DNA from: Patescibacteria group bacterium
GTDB lineage: Bacteria > Patescibacteriota > Patescibacteriia > Patescibacteriales > UBA12465
Reading direction: 5' to 3'
Assembly (NCBI GenBank): GCA_050949525.1
Contig: JBMNFW010000001.1
Span: 591,890 to 655,889 of the forward strand
Length of the DNA stretch: 64,000 bases
Of this stretch, positions 1 to 64,000 are shown one piece after another. Position numbers and translations under genes: made by a program. The number at the start of each line of letters is the position of its first letter. The first letter of the stretch is position 1. The notes under the pieces were generated by a model, which ran no database searches, was not told where the DNA came from, and saw nothing but the letters and a program-made list of their open reading frames with translations.

Positions 1-1181
1 GGAATATTTCGACCCGGCCCAATCATATATTCATCATGATAAAATAAAGCGCTCGAATAACCACCATCAAGATTAATAGCATAATCAACGCCTAAAGATT
101 TTAAAGCTTCAGCTAAATCAACTACCGTTGATCGACGAGCCACTACTAAAAATATTTTTCCTTTAGAGTTAGGAACAGATTTAAAAGCAATAGCGTTTCT
201 CAAAGCTTTAACATCTCTTTGACTACTATCTAATTCCCAATCAATTAAAAGATTTTTTCCCTCTTCCACTAGTCGTGGCTTATTCCCGATAGCCGCCTGA
301 ATTTTAACTCCCTGCTCTTTTTCAAAATGCTCCACACTACGGAAATCACGACTATCTTTAAAATAATAAAAATTATTAGATTGATCAAAAACCATCAAAG
401 GCCCCGTAGTAGGATATTTCAATTGGTCATCATTAATCATAGTTTTCAAGACCGTATTATAAACCGGAAAAAAATAATAATTTAACTTAGCTCTCGAAGT
501 ATCAAAATAAGTTCCATTAATAGCAGCAAAAGCCCGATGCTTAACAACATAATCAGCTAAAGACTTAGCCGGACCAAAATGATTATTAGAATTAGCAGTA
601 TCAGTGATAATCTTTAATCGAGGATTATCTAAATTAATTTCAACTATATCTAAAGTAAAATCTCCTTCATTAGTAGAAGCAACTCGCTTAAATTGATAAG
701 AACTATACTGATCAATACTCTCGTCTAAAGTATTTTTATGAATCAAAGCTAAATTTTTAATACTAATACCTAAACCTAATTGACGCATTAAATTAAAAGC
801 ATCATCGGGTCGTCCCAGATAATGCTTTTTATAAGTCAAAGGATTAATATACCAAGCCTGCCCCTGTCTCTCAACTTGTAAAACAATTCGTCCAGCTAAT
901 TTTTTAGATAACTCTAAATCTCCATCAATTTCCATGCCATCAGAAGCAATCTTTTGAAAATCAAGTTCTGAAATACCTAAACCTAAACTTCTCATTATCT
1001 CAAAGGCATCAGCAGGTCGGCCTAGATAATAACGCTTAAGATTCGGAGGATAAACATACCAAGCCTGCCCCTCTCTTTCCACATCTAAAAGAATTCGACC
1101 GGATAAAGATGAAGATAAGCTTTGAGCCTGACAAAACTTAAAACTAAGTAAAAAAATAACAAATAAAATAATTTTTTTCAT
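1..1181 (-). CDS. Secreted phosphodiester glycosidase-family (NAGPA/DUF2233-like) protein; 3' end cut by the window edge
   Basis: Absent from the ORF track because it runs off the window. My minus-strand translation from the ATG at 1181..1179 gives MKKIILFVIFLLSFKFCQAQ (signal peptide). Two ~51-aa repeats follow (GRILLDVEREGQAWYVYPPNLKRYYLGRPADAFEIMRSLGLGIS and GRIVLQVERQGQAWYINPLTYKKHYLGRPDDAFNLMRQLGLGIS). Further on come HRAFAAINGTYFDTS and VDYAINLDGGYSSALFYHDEYMIGPGRNI, motifs typical of this family. Confidence 0.6.
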   Translation of the reverse strand, partial: MKKIILFVIFLLSFKFCQAQSLSSSLSGRILLDVEREGQAWYVYPPNLKRYYLGRPADAFEIMRSLGLGISELDFQKIASDGMEIDGDLELSKKLAGRIVLQVERQGQAWYINPLTYKKHYLGRPDDAFNLMRQLGLGISIKNLALIHKNTLDESIDQYSSYQFKRVASTNEGDFTLDIVEINLDNPRLKIITDTANSNNHFGPAKSLADYVVKHRAFAAINGTYFDTSRAKLNYYFFPVYNTVLKTMINDDQLKYPTTGPLMVFDQSNNFYYFKDSRDFRSVEHFEKEQGVKIQAAIGNKPRLVEEGKNLLIDWELDSSQRDVKALRNAIAFKSVPNSKGKIFLVVARRSTVVDLAEALKSLGVDYAINLDGGYSSALFYHDEYMIGPGRNI

Positions 1182-1247
1182 AAACTTTGAACTTTATTAT
1201 ACCACCCTTTTTCTAAAAAAGAAAGATACTAGCTAATATATGAAAGA

Positions 1248-1276
1248 TTGCTAAGCCCCAAAATATTTGTTATAAT
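1248..1276 (+). promoter_or_regulatory. Sigma70-like promoter for the thyX operon
   Basis: TTGCTA (1248..1253), 17-nt spacer, TGt-TATAAT (extended -10; TATAAT at 1271..1276), 32 nt upstream of the ATG at 1309. Confidence 0.45.
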
Positions 1277-1308
1277 TATCTTGTTTTAATAATTAAACTA
1301 TATAATTT

Positions 1309-2598
1309 ATGGCTCAGATTTATCTTTACGACGAGTTTAATCCAGAGGATACCGCAATGTTACAAGCCCTCTACTCTCGTAGCTCTAAAAGTGTTAGTGA
1401 TCATGTTGATAAAGTGAAAGCAAGTGGATCAGGTAAATTTATGGAAACTTTCTATATCGGCTATGGCCATTCCAGTATTGCTGATTGTGGTAGTACCACT
1501 CTCTTTATTGAAGGATTATCAATATTAGCCGATAAAGCTATTCAAGATTGGCCCCTTTATTCTGGTCAGGAAACCTCAACTCGCTATATTGATATGAGTA
1601 AACAAGCCATTATTGATCCAATTAATACTCCAGAATCTCAAGAAATCATCAAAAAATGGATGGATTTCTATATCAATAGTCAAGAGGAAATTCGAGAACA
1701 TTTAATTAAAAAATATCCTAAAAAAGAAGATGAAGATCAGGCTGTCTATGATAAAGCTATTAAAGCTCGAAGCTTTGATATTGGCCGAGGATTTTTACCA
1801 GCTGGCATCACTACTCAATTAAGTTGGCATACTAACCTACGCCAAGCTTATGACAAAATATCATGGTTAAGACAACATCCTTTAGAAGAAGTCCGAGAAA
1901 TAGCTCAAAAAATTCTTCAAATCTTGCAAGAAAAATATCCCCATAGTTTTGGTCAAAAAATAGTAGAAGAACAAGAAGAATATCGAAAAAAAGTTAATGA
2001 AAATCATAATTTTCTCGCTCCTAAAAAAGTTAAAGGAGTAATTATGACCACTGATATTAAAAAGAAAGATTTAAAAAAATATCAAGAAATTTTTGATTTT
2101 CGACCTGCTAAAACCACTTTACCAAATTTCATTGGTGAATTAGGTAGTGTAGGTTTTGAATTTAATCTAGATTATGGCTCATTCCGTGATATTCAACGTC
2201 ATCGAAATGGAGTTTGTCGCATGCCTCTCTTAAGCACTGAACTAGGTTTTAACACTTGGTACTTAGAACAACTACCGGATAATTTAAGAGAAAAAGCTTT
2301 AACTTTAATTGAAGAACAAAAAGAAGCTTTGAATAAACTAGAAGCCAGTCCTGAAATTAAACAATACTATATCGCTCTAGGATTCAATGTTTTCTGTCGA
2401 GTTAATTATAATCTATCAGCCACCATTTATGTCATTGAATTACGTTCCGGTAAAACTGTTCATCCGACTCTAAGAAAAATAGCGCACCAAATGAATCATG
2501 AGCTTACAAAAAAATTTAACAATTTAAAAACATACTGTGACCTAGATCAAGATGATTGGGATTATCGTCGAGGCCTACAGGATATTAAAAAGAAATAA
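1309..2598 (+). CDS. thyX: FAD-dependent thymidylate synthase ThyX family, tandem two-domain form
   Basis: The first half has ThyX-like GHSSIADCGSTTLFIEGLSILA...SGQETSTRY and ARSFDIGRGFLPAGITTQLSWHTNLRQ but no RHR motif. The second half has FRDIQRHRNGVCRM and VIELRSGKTVHPTLRKIA. This reads as a duplicated Thy1 fold in one chain. Confidence 0.65.
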   Translation: MAQIYLYDEFNPEDTAMLQALYSRSSKSVSDHVDKVKASGSGKFMETFYIGYGHSSIADCGSTTLFIEGLSILADKAIQDWPLYSGQETSTRYIDMSKQAIIDPINTPESQEIIKKWMDFYINSQEEIREHLIKKYPKKEDEDQAVYDKAIKARSFDIGRGFLPAGITTQLSWHTNLRQAYDKISWLRQHPLEEVREIAQKILQILQEKYPHSFGQKIVEEQEEYRKKVNENHNFLAPKKVKGVIMTTDIKKKDLKKYQEIFDFRPAKTTLPNFIGELGSVGFEFNLDYGSFRDIQRHRNGVCRMPLLSTELGFNTWYLEQLPDNLREKALTLIEEQKEALNKLEASPEIKQYYIALGFNVFCRVNYNLSATIYVIELRSGKTVHPTLRKIAHQMNHELTKKFNNLKTYCDLDQDDWDYRRGLQDIKKK

Positions 2599-2602
2599 AT
2601 TT

Positions 2603-3166
2603 ATGCCAGAAAAAAAAATCATTATTGGCCTCACCGGTCAAATTGCTTGCGGTAAAGGGGTAGTTAAAAAATTTCTCATTGAAAACTATCACGCTAATGA
2701 TTACCGCTTTTCAACTATTTTAAGAGATGTATTAAAACGTTTAAACATTGAGGAAAGTCGAACTAATATTGCTAAAATGTCCACTATTTTACGTCAAGGG
2801 TTTAGTGAAGATCTTTTAGCTCAAACAATGGCTAATGACGTTAAAAATGATGAATCTCCTTTCATAGTCATTGATGGTATTAGACGTATGGCTGATATTA
2901 AATTTCTAAAAGAATTGGATAATTTTTTCCTAGTTGCAATTGAAGCTGATCCCAAAATTAGATATCAAAGAGTAATAGAAAGAAACGAAAATCCCGGTGA
3001 TGCTCAAAAAACTTGGGAAGATTTTCTAGCTGATGAAAATGCGGAAACCGAACAACAAATACCTGAAACTATGAGTAAAGCTGATTTTACCATTAATAAT
3101 AATGGAAGCTGGGATGAACTTTGGGAACAAATTCATAATTTAGTAAAAAAAATAAATGAACTTTAA
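2603..3166 (+). CDS. P-loop nucleoside/nucleotide kinase (CoaE / dNMP-kinase-like)
   Basis: Walker A in IIGLTGQIACGKG, plus VIDGIRRMADIKFL. I prefer the ATG at 2603 (MPEKKIIIGLTG), 4 nt after the thyX stop, over the track start at 2552, which lies inside thyX. Confidence 0.5.
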   Translation: MPEKKIIIGLTGQIACGKGVVKKFLIENYHANDYRFSTILRDVLKRLNIEESRTNIAKMSTILRQGFSEDLLAQTMANDVKNDESPFIVIDGIRRMADIKFLKELDNFFLVAIEADPKIRYQRVIERNENPGDAQKTWEDFLADENAETEQQIPETMSKADFTINNNGSWDELWEQIHNLVKKINEL

Positions 3167-3485
3167 AGATTATCAACAAGAATCTCGCCGCACCGCTGAA
3201 TACCCTAATTTAGGAAATAATCCTTTCTACCCAGTTTTAGGATTAGCTGGTGAATCCGGTGAAGTTTGTGAAAAATTTAAAAAAGTAATTAGAGATGATG
3301 GAGGAGTTTTAAATCCAGAAAAAATTGAGGAGATAAAATATGAATTAGGTGATGTTTTATGGTATATAACTCAAATTGCTACTGAATTAGGTCTAGATCT
3401 AGAAGATGTTGCTCAAGGTAATTTAAATAAATTAAAATCTCGCCTAGAAAGAAATAAGATACACGGTCAAGGCGATAATCGCTAA
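3156..3485 (+). CDS. MazG-type all-alpha nucleoside triphosphate pyrophosphohydrolase
   Basis: LGLAGESGEVCEKFKK and ELGDVLWYITQIATELGLDLEDV are classic MazG-domain helices. The start overlaps the upstream gene by 11 nt. Confidence 0.8.
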   Translation: MNFKDYQQESRRTAEYPNLGNNPFYPVLGLAGESGEVCEKFKKVIRDDGGVLNPEKIEEIKYELGDVLWYITQIATELGLDLEDVAQGNLNKLKSRLERNKIHGQGDNR

Positions 3486-3489
3486 AACT

Positions 3490-4089
3490 ATGAAAAAAAA
3501 ATCAGGAAAATTAATTGTTTTTTACGGAACTAATAATTTGGGAAAAACTACCCAAGCTCATATTCTATTAGAAAAGCTCCAATCTCAAGGTCTTAAAAGT
3601 CAGTATTTAAAATATCCCATCTACGATTTACTCCCCTCAGGTCAAATTCTAAATGATTATTTAAGAAATGCTAATCCTAATAATCTCAACCCTCGCGAAG
3701 CCCAAATTATTTACACTCTTAACCGAACACAATTTCAAAATGAATTAGAAAAAAAACTACAAGACGGATATTATATTATAGCCGAAGATTATACTGGCAC
3801 TGGCCTAGCTTGGGGGCAAGGAGCTGGAGTTAACATTGAATTCCTAGAAAATATTAACCAACATCTTTTACAAGAAGATTTGGCTATACTTTTTGATGGT
3901 GAAAGATTCAAAAACTCAATTGAAGCCAATCATAAACATGAAGAAGATGATGAATTTTCTCATCGAGTTAGACAAATACATTTAGATCTAGCAAAAAAAT
4001 TTAATTGGAAAGTGGTTCCAGCTAATCTTAGTCGAGAAGAAGTAGCCGAGAAAATTTGGCAAATTGTAAAGAAAAATATAAATAATTAA
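3490..4089 (+). CDS. tmk: Thymidylate kinase-like (dTMP kinase family)
   Basis: KLIVFYGTNNLGKTTQ P-loop. Size (199 aa) and AEDYTGTGLAWGQG resemble the Tmk DRY/lid region. It sits in an operon with thyX. Confidence 0.6.
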   Translation: MKKKSGKLIVFYGTNNLGKTTQAHILLEKLQSQGLKSQYLKYPIYDLLPSGQILNDYLRNANPNNLNPREAQIIYTLNRTQFQNELEKKLQDGYYIIAEDYTGTGLAWGQGAGVNIEFLENINQHLLQEDLAILFDGERFKNSIEANHKHEEDDEFSHRVRQIHLDLAKKFNWKVVPANLSREEVAEKIWQIVKKNINN

Positions 4090-4096
4090 AATACAT

Positions 4097-5620
4097 ATGG
4101 ATTACGACGTTATTATCGGATTAGAAATACATGCTGAAATAAAAACGAAAAGTAAGGCATTTTGCGCCTGTCAAAATGACGCGTTTTTATCACCACCCAA
4201 TACTAATGTCTGCCCAATTTGCTTAGGTCATCCCGGAGCTTTACCTCAAATTAATCAAACCGCTGTAGAAAAAGTGATACTTCTAGGCCTAGCTTTAAAT
4301 TGTCAAATTAACCGACAAAGCCACTTCGATCGTAAAAATTATTTTTATCCTGACCTAGCTAAAGGCTACCAAATATCTCAAGATAAATTTCCCCTAGCCC
4401 ATCATGGCTATTTAGAAGTTAATAAACAAAAAATAGAGATTACCCGAATTCATCTAGAAGAAGATACAGCTAAATTAAGCCATATTCCTGGAAAAAACTA
4501 TACTCTAATTGATTGCAATCGTTCAGGTGTACCTCTTTTAGAATTAGTAACCGAACCTATGATTAGAAATGCAACCACAGCTAAGCTTTTTGGTCAAAGA
4601 TTCCAACAAATTTTAAAGTATCTTGATATTAGTGAAGCTAATATGGAAAAAGGTGAGATGCGTTGTGAAGCTAATGTTAGCTTACAAAAAAAGAACAGCT
4701 GGTATCGTGATACCGATGGAAAAATAAAAACAATTGCTAAAAATAAGTTAAATAATAAAGTTGAACTGAAAAATATTAATTCTTTTCGATCGTTAGAAAA
4801 GGCTATTAATTATGAAATTAAACGACAATCAGAATTATTAAATTCCGGACAAGAAATAGTTTTAGAAACTCGAGGTTATGATGAGAAAACCGGCGAAACT
4901 TATCGACAACGAGATAAGGAAAGTGGAACTGATTATCGCTACTTTCCTGACCCCGATCTTCCACCGATAAAAATAAGTCCAGAAAAAATCGAGGAAATAA
5001 AAAGTCGCTTAATTGAATTACCTCATAAAAAAAAGCAAAGATTTATTGAAGAATATGGTCTCTTACCTGAAACCGCTGAAATAATTATAGCTGATAAAGA
5101 AATTGCTAACTGGACTGAAGGAGTTATCTCCGATTTAGCAGAATGGGTTAAATCAGTTGGCGAATCTTGGAAAAATCAAAGTATTAAATTAATTAATTTA
5201 ATGGCTAATTGGTTAATAAATGAATTATTTCAATATTTAAAAGAAGATAATCAAAATATCAAAAATATAAAAATTACTGCCGAAAATTTTGCCGAACTCA
5301 TTTTATTACTCCATCAAGAAAAAATTACGAAAAACTCTGGTCAAGAAATTCTAAAAATAATGTATGAAACTGGAGGAGATCCAAGTAATATTATGGAAGA
5401 AAAAAATCTAGAAATAAAAACTGAAGATAATGAAGCCGAATTAGAAAATATAATATTAGATATAATAAAAGAATTTTCAGATCAATGGCAAGAATTTTTA
5501 TCCGGAAAAGATGTTCTACTACAATTCTTTATTGGAAAAACCATGGCTCAAACTCAAGGACGATATCGCCCTAAAAAAATTATCGAAATTATTGAACAAT
5601 TAAAAAATGATAAAAAATAA
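4097..5620 (+). CDS. gatB: Asp-tRNA(Asn)/Glu-tRNA(Gln) amidotransferase subunit B
   Basis: N-terminus DYDVIIGLEIHAEIKTKSKAFCAC, then NVCPICLGHPGALP, RIHLEEDTAKL and CNRSGVPLLELVTEP. The length is typical for GatB. Confidence 0.95.
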   Translation: MDYDVIIGLEIHAEIKTKSKAFCACQNDAFLSPPNTNVCPICLGHPGALPQINQTAVEKVILLGLALNCQINRQSHFDRKNYFYPDLAKGYQISQDKFPLAHHGYLEVNKQKIEITRIHLEEDTAKLSHIPGKNYTLIDCNRSGVPLLELVTEPMIRNATTAKLFGQRFQQILKYLDISEANMEKGEMRCEANVSLQKKNSWYRDTDGKIKTIAKNKLNNKVELKNINSFRSLEKAINYEIKRQSELLNSGQEIVLETRGYDEKTGETYRQRDKESGTDYRYFPDPDLPPIKISPEKIEEIKSRLIELPHKKKQRFIEEYGLLPETAEIIIADKEIANWTEGVISDLAEWVKSVGESWKNQSIKLINLMANWLINELFQYLKEDNQNIKNIKITAENFAELILLLHQEKITKNSGQEILKIMYETGGDPSNIMEEKNLEIKTEDNEAELENIILDIIKEFSDQWQEFLSGKDVLLQFFIGKTMAQTQGRYRPKKIIEIIEQLKNDKK

Positions 5621-6062
5621 CCACAAATCAGCTTTTACTTTTATTGAAGTTATAGTTGTCATCTCGGTTATTGCTATTCTAATTACTATCTCAGCTATAT
5701 CAATAAGTCGAACTCGCAGCCAAGCTCGAGATTTGCAAAGACTAAATGATATTAAAGAAATTAGATTAGCCCTAGAATTATATTACCGTGATACTAAAAC
5801 ATATCCCCTTAACCTACATCCAGGAGAACCATTACACAATCCCTTAAACCCAAATATAACTTACCTAGAAAAAATCCCGAGTAATCCACCTTATAGTAAA
5901 AATGAACCATGTAATAACGCCGACTATTTATATGTTTTTAACTATAATACTGAAGGCCCACCTTATTACTTAGCCTTTTGCTTGGAAAATAATGTTAGTG
6001 AATATAATTCAGGTGAACATTGTGCTTCTCCTGATTATATAGGATATGGACCATGCTTCTAA
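5607..6062 (+). CDS. Type IV pilin / T2SS pseudopilin-like protein (prepilin N-terminal methylation domain)
   Basis: N-terminus KSA-FTFIEVIVVISVIAILITI with Glu at +5, then the pseudopilin-G-like helix RLNDIKEIRLALELYYRDTKTYP. Four C-terminal Cys. Confidence 0.8.
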   Translation: MIKNNHKSAFTFIEVIVVISVIAILITISAISISRTRSQARDLQRLNDIKEIRLALELYYRDTKTYPLNLHPGEPLHNPLNPNITYLEKIPSNPPYSKNEPCNNADYLYVFNYNTEGPPYYLAFCLENNVSEYNSGEHCASPDYIGYGPCF

Positions 6063-6484
6063 AGAAAAAAGCTTTTACTTTAATTGAGCTTATCATCACT
6101 ATCTTCATCATTTCCACTATCTTAAGTATAGTTACTATTTCTATTTCTAAAACTAGAGAAAATGCTCGAAATAATCAGCGAGTTCAAGATATTCTACAAA
6201 TCCAACTAGCTCTAGAAGAATATTATTATGATCATGATACCTATCCAGAACATCTAATTCCGGGAGAAACATTAGAAAAAGGAGGTAAAGTATACTTACA
6301 TCCAATTCCCCACAATCCACGACCTCAATCCGATGGATCCTGCCCTAGCTTGGATTATAAATATGGCTTTGATGGAAAAAAATATAAAATAGAGTTCTGT
6401 CTAAGTCAAGAAATTAAACAAATTAATCCCGGATCTAATTGTGCTCAAACAACTGGCATTATTTCTGGACATTGTAATTTTTAG
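6053..6484 (+). CDS. Type IV pilin / pseudopilin-like protein, paralog of the upstream gene
   Basis: KKKA-FTLIELIITIFIISTILSIV, then RVQDILQIQLALEEYYYDHDTYP. Four Cys in the C-terminal half. The start overlaps the upstream gene by 10 nt. Confidence 0.8.
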   Translation: MLLKKKAFTLIELIITIFIISTILSIVTISISKTRENARNNQRVQDILQIQLALEEYYYDHDTYPEHLIPGETLEKGGKVYLHPIPHNPRPQSDGSCPSLDYKYGFDGKKYKIEFCLSQEIKQINPGSNCAQTTGIISGHCNF

Positions 6485-8690
6485 ATAAAAATTTAGATAT
6501 CTCCTTTTTGAAATCTTTTCCCTCACTAAGCCAAATAATTTCTCGACCTTGTTTTTCCCAACGACGAAACCAAGTCATTTGACGCTTAGAGAACTGAGAA
6601 ATGGCAGTGAACAACTTATTAAACATTTCCTGATACGACACCTGACCTTGAAGAAAATAAGCTATCCACTTATACTCTAGACCAAAACCCTCTAAACGTT
6701 GCCAAGAAACTCCATCTTTTTTCAATTTTTCAACTTCATCTATCATTCCTTCATCTTCTAGTCTAGTAACTAATCGATTATATATCTTTTCTCGAATCTC
6801 CTCTCTATTAGGATTTAAACCTAAAACTAAAGTCTCATATCGAGGCTCATTTTTCTTGGGACTAAAATCATTCTCAGTCAACAAGATTTCTAAATATCGA
6901 GCTAAACGTCTTTTATTTTTTAAATCACTAACTTTAATTTCCTTAAAAAACTTAGGATTTATTTTTCTAATCTTAGATTGTAATATTTCTAGAGGTAAAT
7001 CTTCTAACTCCTCTCGATCAACCAAAGAACCTTTAACATTAGATAAAGAATAGTTATCCACTACGGCTTCTAAATATAATCCACTTCCACCAACTAATAT
7101 CGGCAAATGACCTCGAGCTATAACATCATCAATGGCCTTAAAAGCTAATTTTTGATATTGAGCCAAAGAAAAAAACTTTTTGGGACTAACAACATCAATT
7201 AAATGATAAGCAATTTTTTTACCTTGATAAGTATATTCGGCTAAATCCTTACCAGTCCCAATATCCATTCCGGTATAGACTTGACGACTATCAGCACTAA
7301 TAATTTCTCCATTGAAATGATGAGCTAATTTAACCGCTAAAGATGTTTTACCACTAGCGGTAGGACCAAGCAACACCACTAACTTAGGTTTTGGAGAAAC
7401 TAACTCTCCCTTCAACTCAAACTCCAAAACCTTCTTTATCCTAACCTTAACTATCAACCCAATTAAATCATTAGCATTTTTATCACTTTTAAAAGTAACC
7501 ATTTTAAAAGTTCGAGTACGACCAAAAAATTCACCGCGTCGATTATGTCCTTCTACCAAAATTTCTACTTCCCGTTCTAAATAAACTTGATTATTTTCTA
7601 AAGCAGTTTTCTTTAAAATAGCTGTTAAAATTTGCTCACGACGTTTTTTCTCTTCTAAACTAACATTATCTTTCATTCCCGCTGAAACTGTGCCAAAGCG
7701 AGGACTATATTTTGATATATAAATTAAATCAAATTTAACTCTTTCTAATAATTTAACAGTATTTTGAAAATTTTTTTTAGTTTCACCCGGAAAACCAACA
7801 ATAATATCCGTACTAATACTGGCCGGAAAACCATTTTTATTATCCAAAACTTGTCTAATTTTTTTCACCACCTTTTCATACTCCTCAATCTTATACTTCC
7901 GATTCATCGCAGTTAAAATATCATTATCCCCTGATTGAACAGCCAAATGAAAATGCTCCACTATATGTCGACCATTTTTTAAAACTTTTATTAACTCTGA
8001 GTCAACATCTTTAGGATGACTAGTAGCAAAACGAAGCCAAAAATTACCCTCTAAATCGTCAATCATTTTTAATAATTGAGCAAAATTAAGCCCCTCAGAT
8101 TGATAACTATTAACATTCTGAGCAATTAAATTTATTTCCTTATACCCCTCTTTTAATAATTTCTTAACCTCCGATAAAATATCACTAGCGGGACGATAAA
8201 CTTCGGGACCTCGAGCATATGGCACCACACAATATGAACAAAAATTATTACAACCATTACCAATCGGGACTAAAGCCGAAAACTTAGAACTTCTCTTAGC
8301 CTCTAAATCTAAATATGATTTGAGATCCTGATGGGGAAAACTTTTAATCCGAGGAAAAAACTTCTTTAAATCTTTCTCCCAAATCAAAAGATTAGAAATA
8401 TTAAAAAACATTTCGATCTTTTTTCCAACTCGAGATCTAAGATCAGGTCGATCAGATAAACAACCAGTTAAAGCGATAATAGCTGACGGATTATGACGTC
8501 TAATTTGATTAACTAAACCATACACTCGATCTTCAGCTGGCTGTTTAACTCCACAAGTAACAAAAACTATTAAATCAGCTTGAAAAATATCCTCCTCAGC
8601 TTTAAAACCTAAGGCTTCTAAATAAAAAGCCAATCTCTGACCATCAGCTTTATTCATCTGACAACCGATTATAATTAGATTATAAGTCAT
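6459..8690 (-). CDS. miaB-miaA: Fusion of MiaB (tRNA i6A37 methylthiotransferase, radical SAM + TRAM) and MiaA (tRNA dimethylallyltransferase)
   Basis: The N-terminal ~435 aa carry IIGCQMNKADGQRL, the radical-SAM CNNFCSYCVVPYARG motif and a TRAM-like EVEILVEGHNRRGEFFGRTRTFKMV. After the linker SPKPK comes LVVLLGPTASGKTSLAVKLA...IISADSRQVYTGMDIGTGK...LVGGSGLY, typical of MiaA. Confidence 0.85.
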   Translation of the reverse strand: MTYNLIIIGCQMNKADGQRLAFYLEALGFKAEEDIFQADLIVFVTCGVKQPAEDRVYGLVNQIRRHNPSAIIALTGCLSDRPDLRSRVGKKIEMFFNISNLLIWEKDLKKFFPRIKSFPHQDLKSYLDLEAKRSSKFSALVPIGNGCNNFCSYCVVPYARGPEVYRPASDILSEVKKLLKEGYKEINLIAQNVNSYQSEGLNFAQLLKMIDDLEGNFWLRFATSHPKDVDSELIKVLKNGRHIVEHFHLAVQSGDNDILTAMNRKYKIEEYEKVVKKIRQVLDNKNGFPASISTDIIVGFPGETKKNFQNTVKLLERVKFDLIYISKYSPRFGTVSAGMKDNVSLEEKKRREQILTAILKKTALENNQVYLEREVEILVEGHNRRGEFFGRTRTFKMVTFKSDKNANDLIGLIVKVRIKKVLEFELKGELVSPKPKLVVLLGPTASGKTSLAVKLAHHFNGEIISADSRQVYTGMDIGTGKDLAEYTYQGKKIAYHLIDVVSPKKFFSLAQYQKLAFKAIDDVIARGHLPILVGGSGLYLEAVVDNYSLSNVKGSLVDREELEDLPLEILQSKIRKINPKFFKEIKVSDLKNKRRLARYLEILLTENDFSPKKNEPRYETLVLGLNPNREEIREKIYNRLVTRLEDEGMIDEVEKLKKDGVSWQRLEGFGLEYKWIAYFLQGQVSYQEMFNKLFTAISQFSKRQMTWFRRWEKQGREIIWLSEGKDFKKEISKFLSKNYNVQK

Positions 8691-8699
8691 AAAATTAAA

Positions 8700-10466
8700 T
8701 TAATTACTTTCATCTAAGATTCGAAGCTGATACAAAGAAAAAACTGAATTATACTCCGACTTCAAATCAATATTTAAACCGAATTCTTTTAAACGCCGAT
8801 TATTTAAATACTCTAAATCAGCTGAACTTAAAGTAAAATTATAATAATATAATGGTAAATACTTAGCAATCTGATAATAATAATTTAACATATTATTATC
8901 ATCAAAACGACCAACTATTACCTTACGCTCGGGAAAAAAGAACTTATCATGATATTCGGTGATAATAACAGCTGAAGCTTCAGTAGACTCAGTGATGAAT
9001 TTAAGCTCTTCTCGCGCTTCAATTAGATTGGGAAAATAATGTTTTAAACCTTCTTCAGAACCCTGATACACAAAAAATAAAGAAGGCATAATAATACTTA
9101 AGCTAAGTATTGATGAACTTAATACTCGTATACTTCTCTTTTTGAAAAATGAAGTTAAATAATTACAAAACACAGCAGCTAAAGGTATTATTCCTAAATA
9201 AATGGGCAACCAATATCTAGTATAAGAGTTACCAATGGTCTGGCGACTAGGATCTGGATTATCAACAAAACGCCAAGAACCATAGTATAAAACTAAAATT
9301 AATGATAAAAGTAAATAAGCAATAATAAAAGACCAGTTTTTCTTTAAAAAATCTCTTCGTTTAACAAATAAATAAAGTCCACCTCCAATCGCTGGAATAA
9401 TTAACCAATAAAACATTTTAGGAACATAAGCTAAAAACATTTGCCACGATTGACGAGGATGAAAACCAAAATAGAAAATAGTTTTAAAAATTGATTCAAA
9501 ATAACTTCCTAATTCCTGCCACGATCCACTAAAAACTGACTTGATAATATTACCACTAGCCTGACCAAGATTTTCAATTGATTGATTCATTTCATAATAA
9601 CCACCAAAAAAAAGGGAACCATGCAACACTTGATTATAATAAAACACTGGCATTAAAGCTAGAAAAGCAAACGATATCATTACACCCAAACGGAAAAAAC
9701 TTAATTGACGATATCTTAAAATCAATAATAAAAGTCCAGCTGGAAAAATCCAAACTAATTCTGAAGCTCGAACTCCAATACTAAGACCAATAAAAATTCC
9801 AACTAAAGCTGAATAAAGAAAATCAAAACCCCATAATTTTTTCCAATACTCCAATCTTGCCTCAACTTTTAAATTTCTCAATAAAAAACTACCAGACTTA
9901 ACTGGTCTTTTTTCTAAAAGAATTATCAAAAAATAAACTGCAATAATAAAAAAAGAAATAAAAAGAATATTATGAAAGAGGCTACGACTAGTATAAAAAA
10001 TAAAAACTGGAAAAGACGCCAAAAAAAGAAATGATTTTCTAGCAATTCCAATATTGTTAAAAACCTTTTTAATAATTAAATAATAAAAAATCAAAGCAAT
10101 CGAAGCAAATAAGGGACTTAAAAAAGGAATTAACCCCGAGCCCAAAAAACGAGCCATTTGACCATAAATTAAAATAATACCCAAAAAACTAACGGGCTTC
10201 ATTACCCCTTGCCAAGAAACATAACTTCGCGGATGAATTAAATCTTGAGCTACTAAATTATACTTTTCAAAAATAGATAATTCTCTGTTTTCAGAATATA
10301 ATTTAGAAAAAACATAATTAGCATTTTCATCCGGAGAAAAAAATTTTACAAAACCCTGCTGTCTTTGCCAAAAAGGTAAAATTGAACTCAAAATAAAAAA
10401 CAATAAAACCCCAATTACCAAAATGGGATCGATTTTTCTTTTCTTTTTTTCTAAACTTTTTTCCAT
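8700..10466 (-). CDS. Polytopic membrane protein, GT-C fold glycosyltransferase-like (ArnT/PMT family 39-like)
   Basis: More than 10 hydrophobic segments. A first-loop FSPDENANYVF (DE motif) occupies the position GT-C enzymes use. No closer assignment is possible by eye. Confidence 0.4.
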   Translation of the reverse strand: MEKSLEKKKRKIDPILVIGVLLFFILSSILPFWQRQQGFVKFFSPDENANYVFSKLYSENRELSIFEKYNLVAQDLIHPRSYVSWQGVMKPVSFLGIILIYGQMARFLGSGLIPFLSPLFASIALIFYYLIIKKVFNNIGIARKSFLFLASFPVFIFYTSRSLFHNILFISFFIIAVYFLIILLEKRPVKSGSFLLRNLKVEARLEYWKKLWGFDFLYSALVGIFIGLSIGVRASELVWIFPAGLLLLILRYRQLSFFRLGVMISFAFLALMPVFYYNQVLHGSLFFGGYYEMNQSIENLGQASGNIIKSVFSGSWQELGSYFESIFKTIFYFGFHPRQSWQMFLAYVPKMFYWLIIPAIGGGLYLFVKRRDFLKKNWSFIIAYLLLSLILVLYYGSWRFVDNPDPSRQTIGNSYTRYWLPIYLGIIPLAAVFCNYLTSFFKKRSIRVLSSSILSLSIIMPSLFFVYQGSEEGLKHYFPNLIEAREELKFITESTEASAVIITEYHDKFFFPERKVIVGRFDDNNMLNYYYQIAKYLPLYYYNFTLSSADLEYLNNRRLKEFGLNIDLKSEYNSVFSLYQLRILDESN

Positions 10467-10480
10467 AGAAAAACCTTAGC

Positions 10481-10524
10481 AAAAAAGAGCTTAATAAGCA
10501 ACAAAGGACCTATGGTCCTTTGTT
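10481..10524 (-). terminator. Rho-independent terminator after the 886-aa gene
   Basis: 11-bp perfect stem AACAAAGGACC / GGTCCTTTGTT (10500..10524) with a 3-nt loop. On the minus strand it is followed by the small GCTT-ATT-AAGC hairpin and a T6 run (plus-strand A6 at 10481..10486). Confidence 0.6.
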
Positions 10525-10547
10525 ATTATTATTCTTTATTTATAAAA

Positions 10548-13208
10548 TTATAAACCTAAAATATCTTTAACTCCAGCTCTAAAATCCTTAACACTAAAAG
10601 ATCCATCACTATTAGTATTAACCATTAAAACCCTTTCTTCTAAATCAGCCTCATCTAAACTTAGACCACCTCCCATATCTAAACCTTCTTCTAATCTAAT
10701 ACCTCCGGCTCGAGGAAAACTAACATTAACCATTTTACCATCCGGAGCTTGTAAAGAATAGCCGGTTCCATTGCTTAATTTTATAACTCTCACTTCATCT
10801 AAATCCTTACCTAAAATTTCTTTAATATTATTTTGATTAGAAAAAGCTTCATTAACATTAGAAAAAGAATCAATTCCACTTTCAGTAATTAAAGATTGCT
10901 CTGAAGTAGAAATTGCCTCATCAGCCCCAACCTCTTCTGATACCACTTCACTACCAGCTAATTCTTCAACCACTCCCTTTTCACCCCCATCAACCACCGA
11001 ACTCGAACCTGCTTCTTTAAAGAAATCTGAATCTGAGGATAAGACATTACCTTCACCATCAGTCATAACCAACTTTCCATCAGGACCCATCTCGATTTTT
11101 CCAGCTTTAAAATCACTATAAGGATATTCAGGACTTAAATCAATTCCTTCTTGAGAAAGAACACTTCCTTCACTATCTTTTATTATTAATTGTCCATCTG
11201 AACCCCTTTCTATACTTCCAGCTTCTACATCATCATAACTTTCCACATTATCCACCACTGGAACCTCTTCTTCTGTAACACTGATATTAGAATCAATTGA
11301 TGTCTCTTCAACCACTGGCTCTACTGATTCAACAATCGATTCCTGACTATCAATATATCGAGGGTTATCAACTATTCCCTGTTTACAAATAACTGTCACC
11401 TCACCATCCTGACCTAAAATTACTTCATCTCCTGGATGTACAATTTTACTACTAGCGCTAGCAATAACTGACTCACCACTCTCACTATCTAGAAATTTAA
11501 CCTGATAATCACTACTCATATGTCCATCAAAAATCTTAGAAACACCCTCACCAGAATCAATACTTACAGCTTTTTGGACTGGAACAGTTATTTCTTCAAA
11601 ATTACCTTGAGCAGAGATCTCACTCTCAACCACACTTTCAGTTTCAACCTCTAAATTACTATCACCAACTTCAATCTCTGGTTCCGGACTCTCAACACTG
11701 ACAGTCTCAACCTCTGGCTCAGAAGCCAAACTTTCAACTTTAGTCTCCACATGACTAGTTTCACCACTAGATCTAAGCCCATCAATGATATCAGGAGCTA
11801 GGGCTCCTAAAAGAGCTCCGCCAGTTTTAAAAAGATATGAACCTAACTTATTATTCAGCTTAAGTCTTTGTAAATCCTTATTAGCCCTTCTATTAATATC
11901 AATGGCCTGAAAACGAGCTTCAAGAAGGTGACTATATTTTTCAGACTCCTCAATCTGTTTTTTAAGCTTTAAATATCTTTCGGGATCTAATTTTTTTAAA
12001 GACTTAGTTCTAATTTCATCCAAAGCTCGAACCCGATAATCTTCGGCCATATCTAATAATCTATAAGTATGATGAAAACCTGCATCTTCGGAATCAAGGT
12101 TATTGGCTGCTAAATCTATATAAGAAGTTCGAAGTTCTTTAATATTAGAATTAAAGGCATTTTCATCAAAAGAAACTTGTCTATCTTTAGACTTCTTAAG
12201 AGCTACCGCATCAACTAATCCCCCAACTTTCCAGCCCACATAAGCACCTAAAACATTTCTCACTACCGGAACTTCTCGAGCTATAGCTCCAGCACTAATA
12301 GCTAATCCACTAATAATAGTAGTCTTGATAGCTTTATTTTCAATAGAAGTATCTTTTTCTGAGAAAAACTTTTTAAACTTATTAAATCTACCGGTACTTC
12401 TCTGAGCTAATTCTTCTTCACGCTCACTTAAATCTCTTTCCATCTCCAACTGAAATTTATACTTCTTAATTAAGCTCTCCCGAGTCTCGGAGTCTAATCC
12501 AGGATATTTATTAAAAATATATTCACTGATATAAGAATATTGCTTCTTATCATCTTTATCAATAAAAAATTCTTCATTAAAGCTTTTCTCTTGTTTTTCT
12601 ATTTGTTTAATAAAAATAGAAGAAACTAAAGCGTTCTCTAAATCCTTTTTATTTAAAGACTTTTTAATACTATCAGCCCTATCTTTAATCTTTTTTTCAT
12701 CTTTCTTATCAGAAATATATTTTTCTAAACTACGAAAAACCGCTAAACCAGCCATAGCTCCTAAACCAGCAGAGCTTAAACTTATTAAAGCAGTACCAGC
12801 TAAATAGGCCGAAACTTTAATTAAAGATCGAGGAATTCTCTTTTTTCCAATTTTAATTCCTTTTTTCTCACTTAAAACCTCGGTTTTAGCTTGAAGTAAA
12901 ATTCGATCTTCTTGAGCTTTAAAAATATCACGAAGATCATCCCTATCTAAACCTAAATCTTTTTGCACTTCTGCTAACATTTTCTCAATATTAGAGATAC
13001 CCTCTTTATCCTTATCCTTTTTATCCTTATCTTCAGTTGGAAAAATATCAATACCAGGGTTTTTTATAATATACTCACTAAAAAGCTTTATATGGGAAAA
13101 AGAATCTTTAGATCTAATATCTTTTTCTCTAATATCGGTTCCCTTTAACTCTTTAACATCCTTAACAATATTTCCCAGAACCCGATTTTCTAGTTTTGAT
13201 GACTTCAT
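10548..13208 (-). CDS. Hypothetical large protein: membrane-associated N-terminal two-thirds, highly acidic repeat-containing C-terminal third
   Basis: Gly/Ala-rich hydrophobic segments (VSAYLAGTALISLSSAGLGAMAGLAVF, TTIISGLAISAGAIA, LFKTGGALLGALAP). The acidic tail holds repeated units GSIERGSDGQLIIKDSEGSVLSQ and GKIEMGPDGKLVMTDGEGNVLSS. I recognise no family. Confidence 0.5.
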   Translation of the reverse strand: MKSSKLENRVLGNIVKDVKELKGTDIREKDIRSKDSFSHIKLFSEYIIKNPGIDIFPTEDKDKKDKDKEGISNIEKMLAEVQKDLGLDRDDLRDIFKAQEDRILLQAKTEVLSEKKGIKIGKKRIPRSLIKVSAYLAGTALISLSSAGLGAMAGLAVFRSLEKYISDKKDEKKIKDRADSIKKSLNKKDLENALVSSIFIKQIEKQEKSFNEEFFIDKDDKKQYSYISEYIFNKYPGLDSETRESLIKKYKFQLEMERDLSEREEELAQRSTGRFNKFKKFFSEKDTSIENKAIKTTIISGLAISAGAIAREVPVVRNVLGAYVGWKVGGLVDAVALKKSKDRQVSFDENAFNSNIKELRTSYIDLAANNLDSEDAGFHHTYRLLDMAEDYRVRALDEIRTKSLKKLDPERYLKLKKQIEESEKYSHLLEARFQAIDINRRANKDLQRLKLNNKLGSYLFKTGGALLGALAPDIIDGLRSSGETSHVETKVESLASEPEVETVSVESPEPEIEVGDSNLEVETESVVESEISAQGNFEEITVPVQKAVSIDSGEGVSKIFDGHMSSDYQVKFLDSESGESVIASASSKIVHPGDEVILGQDGEVTVICKQGIVDNPRYIDSQESIVESVEPVVEETSIDSNISVTEEEVPVVDNVESYDDVEAGSIERGSDGQLIIKDSEGSVLSQEGIDLSPEYPYSDFKAGKIEMGPDGKLVMTDGEGNVLSSDSDFFKEAGSSSVVDGGEKGVVEELAGSEVVSEEVGADEAISTSEQSLITESGIDSFSNVNEAFSNQNNIKEILGKDLDEVRVIKLSNGTGYSLQAPDGKMVNVSFPRAGGIRLEEGLDMGGGLSLDEADLEERVLMVNTNSDGSFSVKDFRAGVKDILGL

Positions 13209-13229
13209 ATGTTTATTCTTTAATTTTTA

Positions 13230-13559
13230 TTAAACAAATTGGGCTAAAAAACTATCCATCTCAGCTTTAATTTTTTCTTCAATATCTGGAATATATTTCT
13301 TAATAATTTTTTCTAATTGTTCAGAATCAGGTGATAAATCTTCATCGGCCACCACAGCTTCGTATTCTTTTAATCCTTCAGCACTTAAATTTTCTAAAAT
13401 AACTAAACCTAAACGTCGAGTAATTTGTGATTCTAAATTTCCTTTAAAATCACTTAACTCCTCCGGAGGAAGATTCTCCATTTTTAATTTTTTGACCACT
13501 TCATCAACTATGGTCTGAACTTCATTTTTATCCATTAGGTTTGTTTTAGAATTACTCAT
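13230..13559 (-). CDS. Small acidic helical hypothetical protein
   Basis: A 109-aa ORF, tightly spaced between PBP2 and the 886-aa gene on the same strand. No motif recognised. Confidence 0.5.
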   Translation of the reverse strand: MSNSKTNLMDKNEVQTIVDEVVKKLKMENLPPEELSDFKGNLESQITRRLGLVILENLSAEGLKEYEAVVADEDLSPDSEQLEKIIKKYIPDIEEKIKAEMDSFLAQFV

Positions 13560-13615
13560 AAAAACTTAAATTAATTATAATTAAATACTATCTTAGTATA
13601 ACATATTTTATAACT

Positions 13616-15649
13616 TTAGTCAAATTTGCGACTAAAATACCAATCTAAAATTTCACCAGCAATAGTGGTAGCAATTTGACTACCCTCCTTACCTTCTTCA
13701 ACTAAAACTGTTAAAACTATTTCAGGATTTTTATAGGGAGCAAAAGAAGTAAACCAAGCATGAGGATCTTTATTAAGTCCCCACTGAGCCGTTCCAGTCT
13801 TACCAGCCGCTTCAACTGGTAACAAACTTAATCGAGCAGCACTACCGCTAGTAACTGCCTGTCTTAAACCCTCTCTAACACTTTCAATATTTTTTCGACT
13901 AATAAAATCGGATCGGATTAATTCTGATTCAATATGTCGCACAGTCTGATTATTATTATCTAAAACTTCTTTAACTAAATGAGGTCGATAAAGTTTACCA
14001 TAATTAGCAAAAAAAGAAGTAAAATTAGCTACTTGTAGTGGACTAACTAAAATGTCACCCTGTCCAATAGACAAATGATAAGTATTTCCAATATACCAAG
14101 CCTCACCTCGACTTTTTTCTTTCCATTCTGGACTAGGAATAAAACCACTGGCTTCTTGAGGTAAATCAATTCCCCCCTGTTGTCCTAAGCCAAATAAACT
14201 TAAATACTCAATCATTTTATTAATCCCTAAACCAGAAAAATTATCATAACCGCCACCAATATAATAAAAGAAAGTATTCACTGATTCAGCTAAAGCTTTT
14301 TTAACATTAGTTAAACCATGTCCACCAGCTTTCCAATCAGGAAAAAACCACGGACCAACCGAAATCCCTCCAGTACTATTAATCAAAGTTCGATCCGAAA
14401 TAATACCTTCTTCCAGGGCCATAGCGGCCACCACTGGCTTTAAAGTTGATCCAGATGGAAAATTACCACTAACAGCTCGATTTAAAAAAGGTTCATTCGG
14501 ATCATTATTTAAAGCATTAAAATCAGCCTGACTAATACCTCGAGAAAAAATATTATTATCATAAGAAGGCCAACTAATTAATGTTAAAATCTCCCCATTA
14601 TTAGGATTCAAAGCAACTACCGAGGCTCGCTTCATTCGATTCTGACTTAAATGTTTTTTTAATATTTCCTCTGATTGTCTTTGTAGGTCTAAATCTAAAC
14701 TCAAAACCAAACTATGCCCATCTTCTGATAAAATCTGTGACACTACCTTTTTTTCTCTTCCCAAAGCATCAACCTCAATGTTTTTTTTACCCTTAATTCC
14801 CTTTAGTTCATTTTCATAAAAATATTCTAAACCTGATTTTCCAATATAATCAATTAAAGAATATTCACTACCAAAAAACTCTAAATCTCTTTCAGAAACT
14901 TTTCCCGTATAACCTAAAATATGAGACAAGCTTAAACTATTCTCACTTGAACTTAAATATCGTCGCCTCATCTTAATCGATAGAGAAATTCCCGGCATAG
15001 TTTCAGCTTCTAAATAAACTTTCAAAGCTGAATCATAATCAATATTATCCATCAAAAATAAAGGGCGATAAGATTCTAAAGAACCATATTTAATTTTATC
15101 TAATTTATTCTTAATTTCATAAAAATGAGGACTATCTGAAACCAAGGCTAAACCAGAATCAAGATATTTTTCTAAATTTTGTTCCTCTAAACCAGAAATA
15201 ATATTAGCTAATCGCCTAATAATTTCATCACGATAGAGATCATCAGCTGGCAAATCAATTGGAGTTAAATAAAGAACAAAATTAGCCTCATTTTTAACTA
15301 AAGGACTAAAATCAGAGGAATATATAATCCCTCTCTTCGGCTCAATATCTTCCACCCTAATCCTATTACCTTCAGCTAATAATCGATAATCACTACCCTT
15401 CACTACTTGCAACCACAAAAGACGACTTAATAAAACAAAAAAAGAAAGAAATAAAACAATTATTATTTGCGAAACCTTACTTAAATCAAAAGATCGTCGC
15501 AAAACTTCTTTATCATTTTCGCCAAATAAAAAAGAGTCCTCCATCCAAGATAGGTGATAATATGAATCTTTTAAATTAGAAAAACGATACTTTTTTTCTT
15601 TAATTAAAAACGGATCGTCTTTTTTTCTTCTCTCTCTTCTCATATCCAA
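13616..15649 (-). CDS. mrdA: Penicillin-binding protein 2-type transpeptidase
   Basis: N-terminal membrane anchor (IIIVLFLSFFVLLSRLLWLQVV), SxxK in SGSTLKP, SxN in ESVNTF and KTG in AGKTGTA. Confidence 0.85.
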   Translation of the reverse strand: MDMRRERRKKDDPFLIKEKKYRFSNLKDSYYHLSWMEDSFLFGENDKEVLRRSFDLSKVSQIIIVLFLSFFVLLSRLLWLQVVKGSDYRLLAEGNRIRVEDIEPKRGIIYSSDFSPLVKNEANFVLYLTPIDLPADDLYRDEIIRRLANIISGLEEQNLEKYLDSGLALVSDSPHFYEIKNKLDKIKYGSLESYRPLFLMDNIDYDSALKVYLEAETMPGISLSIKMRRRYLSSSENSLSLSHILGYTGKVSERDLEFFGSEYSLIDYIGKSGLEYFYENELKGIKGKKNIEVDALGREKKVVSQILSEDGHSLVLSLDLDLQRQSEEILKKHLSQNRMKRASVVALNPNNGEILTLISWPSYDNNIFSRGISQADFNALNNDPNEPFLNRAVSGNFPSGSTLKPVVAAMALEEGIISDRTLINSTGGISVGPWFFPDWKAGGHGLTNVKKALAESVNTFFYYIGGGYDNFSGLGINKMIEYLSLFGLGQQGGIDLPQEASGFIPSPEWKEKSRGEAWYIGNTYHLSIGQGDILVSPLQVANFTSFFANYGKLYRPHLVKEVLDNNNQTVRHIESELIRSDFISRKNIESVREGLRQAVTSGSAARLSLLPVEAAGKTGTAQWGLNKDPHAWFTSFAPYKNPEIVLTVLVEEGKEGSQIATTIAGEILDWYFSRKFD

Positions 15650-15697
15650 TATTATTTAGTATAGAATAATTAACCCCTAAAAGCAATAAAAAAATAA

Positions 15698-15726
15698 TTG
15701 AAAAAGACTAGTTAAAATGCTAAAAT
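15698..15726 (+). promoter_or_regulatory. Sigma70-like promoter for polA-murD-holA
   Basis: TTGAAA (15698..15703), 17-nt spacer, TGc-TAAAAT (15721..15726), 6 nt upstream of the ATG at 15733. The transcript would be nearly leaderless. Confidence 0.4.
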
Positions 15727-15732
15727 AGGTTT

Positions 15733-18438
15733 ATGAAAAATAGATTAATAATAATAGATGGGCACGCTTTGATTCATCGTAGTTTTCATGCCCTACCAAC
15801 TACTCTTAGAACTAAATCAGGTCAAATAACTAACGCTGTTTATGGTTTTAGCTCTTTTTTAATTAAAGCTTTAGATGAACTTAAGCCTAATCAGGCTATC
15901 CTAAGTTTAGATAAAAAAGGAACTACCTTTAGGCATCAAATTTTTAAAGATTACAAAGCTAATCGAGTTAAAGCCCCAGACGAACTATATCAACAAATAC
16001 CTCTGGTTAAGGAAGTGGCTCAAGCTTTTGGTTTACCAATAATAGAGTTAGAAGGATTTGAAGCTGACGATCTAATTGGCACTCTAGTTAAAACCATTAA
16101 TACCCAAGAACCTAAAACAGAAATAATAATTATTACTGGAGATAGTGATACCCTTCAACTCGTCAATCCGCAAACTAAAGTCTATACTATGAGTCGAGGC
16201 TTAAATGATTCTATCCTCTATGATGAAGCTAAGGTTATGGAGCGCTTTCAACTTAAACCCCAACAATTAATTGATTTAAAAGCTTTAAAAGGTGATGCCA
16301 GTGATAATATTCCCGGAGTTCCGGGAGTGGGAGAAAAAACTGCTCAAGAGTTATTAAAAAACTTTGAAACCTTAGAAAATATTTATAACAACATTAATGA
16401 CCCGAGAATAAAAGAGAGAACTAGAAAATTACTATTGGAGCATCGTGAATTGGCTTTTCTAAGTCAAAAATTAGTTAGAATTGACTCTGATGTCCCAATT
16501 TCTTTTGATTTTAACCAATCTCAACTGGACTCTGTTGATAAAAATACCCTTAATGATATATTTAAAAAATTAGAATTTAGATCTTTACTCCCCCGAATAT
16601 TAAAATTAAAATTCATTGATAAAAAAGGTTCGGATAAATTTTCTCGCAACCAAGAAAGCTTCAATTATCAACTTATTAATACCGACACTCAATTTAAATC
16701 TTTTCTAAGCGAACTTAAAAAACAATCTCTCATCGCCTTTGACACTGAAACCAACTCCCTTAAAGCTCTAGAAGCTAAATTAATTGGAATTAGCTTCTGT
16801 TGGAAAGCTGATGAAGCCTATTTTCTCGATTTACGAAATGATAATTTAAGTCAATGGTTACAAGAAATGAAAAGTGTTTTCGAGAATGAAAAAGTCGAAA
16901 AAATTGCTCACAATCTCAAATACGATCTACAAGTTCTCCAAAACTATAATATCAATATTAAAGGAAAAGTATTTGATACTATGATTGCCTCTTATCTTCT
17001 TAATCCTGAAAATCGTCAACATAGCCTAGACTCACTATCTTTTACTGAATTAAATTGGGAAAAAATAAGTTCAGAAGAATTATTAGGTGATAAAAATAAT
17101 AAATTTGAAGATTTAGAAGCTAAAAAATTAGCTCTTTATTCAGCTGAAGATGCTGATTGTACTTTTAAACTTCAAGCGATTTTAAAAAAGAAATTAAAAC
17201 AACGAAATCTTCTTGATCTCTTTGAAAAATTAGAAATCCCTTTACTAAAAGTTCTATCAGATATGGAAAGAACTGGAATTAAAATAGATCTTCAATTTTT
17301 AAAAAACCTAGGAGCTAACATCAAAAAAGATATTAAAATTATTAGTTCCGACATTTATCAATTATCCAATCAAAAATTTAATCTCAACTCTCCACAACAA
17401 TTACAAGAAGTATTATTCAATGATTTAAAAATTAATAGTGTTGGTATTAAAAAAACTAAAACGGGATTATCAACGGCTAGCGAACAATTAGATAAAATTA
17501 GAGATCTTCATCCAATTATTCCCTTAATCCAAAATTATCGAGAATTAAAAAAACTAAGTTCCACCTATATCGAATCCCTACCACAATTAGTAAATACTAA
17601 AACTAATAGAATTCATAGCAATTTTAATCAAACTATTACTGTCACTGGTCGCTTATCATCCTCTGATCCTAATCTACAAAACATTCCCGCCCGAACTGAA
17701 CTAGGAAGACAAATTAGACAAGCTTTTGTAGCCGGAAAAGAAAAGTATCTTCTAAGTTTAGATTATTCCCAAATTGAACTTCGAGTTATGGCTCATCTAT
17801 CAGAAGACGAATCCCTATTATCAGCTTTTAAAAATAAAATAGATATTCATCGAGCCACAGCAGCTAAAATTAAAAACATTCCCTTGGAGAAAATTTCTAA
17901 CTTTGATCGACAAGAAGCTAAGGCAATTAACTTTGGTATTATTTATGGTCAAGGTCCGCATGGTTTAAGTCAAAGTGCCCGAATTTCCTATCAAGAAGCG
18001 CGAAATTTCATCCAACAATATTTTCAATCATATCCAGGAGTTAAAAAATTCATTGATTATAGTATTGCTACGGCACAAAAAAAAGGCTATACTAACACTA
18101 TTTTAAACCGAAGTCGATATATTCCTGACATTAACTCCAGTGAAGTGTTAAAAAGAAAAGCCGCCGAAAGAATGGCTATCAACAGTCCAATTCAAGGAAG
18201 TGCAGCTGATATCATTAAAAAAGCCATGATAGAAATTTATCGGGAAATAGAAAACCAGAATGATATAAAACTGCTTTTACAAGTCCATGATGAATTAATT
18301 TTTGAAGTCCAAGAATCTAAATTAGAATTATACTATCCCCGAATAAAAAAAATAATGGAGAATGTATTTAAATTAAAAGTTCCCTTAGTAGTCGAAGTTC
18401 AATATGGAAAAAACTGGGGTCAACTAAAAAATATTTAA
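15733..18438 (+). CDS. polA: DNA polymerase I
   Basis: 5'-nuclease N-terminus (LIIIDGHALIHRSFHALP; GDASDNIPGVPGVGEKTA), a 3'-5' exonuclease-like region (AFDTETNSL) and polymerase motifs (DYSQIELRVMAH; QVHDELIFE). Confidence 0.95.
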   Translation: MKNRLIIIDGHALIHRSFHALPTTLRTKSGQITNAVYGFSSFLIKALDELKPNQAILSLDKKGTTFRHQIFKDYKANRVKAPDELYQQIPLVKEVAQAFGLPIIELEGFEADDLIGTLVKTINTQEPKTEIIIITGDSDTLQLVNPQTKVYTMSRGLNDSILYDEAKVMERFQLKPQQLIDLKALKGDASDNIPGVPGVGEKTAQELLKNFETLENIYNNINDPRIKERTRKLLLEHRELAFLSQKLVRIDSDVPISFDFNQSQLDSVDKNTLNDIFKKLEFRSLLPRILKLKFIDKKGSDKFSRNQESFNYQLINTDTQFKSFLSELKKQSLIAFDTETNSLKALEAKLIGISFCWKADEAYFLDLRNDNLSQWLQEMKSVFENEKVEKIAHNLKYDLQVLQNYNINIKGKVFDTMIASYLLNPENRQHSLDSLSFTELNWEKISSEELLGDKNNKFEDLEAKKLALYSAEDADCTFKLQAILKKKLKQRNLLDLFEKLEIPLLKVLSDMERTGIKIDLQFLKNLGANIKKDIKIISSDIYQLSNQKFNLNSPQQLQEVLFNDLKINSVGIKKTKTGLSTASEQLDKIRDLHPIIPLIQNYRELKKLSSTYIESLPQLVNTKTNRIHSNFNQTITVTGRLSSSDPNLQNIPARTELGRQIRQAFVAGKEKYLLSLDYSQIELRVMAHLSEDESLLSAFKNKIDIHRATAAKIKNIPLEKISNFDRQEAKAINFGIIYGQGPHGLSQSARISYQEARNFIQQYFQSYPGVKKFIDYSIATAQKKGYTNTILNRSRYIPDINSSEVLKRKAAERMAINSPIQGSAADIIKKAMIEIYREIENQNDIKLLLQVHDELIFEVQESKLELYYPRIKKIMENVFKLKVPLVVEVQYGKNWGQLKNI

Positions 18439-19760
18439 TGTTAACTGAACTAAAAAACAAAAAAATAGCCTTATTAGGTCTAGGTTTAGAAAACCAAGCT
18501 CTCTTAGTTTGGCTAAAAAAGAAGTTCAAAAATATTGATATTAGTATTTGCGATTTTCGCCCCAAAAAAGAATTGAAAAAAAAACTAAGCTCCATAAAAG
18601 ATTGGACTAAAATAAAATGGCAGAATGGTGAAAGTTTTAATATTAATTTAGATCAATATGATATCTTGTTTCGCTCTCCGGGATGGCCTCGAGCTTGTCC
18701 AGGAATTCAAGCTGCTTTAAAAACCGGCACTAAGGTTTCTAGTCCCATGAATATATTTTTTGAATTCTGCCCTAGTCCTAATATTATTGGTGTTAGTGGC
18801 AGTAAAGGCAAAGGTACTACTGCTTCCCTAATTACTAAAATTATACAAGATTCGGGAAAAAAAGTTTTTCTAGGAGGAAATATTGGATTAGCTCCTCTAA
18901 GTTTTATTAATAAAATAAAAAAGGATGATTGGGTAGTTTTGGAACTCTCCAGTTTTCAATTAGAAGACTTAAATTATAGTCCTAAAATAGCGGTTTTAAC
19001 TAATCTTTTTAAAGAACACCTATCCCCAGCTGATCCTCATAACCCCAATTTTCACACCTCGATGTCTAATTATAAAAAAGCTAAGATTAGAATCGCCCAA
19101 TTTCAAAAAAAATCTGACTATCTCTTACTCAATCAAAACCTGAAAAAATCTTTTAATCTAAAAAATATTAAAAGTCAAATAATATTTTTTTCACCCTCAA
19201 AAACTCCTAGCTCTTTAGTAGGTAAATTTAATCAAGAAAATATTGGTGCGGCTGAAACCGTAGCTAAAATCTTAAAAATTAAAAAAACTACTAGTAAAAA
19301 AACAATTGCCAATTTTTCTAATTTAGAACATCGACTAGAACTAGTTCGAGAACTACCGGGACTCCAATTCTATAACAATAGTTTTTCCACTACCCCCGAA
19401 AGTACTCAAGCTGATTTAGAATCTTTCTCCAACAATATCATTCTTCTTGCAGGTGGAGCTGATAAAGGAGCTAACTTTAATAACTTAGCAAAAAGCATAA
19501 AAAAACGAGTTAAATTCTTAATTCTTTTTCCGGGCTTAGGAAGTCAAAGAATAAAAGAAGCTTTAATAAAAATACATTATCCTTTAAATAAAATGATAGA
19601 AGTAAAAAATATGTCAGAAGCGGTATCAATTGCCTTTAAAAAAAGTCAAACTGGAGATATTATCCTCCTGTCAACCGCTTGTGCAAGTTTTGGCCTTTTT
19701 AAAAACTATCACGAACGAGGCAATTTATTTCAAACTGAAGTTAAGAAAATAAAGCTATGA
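18438..19760 (+). CDS. murD: UDP-N-acetylmuramoylalanine--D-glutamate ligase
   Basis: KKIALLGLGLENQAL N-terminal Rossmann region and the Mur ligase P-loop IGVSGSKGKGTTASLI. The start overlaps the polA stop. Confidence 0.8.
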   Translation: MLTELKNKKIALLGLGLENQALLVWLKKKFKNIDISICDFRPKKELKKKLSSIKDWTKIKWQNGESFNINLDQYDILFRSPGWPRACPGIQAALKTGTKVSSPMNIFFEFCPSPNIIGVSGSKGKGTTASLITKIIQDSGKKVFLGGNIGLAPLSFINKIKKDDWVVLELSSFQLEDLNYSPKIAVLTNLFKEHLSPADPHNPNFHTSMSNYKKAKIRIAQFQKKSDYLLLNQNLKKSFNLKNIKSQIIFFSPSKTPSSLVGKFNQENIGAAETVAKILKIKKTTSKKTIANFSNLEHRLELVRELPGLQFYNNSFSTTPESTQADLESFSNNIILLAGGADKGANFNNLAKSIKKRVKFLILFPGLGSQRIKEALIKIHYPLNKMIEVKNMSEAVSIAFKKSQTGDIILLSTACASFGLFKNYHERGNLFQTEVKKIKL

Positions 19761-20773
19761 TTATATTCTTTTACGGGGAAAATGATTTTAAATTAAATAA
19801 GAAAGCTATTAAACTTCAAGATAGATTTATCAAAGAAGTTGATTCCCAGTCTAATAATATTTTTAAATTTTCTGGAGATGACATTAATTTAAATGATCTT
19901 TTAGCTCAAATTAAAACTACCTCCCTTTTTTCTGATCGTAAAATGATGGTAATTTCTAATCTTCTAGAATTAAAGAATAAAAAAATATTAACTGAACTTC
20001 AAAAAAAACTAGATGATGGATATTTAGAAAAATCTAATGATATTTTTCTTTTTATTGAAAAAAATTTAAAAAAGAAACCTAAACAAGGTTTCACTAAAAT
20101 CATATCTGGAAAAGAAATGATCCTAAATTCAGAAGAAAAAAAATTCTTTCAAACTCTGGACCAGCAAAAATTTTCTCAAGAATTCAAAAACTTCTCTCCT
20201 ACTGAATTAAATGAATTTATTCGCTCTGAATTTCAAAAAGTGGGACTTCAAATTACTTCTCGAGCTCAACGACTCCTACTAGAAGCGAACGCTAATAATA
20301 TCTGGCAATTATATAATGAAATTAAAAAATTAATTTATTTTAAAATTAAGGATCAAGATAAGACTGTTCAAGAAAAAGATCTTAAAAAATTAAGCTCCGA
20401 ACCCTTCAATGAAGATATTTTTGATTTAAGTGATGCCATTTCTCAAAAAAATATTAAGCAATCTATAAAAATCTTGGAAAAATTACGTCTCTCGGGTTTA
20501 GAATTGTCATTTATCTTAAGAATGTTAATTAGACATTTTAAAATTCTATGGCAAATTAGACAATTATTAGATCAAAACTATAACTCCCAAAGGATTATAG
20601 CTAATCTAAAGCTTCATCCTTTTGTGATTAATAAAGGAATTAATCAAGCTAAGCATTTTGAAGCCCAAAAAATAAAAGAAATTTTTAATAATTTAAGTGA
20701 AATTGATAAAAGCACCAGACAAAGTGATACTAATCCCTGGCTCAGTCTTAATACTTTATTACTTCAACTTTAA
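19757..20773 (+). CDS. holA: DNA polymerase III delta subunit
   Basis: MIIFFYGENDFKLNKKAIKL N-terminus, 338 aa, and a C-terminal helical region with NIWQLYNEIKKL. Overlaps the murD stop by 4 nt. Confidence 0.65.
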   Translation: MIIFFYGENDFKLNKKAIKLQDRFIKEVDSQSNNIFKFSGDDINLNDLLAQIKTTSLFSDRKMMVISNLLELKNKKILTELQKKLDDGYLEKSNDIFLFIEKNLKKKPKQGFTKIISGKEMILNSEEKKFFQTLDQQKFSQEFKNFSPTELNEFIRSEFQKVGLQITSRAQRLLLEANANNIWQLYNEIKKLIYFKIKDQDKTVQEKDLKKLSSEPFNEDIFDLSDAISQKNIKQSIKILEKLRLSGLELSFILRMLIRHFKILWQIRQLLDQNYNSQRIIANLKLHPFVINKGINQAKHFEAQKIKEIFNNLSEIDKSTRQSDTNPWLSLNTLLLQL

Positions 20774-20780
20774 AAAATAA

Positions 20781-21866
20781 TGAATAAGTTCAGATACATT
20801 TTGGAAAATAAAAAGCCCAAAATGTATGCAGATAAAGTTTAAGTACTATAATTGTCCCGGATTTGGTACATTATATAATGATGCAATTAAGCAAAAATAT
20901 ATGATTACCAAAGAAGCTAGACAAAGACTCAAAATATTAGAATTTTGGAAGCAATATGGCCTTCAAGCCACTACTGATGCCTTTGGGGTTAAAAAATCTA
21001 CCCTATACAATTGGCAAAAAATATTTAGAGAAGGGGGTGGCAAGATAGAAGCTCTCAATCCTAAATCCCAAGCTAGGATTAACAAGAATAAAAGAGAAAT
21101 ACATCCTCTGATATTAAAAGAGATTAGACGTTTAAGACTAGAGATTTGTCCTAATATGGGTAAAACTAAAGTTAAAAAATTTTTAGATAAATTTTGTGAA
21201 ATTAATAATTTACCAATATACTCAGAATCAAAGATAGGTAGAATTATTAAAGATAAAGATATATATCATCATAGACAGAAAATATCTCATTTTGGTAAGA
21301 TTAAAAAAATTAAAAAAACTAAAAAGAAAAGAAAACCTAAGGAATTACAAGTAAATAATCCTGGGGATTTAATAGAGATAGATACTGTTGTTAGATTTCA
21401 CAATGGATTAAAGAGATATATTATTACCGCTGTTGATACTTTTAGCCGAACAGCTTTCGCTTATGCCTATAACAGAATTAGTAGCTCTAATGCTAAAGAT
21501 TTTTTTAAAAAATTAGAAGAAGTCATGCCCTTTAATATTAAGGCTGTTCAGACTGATAATGGTTTAGAATTCCATCTCTATTTTAAAAAATACTTAGAAG
21601 AGAGAAAAATTGAGCATTATTTCAATTATCCAGGTAGACCATACAAACAGGGTCATATTGAGAAGTTTAATAGGACTATTCAAGAAGAATTCATTGATTG
21701 GAGTGGTGAAAAATACTTTGATAATTTAGATGATTTTAATAATTTGTTAATTGATTGGCTTCTTTGGTATAATACCGATAGACCACATTGGAGCCTTGAA
21801 TTAGTATCTCCGATGAATTATTTGGTTAATAATAATTTTTTTTCCAAAATGACGTGGACTAATACA
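20781..21866 (+). mobile_element. IS481-family-like insertion sequence, copy 1 (1086 bp, TG...CA ends)
   Basis: Near-identical to 55291..56376; I see 2 substitutions, at 21008 and 21160. Imperfect terminal inverted repeats: left TGAATAAGTTCAGATACATTTTGGAAAA versus right (reverse complement) TGTATTAGTCCACGTCATTTTGGAAAA. A single transposase ORF. Confidence 0.85.
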
Positions 21867-21908
21867 AACTCTTGCTTTTTTAAAACTTATTTGATATATT
21901 TGTTTTAA
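20826..21908 (+). CDS. IS transposase (N-terminal HTH + DDE integrase-core/rve domain)
   Basis: HTH-like GLQATTDAFGVKKSTLYNWQKIF. DDE region LIEIDTV...ITAVDTFSR...VQTDNGLEF...HIEKFNRTIQEEF...YNTDRPHWSL. There is no stop codon inside the element, so the ORF ends in flanking DNA (tail NSCFFKTYLIYLF). The true start may be the internal MITKEARQ. Confidence 0.85.
   Translation: MQIKFKYYNCPGFGTLYNDAIKQKYMITKEARQRLKILEFWKQYGLQATTDAFGVKKSTLYNWQKIFREGGGKIEALNPKSQARINKNKREIHPLILKEIRRLRLEICPNMGKTKVKKFLDKFCEINNLPIYSESKIGRIIKDKDIYHHRQKISHFGKIKKIKKTKKKRKPKELQVNNPGDLIEIDTVVRFHNGLKRYIITAVDTFSRTAFAYAYNRISSSNAKDFFKKLEEVMPFNIKAVQTDNGLEFHLYFKKYLEERKIEHYFNYPGRPYKQGHIEKFNRTIQEEFIDWSGEKYFDNLDDFNNLLIDWLLWYNTDRPHWSLELVSPMNYLVNNNFFSKMTWTNTNSCFFKTYLIYLF
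21872..21900 (+). promoter_or_regulatory. Candidate promoter of the tRNA cluster
   Basis: TTGCTT (21872..21877), 17-nt spacer, TGa-TATATT (21895..21900), 48 nt upstream of tRNA-Ile and only 5 nt from the IS right end. Confidence 0.4.
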
Positions 21909-21947
21909 ATAGAATTTATTTCTGTTTTTTTGATTTTTGCTTGGAAA

Positions 21948-22024
21948 GGGCAATTAGCTCAGTTGGTTAGAGCGCAACACTGATAATGTTGAGGTCGGAG
22001 GTTCAAATCCTCCATTGCCCACCA
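21948..22024 (+). tRNA. tRNA-Ile (anticodon GAU), CCA encoded
   Basis: Hand-folded cloverleaf: acceptor GGGCAAT/ATTGCCC, D arm GCTC/GAGC, anticodon stem CAACA/TGTTG with loop CTGATAA, T arm GGAGG-TTCAAAT-CCTCC, discriminator A, then CCA. Confidence 0.9.
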
Positions 22025-22031
22025 GATATAT

Positions 22032-22104
22032 AGCGGGATAGAGCAGTTGGCAGCTCGCCAGGCCCATAACCTGGAGGTCGTAGGTTCGAGTCCTACTCCC
22101 GCAA
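22032..22104 (+). tRNA. tRNA-Met (anticodon CAU), initiator-like, CCA not encoded
   Basis: Acceptor AGCGGGA/TCCCGCA with an unpaired 1:72 position (A/A). D stem GAGC/GCTC gives A11:U24. Anticodon stem CCAGG/CCTGG with loop CCCATAA. T arm GTAGG-TTCGAGT-CCTAC. Followed by CTA, not CCA. Confidence 0.8.
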
Positions 22105-22110
22105 CTATTA

Positions 22111-22182
22111 GCCTCGGTAGCTCAGTGGTAGAGCAAAGGACTGAAAATCCTTGTGTCGTCAGTTCAATTCTGACCCGAGGCA
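22111..22182 (+). tRNA. tRNA-Phe (anticodon GAA), CCA not encoded
   Basis: Acceptor GCCTCGG/CCGAGGC, anticodon stem AAGGA/TCCTT with loop CTGAAAA, T arm GTCAG-TTCAATT-CTGAC. Followed by CCC. Confidence 0.9.
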
Positions 22183-22193
22183 CCCACTTGTGA

Positions 22194-22270
22194 CGGGGTG
22201 TGGCCTAGTTGGCTAGGGCGTCTGGTTTGGGACCAGAAGATCGTGGGTTCGAGTCCCACCACCCCGACCA
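22194..22270 (+). tRNA. tRNA-Pro (anticodon UGG), CCA encoded
   Basis: Acceptor CGGGGTG/CACCCCG, anticodon stem TCTGG/CCAGA with loop TTTGGGA, T arm GTGGG-TTCGAGT-CCCAC, discriminator A, then CCA. Confidence 0.9.
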
Positions 22271-22299
22271 AAAGTAATAAAAAATTAATTAATAAAAAT

Positions 22300-22557
22300 A
22301 TGCCTAATAAAAAATCGGCTCAAAAAGAATTAAGAAAAGCAAATAAAAGAAGAAAAGAGCATGCAGTAATTAAATCTAAAACTAAAGATTTAATTAAACA
22401 AACAAAAAAACAAATTGAAGCTAAAGATAAAAACGTAAAAGATAATTTTAAAAATGTAGCTAAAGCTATTGATAAAATGGCTAAAAAAGGAATTATTAAA
22501 AAGAATACTGCCGCTCGAAAAAAATCTAGATTACAAAAAAAGATAAATTCTATTTAA
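22300..22557 (+). CDS. rpsT: 30S ribosomal protein S20
   Basis: MPNKKSAQKELRKANKRRKEHAVIKSK is a typical S20 N-terminus. The track start at 22198 overlaps tRNA-Pro, so I use the ATG at 22300. Confidence 0.85.
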   Translation: MPNKKSAQKELRKANKRRKEHAVIKSKTKDLIKQTKKQIEAKDKNVKDNFKNVAKAIDKMAKKGIIKKNTAARKKSRLQKKINSI

Positions 22558-22620
22558 TTTATTAAATACCAGGTCTTGGATTTTAGTTTAAAAACTTTTT
22601 CTCAGATCTAGGCAAAACAA

Positions 22621-22986
22621 ATGTTAGAAAAAAAAATCAAGGAGAAAATTATTAAGAAATTTCAAACCCATGCTAATGATACTGGATCTCCTCAAGTTCA
22701 AATCGCTATTTTAAGTGCTGAGATTGAAGAATTAACTGAACACCTAAAAACTCATATTCATGATTTCTCATCTCGTCGAGGATTATTAAGAAAGGTATCA
22801 GAAAGACGACGTCTTTTAAAATATTTACAAAAAGAGGATGAACAAGCTTTCCTAGAATTAGCTAAAAAATTAAAGCTAAAAGTTGCCAATAAAATGATTA
22901 TTGACGAAGAAGAGGGAAAAGCTAAAGAAGCTGAACTGGAGAAAATAAACGAAGAAACTGAAGAAGACGAAGAAGACTTAGAGTAG
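22621..22986 (+). CDS. rpsO: 30S ribosomal protein S15 with an acidic C-terminal extension
   Basis: FQTHANDTGSPQVQIAILSAEIEELTEHLKTHIHDFSSRRGLLRKVSERRRLLKYL is canonical S15. About 30 extra residues end in EETEEDEEDLE. Confidence 0.9.
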   Translation: MLEKKIKEKIIKKFQTHANDTGSPQVQIAILSAEIEELTEHLKTHIHDFSSRRGLLRKVSERRRLLKYLQKEDEQAFLELAKKLKLKVANKMIIDEEEGKAKEAELEKINEETEEDEEDLE

Positions 22987-22990
22987 AATT

Positions 22991-23512
22991 ATGATTAAAC
23001 ATCCAGAACAACGCGTAGGAATATTGGTCGATATCTCTAATATGTATCATTCGGCCAAAAATTTATTTGGTAAAAAGGTAAACTTTCAAGAAATATTAAA
23101 ACAAGCAGTCGCAGGACGAAAACTTATTCGAGCGACTGCTTATGCTATAAAAACCGAAAGTGAAGAAGAGATGCCTTTCTTCGAAGCTCTAAGTCAACAA
23201 GGATTTGAAGTTAAAATGAAGGATCTTCAAGTTTTTATTGACGGCACTAAAAAAGCTGATTGGGATATTGGTCTAGCTATTGACGCTATTAAACTAGCTG
23301 ATAAACTAGATGTGATTATTATTGTTTCTGGTGATGGTGATTTTCTCCCCCTAGTTTCTTATTTGCAAAATAATAAAGGCTGTTTAGTAGAAATAATGTC
23401 TTTTTCTAAAACTACCTCAACTCGATTAATTGAAGAAGCCGATGATTTTATTGACCTGTCTAAAGATAAGAAATTCCTTATTAACGATTATAAAAACAAA
23501 AAAAGAAAATAA
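22991..23512 (+). CDS. NYN-domain (LabA/DUF88-like) putative RNase
   Basis: RVGILVDISNMYHSAK and DVIIIVSGDGDFLPLV are the conserved acidic motifs of the NYN/LabA family. Confidence 0.75.
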   Translation: MIKHPEQRVGILVDISNMYHSAKNLFGKKVNFQEILKQAVAGRKLIRATAYAIKTESEEEMPFFEALSQQGFEVKMKDLQVFIDGTKKADWDIGLAIDAIKLADKLDVIIIVSGDGDFLPLVSYLQNNKGCLVEIMSFSKTTSTRLIEEADDFIDLSKDKKFLINDYKNKKRK

Positions 23513-23533
23513 TAATTAATTAATTAATACTGA

Positions 23534-23581
23534 TCATCAAATACTGAGAACTGTATTTTATACAGGGCTTTAATTTGATGA
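23534..23581 (+). promoter_or_regulatory. Structured 5' leader of pnp (nested stem-loops)
   Basis: TCATCAAAT (23534..23542) pairs with ATTTGATGA (23573..23581). The pair encloses the inner hairpin CTGTAT-TTT-ATACAG (23551..23565). The structure ends 15 nt before the pnp ATG. Confidence 0.4.
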
Positions 23582-23596
23582 GCAGTAAAAAAATCT

Positions 23597-25816
23597 ATGA
23601 ATGAAGAAAAAATTGTTTCTGGATCATGGCTAGGTAAAACCCTAAGTCTAAAAACCGGAAAACTAGCTAAACAAGCTGATGCTTGTGTTTTAGCTCAATA
23701 TGGCGATACTGTCGCCATGGCTACTGTAGTTCAATCTAAACAAGAGAGAGAAGGAACTGATTTCTTTCCTTTAATGGTTGATTTTCAAGAAAAACTTTAT
23801 GCTGCTGGAATTATTAAAGGATCTCGCTGGGTTAAACGAGAAGGTCGCCCTAGTGATCAATCAGTTTTAACTGGTCGTATGATTGACCGAGCTATTAGAC
23901 CTCTTTTTAATGATCAAGAAAGAAAGGACACCCAAGTAATTATTACTGTTCTCTCAGTTGATGGAGAAAATGAATACGATATTGTATCTCTAATTGCAGC
24001 TTCAGCCGCTTTAAGTGTTTCCGGTATTGATTGGAAAGGCCCAATTGGAGGAATTAGAGTGGGTTTAATTAATAATGAATTCATTTTTAATCCAACTTAT
24101 GAACAACAAGAAAATAGTATTCTAGATCTCATTGTCGCTGGTACCGAAAAGAAAAGCATTATGTTAGAAGCTGGAGCTCAAGAAGTAAAAGAAGAAATTA
24201 TTCTAGAAGCTATTAGACAAGGACAAGAAAAAATGCAAGAAGCTATCAGTCTAATAAAAGAATTACAATCTAAAGTTGAAATAAGCGAAAGAGTTTTACG
24301 TAAACAATTAATTGATCCTGAAGAACAAAAAATAAAAGAAGAAAAAGCTAAATTATTAGAAATAGGTAAAGCTTGGTTAAATGATAATATTAAAGAACAT
24401 CTTTTTAACCAAATATATTACACTAAAAATGAAAGAAAATTAGCTGTTAATATTATTAAAGAGAAGTTAGATGACTACCTATTCTCACAAAATATTGATT
24501 CTAGTTCTCGTAATTATATTATAAAGTCACTAGTAGAAGAAATGGTCGAAGCAGAGGTTACTAGTGCTATTCTTAATGATAAAAAAAGAGTTGATGGTCG
24601 AGCTCTAGATGAAATCCGAGGCTTATCAGCTGATACCGGAATCTTACCACGAAATCATGGAGTTGGATTATTCTCTCGTGGTGAAACTCAAGTTTTATCC
24701 ATTGTCACTCTAGGAGCTCCTGGATTAGAACAATCATTAGAGGGTATGGAGGGACAAAGTAAAAAACGATATATGCACCACTACAACTTCCCTCCCTATA
24801 GTGTAGGAGAAGCTAGCCCCCTACGAGGAACTGGTCGTCGAGAAATAGGTCATGGAGCTTTAGCAGAAAAAGCCCTTTTACCAGTTTTACCAAAAAAAGA
24901 AGACTTCCCTTATACAATTAGAGTAGTTAGTGAAACTCTAGGATCAAATGGTTCATCTTCCATGGGATCTACCTGTGGCTCTTCTCTGGCTCTAATGGAT
25001 GCCGGAGTTCCAATTAAAAGTCATGTAGCTGGTATTGCTATGGGATTAGCTTCTAATGATGATATGAGTCGCTGGGAAGTTCTAACTGATATTCAAGATT
25101 TGGAAGATGGTAATGGAGGAATGGATTTTAAAATCACTGGAACTAAAGAAGGTTTAACCGCTATTCAGTTAGACACTAAAACCGATGGGTTAAAACCAGA
25201 AATAATTGAAAAGACTCTAAGCCAAGGTCGCCAAGCCTTAAACCAAATTTTAGAAGTTTTAAATAACGAAATCTCTACCCCTCGACCTGAATTATCACCT
25301 TATGCTCCTAGAATTATTAGTTTTCATGTTGATCCAGAAAAAATTGGTTCAATTATTGGTCCGGGCGGAAAAGTTATTAATAAAATCATTGATGAAACCG
25401 GAGTATCTATTGATATTGATGATGATGGATTAGTCATGATCTGCTCTACTGATAACGAGAAAGGAAAATTAGCTGAAAAAATGGTTAAAGATATAGTAAA
25501 AGATTTTGAAGTTGGAGAAATTTTTAGTGGTAAGGTGGTACGTTTAATGGATTTCGGAGCTTTTGTTCAGCTTAGTCCTAATCAAGATGGATTAGTTCAT
25601 GTTAGTGAATTAGCTCCTTACCGAGTTGATAAACCTAGTGATATTGTTAAAATCGGTGATCAAGTTCAAGTTCGAATCAAAGAAATTGACTCTCAGGGAA
25701 GAATAAACTTAAGTATGAAAAATCTAAAAGAAAACGAACCCTTCTGGGCTAATGAAGCTGGAAAAAGCCAAGGATCCCCAACTTTTAGAAAACCTCAATT
25801 TCCAAAAAAATTCTAA
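23597..25816 (+). CDS. pnp: Polyribonucleotide nucleotidyltransferase (PNPase)
   Basis: Two RNase PH-like halves (GRPSDQSVLTGRMIDRAIRPLF; RREIGHGALAEKAL), a KH region (IGPGGKVINKIIDETG) and an S1 domain (GKVVRLMDFGAFVQL). Confidence 0.95.
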   Translation: MNEEKIVSGSWLGKTLSLKTGKLAKQADACVLAQYGDTVAMATVVQSKQEREGTDFFPLMVDFQEKLYAAGIIKGSRWVKREGRPSDQSVLTGRMIDRAIRPLFNDQERKDTQVIITVLSVDGENEYDIVSLIAASAALSVSGIDWKGPIGGIRVGLINNEFIFNPTYEQQENSILDLIVAGTEKKSIMLEAGAQEVKEEIILEAIRQGQEKMQEAISLIKELQSKVEISERVLRKQLIDPEEQKIKEEKAKLLEIGKAWLNDNIKEHLFNQIYYTKNERKLAVNIIKEKLDDYLFSQNIDSSSRNYIIKSLVEEMVEAEVTSAILNDKKRVDGRALDEIRGLSADTGILPRNHGVGLFSRGETQVLSIVTLGAPGLEQSLEGMEGQSKKRYMHHYNFPPYSVGEASPLRGTGRREIGHGALAEKALLPVLPKKEDFPYTIRVVSETLGSNGSSSMGSTCGSSLALMDAGVPIKSHVAGIAMGLASNDDMSRWEVLTDIQDLEDGNGGMDFKITGTKEGLTAIQLDTKTDGLKPEIIEKTLSQGRQALNQILEVLNNEISTPRPELSPYAPRIISFHVDPEKIGSIIGPGGKVINKIIDETGVSIDIDDDGLVMICSTDNEKGKLAEKMVKDIVKDFEVGEIFSGKVVRLMDFGAFVQLSPNQDGLVHVSELAPYRVDKPSDIVKIGDQVQVRIKEIDSQGRINLSMKNLKENEPFWANEAGKSQGSPTFRKPQFPKKF

Positions 25817-25823
25817 AAAATCA

Positions 25824-25852
25824 TTGACTTTTAAGTAATATTAAGATAAGAT
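25824..25852 (+). promoter_or_regulatory. Candidate promoter of rpsP
   Basis: TTGACT (25824..25829), 17-nt spacer, TAAGAT (25847..25852). Confidence 0.35.
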
Positions 25853-25878
25853 TTAAAAAAATAATAATATTAAAACCT

Positions 25879-26292
25879 ATGCTTACAATTAAACTTGCCA
25901 AGGTTGGTAAAAAAAATAAAAAAGTATTCCGCATTGTTATATCAGAAAAAGCTCGCGATCCTTATGGAAAAGCTTTAGAAATTTTAGGATCATATAACCC
26001 TTATAATAAAGAATTAAAGGTAAAAACCGATCGAGTTAAGTATTGGTTAAGTAAGGGATCAACTATGACTCCTTCAGTTAATAATTTATTTATTGATCAA
26101 AAAATAATCACTGGAGAAAAAGTAGTTAATTCCAAACCGGGTACTCCTAATAAGAGAAAGGCTGAAAAAGCTGAAAAAGCCGCCGCACCAGTAGAGGAAA
26201 AGGTAGAAGAAAAGAAAGAAGAAGTAGAAAAAGTAACTGAACCTGAACAAAAACAAGAAGAAGCTAAAGAAGAGGAAAAAAGTCAAGAATAA
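25879..26292 (+). CDS. rpsP: 30S ribosomal protein S16 with a Lys/Glu-rich C-terminal extension
   Basis: MLTIKLAKVGKKNKKVFRIVISEKARDPYGKALEILGSYNPY is canonical S16. The tail AEKAEKAAAPVEEKVEEKKEEVEK... is additional. Confidence 0.9.
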   Translation: MLTIKLAKVGKKNKKVFRIVISEKARDPYGKALEILGSYNPYNKELKVKTDRVKYWLSKGSTMTPSVNNLFIDQKIITGEKVVNSKPGTPNKRKAEKAEKAAAPVEEKVEEKKEEVEKVTEPEQKQEEAKEEEKSQE

Positions 26293-26299
26293 GGTTTTC

Positions 26300-26328
26300 T
26301 TGACTTTTGACCTTAATTTAGATATAAT
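26300..26328 (+). promoter_or_regulatory. Consensus-like promoter of the KH-protein gene
   Basis: TTGACT (26300..26305), 17-nt spacer, TATAAT (26323..26328). A leader of about 90 nt follows. Confidence 0.5.
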
Positions 26329-26420
26329 AAAATCAGAGTTGATTAATCAACTTTAGTATTATTAACTAAAAGTTCTTACAAATTTGTCAAAAACAATTTG
26401 CAGGAATTCAGTGTGTGACT

Positions 26421-26753
26421 ATGTCAGAACATCTAGACAAGCAATTTTTAGAAACTGTTATTAAATCCATTGTTAACGTGCCTGAAGCCGTAACAGTAGA
26501 AAGAACAGTTGACGAACGTGGAGTTCTTTTGACTTTAAAAATCGACCCAAGTGATATGGGATTCGTAATTGGACGTCGTGGACAAACAGCTCAAGCTATT
26601 AGAACATTATTAAAAGTAGTTGGGGCTAGAAACAATTCTCGTGTCAACTTAAAAATCTACGATCCAAATAATGGAAATCGTCCCGCTAGAAAGAATGAAT
26701 CTTCTTTAGATGATCCATTAGATACTTCTGCGATTGATGATTTAAAAATTTAA
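26421..26753 (+). CDS. KH-domain RNA-binding protein (YlqC/UPF0109 family)
   Basis: VTVERTVDERGVLLTLKIDPSDMGFVIGRRGQTAQAIRTLLKVV matches the family, and its position between rpsP and trmD is the conserved one. The track start at 26415 is GTG; I use the ATG at 26421. Confidence 0.8.
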   Translation: MSEHLDKQFLETVIKSIVNVPEAVTVERTVDERGVLLTLKIDPSDMGFVIGRRGQTAQAIRTLLKVVGARNNSRVNLKIYDPNNGNRPARKNESSLDDPLDTSAIDDLKI

Positions 26754-26781
26754 TTTAATTTTTTAAAAATCAAAATATAAC

Positions 26782-26810
26782 AAAAGACCACAATGTGGTC
26801 TTTTGTTTTA
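26782..26810 (+). terminator. Rho-independent terminator after the KH gene
   Basis: 10-bp stem AAAAGACCAC / GTGGTCTTTT with a 3-nt loop, followed by GTTTT. Confidence 0.6.
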
Positions 26811-26815
26811 AACTT

Positions 26816-27469
26816 ATGAAATTTAATATTATCACCATCTTTCCCAACATTCTTAACTCCTATTGGCAAGAAGGGATTATAAAAAAAGCTTTAGAAAAAA
26901 AAATCATAAAAATTAAAGCTCATAATCTACGAGACTTCACTACTGACAAACACCAAACAGTTGATGATACTGTTTATGGTGGCGGAGCTGGAATGCTTTT
27001 AAAAATAGAACCTCTGTATCGAGCTTTAAAAAAAATAGCGCCAAAAAAAGGACAAACTAAAAAGAAAATAATATTATTATCAGCACAAGGAAAAACTTGG
27101 AATCAATCTTTAGCTAAAAAATATAGTCAATTAGATGAATTAACTTTAATTTGTGGTCGTTATGAAGGAGTCGATGAAAGAATTAAGAACTTCATTGATG
27201 AAGAAATATCAATTGGAGATTATATCTTAAGTGGTGGAGAACTGGGGGCCGCAGTAATAATAGATTCAATTTCCAGATTAATGCCTGGAGTTTTAGGAAA
27301 TCAAGAAAGCTTAGAAGATGAATCCCATAATCAAAGTGGCTTACTAGAATATCCTCAATACACTAAACCAGCTGTGTTTAAAAAAATGACTGTTCCAGAA
27401 GTACTTTTATCTGGACATCATAAAGCTATTGAGGATTGGAAAAAAAAGAATATCAAAAAGAAATCCTAA
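26816..27469 (+). CDS. trmD: tRNA (guanine37-N1)-methyltransferase
   Basis: MKFNIITIFPNIL...HNLRDFTTDKHQTVDDTVYGGGAGMLLK...ICGRYEGVDERI. The track start at 26795 lies inside the terminator hairpin, so I use the ATG at 26816. Confidence 0.9.
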   Translation: MKFNIITIFPNILNSYWQEGIIKKALEKKIIKIKAHNLRDFTTDKHQTVDDTVYGGGAGMLLKIEPLYRALKKIAPKKGQTKKKIILLSAQGKTWNQSLAKKYSQLDELTLICGRYEGVDERIKNFIDEEISIGDYILSGGELGAAVIIDSISRLMPGVLGNQESLEDESHNQSGLLEYPQYTKPAVFKKMTVPEVLLSGHHKAIEDWKKKNIKKKS

Positions 27470-27519
27470 TACCATAATTTAATTATTTTACAGTATTTTA
27501 CACACATTACCACCAACTA

Positions 27520-27548
27520 TTGACAAATAAAAACATCTATGATATAAT
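27520..27548 (+). promoter_or_regulatory. Perfect consensus promoter upstream of the lipoprotein gene
   Basis: TTGACA (27520..27525), 17-nt spacer, TGa-TATAAT (27543..27548). The leader of about 110 nt contains an 11-bp stem, TTCACGATTAA (27592..27602) / TTAATCGTGAA (27624..27634). Confidence 0.6.
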
Positions 27549-27667
27549 CCAAAGATAATAATAAGTTCCTTAACAAATAGTTAGGCTTGGTTTCACGATT
27601 AAGTATTTAAAACCTTTGAATATTTAATCGTGAATTTAACCGAAGTTTAACTTAAAAATTACTGAAA

Positions 27668-28921
27668 ATGAAAAAAAATGTTCTAGCCATAATGATCATG
27701 GCTTTCGCACTAATATTTAGTGCTTGTACTAAAAATGAAGATGATATGTTATTAACTGGGGGAAAAGTTAACGACAATAACTTTTTCACAAAAGTAGAGC
27801 TACACTATTCCACCGGAATGATGACTAAATCTACAAATAGCAATAAAATGCTAGTAGAGTCCGGTGGTGAAATCACTGGAGTAATAGACTACTTTTTCTC
27901 CTTCTGGCTAGAGCCAGCCAATGGAGAAGAAATAGCTGAGGGAACTTTTAAAATTGTAAACGCAACAAATCAGGTCGTTTATCAATCGATCAATCCAGAA
28001 AATGGGATTGATATAAAATTCCCAACACTGGGAACTTACACATTAACAGTCACCGGTACATTCGGTGGAAACCCATTTAATTTTACGGGGATTACCGTTA
28101 ATGTAGTGGAACCTGGAGAGGTTCCTGAAGATCCAGTAGATCCAGATCCAGTATCTAACTCATTGACCTCACCGGTTAATTTGAGTAATCTAGCATTTTC
28201 TGGAAACAGCAACGTCACCGTAGACATAGCTGTTAAAAAGGAGGCCTACCTAATTAATGGCACCAATTGGTTCTTTGTAAAAAGAACTAATGGGACAGGG
28301 TTCCAACAACTAAACACCGTCACAAATGATGGTGATTCAATCAGATTTACCCTGATTATGCCAAAAACAAATGGAACAGTGATGGAATTCAACATAGGAT
28401 GCTATCTTAATGGTAGCCCAATGTGGATGACCCCATCAGCTGGGGAAACACCATCCATACTGGCTGGCACCAGTGGTAATCCTTACTCAGACTCTGAGAA
28501 TTATTTTGCCATGAAACTAACAGTTTCGGGTCAAAATTTAATTCTAAAAACCATTAGTGGGGAAATAGTTCTCACTAATGATCCAACACTTAACCCTCCT
28601 GCTACCATCCCAGGTAACGCTGGTGATGGAGAAGATGGTGAATACACAATACGCTGGAGTGGGTATACCCACTTCTTCAAAACCGCTGAGGTATCACCTG
28701 CCTTCCGATATAAAGTCGGCGAGGCATGGACCTATCTAGTAGTAAGCCCTTATAGTGAAAACGCGGAATATTTTAAAGTAAATATTCCAAGTAACACAAG
28801 TGGCCAGATGCATTTCCAATTCGGAAAAATGTCTGGAACAACTTTTATTCCAGATTATGCTGGAATGGCGCCTAGTATGTACTATGACGCCGAAATAGGG
28901 CACCTAGTAAAAAACATCTAA
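27668..28921 (+). CDS. Lipoprotein of unknown function (signal peptide + lipobox Cys), compositionally atypical
   Basis: MKKNVLAIMIMAFALIFSAC-TKNEDD. The body is rich in Thr/Gly/Asn and looks beta-rich. A spot count gave 45% G+C on line 28621..28680 versus 27% on line 19801..19860. Confidence 0.7.
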   Translation: MKKNVLAIMIMAFALIFSACTKNEDDMLLTGGKVNDNNFFTKVELHYSTGMMTKSTNSNKMLVESGGEITGVIDYFFSFWLEPANGEEIAEGTFKIVNATNQVVYQSINPENGIDIKFPTLGTYTLTVTGTFGGNPFNFTGITVNVVEPGEVPEDPVDPDPVSNSLTSPVNLSNLAFSGNSNVTVDIAVKKEAYLINGTNWFFVKRTNGTGFQQLNTVTNDGDSIRFTLIMPKTNGTVMEFNIGCYLNGSPMWMTPSAGETPSILAGTSGNPYSDSENYFAMKLTVSGQNLILKTISGEIVLTNDPTLNPPATIPGNAGDGEDGEYTIRWSGYTHFFKTAEVSPAFRYKVGEAWTYLVVSPYSENAEYFKVNIPSNTSGQMHFQFGKMSGTTFIPDYAGMAPSMYYDAEIGHLVKNI

Positions 28922-28925
28922 AACA

Positions 28926-28953
28926 TAAGCCTTTCACTAAGAAAGGCTTTTTT
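28926..28953. terminator. Bidirectional hairpin terminator between convergent genes
   Basis: 9-bp stem AAGCCTTTC / GAAAGGCTT with loop ACTAA, followed by T6 on the plus strand. Confidence 0.6.
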
Positions 28954-28964
28954 ATTACTCAAAA

Positions 28965-30023
28965 TTAAACTAATCTAAAATTATTATCTCCAATTTTCTC
29001 TAAATGTCCTTTAATCATAAATCCGGAAGCTTTTCTATGACCTCCTCCACCAAAAATAGCGGCTAACTTAATGCTATCAATATCTTTTCCCACTGACCCT
29101 ACTCTTAAACTACCCTTAACAATACCATAATTCTCTTCTCGTAATAATAAAACAAGATCAGCTTCAGATAAATTACTTAAAAAACCAACCACATCACCAA
29201 AAGTATCACTATTCCAAACTGAAAATTCAGCTTTAAGACCCTGTAGATCCTCAAAAGATAAAACTGAAACAGCTATATTATACTTTTTATTTATCCTTAA
29301 ATTATTTAAAGCTAAGCCCCAAAGTTTCATCTCAACTAACCCTTTATTGCGCCAAGTATTATCAACTAAACGAGGAAATTGAGCCCCTAAACTTAAAAGT
29401 TCAGCAGCCACTCTTAAAGTTTCACTAGTAACCGAAGGATAAAGCAAATTACCAGTATCAGATAAAATTCCAGCCAATAAAGCATTGGCCATGTTTCGAT
29501 TTATCTCTAAATCATTAACTTCAATAAAATTATACAAAACTTCCGCCGTAGAAGATAAAGGCACCCGAATCTCAATATCAGCATAAGTATCGATCGGAAC
29601 ATGATGATCAAACTCTACTATTATTGTTTTTAATTTTAATTCCTGAGCTTTTTCAATATTAATCTTAAGAGCAGTACGCTCAATTGAACCACAATCAACA
29701 ATAATCACTAAATCAAAAAATTTAAAAAAGTCATCGCCGACATTCTTCTCCAAATCAAAGCGATGACTAATAATTTTTTTTAAATCTTCTTGACTTCCTA
29801 AAATTTCTTCCTCATTTACTAAAAAAGAATATTCTCCCTCCTTCTTTCCTTCAGCTAAAGCTAGATAATTTTTATCCAAAGCTTTAACAATTTCAATTAA
29901 AACATCTAAAGAAGCTAAAGCATCCACATCAGGACTAAGATGGGATACTAATAATATGTTCTGAGCTTTTAAAATTTCCTGCCAAACCAAGCGAGCTTTT
30001 CTTTTTTCAACTGTATTAAACAT
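28965..30023 (-). CDS. DHH/DHHA1 family phosphoesterase (NrnA-like oligoribonuclease / pAp phosphatase)
   Basis: VSHLSPDVDALASL, VIIVDCG, EFDHHV and the DHHA1 motif GGGGHRKASGF. Confidence 0.8.
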   Translation of the reverse strand: MFNTVEKRKARLVWQEILKAQNILLVSHLSPDVDALASLDVLIEIVKALDKNYLALAEGKKEGEYSFLVNEEEILGSQEDLKKIISHRFDLEKNVGDDFFKFFDLVIIVDCGSIERTALKINIEKAQELKLKTIIVEFDHHVPIDTYADIEIRVPLSSTAEVLYNFIEVNDLEINRNMANALLAGILSDTGNLLYPSVTSETLRVAAELLSLGAQFPRLVDNTWRNKGLVEMKLWGLALNNLRINKKYNIAVSVLSFEDLQGLKAEFSVWNSDTFGDVVGFLSNLSEADLVLLLREENYGIVKGSLRVGSVGKDIDSIKLAAIFGGGGHRKASGFMIKGHLEKIGDNNFRLV

Positions 30024-30031
30024 AAATAATA

Positions 30032-30364
30032 TTATTCTCCCTGCTTAATCTTCTCTAAAGTATCTTCAATTTTTGAAACTCTTTTTAGACCATCATCTAT
30101 TTTCCACTCCAAAAAAGGACCCTTAGTTAAATTAAATCTTTTTTTAATAATCTCAGATAATACTTTAGATTTCTTTCTTAAATTTTTCAAAGCAGTTCCA
30201 GAAAATTTATCTGGTAACACTGAAACTGAAATTTTAGCCACTGAGAAATCAGGCGCACATTTTACCGCTGTAATAGTTACTAAAAAACCAGGGGACTCAA
30301 GTTCCCTTAAAAGAGCGGTAGCTAAAATTTCTTGAACTGCTTCATTAATCTGCCCCTTAGACAT
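30032..30364 (-). CDS. rbfA: Ribosome-binding factor A
   Basis: 110 aa with INEAVQEILATALLRELESPGFLVTITAVKCAPDFSVAKISVSV. It sits directly downstream of infB, the conserved context. Confidence 0.8.
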   Translation of the reverse strand: MSKGQINEAVQEILATALLRELESPGFLVTITAVKCAPDFSVAKISVSVLPDKFSGTALKNLRKKSKVLSEIIKKRFNLTKGPFLEWKIDDGLKRVSKIEDTLEKIKQGE

Positions 30365-30368
30365 ATTT

Positions 30369-32342
30369 TTAAAAATCTCTTTCTAACTCCTCTTCTTTAT
30401 AGAAAAGAAGGGTATCTCCAACCTCAATTATCGGTCGTCCTTCATAATTAATCCCACACTCTTTTCCTTGTTCAACAGAATTGACATCTTGTTTACCGGA
30501 CTGTAATTTACTAATCTTTCCTTTATCAACAAAAGCTTCATGACGCCATATCTCCACCATAGCATTATTCTCTATCTCACCCTCTAAAACTTTACCACCA
30601 ACAATTTGCGATTTATTCTCAGTTCTAAAAATAGCTAGAACTTCTAACTTACCTAAATCTTTTCTAACTATTTCCGGTTGATAAATATTTTTCATCTCTG
30701 ATCTCACATATTCAATCAAATCATAAATAACGCTAAAAGTATTAACTTTAATATTTTTTTCTCGTAATAGATCCTCTACCTGAGCTGAAACCTTAACATT
30801 AAAACCTAATATCTGAGCTTGAGAATCTTCAGCTCGCTTTACATCCCCCTCTCCAATATTACCCAAACCTTTATGAATAATTTTAACCTTAATTTTCTTA
30901 GTATTTATTTTCATTAAAGATTCTTCAATAGCTTCAGCGGTTCCTAAAAAATCAGCTTTAATAATTAAATTAATTTTTAAAGAATCATCTTCAACCTCAC
31001 TAGTAACAGGGGCTTGTTCAGATTGAAGTTTAGAGCTAATTTTTTTAGTTTTAAGTCGACGACCTTCACCCACTTCCAAAATATCTCCCACTTCTGGTAA
31101 AATTTTTAGCCCTAAAACTCGAGCTGGATCAGAAGGTTCAGCCCTATCAATATCCTCTCCTTTATAATTCTGCAAAGCCCGAACTTTACCATAAACTATA
31201 CCATTAAAGCAAAGTTGATCCCCTACTTCTAGAGATCCATTTTGAACTAAAATAGTAGCTACGGGACCCGCCCCCTTATCAATATTAGACTCAATAATTG
31301 TTCCGATAGCCGAAGCTTCAGGATTAGCCTTTAAATTTTCAGCTTCCATTTCTCGAGCCAATAAAACCATATCTAAAAGATCCTCTATTCCCTGCCCAGC
31401 TAAAGCTGAAATAGGAACACAAACGGTTTTTCCACCCCAATCTTCAGGAATAATATTTAATTTTGATGATAATTCTTGCTTAGTTCGATCAATATCAGCC
31501 TCCTCCTTATCAATCTTATTTATCGCTACGATAAAAGGAATTTTAGCTGCTTCAATAATTCTAAAAGCTTCAATAGTTTGTTGTTTAACTCCATCATCAG
31601 CCGCCACTACTAAGATAGCAATATCCGCTACTTTAGCTCCCCTAGATCTCATAGCTGTAAAAGCTTCATGCCCTGGAGTATCAATAAAAGTAATTTTTTG
31701 ATCCTTTCGTATTACTTGATAAGCTCCAATATGCTGAGTAATACCTCCCGACTCCCCAGCCGTAACATTAGTTTTTCTAATAGCATCTAATAATTTAGTT
31801 TTTCCATGATCAACATGTCCCATAACTACAATAACTGGAGGTCGAGTTTCTAATTTAGACTGATCTTCTTTTTTTATAGCTTCCGCTAAAATTTCTTTAC
31901 CACTATCCTGCTCTACAACATCCTCTTCAGTTTTTAAAACCATTTCTAAACCTAATTCTGCTCCAATAATGGCCGCTGAATCAAAATCAATTTTTTCATT
32001 CATCGAAACAAAAACTCCATTCTTCATCAATTCTTTCAAAACCATATTAACTGGTAAATTAGCTCGAGAGGCTAAATCCTTAACTGTTATAAAATGCCCA
32101 ATTTCAATTTTTTTTATTTCTTTTTTAACTAAAGCTTCTTGCTCTTTTTTAGCTTTCTCCTCCATTTCTCGCTGTCGCTCAACCTGGGCCATAAAAACTG
32201 GCCAACCTCTAATAATTTTCTTAGCTATCATTTTATCAACCTTAATAGCTTTATTACCAATATTAAAACCCATTTGAGGTAAAAGTTGACGCAACTCAAA
32301 GGGAGAAACTTTTAAAATTCGAGCTAATTCTGTAATATTCAT
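30369..32342 (-). CDS. infB: Translation initiation factor IF-2
   Basis: G domain RPPVIVVMGHVDHGKTKLLDAIR, DTPGHEAF and NKIDK, plus C-terminal IF-2 domains. Confidence 0.95.
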   Translation of the reverse strand: MNITELARILKVSPFELRQLLPQMGFNIGNKAIKVDKMIAKKIIRGWPVFMAQVERQREMEEKAKKEQEALVKKEIKKIEIGHFITVKDLASRANLPVNMVLKELMKNGVFVSMNEKIDFDSAAIIGAELGLEMVLKTEEDVVEQDSGKEILAEAIKKEDQSKLETRPPVIVVMGHVDHGKTKLLDAIRKTNVTAGESGGITQHIGAYQVIRKDQKITFIDTPGHEAFTAMRSRGAKVADIAILVVAADDGVKQQTIEAFRIIEAAKIPFIVAINKIDKEEADIDRTKQELSSKLNIIPEDWGGKTVCVPISALAGQGIEDLLDMVLLAREMEAENLKANPEASAIGTIIESNIDKGAGPVATILVQNGSLEVGDQLCFNGIVYGKVRALQNYKGEDIDRAEPSDPARVLGLKILPEVGDILEVGEGRRLKTKKISSKLQSEQAPVTSEVEDDSLKINLIIKADFLGTAEAIEESLMKINTKKIKVKIIHKGLGNIGEGDVKRAEDSQAQILGFNVKVSAQVEDLLREKNIKVNTFSVIYDLIEYVRSEMKNIYQPEIVRKDLGKLEVLAIFRTENKSQIVGGKVLEGEIENNAMVEIWRHEAFVDKGKISKLQSGKQDVNSVEQGKECGINYEGRPIIEVGDTLLFYKEEELERDF

Positions 32343-32369
32343 TTATTTTTTATTAATTCTATTCATCTT

Positions 32370-32398
32370 ATCTTAACCTATTTATCATTTTTAGTCAA
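32370..32398 (-). promoter_or_regulatory. Candidate promoter of infB-rbfA
   Basis: On the minus strand: TTGACT (plus-strand 32393..32398), 17-nt spacer, TAAGAT (32370..32375). Confidence 0.3.
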
Positions 32399-32408
32399 TA
32401 AAAACAAG

Positions 32409-33941
32409 CTAAAATTCACAACCACAATATTTTTGACGATAATATTCTTTTTCCTTAGACCTTTCCACTGATTTTTTAAATAAATCCTGTCTATCAAAAT
32501 CAATTTCTAAAAAATTTAAACCATGCTCTAAAGCGATACCTTGACCAAACTCCTTTATCCTTCCCAAATCTTTATAAACACTAGTAACCAGAGTAGTATA
32601 AAAATTATCAATTCCATTCTGTTTGGCTATTTGAGCTGTTTTCTCTAAGCGATCATGATAACACAACCAACAACGAGATCCTCGTTCTGGCTCCTGTTCT
32701 AAACCCTTTATCATCTCTAACCAAACTTTATGACTATATGGTTCAATAATTAATTTTAAATTATAATCCTCAGCCAATTTTTTAACTCCTTGTAATCTTC
32801 TTTCATACTCCTCATAACTATCAATATTAGGATTATAAAAATAAAGCACTGGTTCATATTTTTTCATTAAAATATCAGACAATAAATAGTCACCACAAGG
32901 AGCACAACAAATATGAACTAAAACTTTTTTTCGATCTTGAAAATAAAAAAATATAACTAAAACTAACATTAAAAGAGCTAAAGCCCCCAAAGCTAAAAGC
33001 TTGCCTTGACTCTGTAATAACAAAGCACTAAAACCAAAAAAGGCTGCTACTAAATAAAAAAACAAAACAGCTTTTCTCTGACTAAGTCCCAAGTCTAATA
33101 ATCGATGATGAAGATGTTTGCGATCAGCTGACCTAAAAGGATTTTTACCCGCCCACAAGCGACGAATAATAGTCCATAAAAGATCTAAAACCGGTAAACC
33201 TAATACTAAAAGAGCAATCGCTATTTTTCCTCCCGAAATGATAGCCAAAACCCCTAAAATATAGCCTAATAAAATAGAGCCACTTTCACCTAAAAATATT
33301 TTGGCTGGATTAAAATTAAAAACCAAAAAACCCAACAACACCGCAAAAAAGGCTAAAGAAGCTAAGGCTAAATCAGCTTGATAATATTTGGTACTAATAG
33401 TAAATAAAAAAATTATTAAAGCTCCAATGGCCGAAACTCCTGAAGCTAGGCCATCTAAACCATCTAGAAGTTTAGTAGTATAAATCATACCTAAAAGCCA
33501 AATAAAGATAATCAAAGAACTTAACCCCCAAGAAAAAGGGATAAAACCACCCAAAGGATGACTAACCTCTTCAATCCTCACTCCACCCCCAATAACCGCT
33601 ATAATCGCTAAAATAGGTCCAATAAGCTGCCAAATTGGCGCTAAATTATACTTATCATCCAATATTCCTCCAATTAATAGAAAAATAGCTCCAACAAAAA
33701 ATCCCAACCAATGATGATAGTTTAAATCACCTGCTACTAGGTGTTCTTTAAAAATAAATAAAACTAAAAAAAATGATATAAAAATCGCTAAACCACCCAT
33801 TAAAGGAATAGGCTTAGAATGAATCTTTCTTTCAATATTAGGTTTATCAACTATCTGAAAACGAAGCGCCATCTTTCTCACTATTAAAGTAAAAATGATT
33901 GAACTACTTAAAGATAGAATAAAGACCGAGATATATAACAT
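32409..33941 (-). CDS. Fusion of a glycosyltransferase family 4 polyprenyl-phosphate sugar-1-phosphate transferase (WecA/MraY family) and a QueH/DUF208 epoxyqueuosine reductase-like domain
   Basis: The N-terminal ~335 aa form a polytopic membrane domain with IPLMGGLAIF, LDDKYNL, LDGLDGLASG and FLGESGSILLGY. The C-terminal ~170 aa carry VLVHICCAPCGDY, GSRCWLCYHDRL and YRQKYCGCEF, the Cys pattern of QueH. Confidence 0.75.
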   Translation of the reverse strand: MLYISVFILSLSSSIIFTLIVRKMALRFQIVDKPNIERKIHSKPIPLMGGLAIFISFFLVLFIFKEHLVAGDLNYHHWLGFFVGAIFLLIGGILDDKYNLAPIWQLIGPILAIIAVIGGGVRIEEVSHPLGGFIPFSWGLSSLIIFIWLLGMIYTTKLLDGLDGLASGVSAIGALIIFLFTISTKYYQADLALASLAFFAVLLGFLVFNFNPAKIFLGESGSILLGYILGVLAIISGGKIAIALLVLGLPVLDLLWTIIRRLWAGKNPFRSADRKHLHHRLLDLGLSQRKAVLFFYLVAAFFGFSALLLQSQGKLLALGALALLMLVLVIFFYFQDRKKVLVHICCAPCGDYLLSDILMKKYEPVLYFYNPNIDSYEEYERRLQGVKKLAEDYNLKLIIEPYSHKVWLEMIKGLEQEPERGSRCWLCYHDRLEKTAQIAKQNGIDNFYTTLVTSVYKDLGRIKEFGQGIALEHGLNFLEIDFDRQDLFKKSVERSKEKEYYRQKYCGCEF

Positions 33942-33948
33942 AATAGTA

Positions 33949-33977
33949 TTGACAAAAAGGTAAAAACAATATATATT
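33949..33977 (+). promoter_or_regulatory. Candidate promoter of the 81-aa orphan gene
   Basis: TTGACA (33949..33954), 17-nt spacer, TATATT (33972..33977). Confidence 0.4.
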
Positions 33978-34003
33978 TAAACTTGGTTACTTAAAATTAT
34001 AAT

Positions 34004-34249
34004 ATGGAATCGTTGAGAAGAATGAAAAGGGCCGCTGAAAAAGTGGTCACACTGGTAGAAGATGGACTCTTAGAAAAAGAGTATCTTCTACAGAAAAAGA
34101 TAATAAAAAACCAATATCCTGAGGAAGGAGAAATAGTAGCCCGAGAGGCTGCTCTCCTAATACTGGAACAGGAATACATCGAAGATATTCAAAAATATCA
34201 ACGTTGTAAAAGATTCCTAAAAAGGATAGAGGACCTCAACAAAAATTAA
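34004..34249 (+). CDS. Small charged helical hypothetical protein (orphan)
   Basis: An 81-aa ORF bracketed by its own promoter-like site and a hairpin terminator. Its codon choice is visibly more G+C-rich than its neighbours. No motif recognised. Confidence 0.45.
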   Translation: MESLRRMKRAAEKVVTLVEDGLLEKEYLLQKKIIKNQYPEEGEIVAREAALLILEQEYIEDIQKYQRCKRFLKRIEDLNKN

Positions 34250-34264
34250 CCAAAAAGCAAAAGG

Positions 34265-34289
34265 ATTGCCAGTAATGGCAATTTTTTTA
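34265..34289. terminator. Bidirectional hairpin terminator
   Basis: ATTGCCA-GTAA-TGGCAAT (34265..34282) followed by T7. It lies between the convergent 81-aa gene and the Clp-like gene. Confidence 0.6.
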
Positions 34290-34303
34290 TATTCAAAGAA
34301 CTA

Positions 34304-37006
34304 TTATAACTTCTTAGCCTTCTGAGTTTCTATCTCTCCTCTTTCATTAATGAAAACAATATCACGTCGATCCAATTGTTTACCAATAATTAAATTAGCA
34401 ATTTCATTTTCAATTTTATCTTGTAATAATCTTCTTAAAGGTCGAGCCCCAAATTTAGGATCATATCCCTCTTTAGCCAATTTTAATAAACCAGCATCAT
34501 CATAAAGAAGTTCAATTCCCTTAGTTTCCAAATTCTTCGCCATTTTATTAATCATCAATTTAGCAATTGATAAAATATTATCTAAAGTCAAAGGCTTAAA
34601 AACAATAATTCCATCAAAGCGATTTATTAACTCCGGTCGCATAACTTTGATTAAATGTTCGTCAATTAAAGTTTGTTTAATAATCTCATTGGCCATATTT
34701 TCTTTAACGGCTTCTTGAATAAACAAAGCTCCGGCATTAGAAGTAGAAATAATAATAGTATTAGTAAAATTAATGGTACGCCCCTGACCATCAGTTAATC
34801 GCCCATCATCTAATATCTGTAAAAATAGGTTTAAAATATCAGGATGAGATTTTTCAATTTCATCAAATAATATTAAAGAAAAAGGTTTTTTTCTAACAGC
34901 CTCGGTTAAGTATCCTAAAGTTCCATCGGTATCACCAATCATTTTTTTAACACTATCAGCCAATTGATATTCACTCATATCTAATCTAATCATATCATCT
35001 TCAGCCCCAAAATAAATCTCAGAGACTGACTTAGCTAACTCAGTTTTTCCCACTCCAGTTGGACCCAAAAAAAGAAAACTAGCAATCGGGCGACTACCTT
35101 CTCGTAATTGAGCTCGAGCTCGTCGCAAACTACCGGCCACAGCCTTAACTGCTTCTTCCTGACCAATCATTCTATTATGAATTTTCTCTTCTAAATTTAA
35201 AAGTTTTTCGCTTTCCGATTCACTAACCTTAGAAACTAATATTCCAGTTAAATCACTAACCACTTCAGCGACATCATGTTGGCTACAAATCTTTTTACTA
35301 GGATCATTAGCCACCATCTTAGAGTTCTTAACAGCAACCGCCCTAATAATTTCAATAGCTTTAGCGGGTAAAAATTTATCATTAATATATTTAACTGATA
35401 AATTAACTGCTGCTTCAATAGAGTTATAATCAAAATATATACCATATCGCCCTTCAATTCCGGCTATCTTACTCTCGATCATATAAACAGCATCATTAAA
35501 ATCAGGTTCCTTAACATTAATAACACTCATTACCTGGGCTAAAGCTTTACCTTCAATATAATTAGTATAATTTTCAGAATCGACCGAAGCTAAGCAATAT
35601 ATTCCACGACGACTTAAGGTTTCCGCTAAAACTTCTGATAATTCTAAACTTTCCTCAGCTCCAGCTGAAATACCCATAATATTTTCAATATTCTCAATAT
35701 AAAGAATAATATTTTTAGAGCGACGCATCTCATTAATTATTTGCAATATTCTATCCTGAGCCTGAGAAGGGGATGTTCCACTTAAAAGTCGAGAAACATC
35801 TAACTCCACCAACCTTTTATCCTTAAAAAAATGAGGTACCTCTTCCTTAACCATTAATTGAGCAATACCCTCAATAATAGTTCGTTTTCCACAACCATTT
35901 TGACCAACTAATAAAACTCCGCTAGAACCACCTTCCAATGACTCAAAAATTTGCCTAATTTCCTGATCTCGAGCTACACAAAATTCATAATAACCATATT
36001 TAGCCATGACAGTCATATCACGAGAAAAATAATCCACCGTAGGACTCGCTACTGAGGTATAAGCTCGATTCATACTACTGGCCGGCTTCAAACGAGCCAT
36101 CTTCTTAAAAATCTTATAATCCTGACGCATTTTTTCATTAATCCTAAACCATTTAACTGCATTAACAATTTTATCTTGCGAAACATTTAATTCATAAAGT
36201 ATTTCTTGTAAAATAGGGTTTTTTTGATAAGAAAAAAGAATGACATTTAAAACTCCAATACTAGACTGCTTATTAAAATAGGCGTCGGTAAAGGCCGCTA
36301 AAATGATCTCTTGAACATGATCAGAAAAAATTAAATTACTTGATTCTTCCTTATGCGCATCAGTTGAAGCTAGATAATTTTTTAATAAATCAACTAATTG
36401 TTTAATATTAACATTCAATCTAATAAAGAGGCTAGATATAGTTCGAGATCTTAATAGAGACCAAAATAAATGAATAGTACTAACCTCTTTTTGTTTTAAT
36501 TTTTGAGCTAATAAATAAGAATTTTCAATTATTGTTAAAAGCTCTTCACTTAAAGCTTCATTAACCTCAATGCTCGGTAATTTATTATAATCAAGATTAA
36601 AGTCTTTTTTTCTAGATTTAATAACCTTAATCTTCTTTAAAGAAGCCTGAGCTTCGCTACGACGATAAATAATAAAAGCTAAAAAGAAAAAAGAAATTAA
36701 AAACCATAAAACCAAAAAACTATCTGATTCATAAAAATTAATCCAAGTAATAAATCCTTGATCAAAATTAAGATAAATCCAGAATAAAAAAGCTAGTACC
36801 CCCGAAACGGCTAAAAGATAAGAAACTAAATCAATAATCTTATCAACCTTTTTCTTTAATCTTCTTAAAAATATTAAAGACCTCTTCGGTCTATTATTAA
36901 AATATAAAGTCCTACCTAAGAAAACCAAAGCTAGTCCTGCTTTATAGGTTCGAATAAAATCTTCCGATTCGGGAACAAAAGCTTCAATATTTTCTTTTTT
37001 ATTCAT
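34304..37006 (-). CDS. Membrane-anchored Clp/Hsp100-family AAA+ protein with a degenerate first nucleotide-binding domain
   Basis: N-terminal hydrophobic helices (LVSYLLAVSGVLAFLFWIYL; FLVLWFLISFFFLAFIIY). D1 reads VLLVGQNGCGKRTIIEGIAQ (Walker A Thr replaced by Arg) and IILYIENIEN (Walker B DE replaced by EN). D2 is canonical: [37 protein letters not shown]. The track start at 37015 is TTG; I prefer the ATG at 37006 (MNKKEN). Confidence 0.75.
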   Translation of the reverse strand: MNKKENIEAFVPESEDFIRTYKAGLALVFLGRTLYFNNRPKRSLIFLRRLKKKVDKIIDLVSYLLAVSGVLAFLFWIYLNFDQGFITWINFYESDSFLVLWFLISFFFLAFIIYRRSEAQASLKKIKVIKSRKKDFNLDYNKLPSIEVNEALSEELLTIIENSYLLAQKLKQKEVSTIHLFWSLLRSRTISSLFIRLNVNIKQLVDLLKNYLASTDAHKEESSNLIFSDHVQEIILAAFTDAYFNKQSSIGVLNVILFSYQKNPILQEILYELNVSQDKIVNAVKWFRINEKMRQDYKIFKKMARLKPASSMNRAYTSVASPTVDYFSRDMTVMAKYGYYEFCVARDQEIRQIFESLEGGSSGVLLVGQNGCGKRTIIEGIAQLMVKEEVPHFFKDKRLVELDVSRLLSGTSPSQAQDRILQIINEMRRSKNIILYIENIENIMGISAGAEESLELSEVLAETLSRRGIYCLASVDSENYTNYIEGKALAQVMSVINVKEPDFNDAVYMIESKIAGIEGRYGIYFDYNSIEAAVNLSVKYINDKFLPAKAIEIIRAVAVKNSKMVANDPSKKICSQHDVAEVVSDLTGILVSKVSESESEKLLNLEEKIHNRMIGQEEAVKAVAGSLRRARAQLREGSRPIASFLFLGPTGVGKTELAKSVSEIYFGAEDDMIRLDMSEYQLADSVKKMIGDTDGTLGYLTEAVRKKPFSLILFDEIEKSHPDILNLFLQILDDGRLTDGQGRTINFTNTIIISTSNAGALFIQEAVKENMANEIIKQTLIDEHLIKVMRPELINRFDGIIVFKPLTLDNILSIAKLMINKMAKNLETKGIELLYDDAGLLKLAKEGYDPKFGARPLRRLLQDKIENEIANLIIGKQLDRRDIVFINERGEIETQKAKKL

Positions 37007-37007
37007 A

Positions 37008-37373
37008 TTAATCAAAAATCTTAAAATATATTAAACGCAAAAGGATAATTGGCAATCCCAACCATAATAAAATAATAACCATAGATAAGGCTACAAAAAA
37101 CAAAAAAACTATAAATCTAAAAATAATTTGAAATAACCTAATAAAAAAACTAATGAGACGACTAGCAAAATCGCTCTGTCCATACATCGGTCTAAAAAGA
37201 TTTTTTAGCCAAACCCCAGCTCCAATTACTATCCATCTTTCTCTTAAAAAATTAGCTAAAAACTTTAAAAGACGAATAAAACCAGTGCTATACCACCATA
37301 AAGGAAAATAAACCAAATCCCAGATAACTTGGACTGATATTTTGCCTAAATAAAAGAAAAAATTGTTTTTCAT
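37008..37373 (-). CDS. Small three-helix membrane protein, adjacent to the Clp-like gene
   Basis: Hydrophobic segments (VQVIWDLVYFPLWWY; IIFRFIVFLFFVALSMVIILLWLGLPIILL). Its stop TAA (37008..37010) lies 1 nt from the downstream ATG. The track start at 37391 is TTG; I prefer the ATG at 37373. Confidence 0.55.
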   Translation of the reverse strand: MKNNFFFYLGKISVQVIWDLVYFPLWWYSTGFIRLLKFLANFLRERWIVIGAGVWLKNLFRPMYGQSDFASRLISFFIRLFQIIFRFIVFLFFVALSMVIILLWLGLPIILLRLIYFKIFD

Positions 37374-37399
37374 ATAATAAAATAATAGCAAATTTTACC

Positions 37400-37438
37400 C
37401 CCAAAAGCAAAAGCCCCCTCTTTAAAAGAAGGGGCTTT
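37400..37438 (-). terminator. Hairpin terminator after clpB
   Basis: The stem AAAGCCCC...GGGGCTTT (37410..37438) extends inward with one mismatch. On the minus strand it is followed by TGCTTTTGG. Confidence 0.45.
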
Positions 37439-37449
37439 AATAACCTTAA

Positions 37450-40095
37450 TTATTTAACCGAAACTAACACTTTATCCTTTAAATCTAAATCAATTAATAT
37501 CTTATCTCCATCCTTAACCTTGCCTTCAATAATATTTAAAGCTAATTCATCTAAAATCAGGCTTTGAATAACTCGTTTCAAAGGACGAGCCCCAAAACTA
37601 GGATCATAACCTTTATTAGACAACTCTTTTTTTAACTTAGAACTAATTTTAATCGAAATATTTTTATTTTTTAATCGAGCTTCCACTTTATCTAGCTCTA
37701 ATTTAACTATTTTTTCTAGAGAATCTTTAGATAAGCTCTTAAATAATATAATTTCATCAATTCGATTTAAGAACTCTATTTTAAAATGATTTCTTAAGAT
37801 ATCATCAATTTTAGATTTCATCTCCTCTTGTCGATAAGTATTCTGTTGCTCCTGATTTTCACTACCATTAAATCCAATGGAATACTGTTTAATAACTTCA
37901 TTACCTAAATTAGATGTCATAATAATAATGGTATTTTTAAAATTAACTTTTCGACCCTTAGAGTCAGTTAAAACACCATCATCTAATATTTGTAAAAGAA
38001 TATTAAAAGTTTCCGGATGAGCTTTTTCAATTTCATCAAACAAGATAACACTATAAGGACGACGACGAATTCGATCAGTTAATTGCCCACCATCATCATG
38101 ACCAATATAACCAGGAGGTGAACCAATTAACTTAGCTACGCTATGCTTTTCCATAAACTCACTCATATCTAAACGAACTAAAGCATTCTCATCATTAAAT
38201 ACTAAACGAGTAATAGCTTTAGCTAATTCAGTTTTTCCTACTCCACTAGGACCCACAAACAGAAAAGACCCAATCGGTTTTTTTTCTTCATTAATACCAG
38301 CCCGACTTCGACGTATAGCATTAGAAACAGCTACGACTGCTTCATCTTGACCGACAACAGCCTTTTTTAATTCTGACTCTAATCGAGATAATCTTTTTAA
38401 CTCACTTTCCAACATTTTATCAATCGGAATTCCAGTCCAACGAGCTACTACCTTAGCAATATCTTCCTCATCAACTTCTTCTTTTAAAATATGTTGTCCT
38501 TTTTTCTGAATTTTAAGTAAATCTTCTTGTTTTTTCTTAACATCTTTCTCTAATTGAGGGATAAGTGAATACCGAATCTCGGCTACTTTAGTTAAATCAT
38601 CCCCTCGACGCTCAATAATATCAGCCTCCATTCTTAATTCATCTATTTTCCTTTTTGATTCTCTAATTTTGGATATTATTTCTTTCTCATTATTCCAATG
38701 AATCTCTAATTGATTAGATTTCTCTTTTAATTCTTCTAATTCTTTATTTAATTTATCTCTCTTAGTATTACTATTATTCTTGTTTTTACTAACCATCCCA
38801 GCTTTAACTATTTCTAAACGTCTAATTTCTCGCTTCATATTATCTAACTCTTCCGGCATAGAATCTATTTCCATTCTTAAAGCTGAAGTAGCCTCATCAA
38901 TTAAATCAACTGCTTTATCAGGTAAAAAACGATCAGAAATATAGCGACTAGAAAGTTTGGCTGCCGCAATAATAGCTTCATCGGTAATTCGAACTCCATG
39001 ATGAACTTCATATTTTTCTTTAATTCCTCGTAGTATTGAAACTGTGTCTTCAATACTCGGTTCAGCTACATAAATAGGTTGAAAACGTCGCTCCAAGGCG
39101 GCATCTTTTTCAATATACTTTTGATATTCTTTAGTAGTAGTAGCTCCAATAGTTCTAACCTCACCTCGAGCTAAAGCTGGTTTTAACATATTAGAAGCAT
39201 CCATCGATCCTTCACTGGCTCCAGTTCCCACTAAAGTATGAAGTTCATCAATAAAAAGAATTATTCGTCCCTCTTGTGATTTAATTGTTTTTAAAACAGA
39301 TTTAAGGCGCTCCTCAAATTCACCTCGAAATTTAGCTCCAGCTACTAAAGATCCTAAATCTAAAGAAACCACCTCTTTATTCTTTAACATTTCAGGAACA
39401 TCACCACTAACAATTCTTTGTGCTAATCCTTCCACTATAGCTGTTTTTCCAGTACCAGCTTCACCAATTAATACTGGATTATTCTTGGTTCGTCGTAAAA
39501 GCACTTGCATAATACGTCTAATCTCAGTATCACGACCAATAACAGGATCTAATTTTTCTTGTCGAGCTAATTCAGTTAAATTAACAGTATATTTTTCTAA
39601 AGTTCTAAATTTACTTTCTGGCTCTGGATCAGTAATCCGTTGATTACCGCGTAATTCTTTTAAAATATCTAAAACAATTTGATATTCAATTTTAAAACTA
39701 GCTAAAACACTTTGGGCTGGAGTTTTAACCCCAATCAAAGCTAAAAAAATATGTTCCGTAGAAATAAATTCATCGGACATTCGATCAGCCTCCTTCTTAG
39801 ATCGATCAAAAATAGCTACCACCTCTCCAGTACCTTGAACAGATTGAACAGCCTCAAAATTAGTATTTTTCGTTTTTACCCGAGGCATCTTATTTATCTC
39901 ATTAACAACATAAGATTCAAGTATTTCTGGATCTATTTTAAGTTTTTCTAAAACTACTCTAACTAAACTCTCATTTTGCTGTAACAAAGCTAATAATAAA
40001 TGTAGACCCTCTATATATCGTTGTCCAAACTCAGAAGCAATTACTTGAGCATTAATAATAGCTTCCTGAGATCTACTAGTAAACTTATTAAACAT
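37450..40095 (-). CDS. clpB: Chaperone/disaggregase ClpB
   Basis: Clp N-domain repeats, D1 ([21 protein letters not shown]; [12 protein letters not shown]), a long coiled-coil middle domain and D2 ([16 protein letters not shown]; [11 protein letters not shown]). The track start at 40125 lies inside the CIRCE-like operator, so I use the ATG at 40095 ([13 protein letters not shown]). Confidence 0.9.
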
Positions 40096-40114
40096 AAAAA
40101 ATGGATTATATAAA

Positions 40115-40141
40115 TTAGCAGTCAATTACATAGACTGCTAA
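40115..40141 (-). promoter_or_regulatory. CIRCE-like inverted repeat (putative HrcA operator) in front of clpB
   Basis: TTAGCAGTC-N9-GACTGCTAA versus the CIRCE consensus TTAGCACTC-N9-GAGTGCTAA. The two differences are symmetric. It sits immediately downstream of the -10 box. Confidence 0.7.
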
Positions 40142-40142
40142 T

Positions 40143-40171
40143 AGTATAAACTAAAAGATAAATTAGGTCAA
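40143..40171 (-). promoter_or_regulatory. clpB promoter
   Basis: On the minus strand: TTGACC (plus-strand 40166..40171), 17-nt spacer, TATACT (40143..40148), directly abutting the CIRCE-like element. Confidence 0.55.
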
Positions 40172-40200
40172 GGGTAAAAACAGAAAAACAATTTATTTAA

Positions 40201-41104
40201 TCAACTAAAAAGCGTTTCAATACCAGCAGTATTCACCCAATAACTACGAGAATTCTTTTTTAAAAGTTTTTTTATTTCCCCTCTTTGAATACTCAACTTT
40301 CCCCCAGCTTCATCATCAGCTAATAATATATTAGAATAAACACCATCTAAAAATGATATATAAAAAATATTATCATTTTTTTCCTGCAAAGACAGAATTT
40401 CTATTAACTCTGATAATTGCTTATCTTGACCACCACCAGAAGTGTTAAGATGCTTAGCCTCTAATAAAAATATTTTATTCTCATCTTTAATAATTAGATC
40501 TAGTCTTTTATTCTGTTTTTGTATTTATTCTTACATTTAACTGTTGCTTAACCGCCCTTAAACTAAAAATATTAGAAAACTTAGCTACACATTTATTCTT
40601 CTTTTGAAAATCATCCCAATTTAAAACCCTTTCGAAACCCTTCTTTTGTAATATAAATAATAACTTTTCTTCTCCTCGACTCCCTTTTTTACGGCTAGAA
40701 TTAGAATCCAATATTGCCTGTATCCACTCTTCCGGAACATTTTCATTTAAAATTCTATTTTTAAAATATCTTTTACTAATATTTTTTAATAAATTTAAAT
40801 CTTTTTTTACAAAATCTAAAACATTATCACAAGCATTAATAAAACAAGAAAATTCTGAGCAAACAGAAAATTCATTTAAAATTGTGGCTAAGGATCTAAA
40901 ATATCGATCTACAACAACCCTCTTCTCTTTCTTTTCTAAAAGAGTTTTAATAGTTATTAAATGATTTTTAATTTCTCTGGTATTGTTTATATATTTTTGA
41001 ATATTAGGATTTCTTTTATCAAAAATATAAAAATCATCCAAAGCTGGCTCTGGATTCTCCTGAGATATCTTAAAACAAAGTAGATTGTTGGGAATAATTT
41101 TCAC
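40201..41104 (-). pseudogene. DpnII/MboI-family type II restriction endonuclease, frameshifted
   Basis: The 198-aa ORF (41104..40508) ends at a stop. A second frame, open from 40524 to 40201, continues with RLDLIIKDENKIFLLEAKHLNTSGGGQDK, a PD-(D/E)xK core that resembles R.DpnII ...RFDFVIKNEQVLYLIEVNFYSGSGSK as I recall it. Upstream, SRKKGSRGEEKLLFILQKKGF resembles the DpnII GRKNRTGDAMENIV region. The two pieces are offset by one frame near 40508..40524. Confidence 0.6.
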
Positions 41105-41751
41105 GATAAATATAGTTTAATAATTTATAAGCCATGTCAAAAGACATTCTTTTACGATTATTATCTCGGAAATTAGTTAAAAAGAAAGAAAAATACTGCT
41201 CCCTATTCTTATTTAACTCTTCATTAAATTTCTTCATTAACTCCTCTTGTTTTTTTATGGATATTTCTTTTTTAAAAATTATATGAGCCAGGTTTCTTGA
41301 AGTATTTTTACCTACTAACCCCTTAATATTATAATCTCTAATATCCTCTAATTGAATTTTTTTACCATTTTTGCTATCTATAGCCCGTAAAAATAAAATA
41401 TTATTCTCTATTTTTTTCTTTAAATCTTTAGAAATTTTAAATAACTTTCTATTATTCATACTCTGTAACGCCATCTCGATTTCATACTCACCTGAACCCA
41501 AATAATCTTCTGTTAATCTAAAAATACCTAAATCATTTCTTGACTCCTTTATTCGACTAATAAACTCCCCACCAAATTGCCAATTATATCGCTTTTCAAT
41601 TATAAAAGATATCTTTTTTTCTTGAGGAAAAATAGTAGCCTCAATTTTATTAAAATCTACATCTTTTTTCTTTTTTTTAAAATAAAAAGATATTACATTA
41701 TATGAAGTATCTTCAAAAACTCTCTCAGAAAAAATATTTAATTTAACAATT
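41070..41751 (-). pseudogene. Remnant resembling the C-terminal (post-catalytic / target-recognition) half of a TaqI-like gamma-class N6-adenine DNA methyltransferase; 5' end interrupted by an IS
   Basis: RVFEDTSYNVISFYFKKKK, NLAHIIF and FLTNFRDNNRKRMSFDMAYKLL loosely parallel the M.TaqI regions EVFPQKKVSAVVIRFQK, HLVVAHT and LYRDFVPHLTLRMLERL as I recall them. No FxGxG or NPPY motifs are present. The first 23 codons of track ORF 41070..41819 are IS-derived sequence. Confidence 0.3.
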
Positions 41752-41806
41752 GGAAGGTACCCCAAAAATTTGACACTTTCTCCATGCATTCCTACAATGT
41801 GAATAT

Positions 41807-42064
41807 ATGAAAAAAACATTTAAAATCTCTAAGGAGATAAAAGATCAAATTTTAGAAAGAGTTAAAGAAGGGTCATCTTCTGTCCCTAAAATAGCCGAAG
41901 AACATGGTATTAGTCCTAATACTATCTATAGCTGGTTAAGTCGAACTATTAAAGCTCAGCCTAGTTGGAGAGAATATTCTAGTTTACAGAAACAAAATAA
42001 GGAGTTATTAGCTCTAGTAGGAGAGCTAACTATTAAATTATCTCAAACCCAAAAAAAGATTTAG
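41807..42064 (+). CDS. IS3-family transposase OrfA (HTH)
   Basis: ILERVKEGSSSVPKIAEEHGISPNTIYSWL is an HTH, followed by a leucine-zipper-like LQKQNKELLALVGELTIKL. The ORF ends within CAAAAAAAG. Confidence 0.8.
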   Translation: MKKTFKISKEIKDQILERVKEGSSSVPKIAEEHGISPNTIYSWLSRTIKAQPSWREYSSLQKQNKELLALVGELTIKLSQTQKKI

Positions 42065-42066
42065 CT

Positions 42067-42871
42067 ATGAAAAGAGATAATAAGTCTCAGATAGCTAAAG
42101 ATCTAGGCATATCTCGTCAATTAATATATTATCCAGCATAAACAAGAAATAAAAGATTGGAATTTAAAGGTTAAAATAGAAGAAGTTTTACATGATTTTC
42201 CTAGTTACGGACATAAAAGATTGGCTGTTCATTTGAAAATTAATAAAAAAAGAATACTTCGAGTAATGAAATTATTTGGTATTAAGCCCTATCGTCGCAA
42301 AACTAAGAAATTTAAGTATGTTAAAGTAAATAGAGACATAGAATTTCCTAATCTATTATTAAATAATATACCCGAGTATCCCAATCATATCTGGGCTAGT
42401 GATTTTACCCATATTAAATATCAGGGAAAATTTATATATTTAGCTACTATTATTGATTTATATACTAGAAAAATAGTTGGATTTAGTATTTTAACTAATC
42501 ATAGTAATCAATTGATAATTAATGCTTTGTTTTCAGCTACCAACAACAATTCGATAGCCAAAATAATTCATTCTGATAGAGGCAGTGAATACACCTCTTA
42601 TGATTATTCAGGTATTTGTAAAAATTTAGGAATAAAACAATCTATGAGTAGGCCAGGATGTCCTTGGGAAAATGGCTATCAAGAATCATTCTACTGTCAG
42701 TTTAAATTAGATTTAGGTGATCCTGATAGATTTGGTAGTTTAGGAGAATTGATATATAATATTTATAGAACTATTTATAGGTATAATAATTTAAGAATAC
42801 ATTCAAAATTAAAAATGCCGCCTGTTATTTACAGCCGGCTTTATCAGGAATCTTGCAAGAATAGTGTCTAA
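42067..42871 (+). pseudogene. IS3-family transposase OrfB (DDE integrase core) with a 1-nt frameshift
   Basis: The -1 frame reads KRDNKSQIAKDLGISRQLIYYPA and stops at 42139..42141. The rve domain (HIWASDFTHI...IIDLYTRKIVG...IHSDRGSEYTS...ENGYQESF) continues in the +1 frame from 42125. This is consistent with an extra C near 42133..42134. Confidence 0.7.
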
Positions 42872-42960
42872 TGAAATGGGTACCTTCCATTACTACCAAA
42901 TTTGACAAAACAAAAGAAAGGTGTTAGAATAACCGAATTGTTCATTTAAAACTATATATA

Positions 42961-43257
42961 ATGAAAAATTTATGTACCATTAAAGGAAAGGGAAATAATA
43001 GATATTATTTCCTGAATAATCTAATACAATACCAAAATATTTGGTATTGTGAAATATTAGACTTAGAGCTCATGCCCATTAGGGACAATGTCCAAATGGT
43101 TGAGTTTGAGTCAATAAATTTTATTGACTATAATTGTAAAGAAAACAAAGAAAAAAAACAGTGGCTCATCAAATGCGCCACTGAAAATAAAAGGATTAGT
43201 CCTTCTTTTAGAGAAGAGCAAATCAAGAAAATAAAAAACTATCTTCAGATAGTTTAA
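42961..43257 (+). CDS. Hypothetical 98-aa protein next to the IS
   Basis: ORF only; no motif recognised. A weak bulged hairpin and T-run follow at about 43265..43292. Confidence 0.35.
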   Translation: MKNLCTIKGKGNNRYYFLNNLIQYQNIWYCEILDLELMPIRDNVQMVEFESINFIDYNCKENKEKKQWLIKCATENKRISPSFREEQIKKIKNYLQIV

Positions 43258-43290
43258 AATTATCGAGGGTCGTCCAATAACGACTCTTTT

Positions 43291-44682
43291 TTATTTCTTA
43301 AATAGCTTTTTAATAACCTCATTTAAGTTATTCAAAAAGATAAAATTAATATTTTTAAAAGTATCTTCTAATCTTTTTTGATCTTTGACAGAAGCCGATA
43401 AAAGAACCTGCTTAAACCCCATCTTACTAATCTCCCTTAACCGTAAATCAATTTGATTTACTGAGCGAATCTCGCCACTTAAACCTAATTCACCTAAAAC
43501 CATTAATCCTTGAGGTAGTTCTTGACCTAAAAACGAAGAAATAATAGCTAAAGAAGCAGCTAAATCTAGAGCGGTATCGTTAGTTTTAAAGCCACCCACT
43601 ACATTCAGAATAATATCTTGATTACTTAAATCTATTTTTTGTTTTTTAGAAATAACCGCGGCCAAAACTTGAACTCGATTTAAATCAAAACCCGAAGCCT
43701 TTCGCTGTGGATAACCAAAAACAGTACGACTAACCAAAGATTGAATATTAATTAAAAATGGGCGTTGTCCTTCTACTACACAAGAAAAAACTGAACCTGG
43801 AAACGAAACCGAAAGATCAGATTCTAAAAAAGAACTACTAGGATCTTTTAACTCAATAAATCCCTTAGCCGTCATCTCTAAAACCCCAATTTCATTAATA
43901 CTACCAAAACGATTCTTTAAAGATCGGATAATTGAATGACCACCACGACCATCATTTTCTAAAGACAATACGACATCAACTAAATGTTCTAAAGATTTAG
44001 GTCCGGCTACTTGCCCATCTTTAGTAATATGGCCAATCAAAAAAACTGGAACATTATATTTCTTAGCTAATTCCATAAACTTAACTGTTACTGCTCTAAT
44101 TTGACTAATACCACCCGCCTCATTAGCTAAAGTAGCTGAATAAATGGTTTGGATAGAATCAACTACTAATAAACTGGGTTTAAGTTTTAAACTAGATGAA
44201 ATAATTTTCTCTAAATTAGTTTCACCAATAAACTTAAACTTACTTAAATCGGCCTCTAATCGTTCTAATCTCATTTTAACTTGAGAAGCAGACTCCTCTC
44301 CAGAAATATATAAAACATCCTTTAAATCTTGATTATTTTTTAATAATAATTGAGCTACCTGAGCTAATAAAGTTGACTTTCCAACTCCCGGTTCCCCGCT
44401 TAATAAAATTAAAGATCCGGCTACCAAACCTTCCCCTAAAACTCGATCAAATTCACTGAGACCAGATTTCCAACGAATAGTTTTTAAATCCTTAATTTGA
44501 CTAAGATCAATAATTTCAGCACTATCAATTTTACTTAGCATATTCTCAGCGATTTTCTTAGAATCCTTAATATCTGACTTTAAAGTACCCCATTGGCCAC
44601 ACTCTAAACAACGCCCACTCCACTTAGGAAATTGGGCGCCGCAATGTTGACACTCATAAATTGTTTTTATTTTTTCCGCCAT
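43291..44682 (-). CDS. radA: DNA repair/recombination protein RadA (Sms)
   Basis: Zinc finger CQHCGAQFPKWSGRCLECGQWG, Walker A LLSGEPGVGKSTLL, the KNRFG motif (LKNRFGSINE) and a Lon-protease-like C-terminal domain. Confidence 0.95.
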   Translation of the reverse strand: MAEKIKTIYECQHCGAQFPKWSGRCLECGQWGTLKSDIKDSKKIAENMLSKIDSAEIIDLSQIKDLKTIRWKSGLSEFDRVLGEGLVAGSLILLSGEPGVGKSTLLAQVAQLLLKNNQDLKDVLYISGEESASQVKMRLERLEADLSKFKFIGETNLEKIISSSLKLKPSLLVVDSIQTIYSATLANEAGGISQIRAVTVKFMELAKKYNVPVFLIGHITKDGQVAGPKSLEHLVDVVLSLENDGRGGHSIIRSLKNRFGSINEIGVLEMTAKGFIELKDPSSSFLESDLSVSFPGSVFSCVVEGQRPFLINIQSLVSRTVFGYPQRKASGFDLNRVQVLAAVISKKQKIDLSNQDIILNVVGGFKTNDTALDLAASLAIISSFLGQELPQGLMVLGELGLSGEIRSVNQIDLRLREISKMGFKQVLLSASVKDQKRLEDTFKNINFIFLNNLNEVIKKLFKK

Positions 44683-44689
44683 GAGAATA

Positions 44690-45433
44690 TTAATTTTCTA
44701 ATTCCATCTCTACTAAAGTTTCTAATTCTTCCTGATCTAATTGTCCAATAAAATCTAGGTCATTAACCTGAATATAGGGAATGGACATAATACCTAAATT
44801 TTCGGCTTCTTCAATATTTTCAAAGATACCTTGATCAACCTCCGAACTATTTAAACAAGATTTAAATTCTTCAATATTTAATTGAAATTTTTGAGCTAAA
44901 TCCAAGAAAAATAATTGCCCTAACTTCTTAAAAGAATCCTCTTGTCCATAAAGATCATGATTATAATCCCAAGAATTGCTCTGTTGACGAGCACAAGCTG
45001 CAGCTCGAGCCGCCTGAAAAGAAAAACCTTCTAAATCAAAATAATCAGGATAATCTTTTTTCACTATTAACACTCTATCTCTAAATTTATCATAAATATT
45101 CTTTAGAATACTTTCCTGATCCTGACAAAAAGAACAAGCAAAATCTGACCAGTAAAATATTTTAACCTCCGCTTCTTCTGATCCTAAAAATAAATCAATA
45201 TCACTTTTAACTGGCTCTAAGGTTTTATCAACTAAACCTTGAGATGCCTTCTCTTGAGCCACTATTTCTAGAGAAATTTGATCCTTAGCTGAAAATAAAG
45301 AATCTTTAAACCAAGTTAAAAGTAAAATTAAAATTGAAAAAAGAATAAAGGATGCGATAATAAAGAAAGTATCATAACTATTCTTAAATTTTCTTTTTTT
45401 CATATTATTAACATTATTTATTATTATTTCCAA
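44690..45433 (-). CDS. Membrane-anchored DsbA-like thiol:disulfide oxidoreductase
   Basis: N-terminal TM (FFIIASFILFSILILLLTWF) and a thioredoxin-fold CxxC site in FYWSDFACSFCQ. Confidence 0.7.
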   Translation of the reverse strand: MEIIINNVNNMKKRKFKNSYDTFFIIASFILFSILILLLTWFKDSLFSAKDQISLEIVAQEKASQGLVDKTLEPVKSDIDLFLGSEEAEVKIFYWSDFACSFCQDQESILKNIYDKFRDRVLIVKKDYPDYFDLEGFSFQAARAAACARQQSNSWDYNHDLYGQEDSFKKLGQLFFLDLAQKFQLNIEEFKSCLNSSEVDQGIFENIEEAENLGIMSIPYIQVNDLDFIGQLDQEELETLVEMELEN

Positions 45434-46041
45434 ACTGCTGAATCAACCAGCCACTCACCACCTTCTTTTATGAATCTAATATTAATATCCTGTTTGAAAC
45501 TTCGCGGTAATTCATTTCCAACACTCTCCTCACGTTGAGTCTTAATCAAAATCTCAACTGGAGATTTACCTGATTCAAATTTCAAGACTTCCGGCTCCAC
45601 TAAAGCCTTAGCTGTAATACCATAAAATTCTCCCGAATAACTACTATTAGTTCTTAAATCATTAACATATTTCTTAGCCCAATCTTTCATTTTAGAGCTC
45701 ATAAAAACTTCTAAATCTTCAATATTGCTATAATTAGATTGATTGGAATAAGAACCAAATCTTTCCGCAAAAGATCGAGCTACTTGCTTAAAATCCTCCT
45801 CACCCCATTCTCTTTTACTTTCAGCCTCTTCATCAAAAGTATAAACTTTCAAACTCTCTCGCTCTTCTAACATTTCATAAAATTCATCTTCGGGAGTTTT
45901 CTCTACTTCTGAAGAAGGTGTTTTTCCAATACCCTTAAAAGGATTTTTTCCGGTTGAAGTAAAGAAAATAACAGCGATTAATAAAATTAAGGCTATAATT
46001 ATTAAAAAATAACCTGTTTTTCTTCGTCTTGAATTAATCAT
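45424..46041 (-). CDS. Single-pass membrane protein, unknown function (possible VirB8-like role)
   Basis: N-terminal TM (YFLIIIALILLIAVIFF) plus a ~150-aa extracytoplasmic domain ending in ...INIRFIKEGGEWLVDSAVWK, which reminds me of NTF2-like folds. It overlaps the downstream dsbA-like gene by 10 nt. Confidence 0.3.
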   Translation of the reverse strand: MINSRRRKTGYFLIIIALILLIAVIFFTSTGKNPFKGIGKTPSSEVEKTPEDEFYEMLEERESLKVYTFDEEAESKREWGEEDFKQVARSFAERFGSYSNQSNYSNIEDLEVFMSSKMKDWAKKYVNDLRTNSSYSGEFYGITAKALVEPEVLKFESGKSPVEILIKTQREESVGNELPRSFKQDINIRFIKEGGEWLVDSAVWK

Positions 46042-46060
46042 ATTGTTTTATATTAATTAT

Positions 46061-47968
46061 TTAAAACTTATCTTCTTCCTCTTTACCCATACTTCGAGCA
46101 AACTCTCTCTTAGCCTCCTCAATTTCTAAAAGTTGTCGCGGGTCAGAAGTTATTAACTGATCTTCACTATAGGAAGCCACCACCTTAATCGCCACATGCT
46201 TATTACCAGCAAAGAAAATACCTTCTCCAACTCCACATTCTAATAATAAATATTTTTCACCCTCAGTTAATAAGAAGGTTTTTTGTACTAAATTAATTGA
46301 GGCTGGCGATTGTTTTAATAATATCTGTAGAGAAGAGTTAGTAACAATAGCTTGACCATAAGGAGAAGTTAAAAAGTCATTAACATCCTGAGTAATAGTA
46401 GTAACTCCTAAATAATATTTTCGACATCGTTTCACTAAAGCAAAAATAAACTTAGCACTATCCTCGTTTTGCATCATCCACCAAGCCTCATCAATAACTA
46501 AAATCCTTTTTTTAGTTTCACTTCGAACTACATTCCAAATATAATTAACAATAGTATAAATAGCAATCGGCCGAAGCTCATCTTCTAAATCTCGAACTGA
46601 AAAACAAACTAATTGATTATTCATCTCCACATTAGTTAGACTATTTAAAAGTCCAGAAAAAGTTCCTTCCGTATACTTTTTTAAACGTAAAGATAATTCA
46701 TAGCCACCCTCCATACCCTCTAAAACCTGTTGAAAATCAGACAAAGTCGGCGGATCAACTTGAGATAAGTCAGAATCCGGAGTAATATCCTTTTTAGCAT
46801 AGGTTTCTAATAAAGCCCGGTCAACCACTGAATCTTCATCATGATTCAATTTACCAATCATTAAACGAACTAAACCTTTTAAGGTAATAACAGCGCTTCT
46901 GATAATATCTTTAGGCTTAGATTCACCACCAATAGATCGAGGTAAATCAAAAGGATTAATTTTATTTTCACTTGATAAAGATATATTAACATAAGTACCC
47001 CCAACTGCTTCCGCTAAATATTTATACTCATATTCTGGATCAATAATAATAACATCGGTACCCAACATTAAAGATCTTAAAACTTCTAACTTAATACAAT
47101 AACTCTTTCCGGCCCCCGAAGTAGCAAACACTACCGAATTAGCATTCTGTAAACTAAAACGATCAAAAAGTATTAAACTATTATTATGTCGATTAATTCC
47201 ATATAATATCCCTTTATCACTAGTTAATTCACTAGAAATAAAAGGAAAAGAAGAGGCAATTGGTGAAGAATTCATATTAAAAGTAATATAAAGTTCATCA
47301 TTTCCTAAAGGTAAAGTAGAATTAAAGCCTTGCTCAGCTTGATAAAATCCTCGCTTACAATACACCAATCGAGAACCAAAAATATCCTCTACCATATCAG
47401 AAAAACGATCTAATTCCTCTAAATTATCAGCATAAATAGTAACATAAAGAGCAAATTGAAAAAACTTTTCAGTTCCTTGAGTTAAAGAGTCTCGTAAATA
47501 TTCAATATCACGTAACGCGGTTTCTCGAATTGGATCTCGAGGAGCTCCCCGCTCCGAATCAGCCACAATTTGAGCTTCTAAATTACCAACTCGATTCTTT
47601 AATTGCTTTAAAATAATCGCACTCTTAACCGGATAAAAAAACATGGACACATCAAAATATTCATTGAGATTGATAATCGGAGCAAACCAACCAACGCTAA
47701 TATAGCGCGGGTAGCTAATAACAAAGATAGTTCGTAAAAACTTTTGCCCTAATTTTACATAAGTAGAGCTAACCTTAAAACTAGCTGGAGAAATTAAATC
47801 CCGAACTGACAAAACTCCCCGACGAAAAGCTTGCTCTTCTTCGATTAACTCCTTAGTCATTTCAATATCTTCATCCTTAATACCAACACGCAATAATTCC
47901 TCCTCTATTATACTTTTTCTCTTTTTCTTACTAGTAGAAGATGTTTCTTGTTTTTTTAAATCAATCAT
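46061..47968 (-). CDS. virB4: VirB4/TrbE/TraC-family type IV secretion ATPase
   Basis: Walker A VVFATSGAGKSYCIK, Walker B RILVIDEAWWMM, and the YPRYISVGWFAPII region typical of VirB4-like proteins. Confidence 0.8.
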   Translation of the reverse strand: MIDLKKQETSSTSKKKRKSIIEEELLRVGIKDEDIEMTKELIEEEQAFRRGVLSVRDLISPASFKVSSTYVKLGQKFLRTIFVISYPRYISVGWFAPIINLNEYFDVSMFFYPVKSAIILKQLKNRVGNLEAQIVADSERGAPRDPIRETALRDIEYLRDSLTQGTEKFFQFALYVTIYADNLEELDRFSDMVEDIFGSRLVYCKRGFYQAEQGFNSTLPLGNDELYITFNMNSSPIASSFPFISSELTSDKGILYGINRHNNSLILFDRFSLQNANSVVFATSGAGKSYCIKLEVLRSLMLGTDVIIIDPEYEYKYLAEAVGGTYVNISLSSENKINPFDLPRSIGGESKPKDIIRSAVITLKGLVRLMIGKLNHDEDSVVDRALLETYAKKDITPDSDLSQVDPPTLSDFQQVLEGMEGGYELSLRLKKYTEGTFSGLLNSLTNVEMNNQLVCFSVRDLEDELRPIAIYTIVNYIWNVVRSETKKRILVIDEAWWMMQNEDSAKFIFALVKRCRKYYLGVTTITQDVNDFLTSPYGQAIVTNSSLQILLKQSPASINLVQKTFLLTEGEKYLLLECGVGEGIFFAGNKHVAIKVVASYSEDQLITSDPRQLLEIEEAKREFARSMGKEEEDKF

Positions 47969-47982
47969 ATGTTAAATTTATA

Positions 47983-48660
47983 TTACTCAACTTGCAACTT
48001 CCTAATATCAACTAGGGGTTGATTACGAGAAGTTTCTGGATTATACGAATTATAGTACAACTCAATTAACTCCTGAGTGTTTAATTGTTTTACATCTACT
48101 CCCAAAGATAATAAAGCTGAAAAAATACTATCAACTCGACGAGATAAAGATTCTTTATACTTTAAAAATCTAGCCTCTTTTAATCTCAAAATTGTAGCTG
48201 GTTTTAATAATTCCGATAATTGAGAAAAGAACCCCTTTCTTTGATCAGAAAAAGGACTATAAGGCACTACCACAAAAAACTTCTTATTCATAATCTTTCC
48301 CATCGAAACTAATTCTTTAATATATTCAATATACTCACTAGTTTGTATTTTTAATAATTGATTGGTTTGTTCTCTTTCCTTACTTCGTAAAAGATCAATA
48401 TAGCCATCAATATTTAAATCTCGCGATTGAATAACAATTTGAATTGGAGTACTAATATTATTTAAAAATCGAACATAAGAAGAAATAATAGCATTTTGTT
48501 CATCCTCACTTTTTAAAGCAAAATTAATACTCGAAACTAATAAAACAGCTCGTAAAGTTCCATCTCGCATTACTACTGTATTATCTTTTATTTCCAAAAT
48601 ATCTAAATACTGTTGAGTGGAAACATTAGTAACTTTTTTCCCTTTATTTTTTCCAACCAT
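47983..48660 (-). CDS. Hypothetical protein resembling the N-terminal domain of VirB4-type ATPases
   Basis: QQYLDILEIKDNTVVMRDGTLRAVLLVSSINFALKSEDEQNAIISSYVRFLNNISTPIQIVIQS follows the pattern I associate with the N-terminal region of Gram-positive VirB4 homologs. There is no P-loop. Confidence 0.35.
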   Translation of the reverse strand: MVGKNKGKKVTNVSTQQYLDILEIKDNTVVMRDGTLRAVLLVSSINFALKSEDEQNAIISSYVRFLNNISTPIQIVIQSRDLNIDGYIDLLRSKEREQTNQLLKIQTSEYIEYIKELVSMGKIMNKKFFVVVPYSPFSDQRKGFFSQLSELLKPATILRLKEARFLKYKESLSRRVDSIFSALLSLGVDVKQLNTQELIELYYNSYNPETSRNQPLVDIRKLQVE

Positions 48661-48666
48661 ATATAT

Positions 48667-49110
48667 TTAAAATTTACTTTTAATTTCATCACTATCTCCG
48701 CCTCGATAACGACCCTTAGTATCAACAATCAGAGAAATTTCAGCCAATTTTTCTTTAGAGAAATATTTTTTCGGAGGTAAAATATTCTCATATTCAATTT
48801 CCTTTTCTTCCTTTTTTTCTAAGCTTAAAGCTTTGTGATTCCAGACTCTTAGTTTCGGTTTCTTAACAGTTTGAATTAAGCTAAGAACAAAAAAATGAAA
48901 AGGACGTCCATTAATTTTTAAAAAAGCAAAAGTTCCCGCAATAGCAAATATTAAAACTGAAATTAAAACAAAAGCAGTAAAATCAAATAATTTATAAGTT
49001 AAAAAGATCATTAAACCCGCCGCTAAAAAAATCAAAAACTGCCTAGTAGTTATAGGTCCGATAATCTTAGGCTCAACATCAATAAATTGCGGAACGGTAA
49101 ATTGCTGCAT
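48667..49110 (-). CDS. PrgI-family (VirB3-like) small membrane protein
   Basis: MQQFTVPQFIDVEPKIIGPITTRQFLIFLAAGLMIFLTYKLF with two TM helices. Its position just upstream of the VirB4 region matches Gram-positive T4SS loci. Confidence 0.65.
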   Translation of the reverse strand: MQQFTVPQFIDVEPKIIGPITTRQFLIFLAAGLMIFLTYKLFDFTAFVLISVLIFAIAGTFAFLKINGRPFHFFVLSLIQTVKKPKLRVWNHKALSLEKKEEKEIEYENILPPKKYFSKEKLAEISLIVDTKGRYRGGDSDEIKSKF

Positions 49111-49112
49111 AC

Positions 49113-50306
49113 TTAAAAAGTTAATTCTCTATTAAACTTAATAATAGTATCTAATTCTTCTCGGGTCAAATAATCATCATTATTATTTCTAAAATACTCA
49201 ATCACTTCATCCAAACTAAGGGATTCATTACTGGCCTTAAAAAACATCTTTAAATATAGTCGATTAACTGGACTTTGCCGCCAAGCTTTAATACCCTCGA
49301 TCATTTTACCATAATCTATACCCTCTAAAACCTTTAATTTCTGAGCTACCTTTTTTAAAGCTTCCTGAGGATCAGATGATAATCTTCTAAAATTTACTAA
49401 ATCTAAATACCGAATTTCATCAATAGGTCCAGTTATTTTTACTCTTTTAACATCAGTCATAGGAACTTTTCCACTCGGGGTGATAGGACTAACTGGAGTA
49501 GAAACCTTAACCTGAACTTCTTTTAGCTCTTCCTCGACCTCTTCTTCTTCTTCCTCTCCTTCCGAACTAATAATGGGTAAACTAAAAGATTCTTCATCTA
49601 ATTCACGCCGAGGAGAAGGTAAATGAAAAACATCCTCTTCAGGTGATATCATTAATAACTCTTCTTTAGGAGCAATTAATCCATGTTTTAATTGACCAAT
49701 TTTATTCAGAACCCCTGATTCCACTTGAAAAGAAGATTTTAATTCTTCCTTATCCTTCTCTAGCACTTCCTGAATAATCATAAAAATATTATCAATCATT
49801 TTATTGGTCAAACCAAAACCACCACTATCCTGATTAATGAGTAAAGTCTCTCGAACATCATAACGTCCTTTTACTCCTCGTAAATATTTTTCCAAAAGAT
49901 CTATAAACGCAGCTTCTTTCTCTGAATTATTAAATTTGAACTGTAAAATTCTAATAATCTCTTTAGCCCAAAAATTAACCTTCTGATTATATGGACTAAT
50001 CTCAGGCTCTGATTCTTCCACTTCAGAAACTAAACCTAAATAAGGGAGAACGGAGAAAAAAATCTCAGCTTTTAAATCTTCTACCAAAGATAAAGCTTGA
50101 TCCTCTTCTAAACCTAAATCTAAGCCTAAAATTAAAGATAAATTTTTAAAATTAAGATCCTTAACCATGATTCTCATAATCATCGGGGCTAAATCAACCT
50201 GATACTTTTTCTCTAAAACACTAATCTTCTCCAGGGCTTCAGGAGAAGAAACGACTTTCTTTAATTCAGGACTTAATTGTTTAAATCTATCTAAATAATC
50301 AAACAT
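49113..50306 (-). CDS. Hypothetical protein (acidic central linker)
   Basis: 397-aa ORF with a poly-Glu stretch (SSEGEEEEEEVEEELKE). No family recognised. It lies within the T4SS-like operon, 2 nt from the next gene. Confidence 0.5.
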   Translation of the reverse strand: MFDYLDRFKQLSPELKKVVSSPEALEKISVLEKKYQVDLAPMIMRIMVKDLNFKNLSLILGLDLGLEEDQALSLVEDLKAEIFFSVLPYLGLVSEVEESEPEISPYNQKVNFWAKEIIRILQFKFNNSEKEAAFIDLLEKYLRGVKGRYDVRETLLINQDSGGFGLTNKMIDNIFMIIQEVLEKDKEELKSSFQVESGVLNKIGQLKHGLIAPKEELLMISPEEDVFHLPSPRRELDEESFSLPIISSEGEEEEEEVEEELKEVQVKVSTPVSPITPSGKVPMTDVKRVKITGPIDEIRYLDLVNFRRLSSDPQEALKKVAQKLKVLEGIDYGKMIEGIKAWRQSPVNRLYLKMFFKASNESLSLDEVIEYFRNNNDDYLTREELDTIIKFNRELTF

Positions 50307-50309
50307 ATA

Positions 50310-51434
50310 TTATGCTTTTTGACTAAGCTTTTTTATTTCACTTTCAATAGCCTTACGTTCTAAGCTATTAGCCGGATATTGCTCTAAAGACTTTTTCAAT
50401 TTAACAATTTTTGGATCTTCGACTGGTTTTTCAAGCTTCTTTTTTATAACTGGAGCTGGCTTTTTATTATCAACTTTCTTTTCCACCTTCTCTGGTTTAG
50501 ATACTGGCACTGCTTTTTCTACTTTTTGTTGAAAAACTGGCTCAGAGATAACATCTAGAGGGATAATAACCCAATCTTCTCGTGGAACACCAGTCATAGA
50601 ATCAGGGAAAAATACTAAATTTTTATACAATTTCAACACCTTTCTTAAAAGACTTTTTTCACCACTTGATAATTTTAAAACTTCTGAAGAAGAGCTTAAA
50701 TATTTAGCTAGAGCAATATTATTAGGCATATCACTACCATTTTCTTTAATAAAATGAGTAATCCAATTGGCAATACTAGGTTCTTGCTCTTTACCATCGA
50801 CTAAAACTCCCTGTGAAGAAATCAATTCCTTATTAGACATTAAAGCTCGACTAAATTTATTAAGAGAATCCGGTTTATTGATTAATAAATACAGTAATGA
50901 ACCATTAACATATTGTGAACCTTCGGTATCTGAATCTAATAATAATTCTAATAAATCTTCTTCTAAATAATTTATCACTATCTTTTCCTCCTCTTCTTCA
51001 TCAAAATCTTCAAGAAAATCCTCAACTAAATCAGCCACAATATCAAAATTAGTATCTTCAATTAAAGTTTTTAAATTATCAATGTTTTTTTTGTAATTAT
51101 CAGGGTTTCCTCCGCGTTCCTTAATCTCTTTTTTTATATCCAAATTTAAAAAACCCTCTAAAGGAAGAAATATTTTTCCTAGGAAATCAATAATAAAGTC
51201 TTTAGAGTTATTAAGATTAAATTGATGTTCCTCTAAACTTTTAGTTATAACTTCAATTTTGAAATCTGAAACAAAATAATCAACAATAATATCATAGATA
51301 TCATCAGAGCTTAAACCATATTTTAAGGCTAAGTCAGCTCGATCTTTTTGATCATGAATAGAAGAAAAATAAAGATTAACCTCTTCTGGTAATTGACTTA
51401 AAATTTGTAAAAATTTTATATTTTTATCCTCCAT
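50310..51434 (-). CDS. Hypothetical protein (acidic, Lys-rich C-terminus)
   Basis: 374-aa ORF with no family recognised, 3 nt from the next gene. The N-terminal ~95 aa loosely resemble those of the 397-aa neighbour. Confidence 0.5.
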   Translation of the reverse strand: MEDKNIKFLQILSQLPEEVNLYFSSIHDQKDRADLALKYGLSSDDIYDIIVDYFVSDFKIEVITKSLEEHQFNLNNSKDFIIDFLGKIFLPLEGFLNLDIKKEIKERGGNPDNYKKNIDNLKTLIEDTNFDIVADLVEDFLEDFDEEEEEKIVINYLEEDLLELLLDSDTEGSQYVNGSLLYLLINKPDSLNKFSRALMSNKELISSQGVLVDGKEQEPSIANWITHFIKENGSDMPNNIALAKYLSSSSEVLKLSSGEKSLLRKVLKLYKNLVFFPDSMTGVPREDWVIIPLDVISEPVFQQKVEKAVPVSKPEKVEKKVDNKKPAPVIKKKLEKPVEDPKIVKLKKSLEQYPANSLERKAIESEIKKLSQKA

Positions 51435-51456
51435 AAATATTTTAAATAATGATTAA

Positions 51457-54204
51457 TTAAGCAGAACCTCTTCTTAAAAAGTCCATAACTGATCTAGTTA
51501 TAGCTTGATGACTAGTACTAGTATCAAGCTGCATTTTTCTAAGCATGCCATTAAGACCTTCTCTAAACTTTTCCTGATCATTACTAGCAGCTAGATTCTG
51601 AAGTCTTTGTATTCTACCAGTATCAGCAAAGAAAGAGCGTAAACTTTCTAAACCTTTAACAGAACTAGTTAATTTTCTTAGCTCTGATTCCTTGATTCCA
51701 GATAAATATCTTTCTTTTTCCGAATTATCATCAAAAGCATCTAAGCTACCATCAAGACCGGCTAAGGCTACTCGAACACCAAAATTTTCTGAAGAAGCTG
51801 GTAAATTCTTTAAAGCTAATTCAATCTTTTGCTGTTGACCACGAGTCTGTTTATCATGCATCGATGAAAATTGAGTTGGACTTAAAACTTCAGCCAATTT
51901 AGGCATAAGTAAATCTAAAGACGCTTGATCTGTAATATTTTCTAATTTAATGGTTCCATTAACAATACCTCTAATAATCTTATTCTGAGCTTGGTTATGT
52001 TTATACTCTCGAGATCTTCTTTGTTCATCACTTTCATGATCTGATGATGGCTCAGCGGTTTGTTGCATTTCAACAAAATTTTGAGATAAATTTTGATAAT
52101 TACCAATCAAGGCTGAATCTAATTGTTCCATAACTCCCTGGTTTCTGCCATAAGACTTAGAAATATCATCTCGCTTAATTTTAGCTTCATGCTCCGATAA
52201 TCCACCTCTTTCCAAAAGCATTAAAGTAGCAGCGGTTCGTCTAGCTCGATTACCAATTGAATTATTATCCATCTCCTTCCTAAGCTCATCATCATCAAAA
52301 TTCTTCATCTCATCTTTATATTTAGAAACAGTAGCTGATCGTTGATCACGAGCTGCTCTCATATCCTCTCTACCAGAACGATTAATTTTATTAGCTAATC
52401 CAAAAGGAAGAATTATAGCAGAAGTTATAGAGAAAGCTTTGTCTACATTTTTAGCTTTATCTATTCGACTAGCTAAATTTTTTTCTTTTCCTTCTATACC
52501 AGCATCCATGATACTTATTCTATTATCCATATTCTCTTTTGCCCTATTCATATCAATATCATCAAAAGACCCTAATTCAGATCCGGTTAATTCATTATAT
52601 CTACTTAAAACATCTGCTTTTTGTTGATCAATAGCATACTTTTCATCTACTTCCCGTAAACCTTGATCAGCTTCATTTTTAATTTGATCCATTTCTTTTT
52701 GATATTCTATAGTATCAATATCTCCATCTTTCCATTGTTGCACTAATCCTTTCATATCCTCATCCCTCTTATTAATTATCTCCTGTTGTTCTTGTTGTTT
52801 ATTTTCCTCTTGTTCTAAAATTACACTAATTGTCCCTTCTAGTTCACCTAATTCTAATCTCTGATTTTCTAAATTCTCTTTTTCAGCCTGATCCATAGCA
52901 ATATCCTCTCTAGCTTTATCAATATTTTTCTGTGAAGAACTACCTTTAACTTTTTCTTTAGCCCACTGAAGAGGTTGAGTAAGTGTTGTTTTTAGTGCTC
53001 CAACACCTGTTTGAATTACGCCAGCATCTCTTTGGGCTGTAGCTTGTCTCTCTGATTCTTTTTTAGCTTTGTAAGCTTTAACAGCATTTTGAGCTCTTTC
53101 AATACCAGTAACTCTCTTAGCCCCCCTTTGAACCCCTTTCACAGCTCCAGCTCCCATTGATTGAAGTTTAGCCATACCTTTTCCAGCAATCTTTCCGGCC
53201 ATTCCTCCCATCTCTTGAGCAATCATTAATCCCCCCACTAACATTCCGATAGAAACTAAAAACTTTATCATATGCTCAAAACTTCCAGCTGTAGTTATAG
53301 TCGCACTAACATCAGAACTATTTACATCAACTCCAGCTACTGCAGGGCCCATCTTTTCCATTTCAGCAGAACCCTCAACTCCACCTAAAGAAGCAAAAGA
53401 AAGCCATAAAAAGAAAGCTATTATTGGTCCCACTATTACATTTTTCGAAAAATCACTCCACCATCTCTCAGAATATTTCTTACCTTGAGGAAAAGAGGCT
53501 AATAAATAAGCTAGGGGAGATAAAACAATATATATCCAAATCATTACCATTCGAACAATTATCATCATTAACATTACTACTATTACTACTACAGCAACTA
53601 TCATCATTATAACACCTAAAATGACAGAACTTAAAATAGTCCAACCACTTACCTCTATACCCTCAACTTCACTTTCATTAAATTCTAAAATTTTAGAAAC
53701 TCCAAGCAACTCAATCATAGTACCTCCGGTTATTTCCTTAACAGCACCAATAAAAGTTAACATAATGACTTGAGCAAAATCAATAATAACCCCACAAATC
53801 AATTTAGAAAAATTAATCAAAATGGCCATGATGACTAATTTAGGCAACCAAGTTTTTAGATTATAACTCTCTACTCTTAATATAGTAGCAAAAGCGATTA
53901 CTAATAATATCAAAACAAAAAACATGTTAGCGAAATCCCTAACTATAGTCCAACCATAAGTAACTGCTGCAGACTTAATAAAGTCATTATACTGAGCAAT
54001 TGCAATTAATATACTTAAAAATAAGGAAACTAATTTTCCCAATAGCCAAATAACAGGAAGAAGTATCCAAGCAATAAGTTTAGCTATACTATTTCCTATC
54101 CCAGCTTGTGCTAAATTCGGAAAAAATAAAAAAACAACAGACCCTAAAATTATACAAGAAAAAAATATGATACTATTTTTATTCTTTTTAAAAAATATTT
54201 TCAT
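51457..54204 (-). CDS. TrbL/VirB6-like polytopic membrane protein with a ~570-aa coiled-coil/charged C-terminal extension
   Basis: About 8-9 TM helices in the first ~340 aa, including IVLSPLAYLLASFPQGKKYSERWWSDF. The rest is hydrophilic and rich in Gln/Glu/Lys. Confidence 0.55.
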   Translation of the reverse strand: MKIFFKKNKNSIIFFSCIILGSVVFLFFPNLAQAGIGNSIAKLIAWILLPVIWLLGKLVSLFLSILIAIAQYNDFIKSAAVTYGWTIVRDFANMFFVLILLVIAFATILRVESYNLKTWLPKLVIMAILINFSKLICGVIIDFAQVIMLTFIGAVKEITGGTMIELLGVSKILEFNESEVEGIEVSGWTILSSVILGVIMMIVAVVVIVVMLMMIIVRMVMIWIYIVLSPLAYLLASFPQGKKYSERWWSDFSKNVIVGPIIAFFLWLSFASLGGVEGSAEMEKMGPAVAGVDVNSSDVSATITTAGSFEHMIKFLVSIGMLVGGLMIAQEMGGMAGKIAGKGMAKLQSMGAGAVKGVQRGAKRVTGIERAQNAVKAYKAKKESERQATAQRDAGVIQTGVGALKTTLTQPLQWAKEKVKGSSSQKNIDKAREDIAMDQAEKENLENQRLELGELEGTISVILEQEENKQQEQQEIINKRDEDMKGLVQQWKDGDIDTIEYQKEMDQIKNEADQGLREVDEKYAIDQQKADVLSRYNELTGSELGSFDDIDMNRAKENMDNRISIMDAGIEGKEKNLASRIDKAKNVDKAFSITSAIILPFGLANKINRSGREDMRAARDQRSATVSKYKDEMKNFDDDELRKEMDNNSIGNRARRTAATLMLLERGGLSEHEAKIKRDDISKSYGRNQGVMEQLDSALIGNYQNLSQNFVEMQQTAEPSSDHESDEQRRSREYKHNQAQNKIIRGIVNGTIKLENITDQASLDLLMPKLAEVLSPTQFSSMHDKQTRGQQQKIELALKNLPASSENFGVRVALAGLDGSLDAFDDNSEKERYLSGIKESELRKLTSSVKGLESLRSFFADTGRIQRLQNLAASNDQEKFREGLNGMLRKMQLDTSTSHQAITRSVMDFLRRGSA

Positions 54205-54215
54205 AATTATTCGAA

Positions 54216-55157
54216 TTAAAATAAATCAAAAACTATTTTAAATCCTTCAAATATCAGTTTAAAAATTCCAAATGGCTCTAAAAACAACTTCCAGATAACT
54301 GTAATTGTTATAGTTAATATCGGATAAATAACTATACTTATAATAAAACAAGTACACCCAACTAACGACTTTTCTATGCAACCGATCTTCTTCCCAATTT
54401 CTTTAGCTTTTTCAGGTGAAGCCTTACTAATTTCCTCCGGAACCCATTCTTGACCAAGATCACAAAATAACTTAGGAAAAACTTGAGACCAAAACCAATG
54501 AGCATATATATACAACAGGGTTAAACCAAAACTATCAATTATATTTTGCCAAGCAGTTTTTAAAAGCTTTTTTAAAGATTTAGCCATACCACTAGTGCCC
54601 TTATCTGACTCCTGACTAATACCGCCTTTAACTTTACCAGCGTCTTTATTCTTATCTTTCTTTTTATTAACTTGTAATTCAGCTTCTTTTTTACTTTCTG
54701 AATCATCACTAGCTGATTCTTTTTCAGTCTCATCTTCTTTATCCTTATTCTTTTTATTTTCTGAATCATCACTAGCTGATTCTTTTTCAGCCTCATCTTC
54801 TTTATCCTTATTCTGAGTAGGTTCATTCCCAAAACTCTTATCATCTCCTGTCTCCTCTCCAGAACTATCACTTCTCGCTTCCTTATCCTTAGTCTTTTTA
54901 TTTTCTGAATCATCACTAGCTGATTCTTTTTCAGCCTCATCTTCTTTATCCTTATTCTCACCTTCTAAACCTCCTTCTTCATCTTCTTCAAAATTACCAC
55001 CACTCTCATCTCGAGAAACTTTTTTATCTCGAGCTAAGCTACTGGCTAATAAAGCTTCCGACTGATCCTTAATTTTTTTCTTTACCTCCTCAATAACATC
55101 CTCTCCTAATTCATCGTCTACTTTTTCCTCAATTTTATCAAGTTCTTCAGTTAACAT
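54216..55157 (-). CDS. Hypothetical protein: acidic repeat-containing N-terminal half, C-terminal hydrophobic hairpins
   Basis: Three copies of NKDKEDE(A/T)EKESASDDSE(N/S)KK. C-terminal TM segments (FGLTLLYIYAHWFWSQVF; CTCFIISIVIYPILTITITVIW). It is the first gene of the operon. Confidence 0.55.
   Translation of the reverse strand: MLTEELDKIEEKVDDELGEDVIEEVKKKIKDQSEALLASSLARDKKVSRDESGGNFEEDEEGGLEGENKDKEDEAEKESASDDSENKKTKDKEARSDSSGEETGDDKSFGNEPTQNKDKEDEAEKESASDDSENKKNKDKEDETEKESASDDSESKKEAELQVNKKKDKNKDAGKVKGGISQESDKGTSGMAKSLKKLLKTAWQNIIDSFGLTLLYIYAHWFWSQVFPKLFCDLGQEWVPEEISKASPEKAKEIGKKIGCIEKSLVGCTCFIISIVIYPILTITITVIWKLFLEPFGIFKLIFEGFKIVFDLF
54687..54956 (-). repeat. 63-bp in-frame coding repeats (3 copies)
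   Basis: Copies lie at 54894..54956, 54750..54812 and 54687..54749; the last two are tandem. Each encodes a 21-aa acidic unit. Confidence 0.85.
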
Positions 55158-55209
55158 AGAAGCAAAAAATAATTCTTAAACTTAAAAATTTCTTAATCTT
55201 TATATAATT

Positions 55210-55238
55210 ATTATACAATAAAAAAAATACTTTGACAA
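55210..55238 (-). promoter_or_regulatory. Candidate promoter of the T4SS-like operon
   Basis: On the minus strand: TTGTCA (plus-strand 55233..55238), 17-nt spacer, TATAAT (55210..55215), 53 nt upstream of the ATG at 55157. Confidence 0.45.
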
Positions 55239-55290
55239 ATAAAAAAATACTAAAAAATTAAAATTAAAAATAGAATCCATTAACCAACTA

Positions 55291-56376
55291 TGAATAAGTT
55301 CAGATACATTTTGGAAAATAAAAAGCCCAAAATGTATGCAGATAAAGTTTAAGTACTATAATTGTCCCGGATTTGGTACATTATATAATGATGCAATTAA
55401 GCAAAAATATATGATTACCAAAGAAGCTAGACAAAGACTCAAAATATTAGAATTTTGGAAGCAATATGGCCTTCAAGCCACTACTGATGCCTTTGGGGTT
55501 AAAAAATCTACCCTATATAATTGGCAAAAAATATTTAGAGAAGGGGGTGGCAAGATAGAAGCTCTCAATCCTAAATCCCAAGCTAGGATTAACAAGAATA
55601 AAAGAGAAATACATCCTCTGATATTAAAAGAGATTAGACGTTTAAGACTAGAGATTTGTCCTAATATGGATAAAACTAAAGTTAAAAAATTTTTAGATAA
55701 ATTTTGTGAAATTAATAATTTACCAATATACTCAGAATCAAAGATAGGTAGAATTATTAAAGATAAAGATATATATCATCATAGACAGAAAATATCTCAT
55801 TTTGGTAAGATTAAAAAAATTAAAAAAACTAAAAAGAAAAGAAAACCTAAGGAATTACAAGTAAATAATCCTGGGGATTTAATAGAGATAGATACTGTTG
55901 TTAGATTTCACAATGGATTAAAGAGATATATTATTACCGCTGTTGATACTTTTAGCCGAACAGCTTTCGCTTATGCCTATAACAGAATTAGTAGCTCTAA
56001 TGCTAAAGATTTTTTTAAAAAATTAGAAGAAGTCATGCCCTTTAATATTAAGGCTGTTCAGACTGATAATGGTTTAGAATTCCATCTCTATTTTAAAAAA
56101 TACTTAGAAGAGAGAAAAATTGAGCATTATTTCAATTATCCAGGTAGACCATACAAACAGGGTCATATTGAGAAGTTTAATAGGACTATTCAAGAAGAAT
56201 TCATTGATTGGAGTGGTGAAAAATACTTTGATAATTTAGATGATTTTAATAATTTGTTAATTGATTGGCTTCTTTGGTATAATACCGATAGACCACATTG
56301 GAGCCTTGAATTAGTATCTCCGATGAATTATTTGGTTAATAATAATTTTTTTTCCAAAATGACGTGGACTAATACA
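55291..56376 (+). mobile_element. IS481-family-like insertion sequence, copy 2
   Basis: Same 1086-bp element as 20781..21866, in the same orientation. It is flanked by a 5-bp direct repeat AACTA (55286..55290 and 56377..56381). Confidence 0.85.
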
Positions 56377-56385
56377 AACTATTGA
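55336..56385 (+). CDS. IS transposase (HTH + DDE/rve), copy 2
   Basis: Identical to copy 1 except G->D at the residue encoded at 55669..55671 and a different C-terminal tail. The TGA stop (56383..56385) lies in flanking DNA. Confidence 0.85.
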   Translation: MQIKFKYYNCPGFGTLYNDAIKQKYMITKEARQRLKILEFWKQYGLQATTDAFGVKKSTLYNWQKIFREGGGKIEALNPKSQARINKNKREIHPLILKEIRRLRLEICPNMDKTKVKKFLDKFCEINNLPIYSESKIGRIIKDKDIYHHRQKISHFGKIKKIKKTKKKRKPKELQVNNPGDLIEIDTVVRFHNGLKRYIITAVDTFSRTAFAYAYNRISSSNAKDFFKKLEEVMPFNIKAVQTDNGLEFHLYFKKYLEERKIEHYFNYPGRPYKQGHIEKFNRTIQEEFIDWSGEKYFDNLDDFNNLLIDWLLWYNTDRPHWSLELVSPMNYLVNNNFFSKMTWTNTNY

Positions 56386-56438
56386 CAAAGTTTTATTATT
56401 ATTATAATCTAATATTAGAACTTTAAAAATTTAATATC

Positions 56439-57635
56439 ATGAAAAAAATAGTTTATTTATTCGCATTATTAACTTTGACCTTAGGCTTAGAAGGTCAAAA
56501 TTTTCACTTTGAAAAAGTGGCTACCCTTGAAGAAGAGGTATTTATAAAGTTATACGTATTTAATACTCAAGCATTTGCTTCAACATACGAAACATTTTAT
56601 TTTTACAATGGAGAATCATTTGAACAACTCCCCTATTTTATTGATACTAAAACCGTATCAGGATTTGAAAAAAATGATGGAAGTATTTTTGCTGCTGGTC
56701 TTCGAGGCAATTATATTTATTTATGGCAACCTGAAATTAAGCAATGGCAAAAAGTATTTGAAAGTGAAAATCAATGTTTTCAGAAAACATTTGTTTTAAA
56801 CGAAGATAGTATTTATCTTTGTGGCTATGACGAAAATTATAATCAAAATGGCTATATTTACCTATTCAATCCTAAAAACAAAGTTCTTAAAACAATTATT
56901 CAGTTTAATAACCAAAGCTATTCTACTGGTTTTATGGAAGCAAAAAATCATAATAATATCTTTCTCTATTTCGGTAGTAATCAAAAAAAATTATGGCAGA
57001 AATATAATGGAGAAAATATAGAAACTTTGTATACTTTTGAAAATGAGATTCATTATTATGAAATAAAATCCTCTCCTGACACTTCAACTTTCTTTTTTTT
57101 GTCTTTTTCCAGAGAAATGATGTATTACTGGAAAGAAAATGAGCAAAAAATGGACTCTATTGACTTAGAAATTTATATTAAAAGTTTTTTTCCTTTAGAT
57201 AATGAAAATTTAATGATATTTTCATCAGAAGGAGCTTATACTTTTAATATTAAAAACAAAACTCCGCATAAAATTACTGGAACTGAGTATCTCGGAATGG
57301 ATCTCCAATCTGGTTATACTGGAAAAGGAAATGCTTTCTTAATTAGCAAAAAAAACTTTTACAAAATAACTATTGTTGGATCAAGTAATCAATTTAAAGA
57401 AATAGATAATATTTCTTTTTATCCTAATCCAGTAAATAATATTTTATGGATAGACTGCCCAATAGAAGGAGAAAAAAATATAAAAATAATTGATTTAAAA
57501 GGTCAAATATTAACAGAAAGATTTTTTAATTCTAACAATTTGAATCTTAATACATCTGATCTAAGCCCAGGTGTATATATAGTTCAAATTAAGAGCATAA
57601 AAGGAATAACTAATCAGAAATTAATAAAAAACTAA
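56439..57635 (+). CDS. Secreted protein with a T9SS-type (Por secretion system) C-terminal sorting domain
   Basis: Signal peptide MKKIVYLFALLTLTLGLEG. The C-terminal ~75 aa, ISFYPNPVNNILWIDCP...IKIIDLKGQILTERFF...LNTSDLSPGVYIVQIKSIKGITNQKLIKN, match the Bacteroidota Por_Secre_tail pattern. The body is Tyr/Asn/Phe-rich and may be a beta-propeller. Confidence 0.7.
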   Translation: MKKIVYLFALLTLTLGLEGQNFHFEKVATLEEEVFIKLYVFNTQAFASTYETFYFYNGESFEQLPYFIDTKTVSGFEKNDGSIFAAGLRGNYIYLWQPEIKQWQKVFESENQCFQKTFVLNEDSIYLCGYDENYNQNGYIYLFNPKNKVLKTIIQFNNQSYSTGFMEAKNHNNIFLYFGSNQKKLWQKYNGENIETLYTFENEIHYYEIKSSPDTSTFFFLSFSREMMYYWKENEQKMDSIDLEIYIKSFFPLDNENLMIFSSEGAYTFNIKNKTPHKITGTEYLGMDLQSGYTGKGNAFLISKKNFYKITIVGSSNQFKEIDNISFYPNPVNNILWIDCPIEGEKNIKIIDLKGQILTERFFNSNNLNLNTSDLSPGVYIVQIKSIKGITNQKLIKN

Positions 57636-57647
57636 TATTCCTAAACT

Positions 57648-57674
57648 AAATCCCATCATAAGATGGGATTTTTT
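57648..57674. terminator. Bidirectional hairpin terminator
   Basis: 10-bp stem AAATCCCATC / GATGGGATTT with loop ATAA, then a T-run. It lies between convergent genes. Confidence 0.65.
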
Positions 57675-57689
57675 AGATTCAAGGCTTAA

Positions 57690-60600
57690 TTAAAGCAAAC
57701 AATTTTTACAACTATTACTAAAGTTATTAGGGTCTAAGTTTTCTTCAAAATTATTACGACAAATATCACATTCTACATTATTATTATTTATCTTACCCAT
57801 CCCACTATCATAATATTTATAAAATCCCCAATTATCTACCACCTTAATAAGAACTATATATTTACCCTTAGATAGTTGTAAAGAATAATTATGAGGAGAG
57901 TTAATATCTGATAAACTATCAATATTCACGGGCATATATGATCCAACAAGGTTAAATTTATCATCATCAACTCTTACAACCCTGATAATTAATTTTTTAA
58001 TTGGGGTTTGATTTTTGTTAATCTCAGTATTCAATGTTACAGTATAAATTCCAGAATTTTTAATATCATAAATACCACTAGTTGATACAACGGCACTTCC
58101 TTGATCATCTATTATATTTACACGAGAGACTTGAGGAAGCTGAGCTTTAAACTCAATCTTACCCGGTAAATAATCACCCGAAGGAACATTATTATTAGCA
58201 GACACACCTTCTAAATATGATCCCATATTTGGAGACCCTTGATCTGAAATACTTAATATTCCATCACCATTATTATAAGCAAAGCTATAAAAATACTTAT
58301 TATTCGTGCCACTAATTTCATCTCTAGCAATCCTCATTTCTATCCAAATATTCTTTAATCGATTTACAATTACTCTCCAATACCAGTTCTTTTCATCTAT
58401 TGATGCATTTGGATAGTAATAGTCACCGTCAACAGTAATCAAACCAGAATAACTATTTCCAAAATGATTCAAATTTAAAAGATCAGTTCTTTTTATAACA
58501 TCTTTATCTCCTGAAATATCTGCGGCACTTATTGTGGCATTAGCATATCCTAAAACCCTAATTTTATTATTATTATCAAGATAAAGTAATGAACAAGGAG
58601 AAACATTTAACAATTTATCACTTCTTGAAAAGGTTCTTCCATGACCATAACATGATAACGGTAATCCATATCTACCATTACTAAATACTGACCCACCTTC
58701 CCCAGCATAAACTTTTACCGAAGAGTCTAAATTACCACTACTTTCATTAATAGCTCCAAAAGGAGGATGTGAACTTCCGAGCACATACTTACTAAAAACA
58801 TTATCAGTATTAGGTTCATCAAAAAATTTGACAAGACTATGTGGTGAATTACTAACTCTATCAACCCAAGGAGTAATACCCTGAACTATCTTAGTACATT
58901 TAGGAACATATTTACCTAAATCCATTAAACATCCATGTTGTTCACTATTATTTATTGGTACCCATTGTCCACCAATTTCCGAATTACTACATTCTTCAGA
59001 AGTATAATCATAAGCTAATAATTTTATTTTTTTCTCTACATAATTACTATTTTCTGTTGGATGTTTTTTATTTAATAAATTTCCATCATATTTATACCAT
59101 CCGGCACTAGTTGTTATAAGAACCCTTTTATCGGTGTCTCTTTTTTCATAATAATAACTTTTTTCTCCTTTATTATTATCATAAACATGAGCCCTTACAG
59201 CATATTGAGTTGTTCCATCAACACCTTCATCAAAAACTCCTTTCCTCCCTTCAGTACAAGCATTGCTATCATCATCAAAATAACAACACTTTAATCCATC
59301 ACAATCTCCATCATATGCGTATGGTAAACAAGCTTTACCTGGTCCTTCTTGTGTTAAATAGTCTAAAATACTAAGCTTATTTGATGAACTAGCTATTATT
59401 AAATCATCATTCTTTCTAGGAGCACAAACAGAAATCATTGTGTATGCAAAACCAGTACCACCATATTTAACTCCAGTCTCTGGAGTAAAAGTATTTTCGC
59501 CAAACGCATCATCATTATTACATTTTCCCTTTTTCGGAGATCTAGTAGCATATACAATTGCATAATATTTTTTTTCTTCATCACAAAATCTTCCATCTAT
59601 TACTCCTAAATCCATCAAACACTCTTCTAGCCACGGATAATCTACATGATCTACTAAAACTAAATAATTAGCTGCAGAAACCCCCTTATAAAGACTTCCG
59701 GATCTTCTCATAAAAGTATAAACTTGAGGACCAGACTCTGCAGTAGAAGTACATTTAGTCTTTCCATTCTCATCATAATATGTTTTAAATTTCACACCAA
59801 AAAGATTATCAAGCTCATTAAATGGAAACTCAATTATAGCATCTCTTTTTCTTAAAATATTATCAAACACAAACCCTTTTCCAACCCAACCTATAAATCT
59901 ATTACTGGATACTCCCCTCATAACTCCATCATAGTATACATCTCGATACTCCACCAAATCAAAATTAGCACTCATTGTAGCACAATAAAAAGGTTGAGCT
60001 CCACTCTCTGGATAACCAGTAAAAGCAGTGCTAGCTCCGGATGAACCCTTAGAACCACTAACAGCATCAATTGGATACCATAATAGACAAACATCAGGAT
60101 TTCGTGGATCTTTCTCTAAACAATAACCATACCAACCATTTTGAATAACATTCCTATTAGATGACTCACAAATTAAACTATCCTGACTTGGGAAAAGACG
60201 ACAAGTAGCTTGAACATATTTATTATCACTAATCTCTAAAATTGGCTCAATTACTATTTTATCAACATAGAAAACTCCCCCTGAACTAGATCTAAAAACA
60301 ATATCAGCTTCTCCATTCCAATCTACTTCACTTTTAAATTTTAAACTATAATCTTTCCAATTACTTTCTTTACCAATCTCAATTCTAAAATTACTATTAT
60401 CCGATGCTCCTTTTTTTCCTACTATAACCTCAACTTTTTCATTAAACCCTATTTCACTAGTATTCATCATAAAGCTAAGATAATATTCACCGGTTCCGGC
60501 AATATTTTCAGTTTTCTTAACACCATTATTATTTCCATTAGTACAAGGATTTTTACCCAGTTTCAAAAAGCCTAAATTATGAGCTGGATAAGTAACTTTA

Positions 60601-63600
60601 TCTCCCATACCTCCATGACTAGCTCGATTTATCCAACAATTACGTTTATTATCATCGCTTCCTAACCAATATTTAAAATTTGACTCTTGCTCAAAGTCAT
60701 ATGATACAGCAGGATCATCTTGCCCGACCTCCAACATATTAGATAAATGATTCATTCCTAAAACCGAATAACCGCTAGCGTTCAAATCTCGACTAGCCTG
60801 ATAAACTCGAGCACCCCCCTCTGATTTAACATAATTAAGACAGGCTCCATCTTGTCTAAAAGCTGAGCACTCTCCTAAAGACAAGCAGGTAGTTTCTTTG
60901 GTTTCATTATTAACAGTATAGGAAGTACAGGATAACCATTTACCACAAACTCTATTAGGACGAACCTTTATTAAAGCATTAGCATCACAATTATATTCTG
61001 AACAAGTTGAATAATTAGTATAATCAGATGAATTAAAATTCAAACTTGAAATCTCACCACTATTACTAAAAGCTCTTTCATTAAAGACAGCACAACCAGT
61101 GCTTAAATTAGCCTGACCATTACAAGAACTAAAATCCAAATTAGTTTTGATCTGATAATCAACTAAAGCTTCTTTAATGCTAACTAAATAATTTTGTCCA
61201 TTATCACTACCACTAGGCAACTCATCCACTACTTCAAATTGACTCACCTTATAATACAATTTACAAGAATCATCATTATTATTTCCTGAATAGAATATAG
61301 CCTTAGGAGAAGCTGGGGAAACTCTAACAGCATCTACTTCTGGTGAAAAAATATTAGAACCTGGTTGTAATACCCTTAAAGAATTATCACAAACCAAATC
61401 TAATGAAGATTCGGCTCCTTTAATCTCCATGACGTATAATTTATTAGGATTAATTGGTAAAAACCCTTCTTGTATAAATTCGATGTAATAATAATTACCA
61501 ACATTTTTACACATTAAACCATTAGATCTCATCACACACCTTATATTAGGGTTACTGTTACTAGTATTCCAATAATCAAAATACATTCCATCTCCATTAA
61601 CATCAGAAAAGTTTGGATTATTAATTATATTCTGAGAGAAAGAGCTCTCAGGATCAATGTATTCTGTACATCCAGATTGACTAATTGGACAAGCTCCAGC
61701 CCAAGTAATACCAAATTCTTCACTAGGATGATACATTGGACTTTCGCCTCCTAGACCAATAGTTTTTAAAGGCTCAACCGGACATAAATAATCAGCTGTA
61801 TCTAATTCACAACTTTGACCTTCAGAGCAATCTTCAGAGCTATTACAAATATTATTGGTAAAGCTATTACCCACTTTACATCTCTTAACCGCTTTTTTAT
61901 ACCAAGAATAATTATTATTACTTAAACCTTTACGCCATAAACAAATCTTATCGCCCGGATCTTTGAAATATGAAACACCGGCTGATGAATTCCAAGAATC
62001 ACAACCTACTTCTTCAGCCTGACAAAGAGTTGATTCTAAATTATCTGGATTAATTTTTATATAAGTATCAGAAAATAGGTTCTGAGAAACAGTATATGGA
62101 TTATTAGCAATAACCTTACCTAAACGACGACAAGCTTTATTATCAGCTCCACAATCTTTATCAGGATTATAGGCAATAGCGGTAAAGCTATCAGCTGGGA
62201 CTAATAAACAATCAGCTTCATCAGCATCACAAACTCCATTATTATTCTTATCATTAAAAATCTTAGAACCTCTATCAGTAGAATTATGAGTATCAACAAC
62301 AATCTCACAACCCACTGCTGACTCATCGCAAAGACTAGAGAAATGTCGTAAATGATGACTTTGATTATTATGATCGCTATAATTCTGACAACCTAAGTTA
62401 TAATTAACTCCTTGATAAACACCACTAACATCGTAATAACAAATCTCCGGTGTATTCCAAGAATTTTTAATTAAATAATAACGATCACTTATTTCTAATA
62501 AATTAATATTAGCAATGTATAGATTTCCAGATCCATTGAGACTAAACTTTAAAACTTCCTCATCCCCTATTTTATGATCTAAATTTTCTAAATTAACTTG
62601 ATATAATTTCCAATCATTACTAGAACTTAAATTAAGACTATAGGAAGCATCGGGATTTCCACTAACTCCAAAGAGGGCCTCAGATCCATTATTAGAATTA
62701 AATGAAATTGATAAATTTTGATTCTGAGGACTACGAGCTAAGAATCTTAAAACATAAGATGATCCTTCTCGGACTAAATCTGATACATCAGTCTTAGCTG
62801 CTCCACTTAACTTCATTGATTGACCTCCTTGATTTAGAGATTCAGTACTAGTGCTAACTTCTCCTTCCCAAAAATCAACTTGATGTCCACTATTAAAGTT
62901 GAAAGATAGAACATTTCTAACACTATTTCCAGTATTACCATTATACTCACGGCAACCATTAGCTGAAGCCGGACAAGATTGTCCCTCTCCTGGAATAGCT
63001 TGATAAATACAAGCTTCTTGAGTAGTATCCCATTTTCCACCAGCTAAACATTCATAACAAACATTTAAAGTATTATCCCAATGTTGATTAGTGGAATTAT
63101 TACAAGCTGCAGAACTATTGATATTATAATTGATATTCTTTTCACTTAAACGATAAACTTTACAATTATCAGAACAGGTGATGGTATTAGAGTATAATAC
63201 ATAGAAAATTTCTCCACCTTGGTTATAGAATTCCTGACAATCGGGATTATGTAATGGATCAGATGGCTCTTTGTTATAAATATCCTTACTACATAAAATC
63301 TCTGTTTGTGAACCAGATTGAACTAAATGATTATAGGAATTATTAGAACTGCCACTAGGACTAATATATCCTCTAGTCAATTTTAATTTATTATTTTGAA
63401 TTTCTAAATTAAAAGATTTTAATTGATAACCAGATTCATCACTACCTTGCCAAGAATAAAAACTATTGCAAGTTCCTTGATCAGGTTTAATACAATGTCT
63501 TAATTGAGTATAATACTCTCTAGACTCTCCCCCAGCCGCCAAGCTTTCTAAATTAGTAAATTCAGTACAACCAACATTAGCCGCACTACAAGCTTGAGCT

Positions 63601-64000
63601 GATTCTGGAATCATTTTAACTACTGATTTATTTTCAAATAATGAATCCTTTTGCACAAAAACATCATAACCAACACAATTACTAGGACAATAATCCTTAT
63701 CACCCACCTTAGCCGCTACTCTAAGATATGGCGAAGTAAAAAGACTACAACCAATTTCATTACTATTACATAAACGAGCATAGTTATAACAAATATCAGG
63801 AGCATTTTCTTTTAAACGATAATCAGGCTGACTAGAACCAGCATTGTTATAGCAAACTCCTTTCAAATAATCGGGAATGATTTTTTGATAAGCTAAACTT
63901 GATTCACGATAATTAGAATAATAAGTTCCTCGAACACCTCGTTCTAACTTTATATTATCAATCATACAGTCATCAGAATCGGGATTAATACCAAAATTAA
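57690..64000 (-). CDS. Giant Cys-rich extracellular-type protein (over 2100 aa; N-terminus outside the window)
   Basis: The track ORF starts at the Met at 63965, but I find the frame stays open to the window edge (upstream residues ...NFGINPDSDDC-MIDNIK). By my count it has about 77 Cys. It shows the recurring motif C-x5-8-G-C-x-[ELS]-[FYW], a TSP3-like DKNNNGVCDADEADC and three regions with a CBM/jelly-roll-like pattern. Confidence 0.8.
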   Translation of the reverse strand, partial: NFGINPDSDDCMIDNIKLERGVRGTYYSNYRESSLAYQKIIPDYLKGVCYNNAGSSQPDYRLKENAPDICYNYARLCNSNEIGCSLFTSPYLRVAAKVGDKDYCPSNCVGYDVFVQKDSLFENKSVVKMIPESAQACSAANVGCTEFTNLESLAAGGESREYYTQLRHCIKPDQGTCNSFYSWQGSDESGYQLKSFNLEIQNNKLKLTRGYISPSGSSNNSYNHLVQSGSQTEILCSKDIYNKEPSDPLHNPDCQEFYNQGGEIFYVLYSNTITCSDNCKVYRLSEKNINYNINSSAACNNSTNQHWDNTLNVCYECLAGGKWDTTQEACIYQAIPGEGQSCPASANGCREYNGNTGNSVRNVLSFNFNSGHQVDFWEGEVSTSTESLNQGGQSMKLSGAAKTDVSDLVREGSSYVLRFLARSPQNQNLSISFNSNNGSEALFGVSGNPDASYSLNLSSSNDWKLYQVNLENLDHKIGDEEVLKFSLNGSGNLYIANINLLEISDRYYLIKNSWNTPEICYYDVSGVYQGVNYNLGCQNYSDHNNQSHHLRHFSSLCDESAVGCEIVVDTHNSTDRGSKIFNDKNNNGVCDADEADCLLVPADSFTAIAYNPDKDCGADNKACRRLGKVIANNPYTVSQNLFSDTYIKINPDNLESTLCQAEEVGCDSWNSSAGVSYFKDPGDKICLWRKGLSNNNYSWYKKAVKRCKVGNSFTNNICNSSEDCSEGQSCELDTADYLCPVEPLKTIGLGGESPMYHPSEEFGITWAGACPISQSGCTEYIDPESSFSQNIINNPNFSDVNGDGMYFDYWNTSNSNPNIRCVMRSNGLMCKNVGNYYYIEFIQEGFLPINPNKLYVMEIKGAESSLDLVCDNSLRVLQPGSNIFSPEVDAVRVSPASPKAIFYSGNNNDDSCKLYYKVSQFEVVDELPSGSDNGQNYLVSIKEALVDYQIKTNLDFSSCNGQANLSTGCAVFNERAFSNSGEISSLNFNSSDYTNYSTCSEYNCDANALIKVRPNRVCGKWLSCTSYTVNNETKETTCLSLGECSAFRQDGACLNYVKSEGGARVYQASRDLNASGYSVLGMNHLSNMLEVGQDDPAVSYDFEQESNFKYWLGSDDNKRNCWINRASHGGMGDKVTYPAHNLGFLKLGKNPCTNGNNNGVKKTENIAGTGEYYLSFMMNTSEIGFNEKVEVIVGKKGASDNSNFRIEIGKESNWKDYSLKFKSEVDWNGEADIVFRSSSGGVFYVDKIVIEPILEISDNKYVQATCRLFPSQDSLICESSNRNVIQNGWYGYCLEKDPRNPDVCLLWYPIDAVSGSKGSSGASTAFTGYPESGAQPFYCATMSANFDLVEYRDVYYDGVMRGVSSNRFIGWVGKGFVFDNILRKRDAIIEFPFNELDNLFGVKFKTYYDENGKTKCTSTAESGPQVYTFMRRSGSLYKGVSAANYLVLVDHVDYPWLEECLMDLGVIDGRFCDEEKKYYAIVYATRSPKKGKCNNDDAFGENTFTPETGVKYGGTGFAYTMISVCAPRKNDDLIIASSSNKLSILDYLTQEGPGKACLPYAYDGDCDGLKCCYFDDDSNACTEGRKGVFDEGVDGTTQYAVRAHVYDNNKGEKSYYYEKRDTDKRVLITTSAGWYKYDGNLLNKKHPTENSNYVEKKIKLLAYDYTSEECSNSEIGGQWVPINNSEQHGCLMDLGKYVPKCTKIVQGITPWVDRVSNSPHSLVKFFDEPNTDNVFSKYVLGSSHPPFGAINESSGNLDSSVKVYAGEGGSVFSNGRYGLPLSCYGHGRTFSRSDKLLNVSPCSLLYLDNNNKIRVLGYANATISAADISGDKDVIKRTDLLNLNHFGNSYSGLITVDGDYYYPNASIDEKNWYWRVIVNRLKNIWIEMRIARDEISGTNNKYFYSFAYNNGDGILSISDQGSPNMGSYLEGVSANNNVPSGDYLPGKIEFKAQLPQVSRVNIIDDQGSAVVSTSGIYDIKNSGIYTVTLNTEINKNQTPIKKLIIRVVRVDDDKFNLVGSYMPVNIDSLSDINSPHNYSLQLSKGKYIVLIKVVDNWGFYKYYDSGMGKINNNNVECDICRNNFEENLDPNNFSNSCKNCLL

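Follow-up and report, generated by a model that had tools for sequence, protein, structure and literature searches.

The gene studied here lies in a 64-kb stretch of DNA (the window) of a 743-kb contig from a metagenome-assembled genome (MAG) that NCBI names 'Patescibacteria group bacterium' and whose closest named relatives are Falkowbacteria. It encodes a predicted beta-propeller with a T9SS-type C-terminal sorting domain (CTD) and is found between an IS481-like element, beyond which lies a T4SS-like cluster, and a convergent gene for a giant protein. The features of the locus are as follows, with the basis of each assignment in parentheses.

20781..21866, + strand: copy 1 of the IS481-like element, upstream of a tRNA cluster (identity to copy 2)
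46061..55157, − strand: T4SS-like cluster encoding VirB4-like ATPase, TraC-like, PrgI, 397-aa, 374-aa, 915-aa multi-TM and acidic 313-aa proteins (Pfam, gene tables)
55286..55290, no strand: left copy of the AACTA target-site duplication (empty site in L008)
55291..56376, + strand: copy 2 of the IS481-like element, 1086 bp, with TG...CA ends and imperfect inverted repeats of ~30 bp (identity to copy 1, Pfam/NCBIfam, empty site)
56377..56381, no strand: right copy of the AACTA target-site duplication (empty site in L008)
56382..56438, + strand: upstream region kept across alleles, putatively promoter-like, with a TTGACA box at 56382..56387 (allele comparison)
56439..57635, + strand: gene for the propeller and CTD protein, 398 aa (ORF list; NCBI MGI6348200.1)
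56439..56495, + strand: predicted signal peptide MKKIVYLFALLTLTLGLEG, cut before Q20 (by inspection, basic n-region and hydrophobic core)
56499..57377, + strand: beta-propeller, aa 21-313, ~7 blades, the variable part of the protein (AF2, Foldseek, allele comparison)
57420..57632, + strand: T9SS type A CTD, aa 328-398, with motifs YPNP, GVY and KLIKN (PF18962, TIGR04183, AF2)
57648..57671, no strand: hairpin terminator between the two convergent genes (10-bp stem, 4-nt loop, then a T-run)
57690..63965, − strand: C-terminal 2091 of the 2924 aa of the giant protein, Cys- and Asn-rich, convergent with the CTD gene and running past the window end (ORF list, flank)
56520..59990, no strand: hypervariable block covering the coding region of the mature CTD protein, the terminator and the last ~770 codons of the giant gene (comparison with L008)

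The 398-aa ORF at 56439..57635 is present just as a sequence-only reading of this DNA had described it, and NCBI labels its product 'T9SS type A sorting domain-containing protein' (MGI6348200.1); the identical protein occurs on JGI contig Ga0534105_00092 (742,870 bp) and in two Logan assemblies. By inspection, the N terminus looks like a signal peptide, with an MKK start, a hydrophobic core and LEG followed by Q at the predicted cut, and AF2 places a low-confidence helix (pLDDT <50) at aa 2-14. The DNA encoding this signal peptide shows no differences among the CPR alleles of clade A of the protein family (dS=0), and Q20, which is invariant throughout the family, fits the Q-rule (Gln at +1) reported as Bacteroidetes-specific (PMC5837995). 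The AF2 model of the whole protein (pLDDT 81.5) contains a propeller of 28 strands, with pLDDT mostly 80-94, a low-confidence linker (aa 315-321 at pLDDT <50) and a predicted seven-strand beta-sandwich at aa 325-397 (block pLDDT 69-87). Among PDB structures, the top Foldseek matches of the propeller are the periplasmic propellers BT4663/BT4673, PorZ (5m11) and WD40 propellers.

The C terminus had been read as a Por_Secre_tail signal, and the profile search proposed at the time bears this out, with matches above the curated cut-offs to both Pfam PF18962 (aa 328-396, E=9e-13, 48.8 bits against a cut-off of 27) and NCBIfam TIGR04183 type A (aa 328-398, E=2e-13, 50 bits against 23), and the predicted fold agrees. 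T9SS CTDs are compact Ig-like beta-sandwiches of seven strands, and their conserved C-terminal motif is required for T9SS function in Porphyromonas gingivalis (PMC11285876). The domain examined here has the same number of strands in the AF2 prediction, occupies the extreme C terminus (aa 328-398 of 398) behind a linker, aligns to the solved CTD-bearing chains 5jvk and 8glj_D and ends in QKLIKN, of which K394 and K397 are invariant in 11 family members, as are Y328, P329, N330, P331, G355, L375, G378 and Y380. By curated HMM thresholds and predicted fold, this is a genuine CTD of T9SS type A. Like T9SS type A cargo such as RgpB and PorZ, the protein combines a putative Sec signal peptide and Gln at +1 with a functional domain, a flexible linker and a C-terminal seven-strand Ig-like sandwich bearing YPNP at its N-terminal and KxxK at its C-terminal end, and HMM scores of 48.8-61.7 bits compare with 51.2 in a Bacteroidales homolog. 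PorZ, which is among the top structural matches, likewise joins beta-propellers to a CTD. Unlike such cargo, the protein is encoded in Patescibacteria, and its gene has as neighbours a giant-protein gene and a T4SS-like cluster of monoderm type, not T9SS or gliding genes.

The CPR character of the neighbourhood, proposed from the pilin and secretion genes, is confirmed by a PrgI, a VirB4-like ATPase, a pilin-like ORF and fused housekeeping genes in the window, by the NCBI name of the MAG and by the window's VirB4, which is 82-94% identical to those of Patescibacteria and Falkowbacteria MAGs. The G+C content of the CTD gene is 25.9% against 31.3% for the window, and its GC3 of 0.183 falls inside the genome range of 0.155-0.24; the earlier count of 12/60 at 57001..57060 is exact, and the view that composition does not mark the gene as foreign holds. 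It had also been stated that nothing else in the window is T9SS-related, and indeed scans of the 64-kb window with Pfam and the family HMM turned up no second CTD and no T9SS component, nor were SprA/Sov, PorU, PorV, PorK-N or PorZ found in the window or its flanks, the sequence covered being the window and ~10 kb beyond. Patescibacteria are known to be without an outer membrane, LPS and T9SS, none of which was seen in the sequence covered, and the expected absence of T9SS, outer-membrane genes and a glutaminyl cyclase from this genome as a whole draws on that general knowledge. The CTD gene is a genuine chromosomal gene of a Falkowbacteria-related Patescibacteria genome.

The family sharing propeller and CTD is very small, with 11 matches among 1.84 billion representatives and only 6-7 clusters among 5.8 billion; a third protein search added P0096 only, and members of clades B and C were found in a contig collection through a VirB4 anchor. 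Its full-length relatives (400-438 aa) all have the Por_Secre_tail (6/6) and Q at +1 (6/6), and the CTD motifs and Q+1 are still invariant where propeller identity falls to ~20%. CPR genomes contain at least nine lineages of the family, with a homolog of the giant as neighbour, the same T4SS-like cluster downstream, or both. For example, at loci L018, L023, L025, L027 and L029 the family member precedes an aaRS gene and then p313 and p915 homologs and VirB4, an order also found in L098, and giant homologs stand beside family members in L008, L009, L097, L101 and L104, the giant gene and then the family gene being arranged in tandem in L097 and L101. The synteny with the T4SS-like cluster extends to L058, from another Patescibacteria MAG, in which an unrelated CTD protein occupies the same locus.

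The homolog search and phylogeny suggested by the sequence-only reading identify P0006, from Bacteroidales MAG GCA_035357675.1, as the nearest homolog outside CPR. It resembles the window protein in length, architecture, sequence (45-48% identity over the full length), 15/20 signal-peptide residues and a G+C content of ~30%, and differs from it in its setting, a diderm genome with lpxB, tamB and surE as neighbours, where its gene lies between lpxB and an AbiE toxin-antitoxin pair with neither a giant nor a T4SS-like neighbour. A shared AbiE module as the vehicle of transfer was rejected, as the modules of Bacteroidales L004 and CPR L097 have no detectable homology. The family tree (neighbour-joining, midpoint-rooted, with several weakly supported nodes) has three clades with CPR members in each, and P0006 groups with clade A at 100% support on a C-terminal alignment of 164 columns and at 72% on the full-length alignment. 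Since the Bacteroidales copy is sister to, or nested in, this one CPR clade, the tree does not fix the direction of transfer; a close relative in a Bacteroidales genome means, however, that there has been at least one transfer of the family between CPR and Bacteroidota, in either direction. The proposal of horizontal acquisition from a Bacteroidota neighbour is therefore upheld as regards the closest non-CPR homolog (45%, by lpxB/tamB) but not as a single recent event, the family being resident and syntenic in many related CPR genomes.

Selection acts differently on the two parts of the protein. The dN/dS ratio is 0.13-0.16 in the CTD versus 0.44-0.53 in the propeller, and the CTD is the more conserved of the two in 54/55 pairs. 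Between close alleles, nonsynonymous and synonymous differences in the propeller stand at 24:1, 15:0 and 16:2, with none in the CTD, an excess that is only marginally significant per pair (P ~0.04-0.05) among pairs that are not independent. Variable sites lie outside strands in only 12/22 cases versus 39% expected, which is no convincing enrichment in loops. Upstream, the window, L008 and L009 hardly differ at 56382..56438, whereas their gene bodies share only ~70% identity; the TTGACA box region starting at 56382 was not listed as a full match in a consensus promoter scan.

The variation has sharp limits. Inside 56520..59990 (~3.5 kb), the window and L008 are 45-80% identical with many indels, compared with 98-100% at 54929..56519 (IS removed) and mostly 96-100% at 59992..63965, where five 100-nt segments are at 92-95%. 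Divergence from L104 is confined to 58171..59944, so the giant varies there while its partner does not and co-variation of the two genes is incomplete. On the other hand, L010 and L011, both short metagenome contigs, carry a full family gene together with only the last ~300 giant codons, preceded by in-frame stops; they have 134 nt of upstream sequence in common, the ends of L010 overlap by 40 nt, and a conserved PFGAIN motif stands at the start of the giant fragment. DGR-type mutagenesis was rejected as the source of the propeller variation, the differences extending over ~900 nt, not being adenine-specific and including indels; no reverse transcriptase was seen among the ORFs scanned with Pfam. 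The window holds no silent cassettes, the family HMM and tblastn matching only the gene itself. Across the window's population, the stretch from the mature part of the CTD gene to the C-terminal part of the giant gene is a hypervariable cassette that recombines while the flanks on either side are clonal.

These data bear on how the gene came to be where it is. It starts 62 nt from the right end of IS copy 2 (56376 to 56439), as had been noted, and a chimeric join at the repeated element had been offered as an explanation; such a mis-assembly would unite Bacteroidota DNA with a CPR contig. The element is multi-copy and the short-read assembly L002 does break at it, but in L008, an IS-free allele from a related strain, the sequence of 54929..55290 runs straight into that of 56382 onwards through the empty site CCATTAACCAACTA joined to TTGACAAAG; as the same flanks are joined there without the IS, the element is an IS481-like insertion of 1086 bp that duplicated its target, AACTA. 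In the independent assemblies L002 and L104, the gene again comes with those for the giant protein, TSP3 and KsgA, this right flank is colinear in L001, L002 and L104, and the giant gene is homologous to giant genes on other CPR contigs. We thus discount a mis-assembly almost entirely. The insertion is strain-specific and lies just upstream of the conserved 5' region of the gene. A recent functionless passenger from Bacteroidota, possibly carried in with the IS, would agree with the adjoining element and the Bacteroidota-type features, but is very unlikely, given that the IS is a simple insertion with target duplication that is missing from the same site in L008, that no fewer than five divergent alleles, as well as more remote syntenic relatives, carry an intact gene, that dN/dS is below 1 and lowest in the CTD, that its composition is native and that propeller relatives are lacking from the phage, plasmid and IMG/VR viral collections searched. 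Neither mis-assembly nor the arrival of a single foreign gene accounts for the CTD gene, which belongs to a family resident in this CPR clade.

As to function, we favor, at a probability of roughly 55%, a polymorphic protein of host interaction, exported by Sec, in which the T9SS-type tail is retained for a role independent of an endogenous T9SS. The predicted product, with a Sec signal peptide cut before Gln20, a ~7-bladed beta-propeller, a short flexible linker and a canonical T9SS type A beta-sandwich, would leave by Sec to the outside of a cell without an outer membrane. There, it may work with the giant protein as a module that recognises a host or partner, the propeller being the variable face that binds the ligand. 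Because Patescibacteria have no outer membrane, LPS or T9SS, the CTD protein could not be exported by T9SS, cleaved by PorU or attached to A-LPS in its own cell, and the CTD, having no endogenous T9SS to serve, would be held by purifying selection as a docking or structural beta-sandwich. Repurposing of the domain as a plain beta-sandwich, one of the explanations first proposed, is consistent with CTD selection stronger than in the rest of the protein but unproven. The invariant CTD residues are also T9SS-recognition motifs, so that a T9SS-related role, either the host's or a cryptic one, may likewise account for their conservation.

Polymorphic cassettes in which a C-terminal tip and a neighbouring gene vary together include CdiA-CT/CdiI, Rhs-CT/immunity with orphan modules, and the tail-fibre tip and adhesin of T4 (gp37/gp38). 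The present locus is like them in its giant protein (exported in those systems) with a near-identical body and a replaceable C terminus, its varying adjacent small gene, its sharp recombination boundaries in a clonal background and its possible orphan copies, and it is unlike them in having no recognised toxin, delivery or phage domains, a partner with a signal peptide and a T9SS tail, a convergent orientation in the window and incomplete co-variation. A module of this toxin/immunity or tail-fibre/adhesin type, in which the propeller and CTD protein would be the cognate immunity protein, chaperone or tip adhesin of a giant with an exchangeable C terminus and spare orphan cassettes, is unlikely. 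It would explain why strains share a near-identical N-terminal part of the giant but differ in its last ~770 codons, the co-variation of the adjacent CTD gene, the tandem order of giant and partner in L097 and L101, and the L010/L011 arrangement of a family gene with the last ~300 giant codons, the shared 134 nt, the 40-nt end overlap in L010 and PFGAIN at the fragment start. Against it stand the convergent genes in the window's clade, the comparison with L104, where an internal segment of the giant varies and the partner gene is constant, and the orphan cassettes being known from short metagenome contigs rather than placed in this genome. In addition, no CDI/Rhs toxin or delivery domains (T5SS/T6SS/T7SS, RHS/YD, VENN) were found, the 2924-aa giant having no match to any Pfam family, and the AF2 single-sequence model of its C-terminal 366 aa is uninterpretable (pLDDT 41.7).

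The tail might instead be addressed to another cell. The CTD and Q+1 may be kept for the T9SS of a Bacteroidota host, with the protein delivered, e.g. into the host periplasm, so that the host displays a symbiont-encoded receptor to which the variable tip of the giant binds (cf. Tir/intimin); or the Bacteroidales copy may be a captured CPR gene whose product T9SS displays as a decoy or a means of defence. We know of no host of this CPR lineage and of no route from a CPR cell into a host periplasm, which counts against such exploitation or defence. YPNP, GxY, the terminal KxxK and Q+1 are invariant despite ~20% propeller identity, the Q-rule is reported as Bacteroidetes-specific (PMC5837995), a close homolog exists in a real Bacteroidales genome, and the gene, besides its linkage to a T4SS-like machine, varies together with the C terminus of the giant; yet the motif residues may be conserved for folding alone, the T4SS of Patescibacteria is described as conjugation-like, with no demonstrated protein effectors (PMC12102498), and CTDs are poorly interchangeable even among Bacteroidota species (PMC11285876), and we consider the idea quite improbable. 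Its fullest version is a long shot: a Bacteroidota-dwelling CPR bacterium would keep a host-type address (Q+1 and T9SS CTD) on its propeller, the host would display the protein by its T9SS or have captured the gene as a decoy, and propeller and giant tip would be a receptor-ligand pair setting host range, with spare cassettes elsewhere. If true, a sequence-encoded trait would for the first time indicate to which phylum the host of a Parcubacteria-type CPR lineage belongs. Similarly doubtful is a CTD-processing or attachment machinery of the CPR cell's own, e.g. a sortase-like enzyme cutting the tail and fixing the cargo to the wall or S-layer. Purifying selection on the CTD in CPR, the second, unrelated CTD protein at the same locus in L058 and the flexible linker before the CTD, as in cleaved T9SS cargo, would be in keeping with it, but an unsystematic look at the window and the flanks of 80 related loci revealed no candidate enzyme, and we know of no precedent.

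The T9SS sorting tail serves as a marker for diderms of the Bacteroidota/FCB group. In the CPR clade studied here, which ought not to be able to use such a tail, a small CTD family is resident, conserved and diversifying fast, which raises the question of the role of a secretion tail without its secretion system; no paper on T9SS tails in CPR was found in the literature searched. A Por_Secre_tail match in a MAG should accordingly not be read as a T9SS or as Bacteroidota contamination. The family neighbours a T4SS-like machine and a putative giant surface protein, gene kinds thought to mediate the epibiotic lifestyle, and the pairing of a propeller with a giant-protein tip constitutes a new hypervariable locus in otherwise clonal populations. 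From an ecological point of view, gene exchange between CPR and Bacteroidales gives a testable clue as to the hosts of CPR bacteria of the Parcubacteria type.

The element next to the gene is IS481-like in several respects, including a DDE (rve) transposase with an N-terminal HTH, TG...CA termini with imperfect inverted repeats of ~30 bp, a short target duplication (AACTA, doubled relative to L008), a transposase ORF reaching the element end and several copies in the genome. It departs from the family in that the best NCBIfam match of the transposase, IS481 at 161.7 bits, is under the cut-off of 224, that JGI labels it IS30 family, and that no target duplication was seen at the ends of copy 1 (20781..21866). 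The Pfam domains rve, rve_3 and HTH each score higher than the cut-off. The two copies are 99.7% identical over 1095 bp (20780..21874 versus 55290..56384), the stop codon of the copy-2 transposase ORF (55336..56385) falls in the flank, and at least ten transposase variants are found on the same 742-kb contig.

The tail that the sequence-only reading had taken for a type IX secretion system (T9SS) sorting signal was confirmed by both profile searches, aa 328-396 scoring 48.8 bits against Pfam Por_Secre_tail (cut-off 27) and aa 328-398 scoring 50 bits against the NCBIfam type A sorting domain TIGR04183 (cut-off 23). This annotation is already known, the NCBI entry for the protein (MGI6348200.1) reading "T9SS type A sorting domain-containing protein." The sequence of this C-terminal domain (CTD) also aligns to the solved CTD-bearing chains 5jvk and 8glj_D, and domain identity and predicted fold are both established. 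The AlphaFold2 model, for which six family sequences served as input (mean pLDDT 81.5), comprises an N-terminal helix (the predicted signal peptide), a beta-propeller of 28 strands (aa 21-313), a low-confidence linker (aa 315-321), and a seven-strand sandwich that forms the tail (aa 325-397). The best Foldseek matches in the PDB were the Bacteroides periplasmic propellers BT4663/BT4673 and PorZ, ahead of generic WD40 propellers. The gene and the IS481-like element just upstream of it (IS copy 2) are placed as follows.

56439..57635, + strand, propeller+CTD ORF, 398 aa
55291..56376, IS copy 2, 1086 bp with TG...CA ends, bounded by comparison with the IS-free related locus L008

IS copies 1 and 2 are 99.7% identical over 1095 bp, the genome holds at least 10 copies of the element, and a chimeric join at this repeat had been one explanation offered for the gene. 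In L008, which comes from an independent run, the equivalent of 54929..55290 runs straight into 56382 onwards with the IS absent (98-100% identity per 100-nt window), and the giant protein (the convergent neighbor), a TSP3-repeat protein, and KsgA form a colinear right flank in loci L001, L002, and L104; therefore, the join is real, the locus is genuine, the IS insertion is polymorphic at strain level, and mis-assembly is contradicted by the evidence. The IS-free site also defines the limits of the element, its imperfect inverted repeats of ~30 bp, its AACTA target duplication, and the stop of its transposase ORF, which ends in the flank. The distance from the IS end to the start codon is 62 nt, as previously read, and the IS lies just upstream of a TTGACA box that is itself the first element of the gene's conserved 5' region. 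IS copy 1 (20781..21866) precedes a tRNA-Ile/Met/Phe/Pro cluster by ~80 nt and lacks a target duplication; a truncated rve-type transposase fragment, unlike IS copy 1, occupies 42221..42871.

The window encodes ThyX, GatB, PBP2, PolA, MurD, PNPase, IF2, RadA, two ClpB, and a DsbA-like protein, together with PrgI, a VirB4-like ATPase, a pilin-like ORF, and two fused housekeeping genes.

6459..8690 and 32409..33941, MiaB (radical SAM/TRAM)-MiaA (IPP transferase) fusion and MraY-type glycosyltransferase-QueH fusion

The earlier mention of pilins is supported by a 143-aa ORF (6053..6484), whose N terminus is type IV pilin-like (KKKAFTLIELI), and the statement that nothing else is T9SS-related holds, no second CTD and no T9SS component being found within the 64 kb. 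Composition, likewise, does not flag the gene as foreign: the count of 12 G+C in 57001..57060 was reproduced, and a GC3 of 0.183 is native to the genome. One ORF lacking Pfam matches (417 aa, 27668..28921) stands out in composition (GC 0.398, GC3 0.344, versus ~0.31 and ~0.20 in other genes). In only 5 of the 44 larger genes do the 20 nt upstream contain a Shine-Dalgarno-like motif, so the genome is largely without such sequences. Exact matches to the encoded proteins sit together on a single contig of 742,870 bp (740,209 bp in NCBI), labeled there "Patescibacteria group bacterium." Scanning the GTDB species representatives with VirB4 as anchor gave 80 loci (81-94% identity), of which those informatively titled are Patescibacteria (CPR), mostly "Candidatus Falkowbacteria." Many CPR-like contigs, including L017, L019-L021, L023, L024, and L027, are titled "uncultured Gammaproteobacteria bacterium"; contigs so titled carry the same T4SS-like cluster (VirB4 81-94% identical, ~31% GC), and the title appears to be a placeholder or mislabel.

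The propeller+CTD family is tiny. Word-indexed searches gave six or seven clusters among 5.8 billion, and phmmer, run exhaustively on 1.84 billion representatives with the propeller as query, gave 11 matches at E < 1e-3. All six full-length relatives (400-438 aa) end in Por_Secre_tail, and the predicted +1 residue is Gln in all of them, in line with the Q-rule of Bacteroidetes (PMC5837995); this combined architecture is of Bacteroidota type. A Bacteroidales MAG encodes protein P0006 (45% identity) beside surE, lpxB, and tamB, and all other relatives with readable context reside in CPR genomes, with conserved synteny. For example, P0004 and P0005 (51-54% identity) adjoin the same giant gene, P0099 and P0092 stand in tandem downstream of giant-gene homologs, and P0100 and partial copies (L018, L023, L025, and L029) are followed by an aminoacyl-tRNA synthetase gene, homologs of p313 and p915 (acidic and multi-TM proteins of the T4SS-like cluster), and the VirB4 cluster. 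Neighbor-joining trees gave three clades, and the Bacteroidales copy grouped with the clade of the window, as sister or nested, with 100% (C-terminal 164-column alignment) or 72% (full-length alignment) support. Acquisition from Bacteroidota, as proposed, is only one of the two possible directions of transfer; despite its Bacteroidota-type architecture, the family as sampled is centered on CPR, which are represented in all three clades. In another Patescibacteria MAG (38.6% GC), an unrelated 490-aa protein directly upstream of the T4SS-like cluster (L058, 696..2165) has a signal peptide "...TMGQ" and its own Por_Secre_tail (38.5 bits), and in a further one the same locus (L066, 1..1176) encodes a protein that combines fn3 with Fib_succ_major, the latter another domain typical of the Fibrobacter/Bacteroidota group. 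Directly 3' of the family gene, both L004 (11324..13095, Bacteroidales) and L097 (8112..9402, CPR) carry AbiE-type toxin-antitoxin genes, with no detectable homology between the two sets.

Cassette-like replacement at the locus is evident from pairwise comparison. Window and L008 are 98-100% identical over 54929..56519 and mostly 96-100% over 59992..63965 (five 100-nt windows at 92-95%), but from ~56520 to 59990 identity falls to 45-80% with many indels, a few short conserved windows excepted; this stretch takes in the mature gene and the terminator and extends through the final ~770 codons of the giant gene. With L104, on the other hand, the gene and the last ~160 giant-gene codons are 91-100% identical (adjacent CTD gene 97-99%), and divergence is confined to 58171..59944 inside the giant gene (46-76%), so that at least two segments recombine independently. 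The giant proteins measure 2924, 2911, and 2852 aa. Signal-peptide DNA and 57 nt upstream are near-identical among alleles whose gene bodies are ~70% identical, and CTD identity exceeds propeller identity in 54 of 55 pairs (mean 40.5% versus 29.3%).

Substitution patterns in propeller and CTD
dN/dS, divergent alleles: propeller 0.44-0.53; CTD 0.13-0.16
Nonsynonymous:synonymous, window versus L010: propeller 24:1; CTD 0:0
Nonsynonymous:synonymous, window versus L104: propeller 15:0; CTD 0:0
Nonsynonymous:synonymous, L010 versus L104: propeller 16:2; CTD 0:0

The tail is under purifying selection and the propeller is diversifying. The nonsynonymous excess has P ~0.04-0.05 in the two non-independent comparisons with the window and P = 0.33 for L010 versus L104, which shares alleles with them; two indels further separate the close alleles. 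A functionless passenger gene is contradicted by the evidence.

Two short contigs from separate metagenome assemblies, L010 (1..2573) and L011 (1..2305), both carry a complete family gene (identity to that of the window 93% in L010 and 86% in L011) preceded by a common 134-nt sequence unlike the window's upstream region and, convergent to it, only the last ~300 giant-gene codons, starting at a conserved PFGAIN motif. In L010, in-frame stops precede this fragment, and the first 40 nt of the contig equal the last 40. Judged from these contigs, they look like a candidate tandem array or circle of spare modules.

We propose that Sec would export the protein to the exterior of a monoderm-type cell, where the propeller may provide the variable binding surface of a module that recognizes a host or partner and works with the giant protein, the tail being retained as a docking or structural sandwich. 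A polymorphic toxin/immunity-like or tail-fiber/adhesin-like pair at this replaceable locus is an unlikely alternative reading; less probable still are exploitation of a host T9SS or an acquired defense and, to a similar degree, a cryptic tail-processing system of CPR. A literature search found no papers on T9SS tails in CPR or Patescibacteria; the novelty lies in a T9SS-type cargo family that probably exists without a T9SS, within a hypervariable locus of putative host interaction. The T4SS-like system, described in Patescibacteria as conjugation-like (PMC12102498), may also be a partner of the propeller/giant-protein module. Within its cluster, the p313 gene holds three copies of an 81-nt repeat (54671..54958; start-to-start spacing 63 and 144 nt), and in related genomes the C-terminal membrane part of p313 is conserved but the N-terminal acidic part is not.
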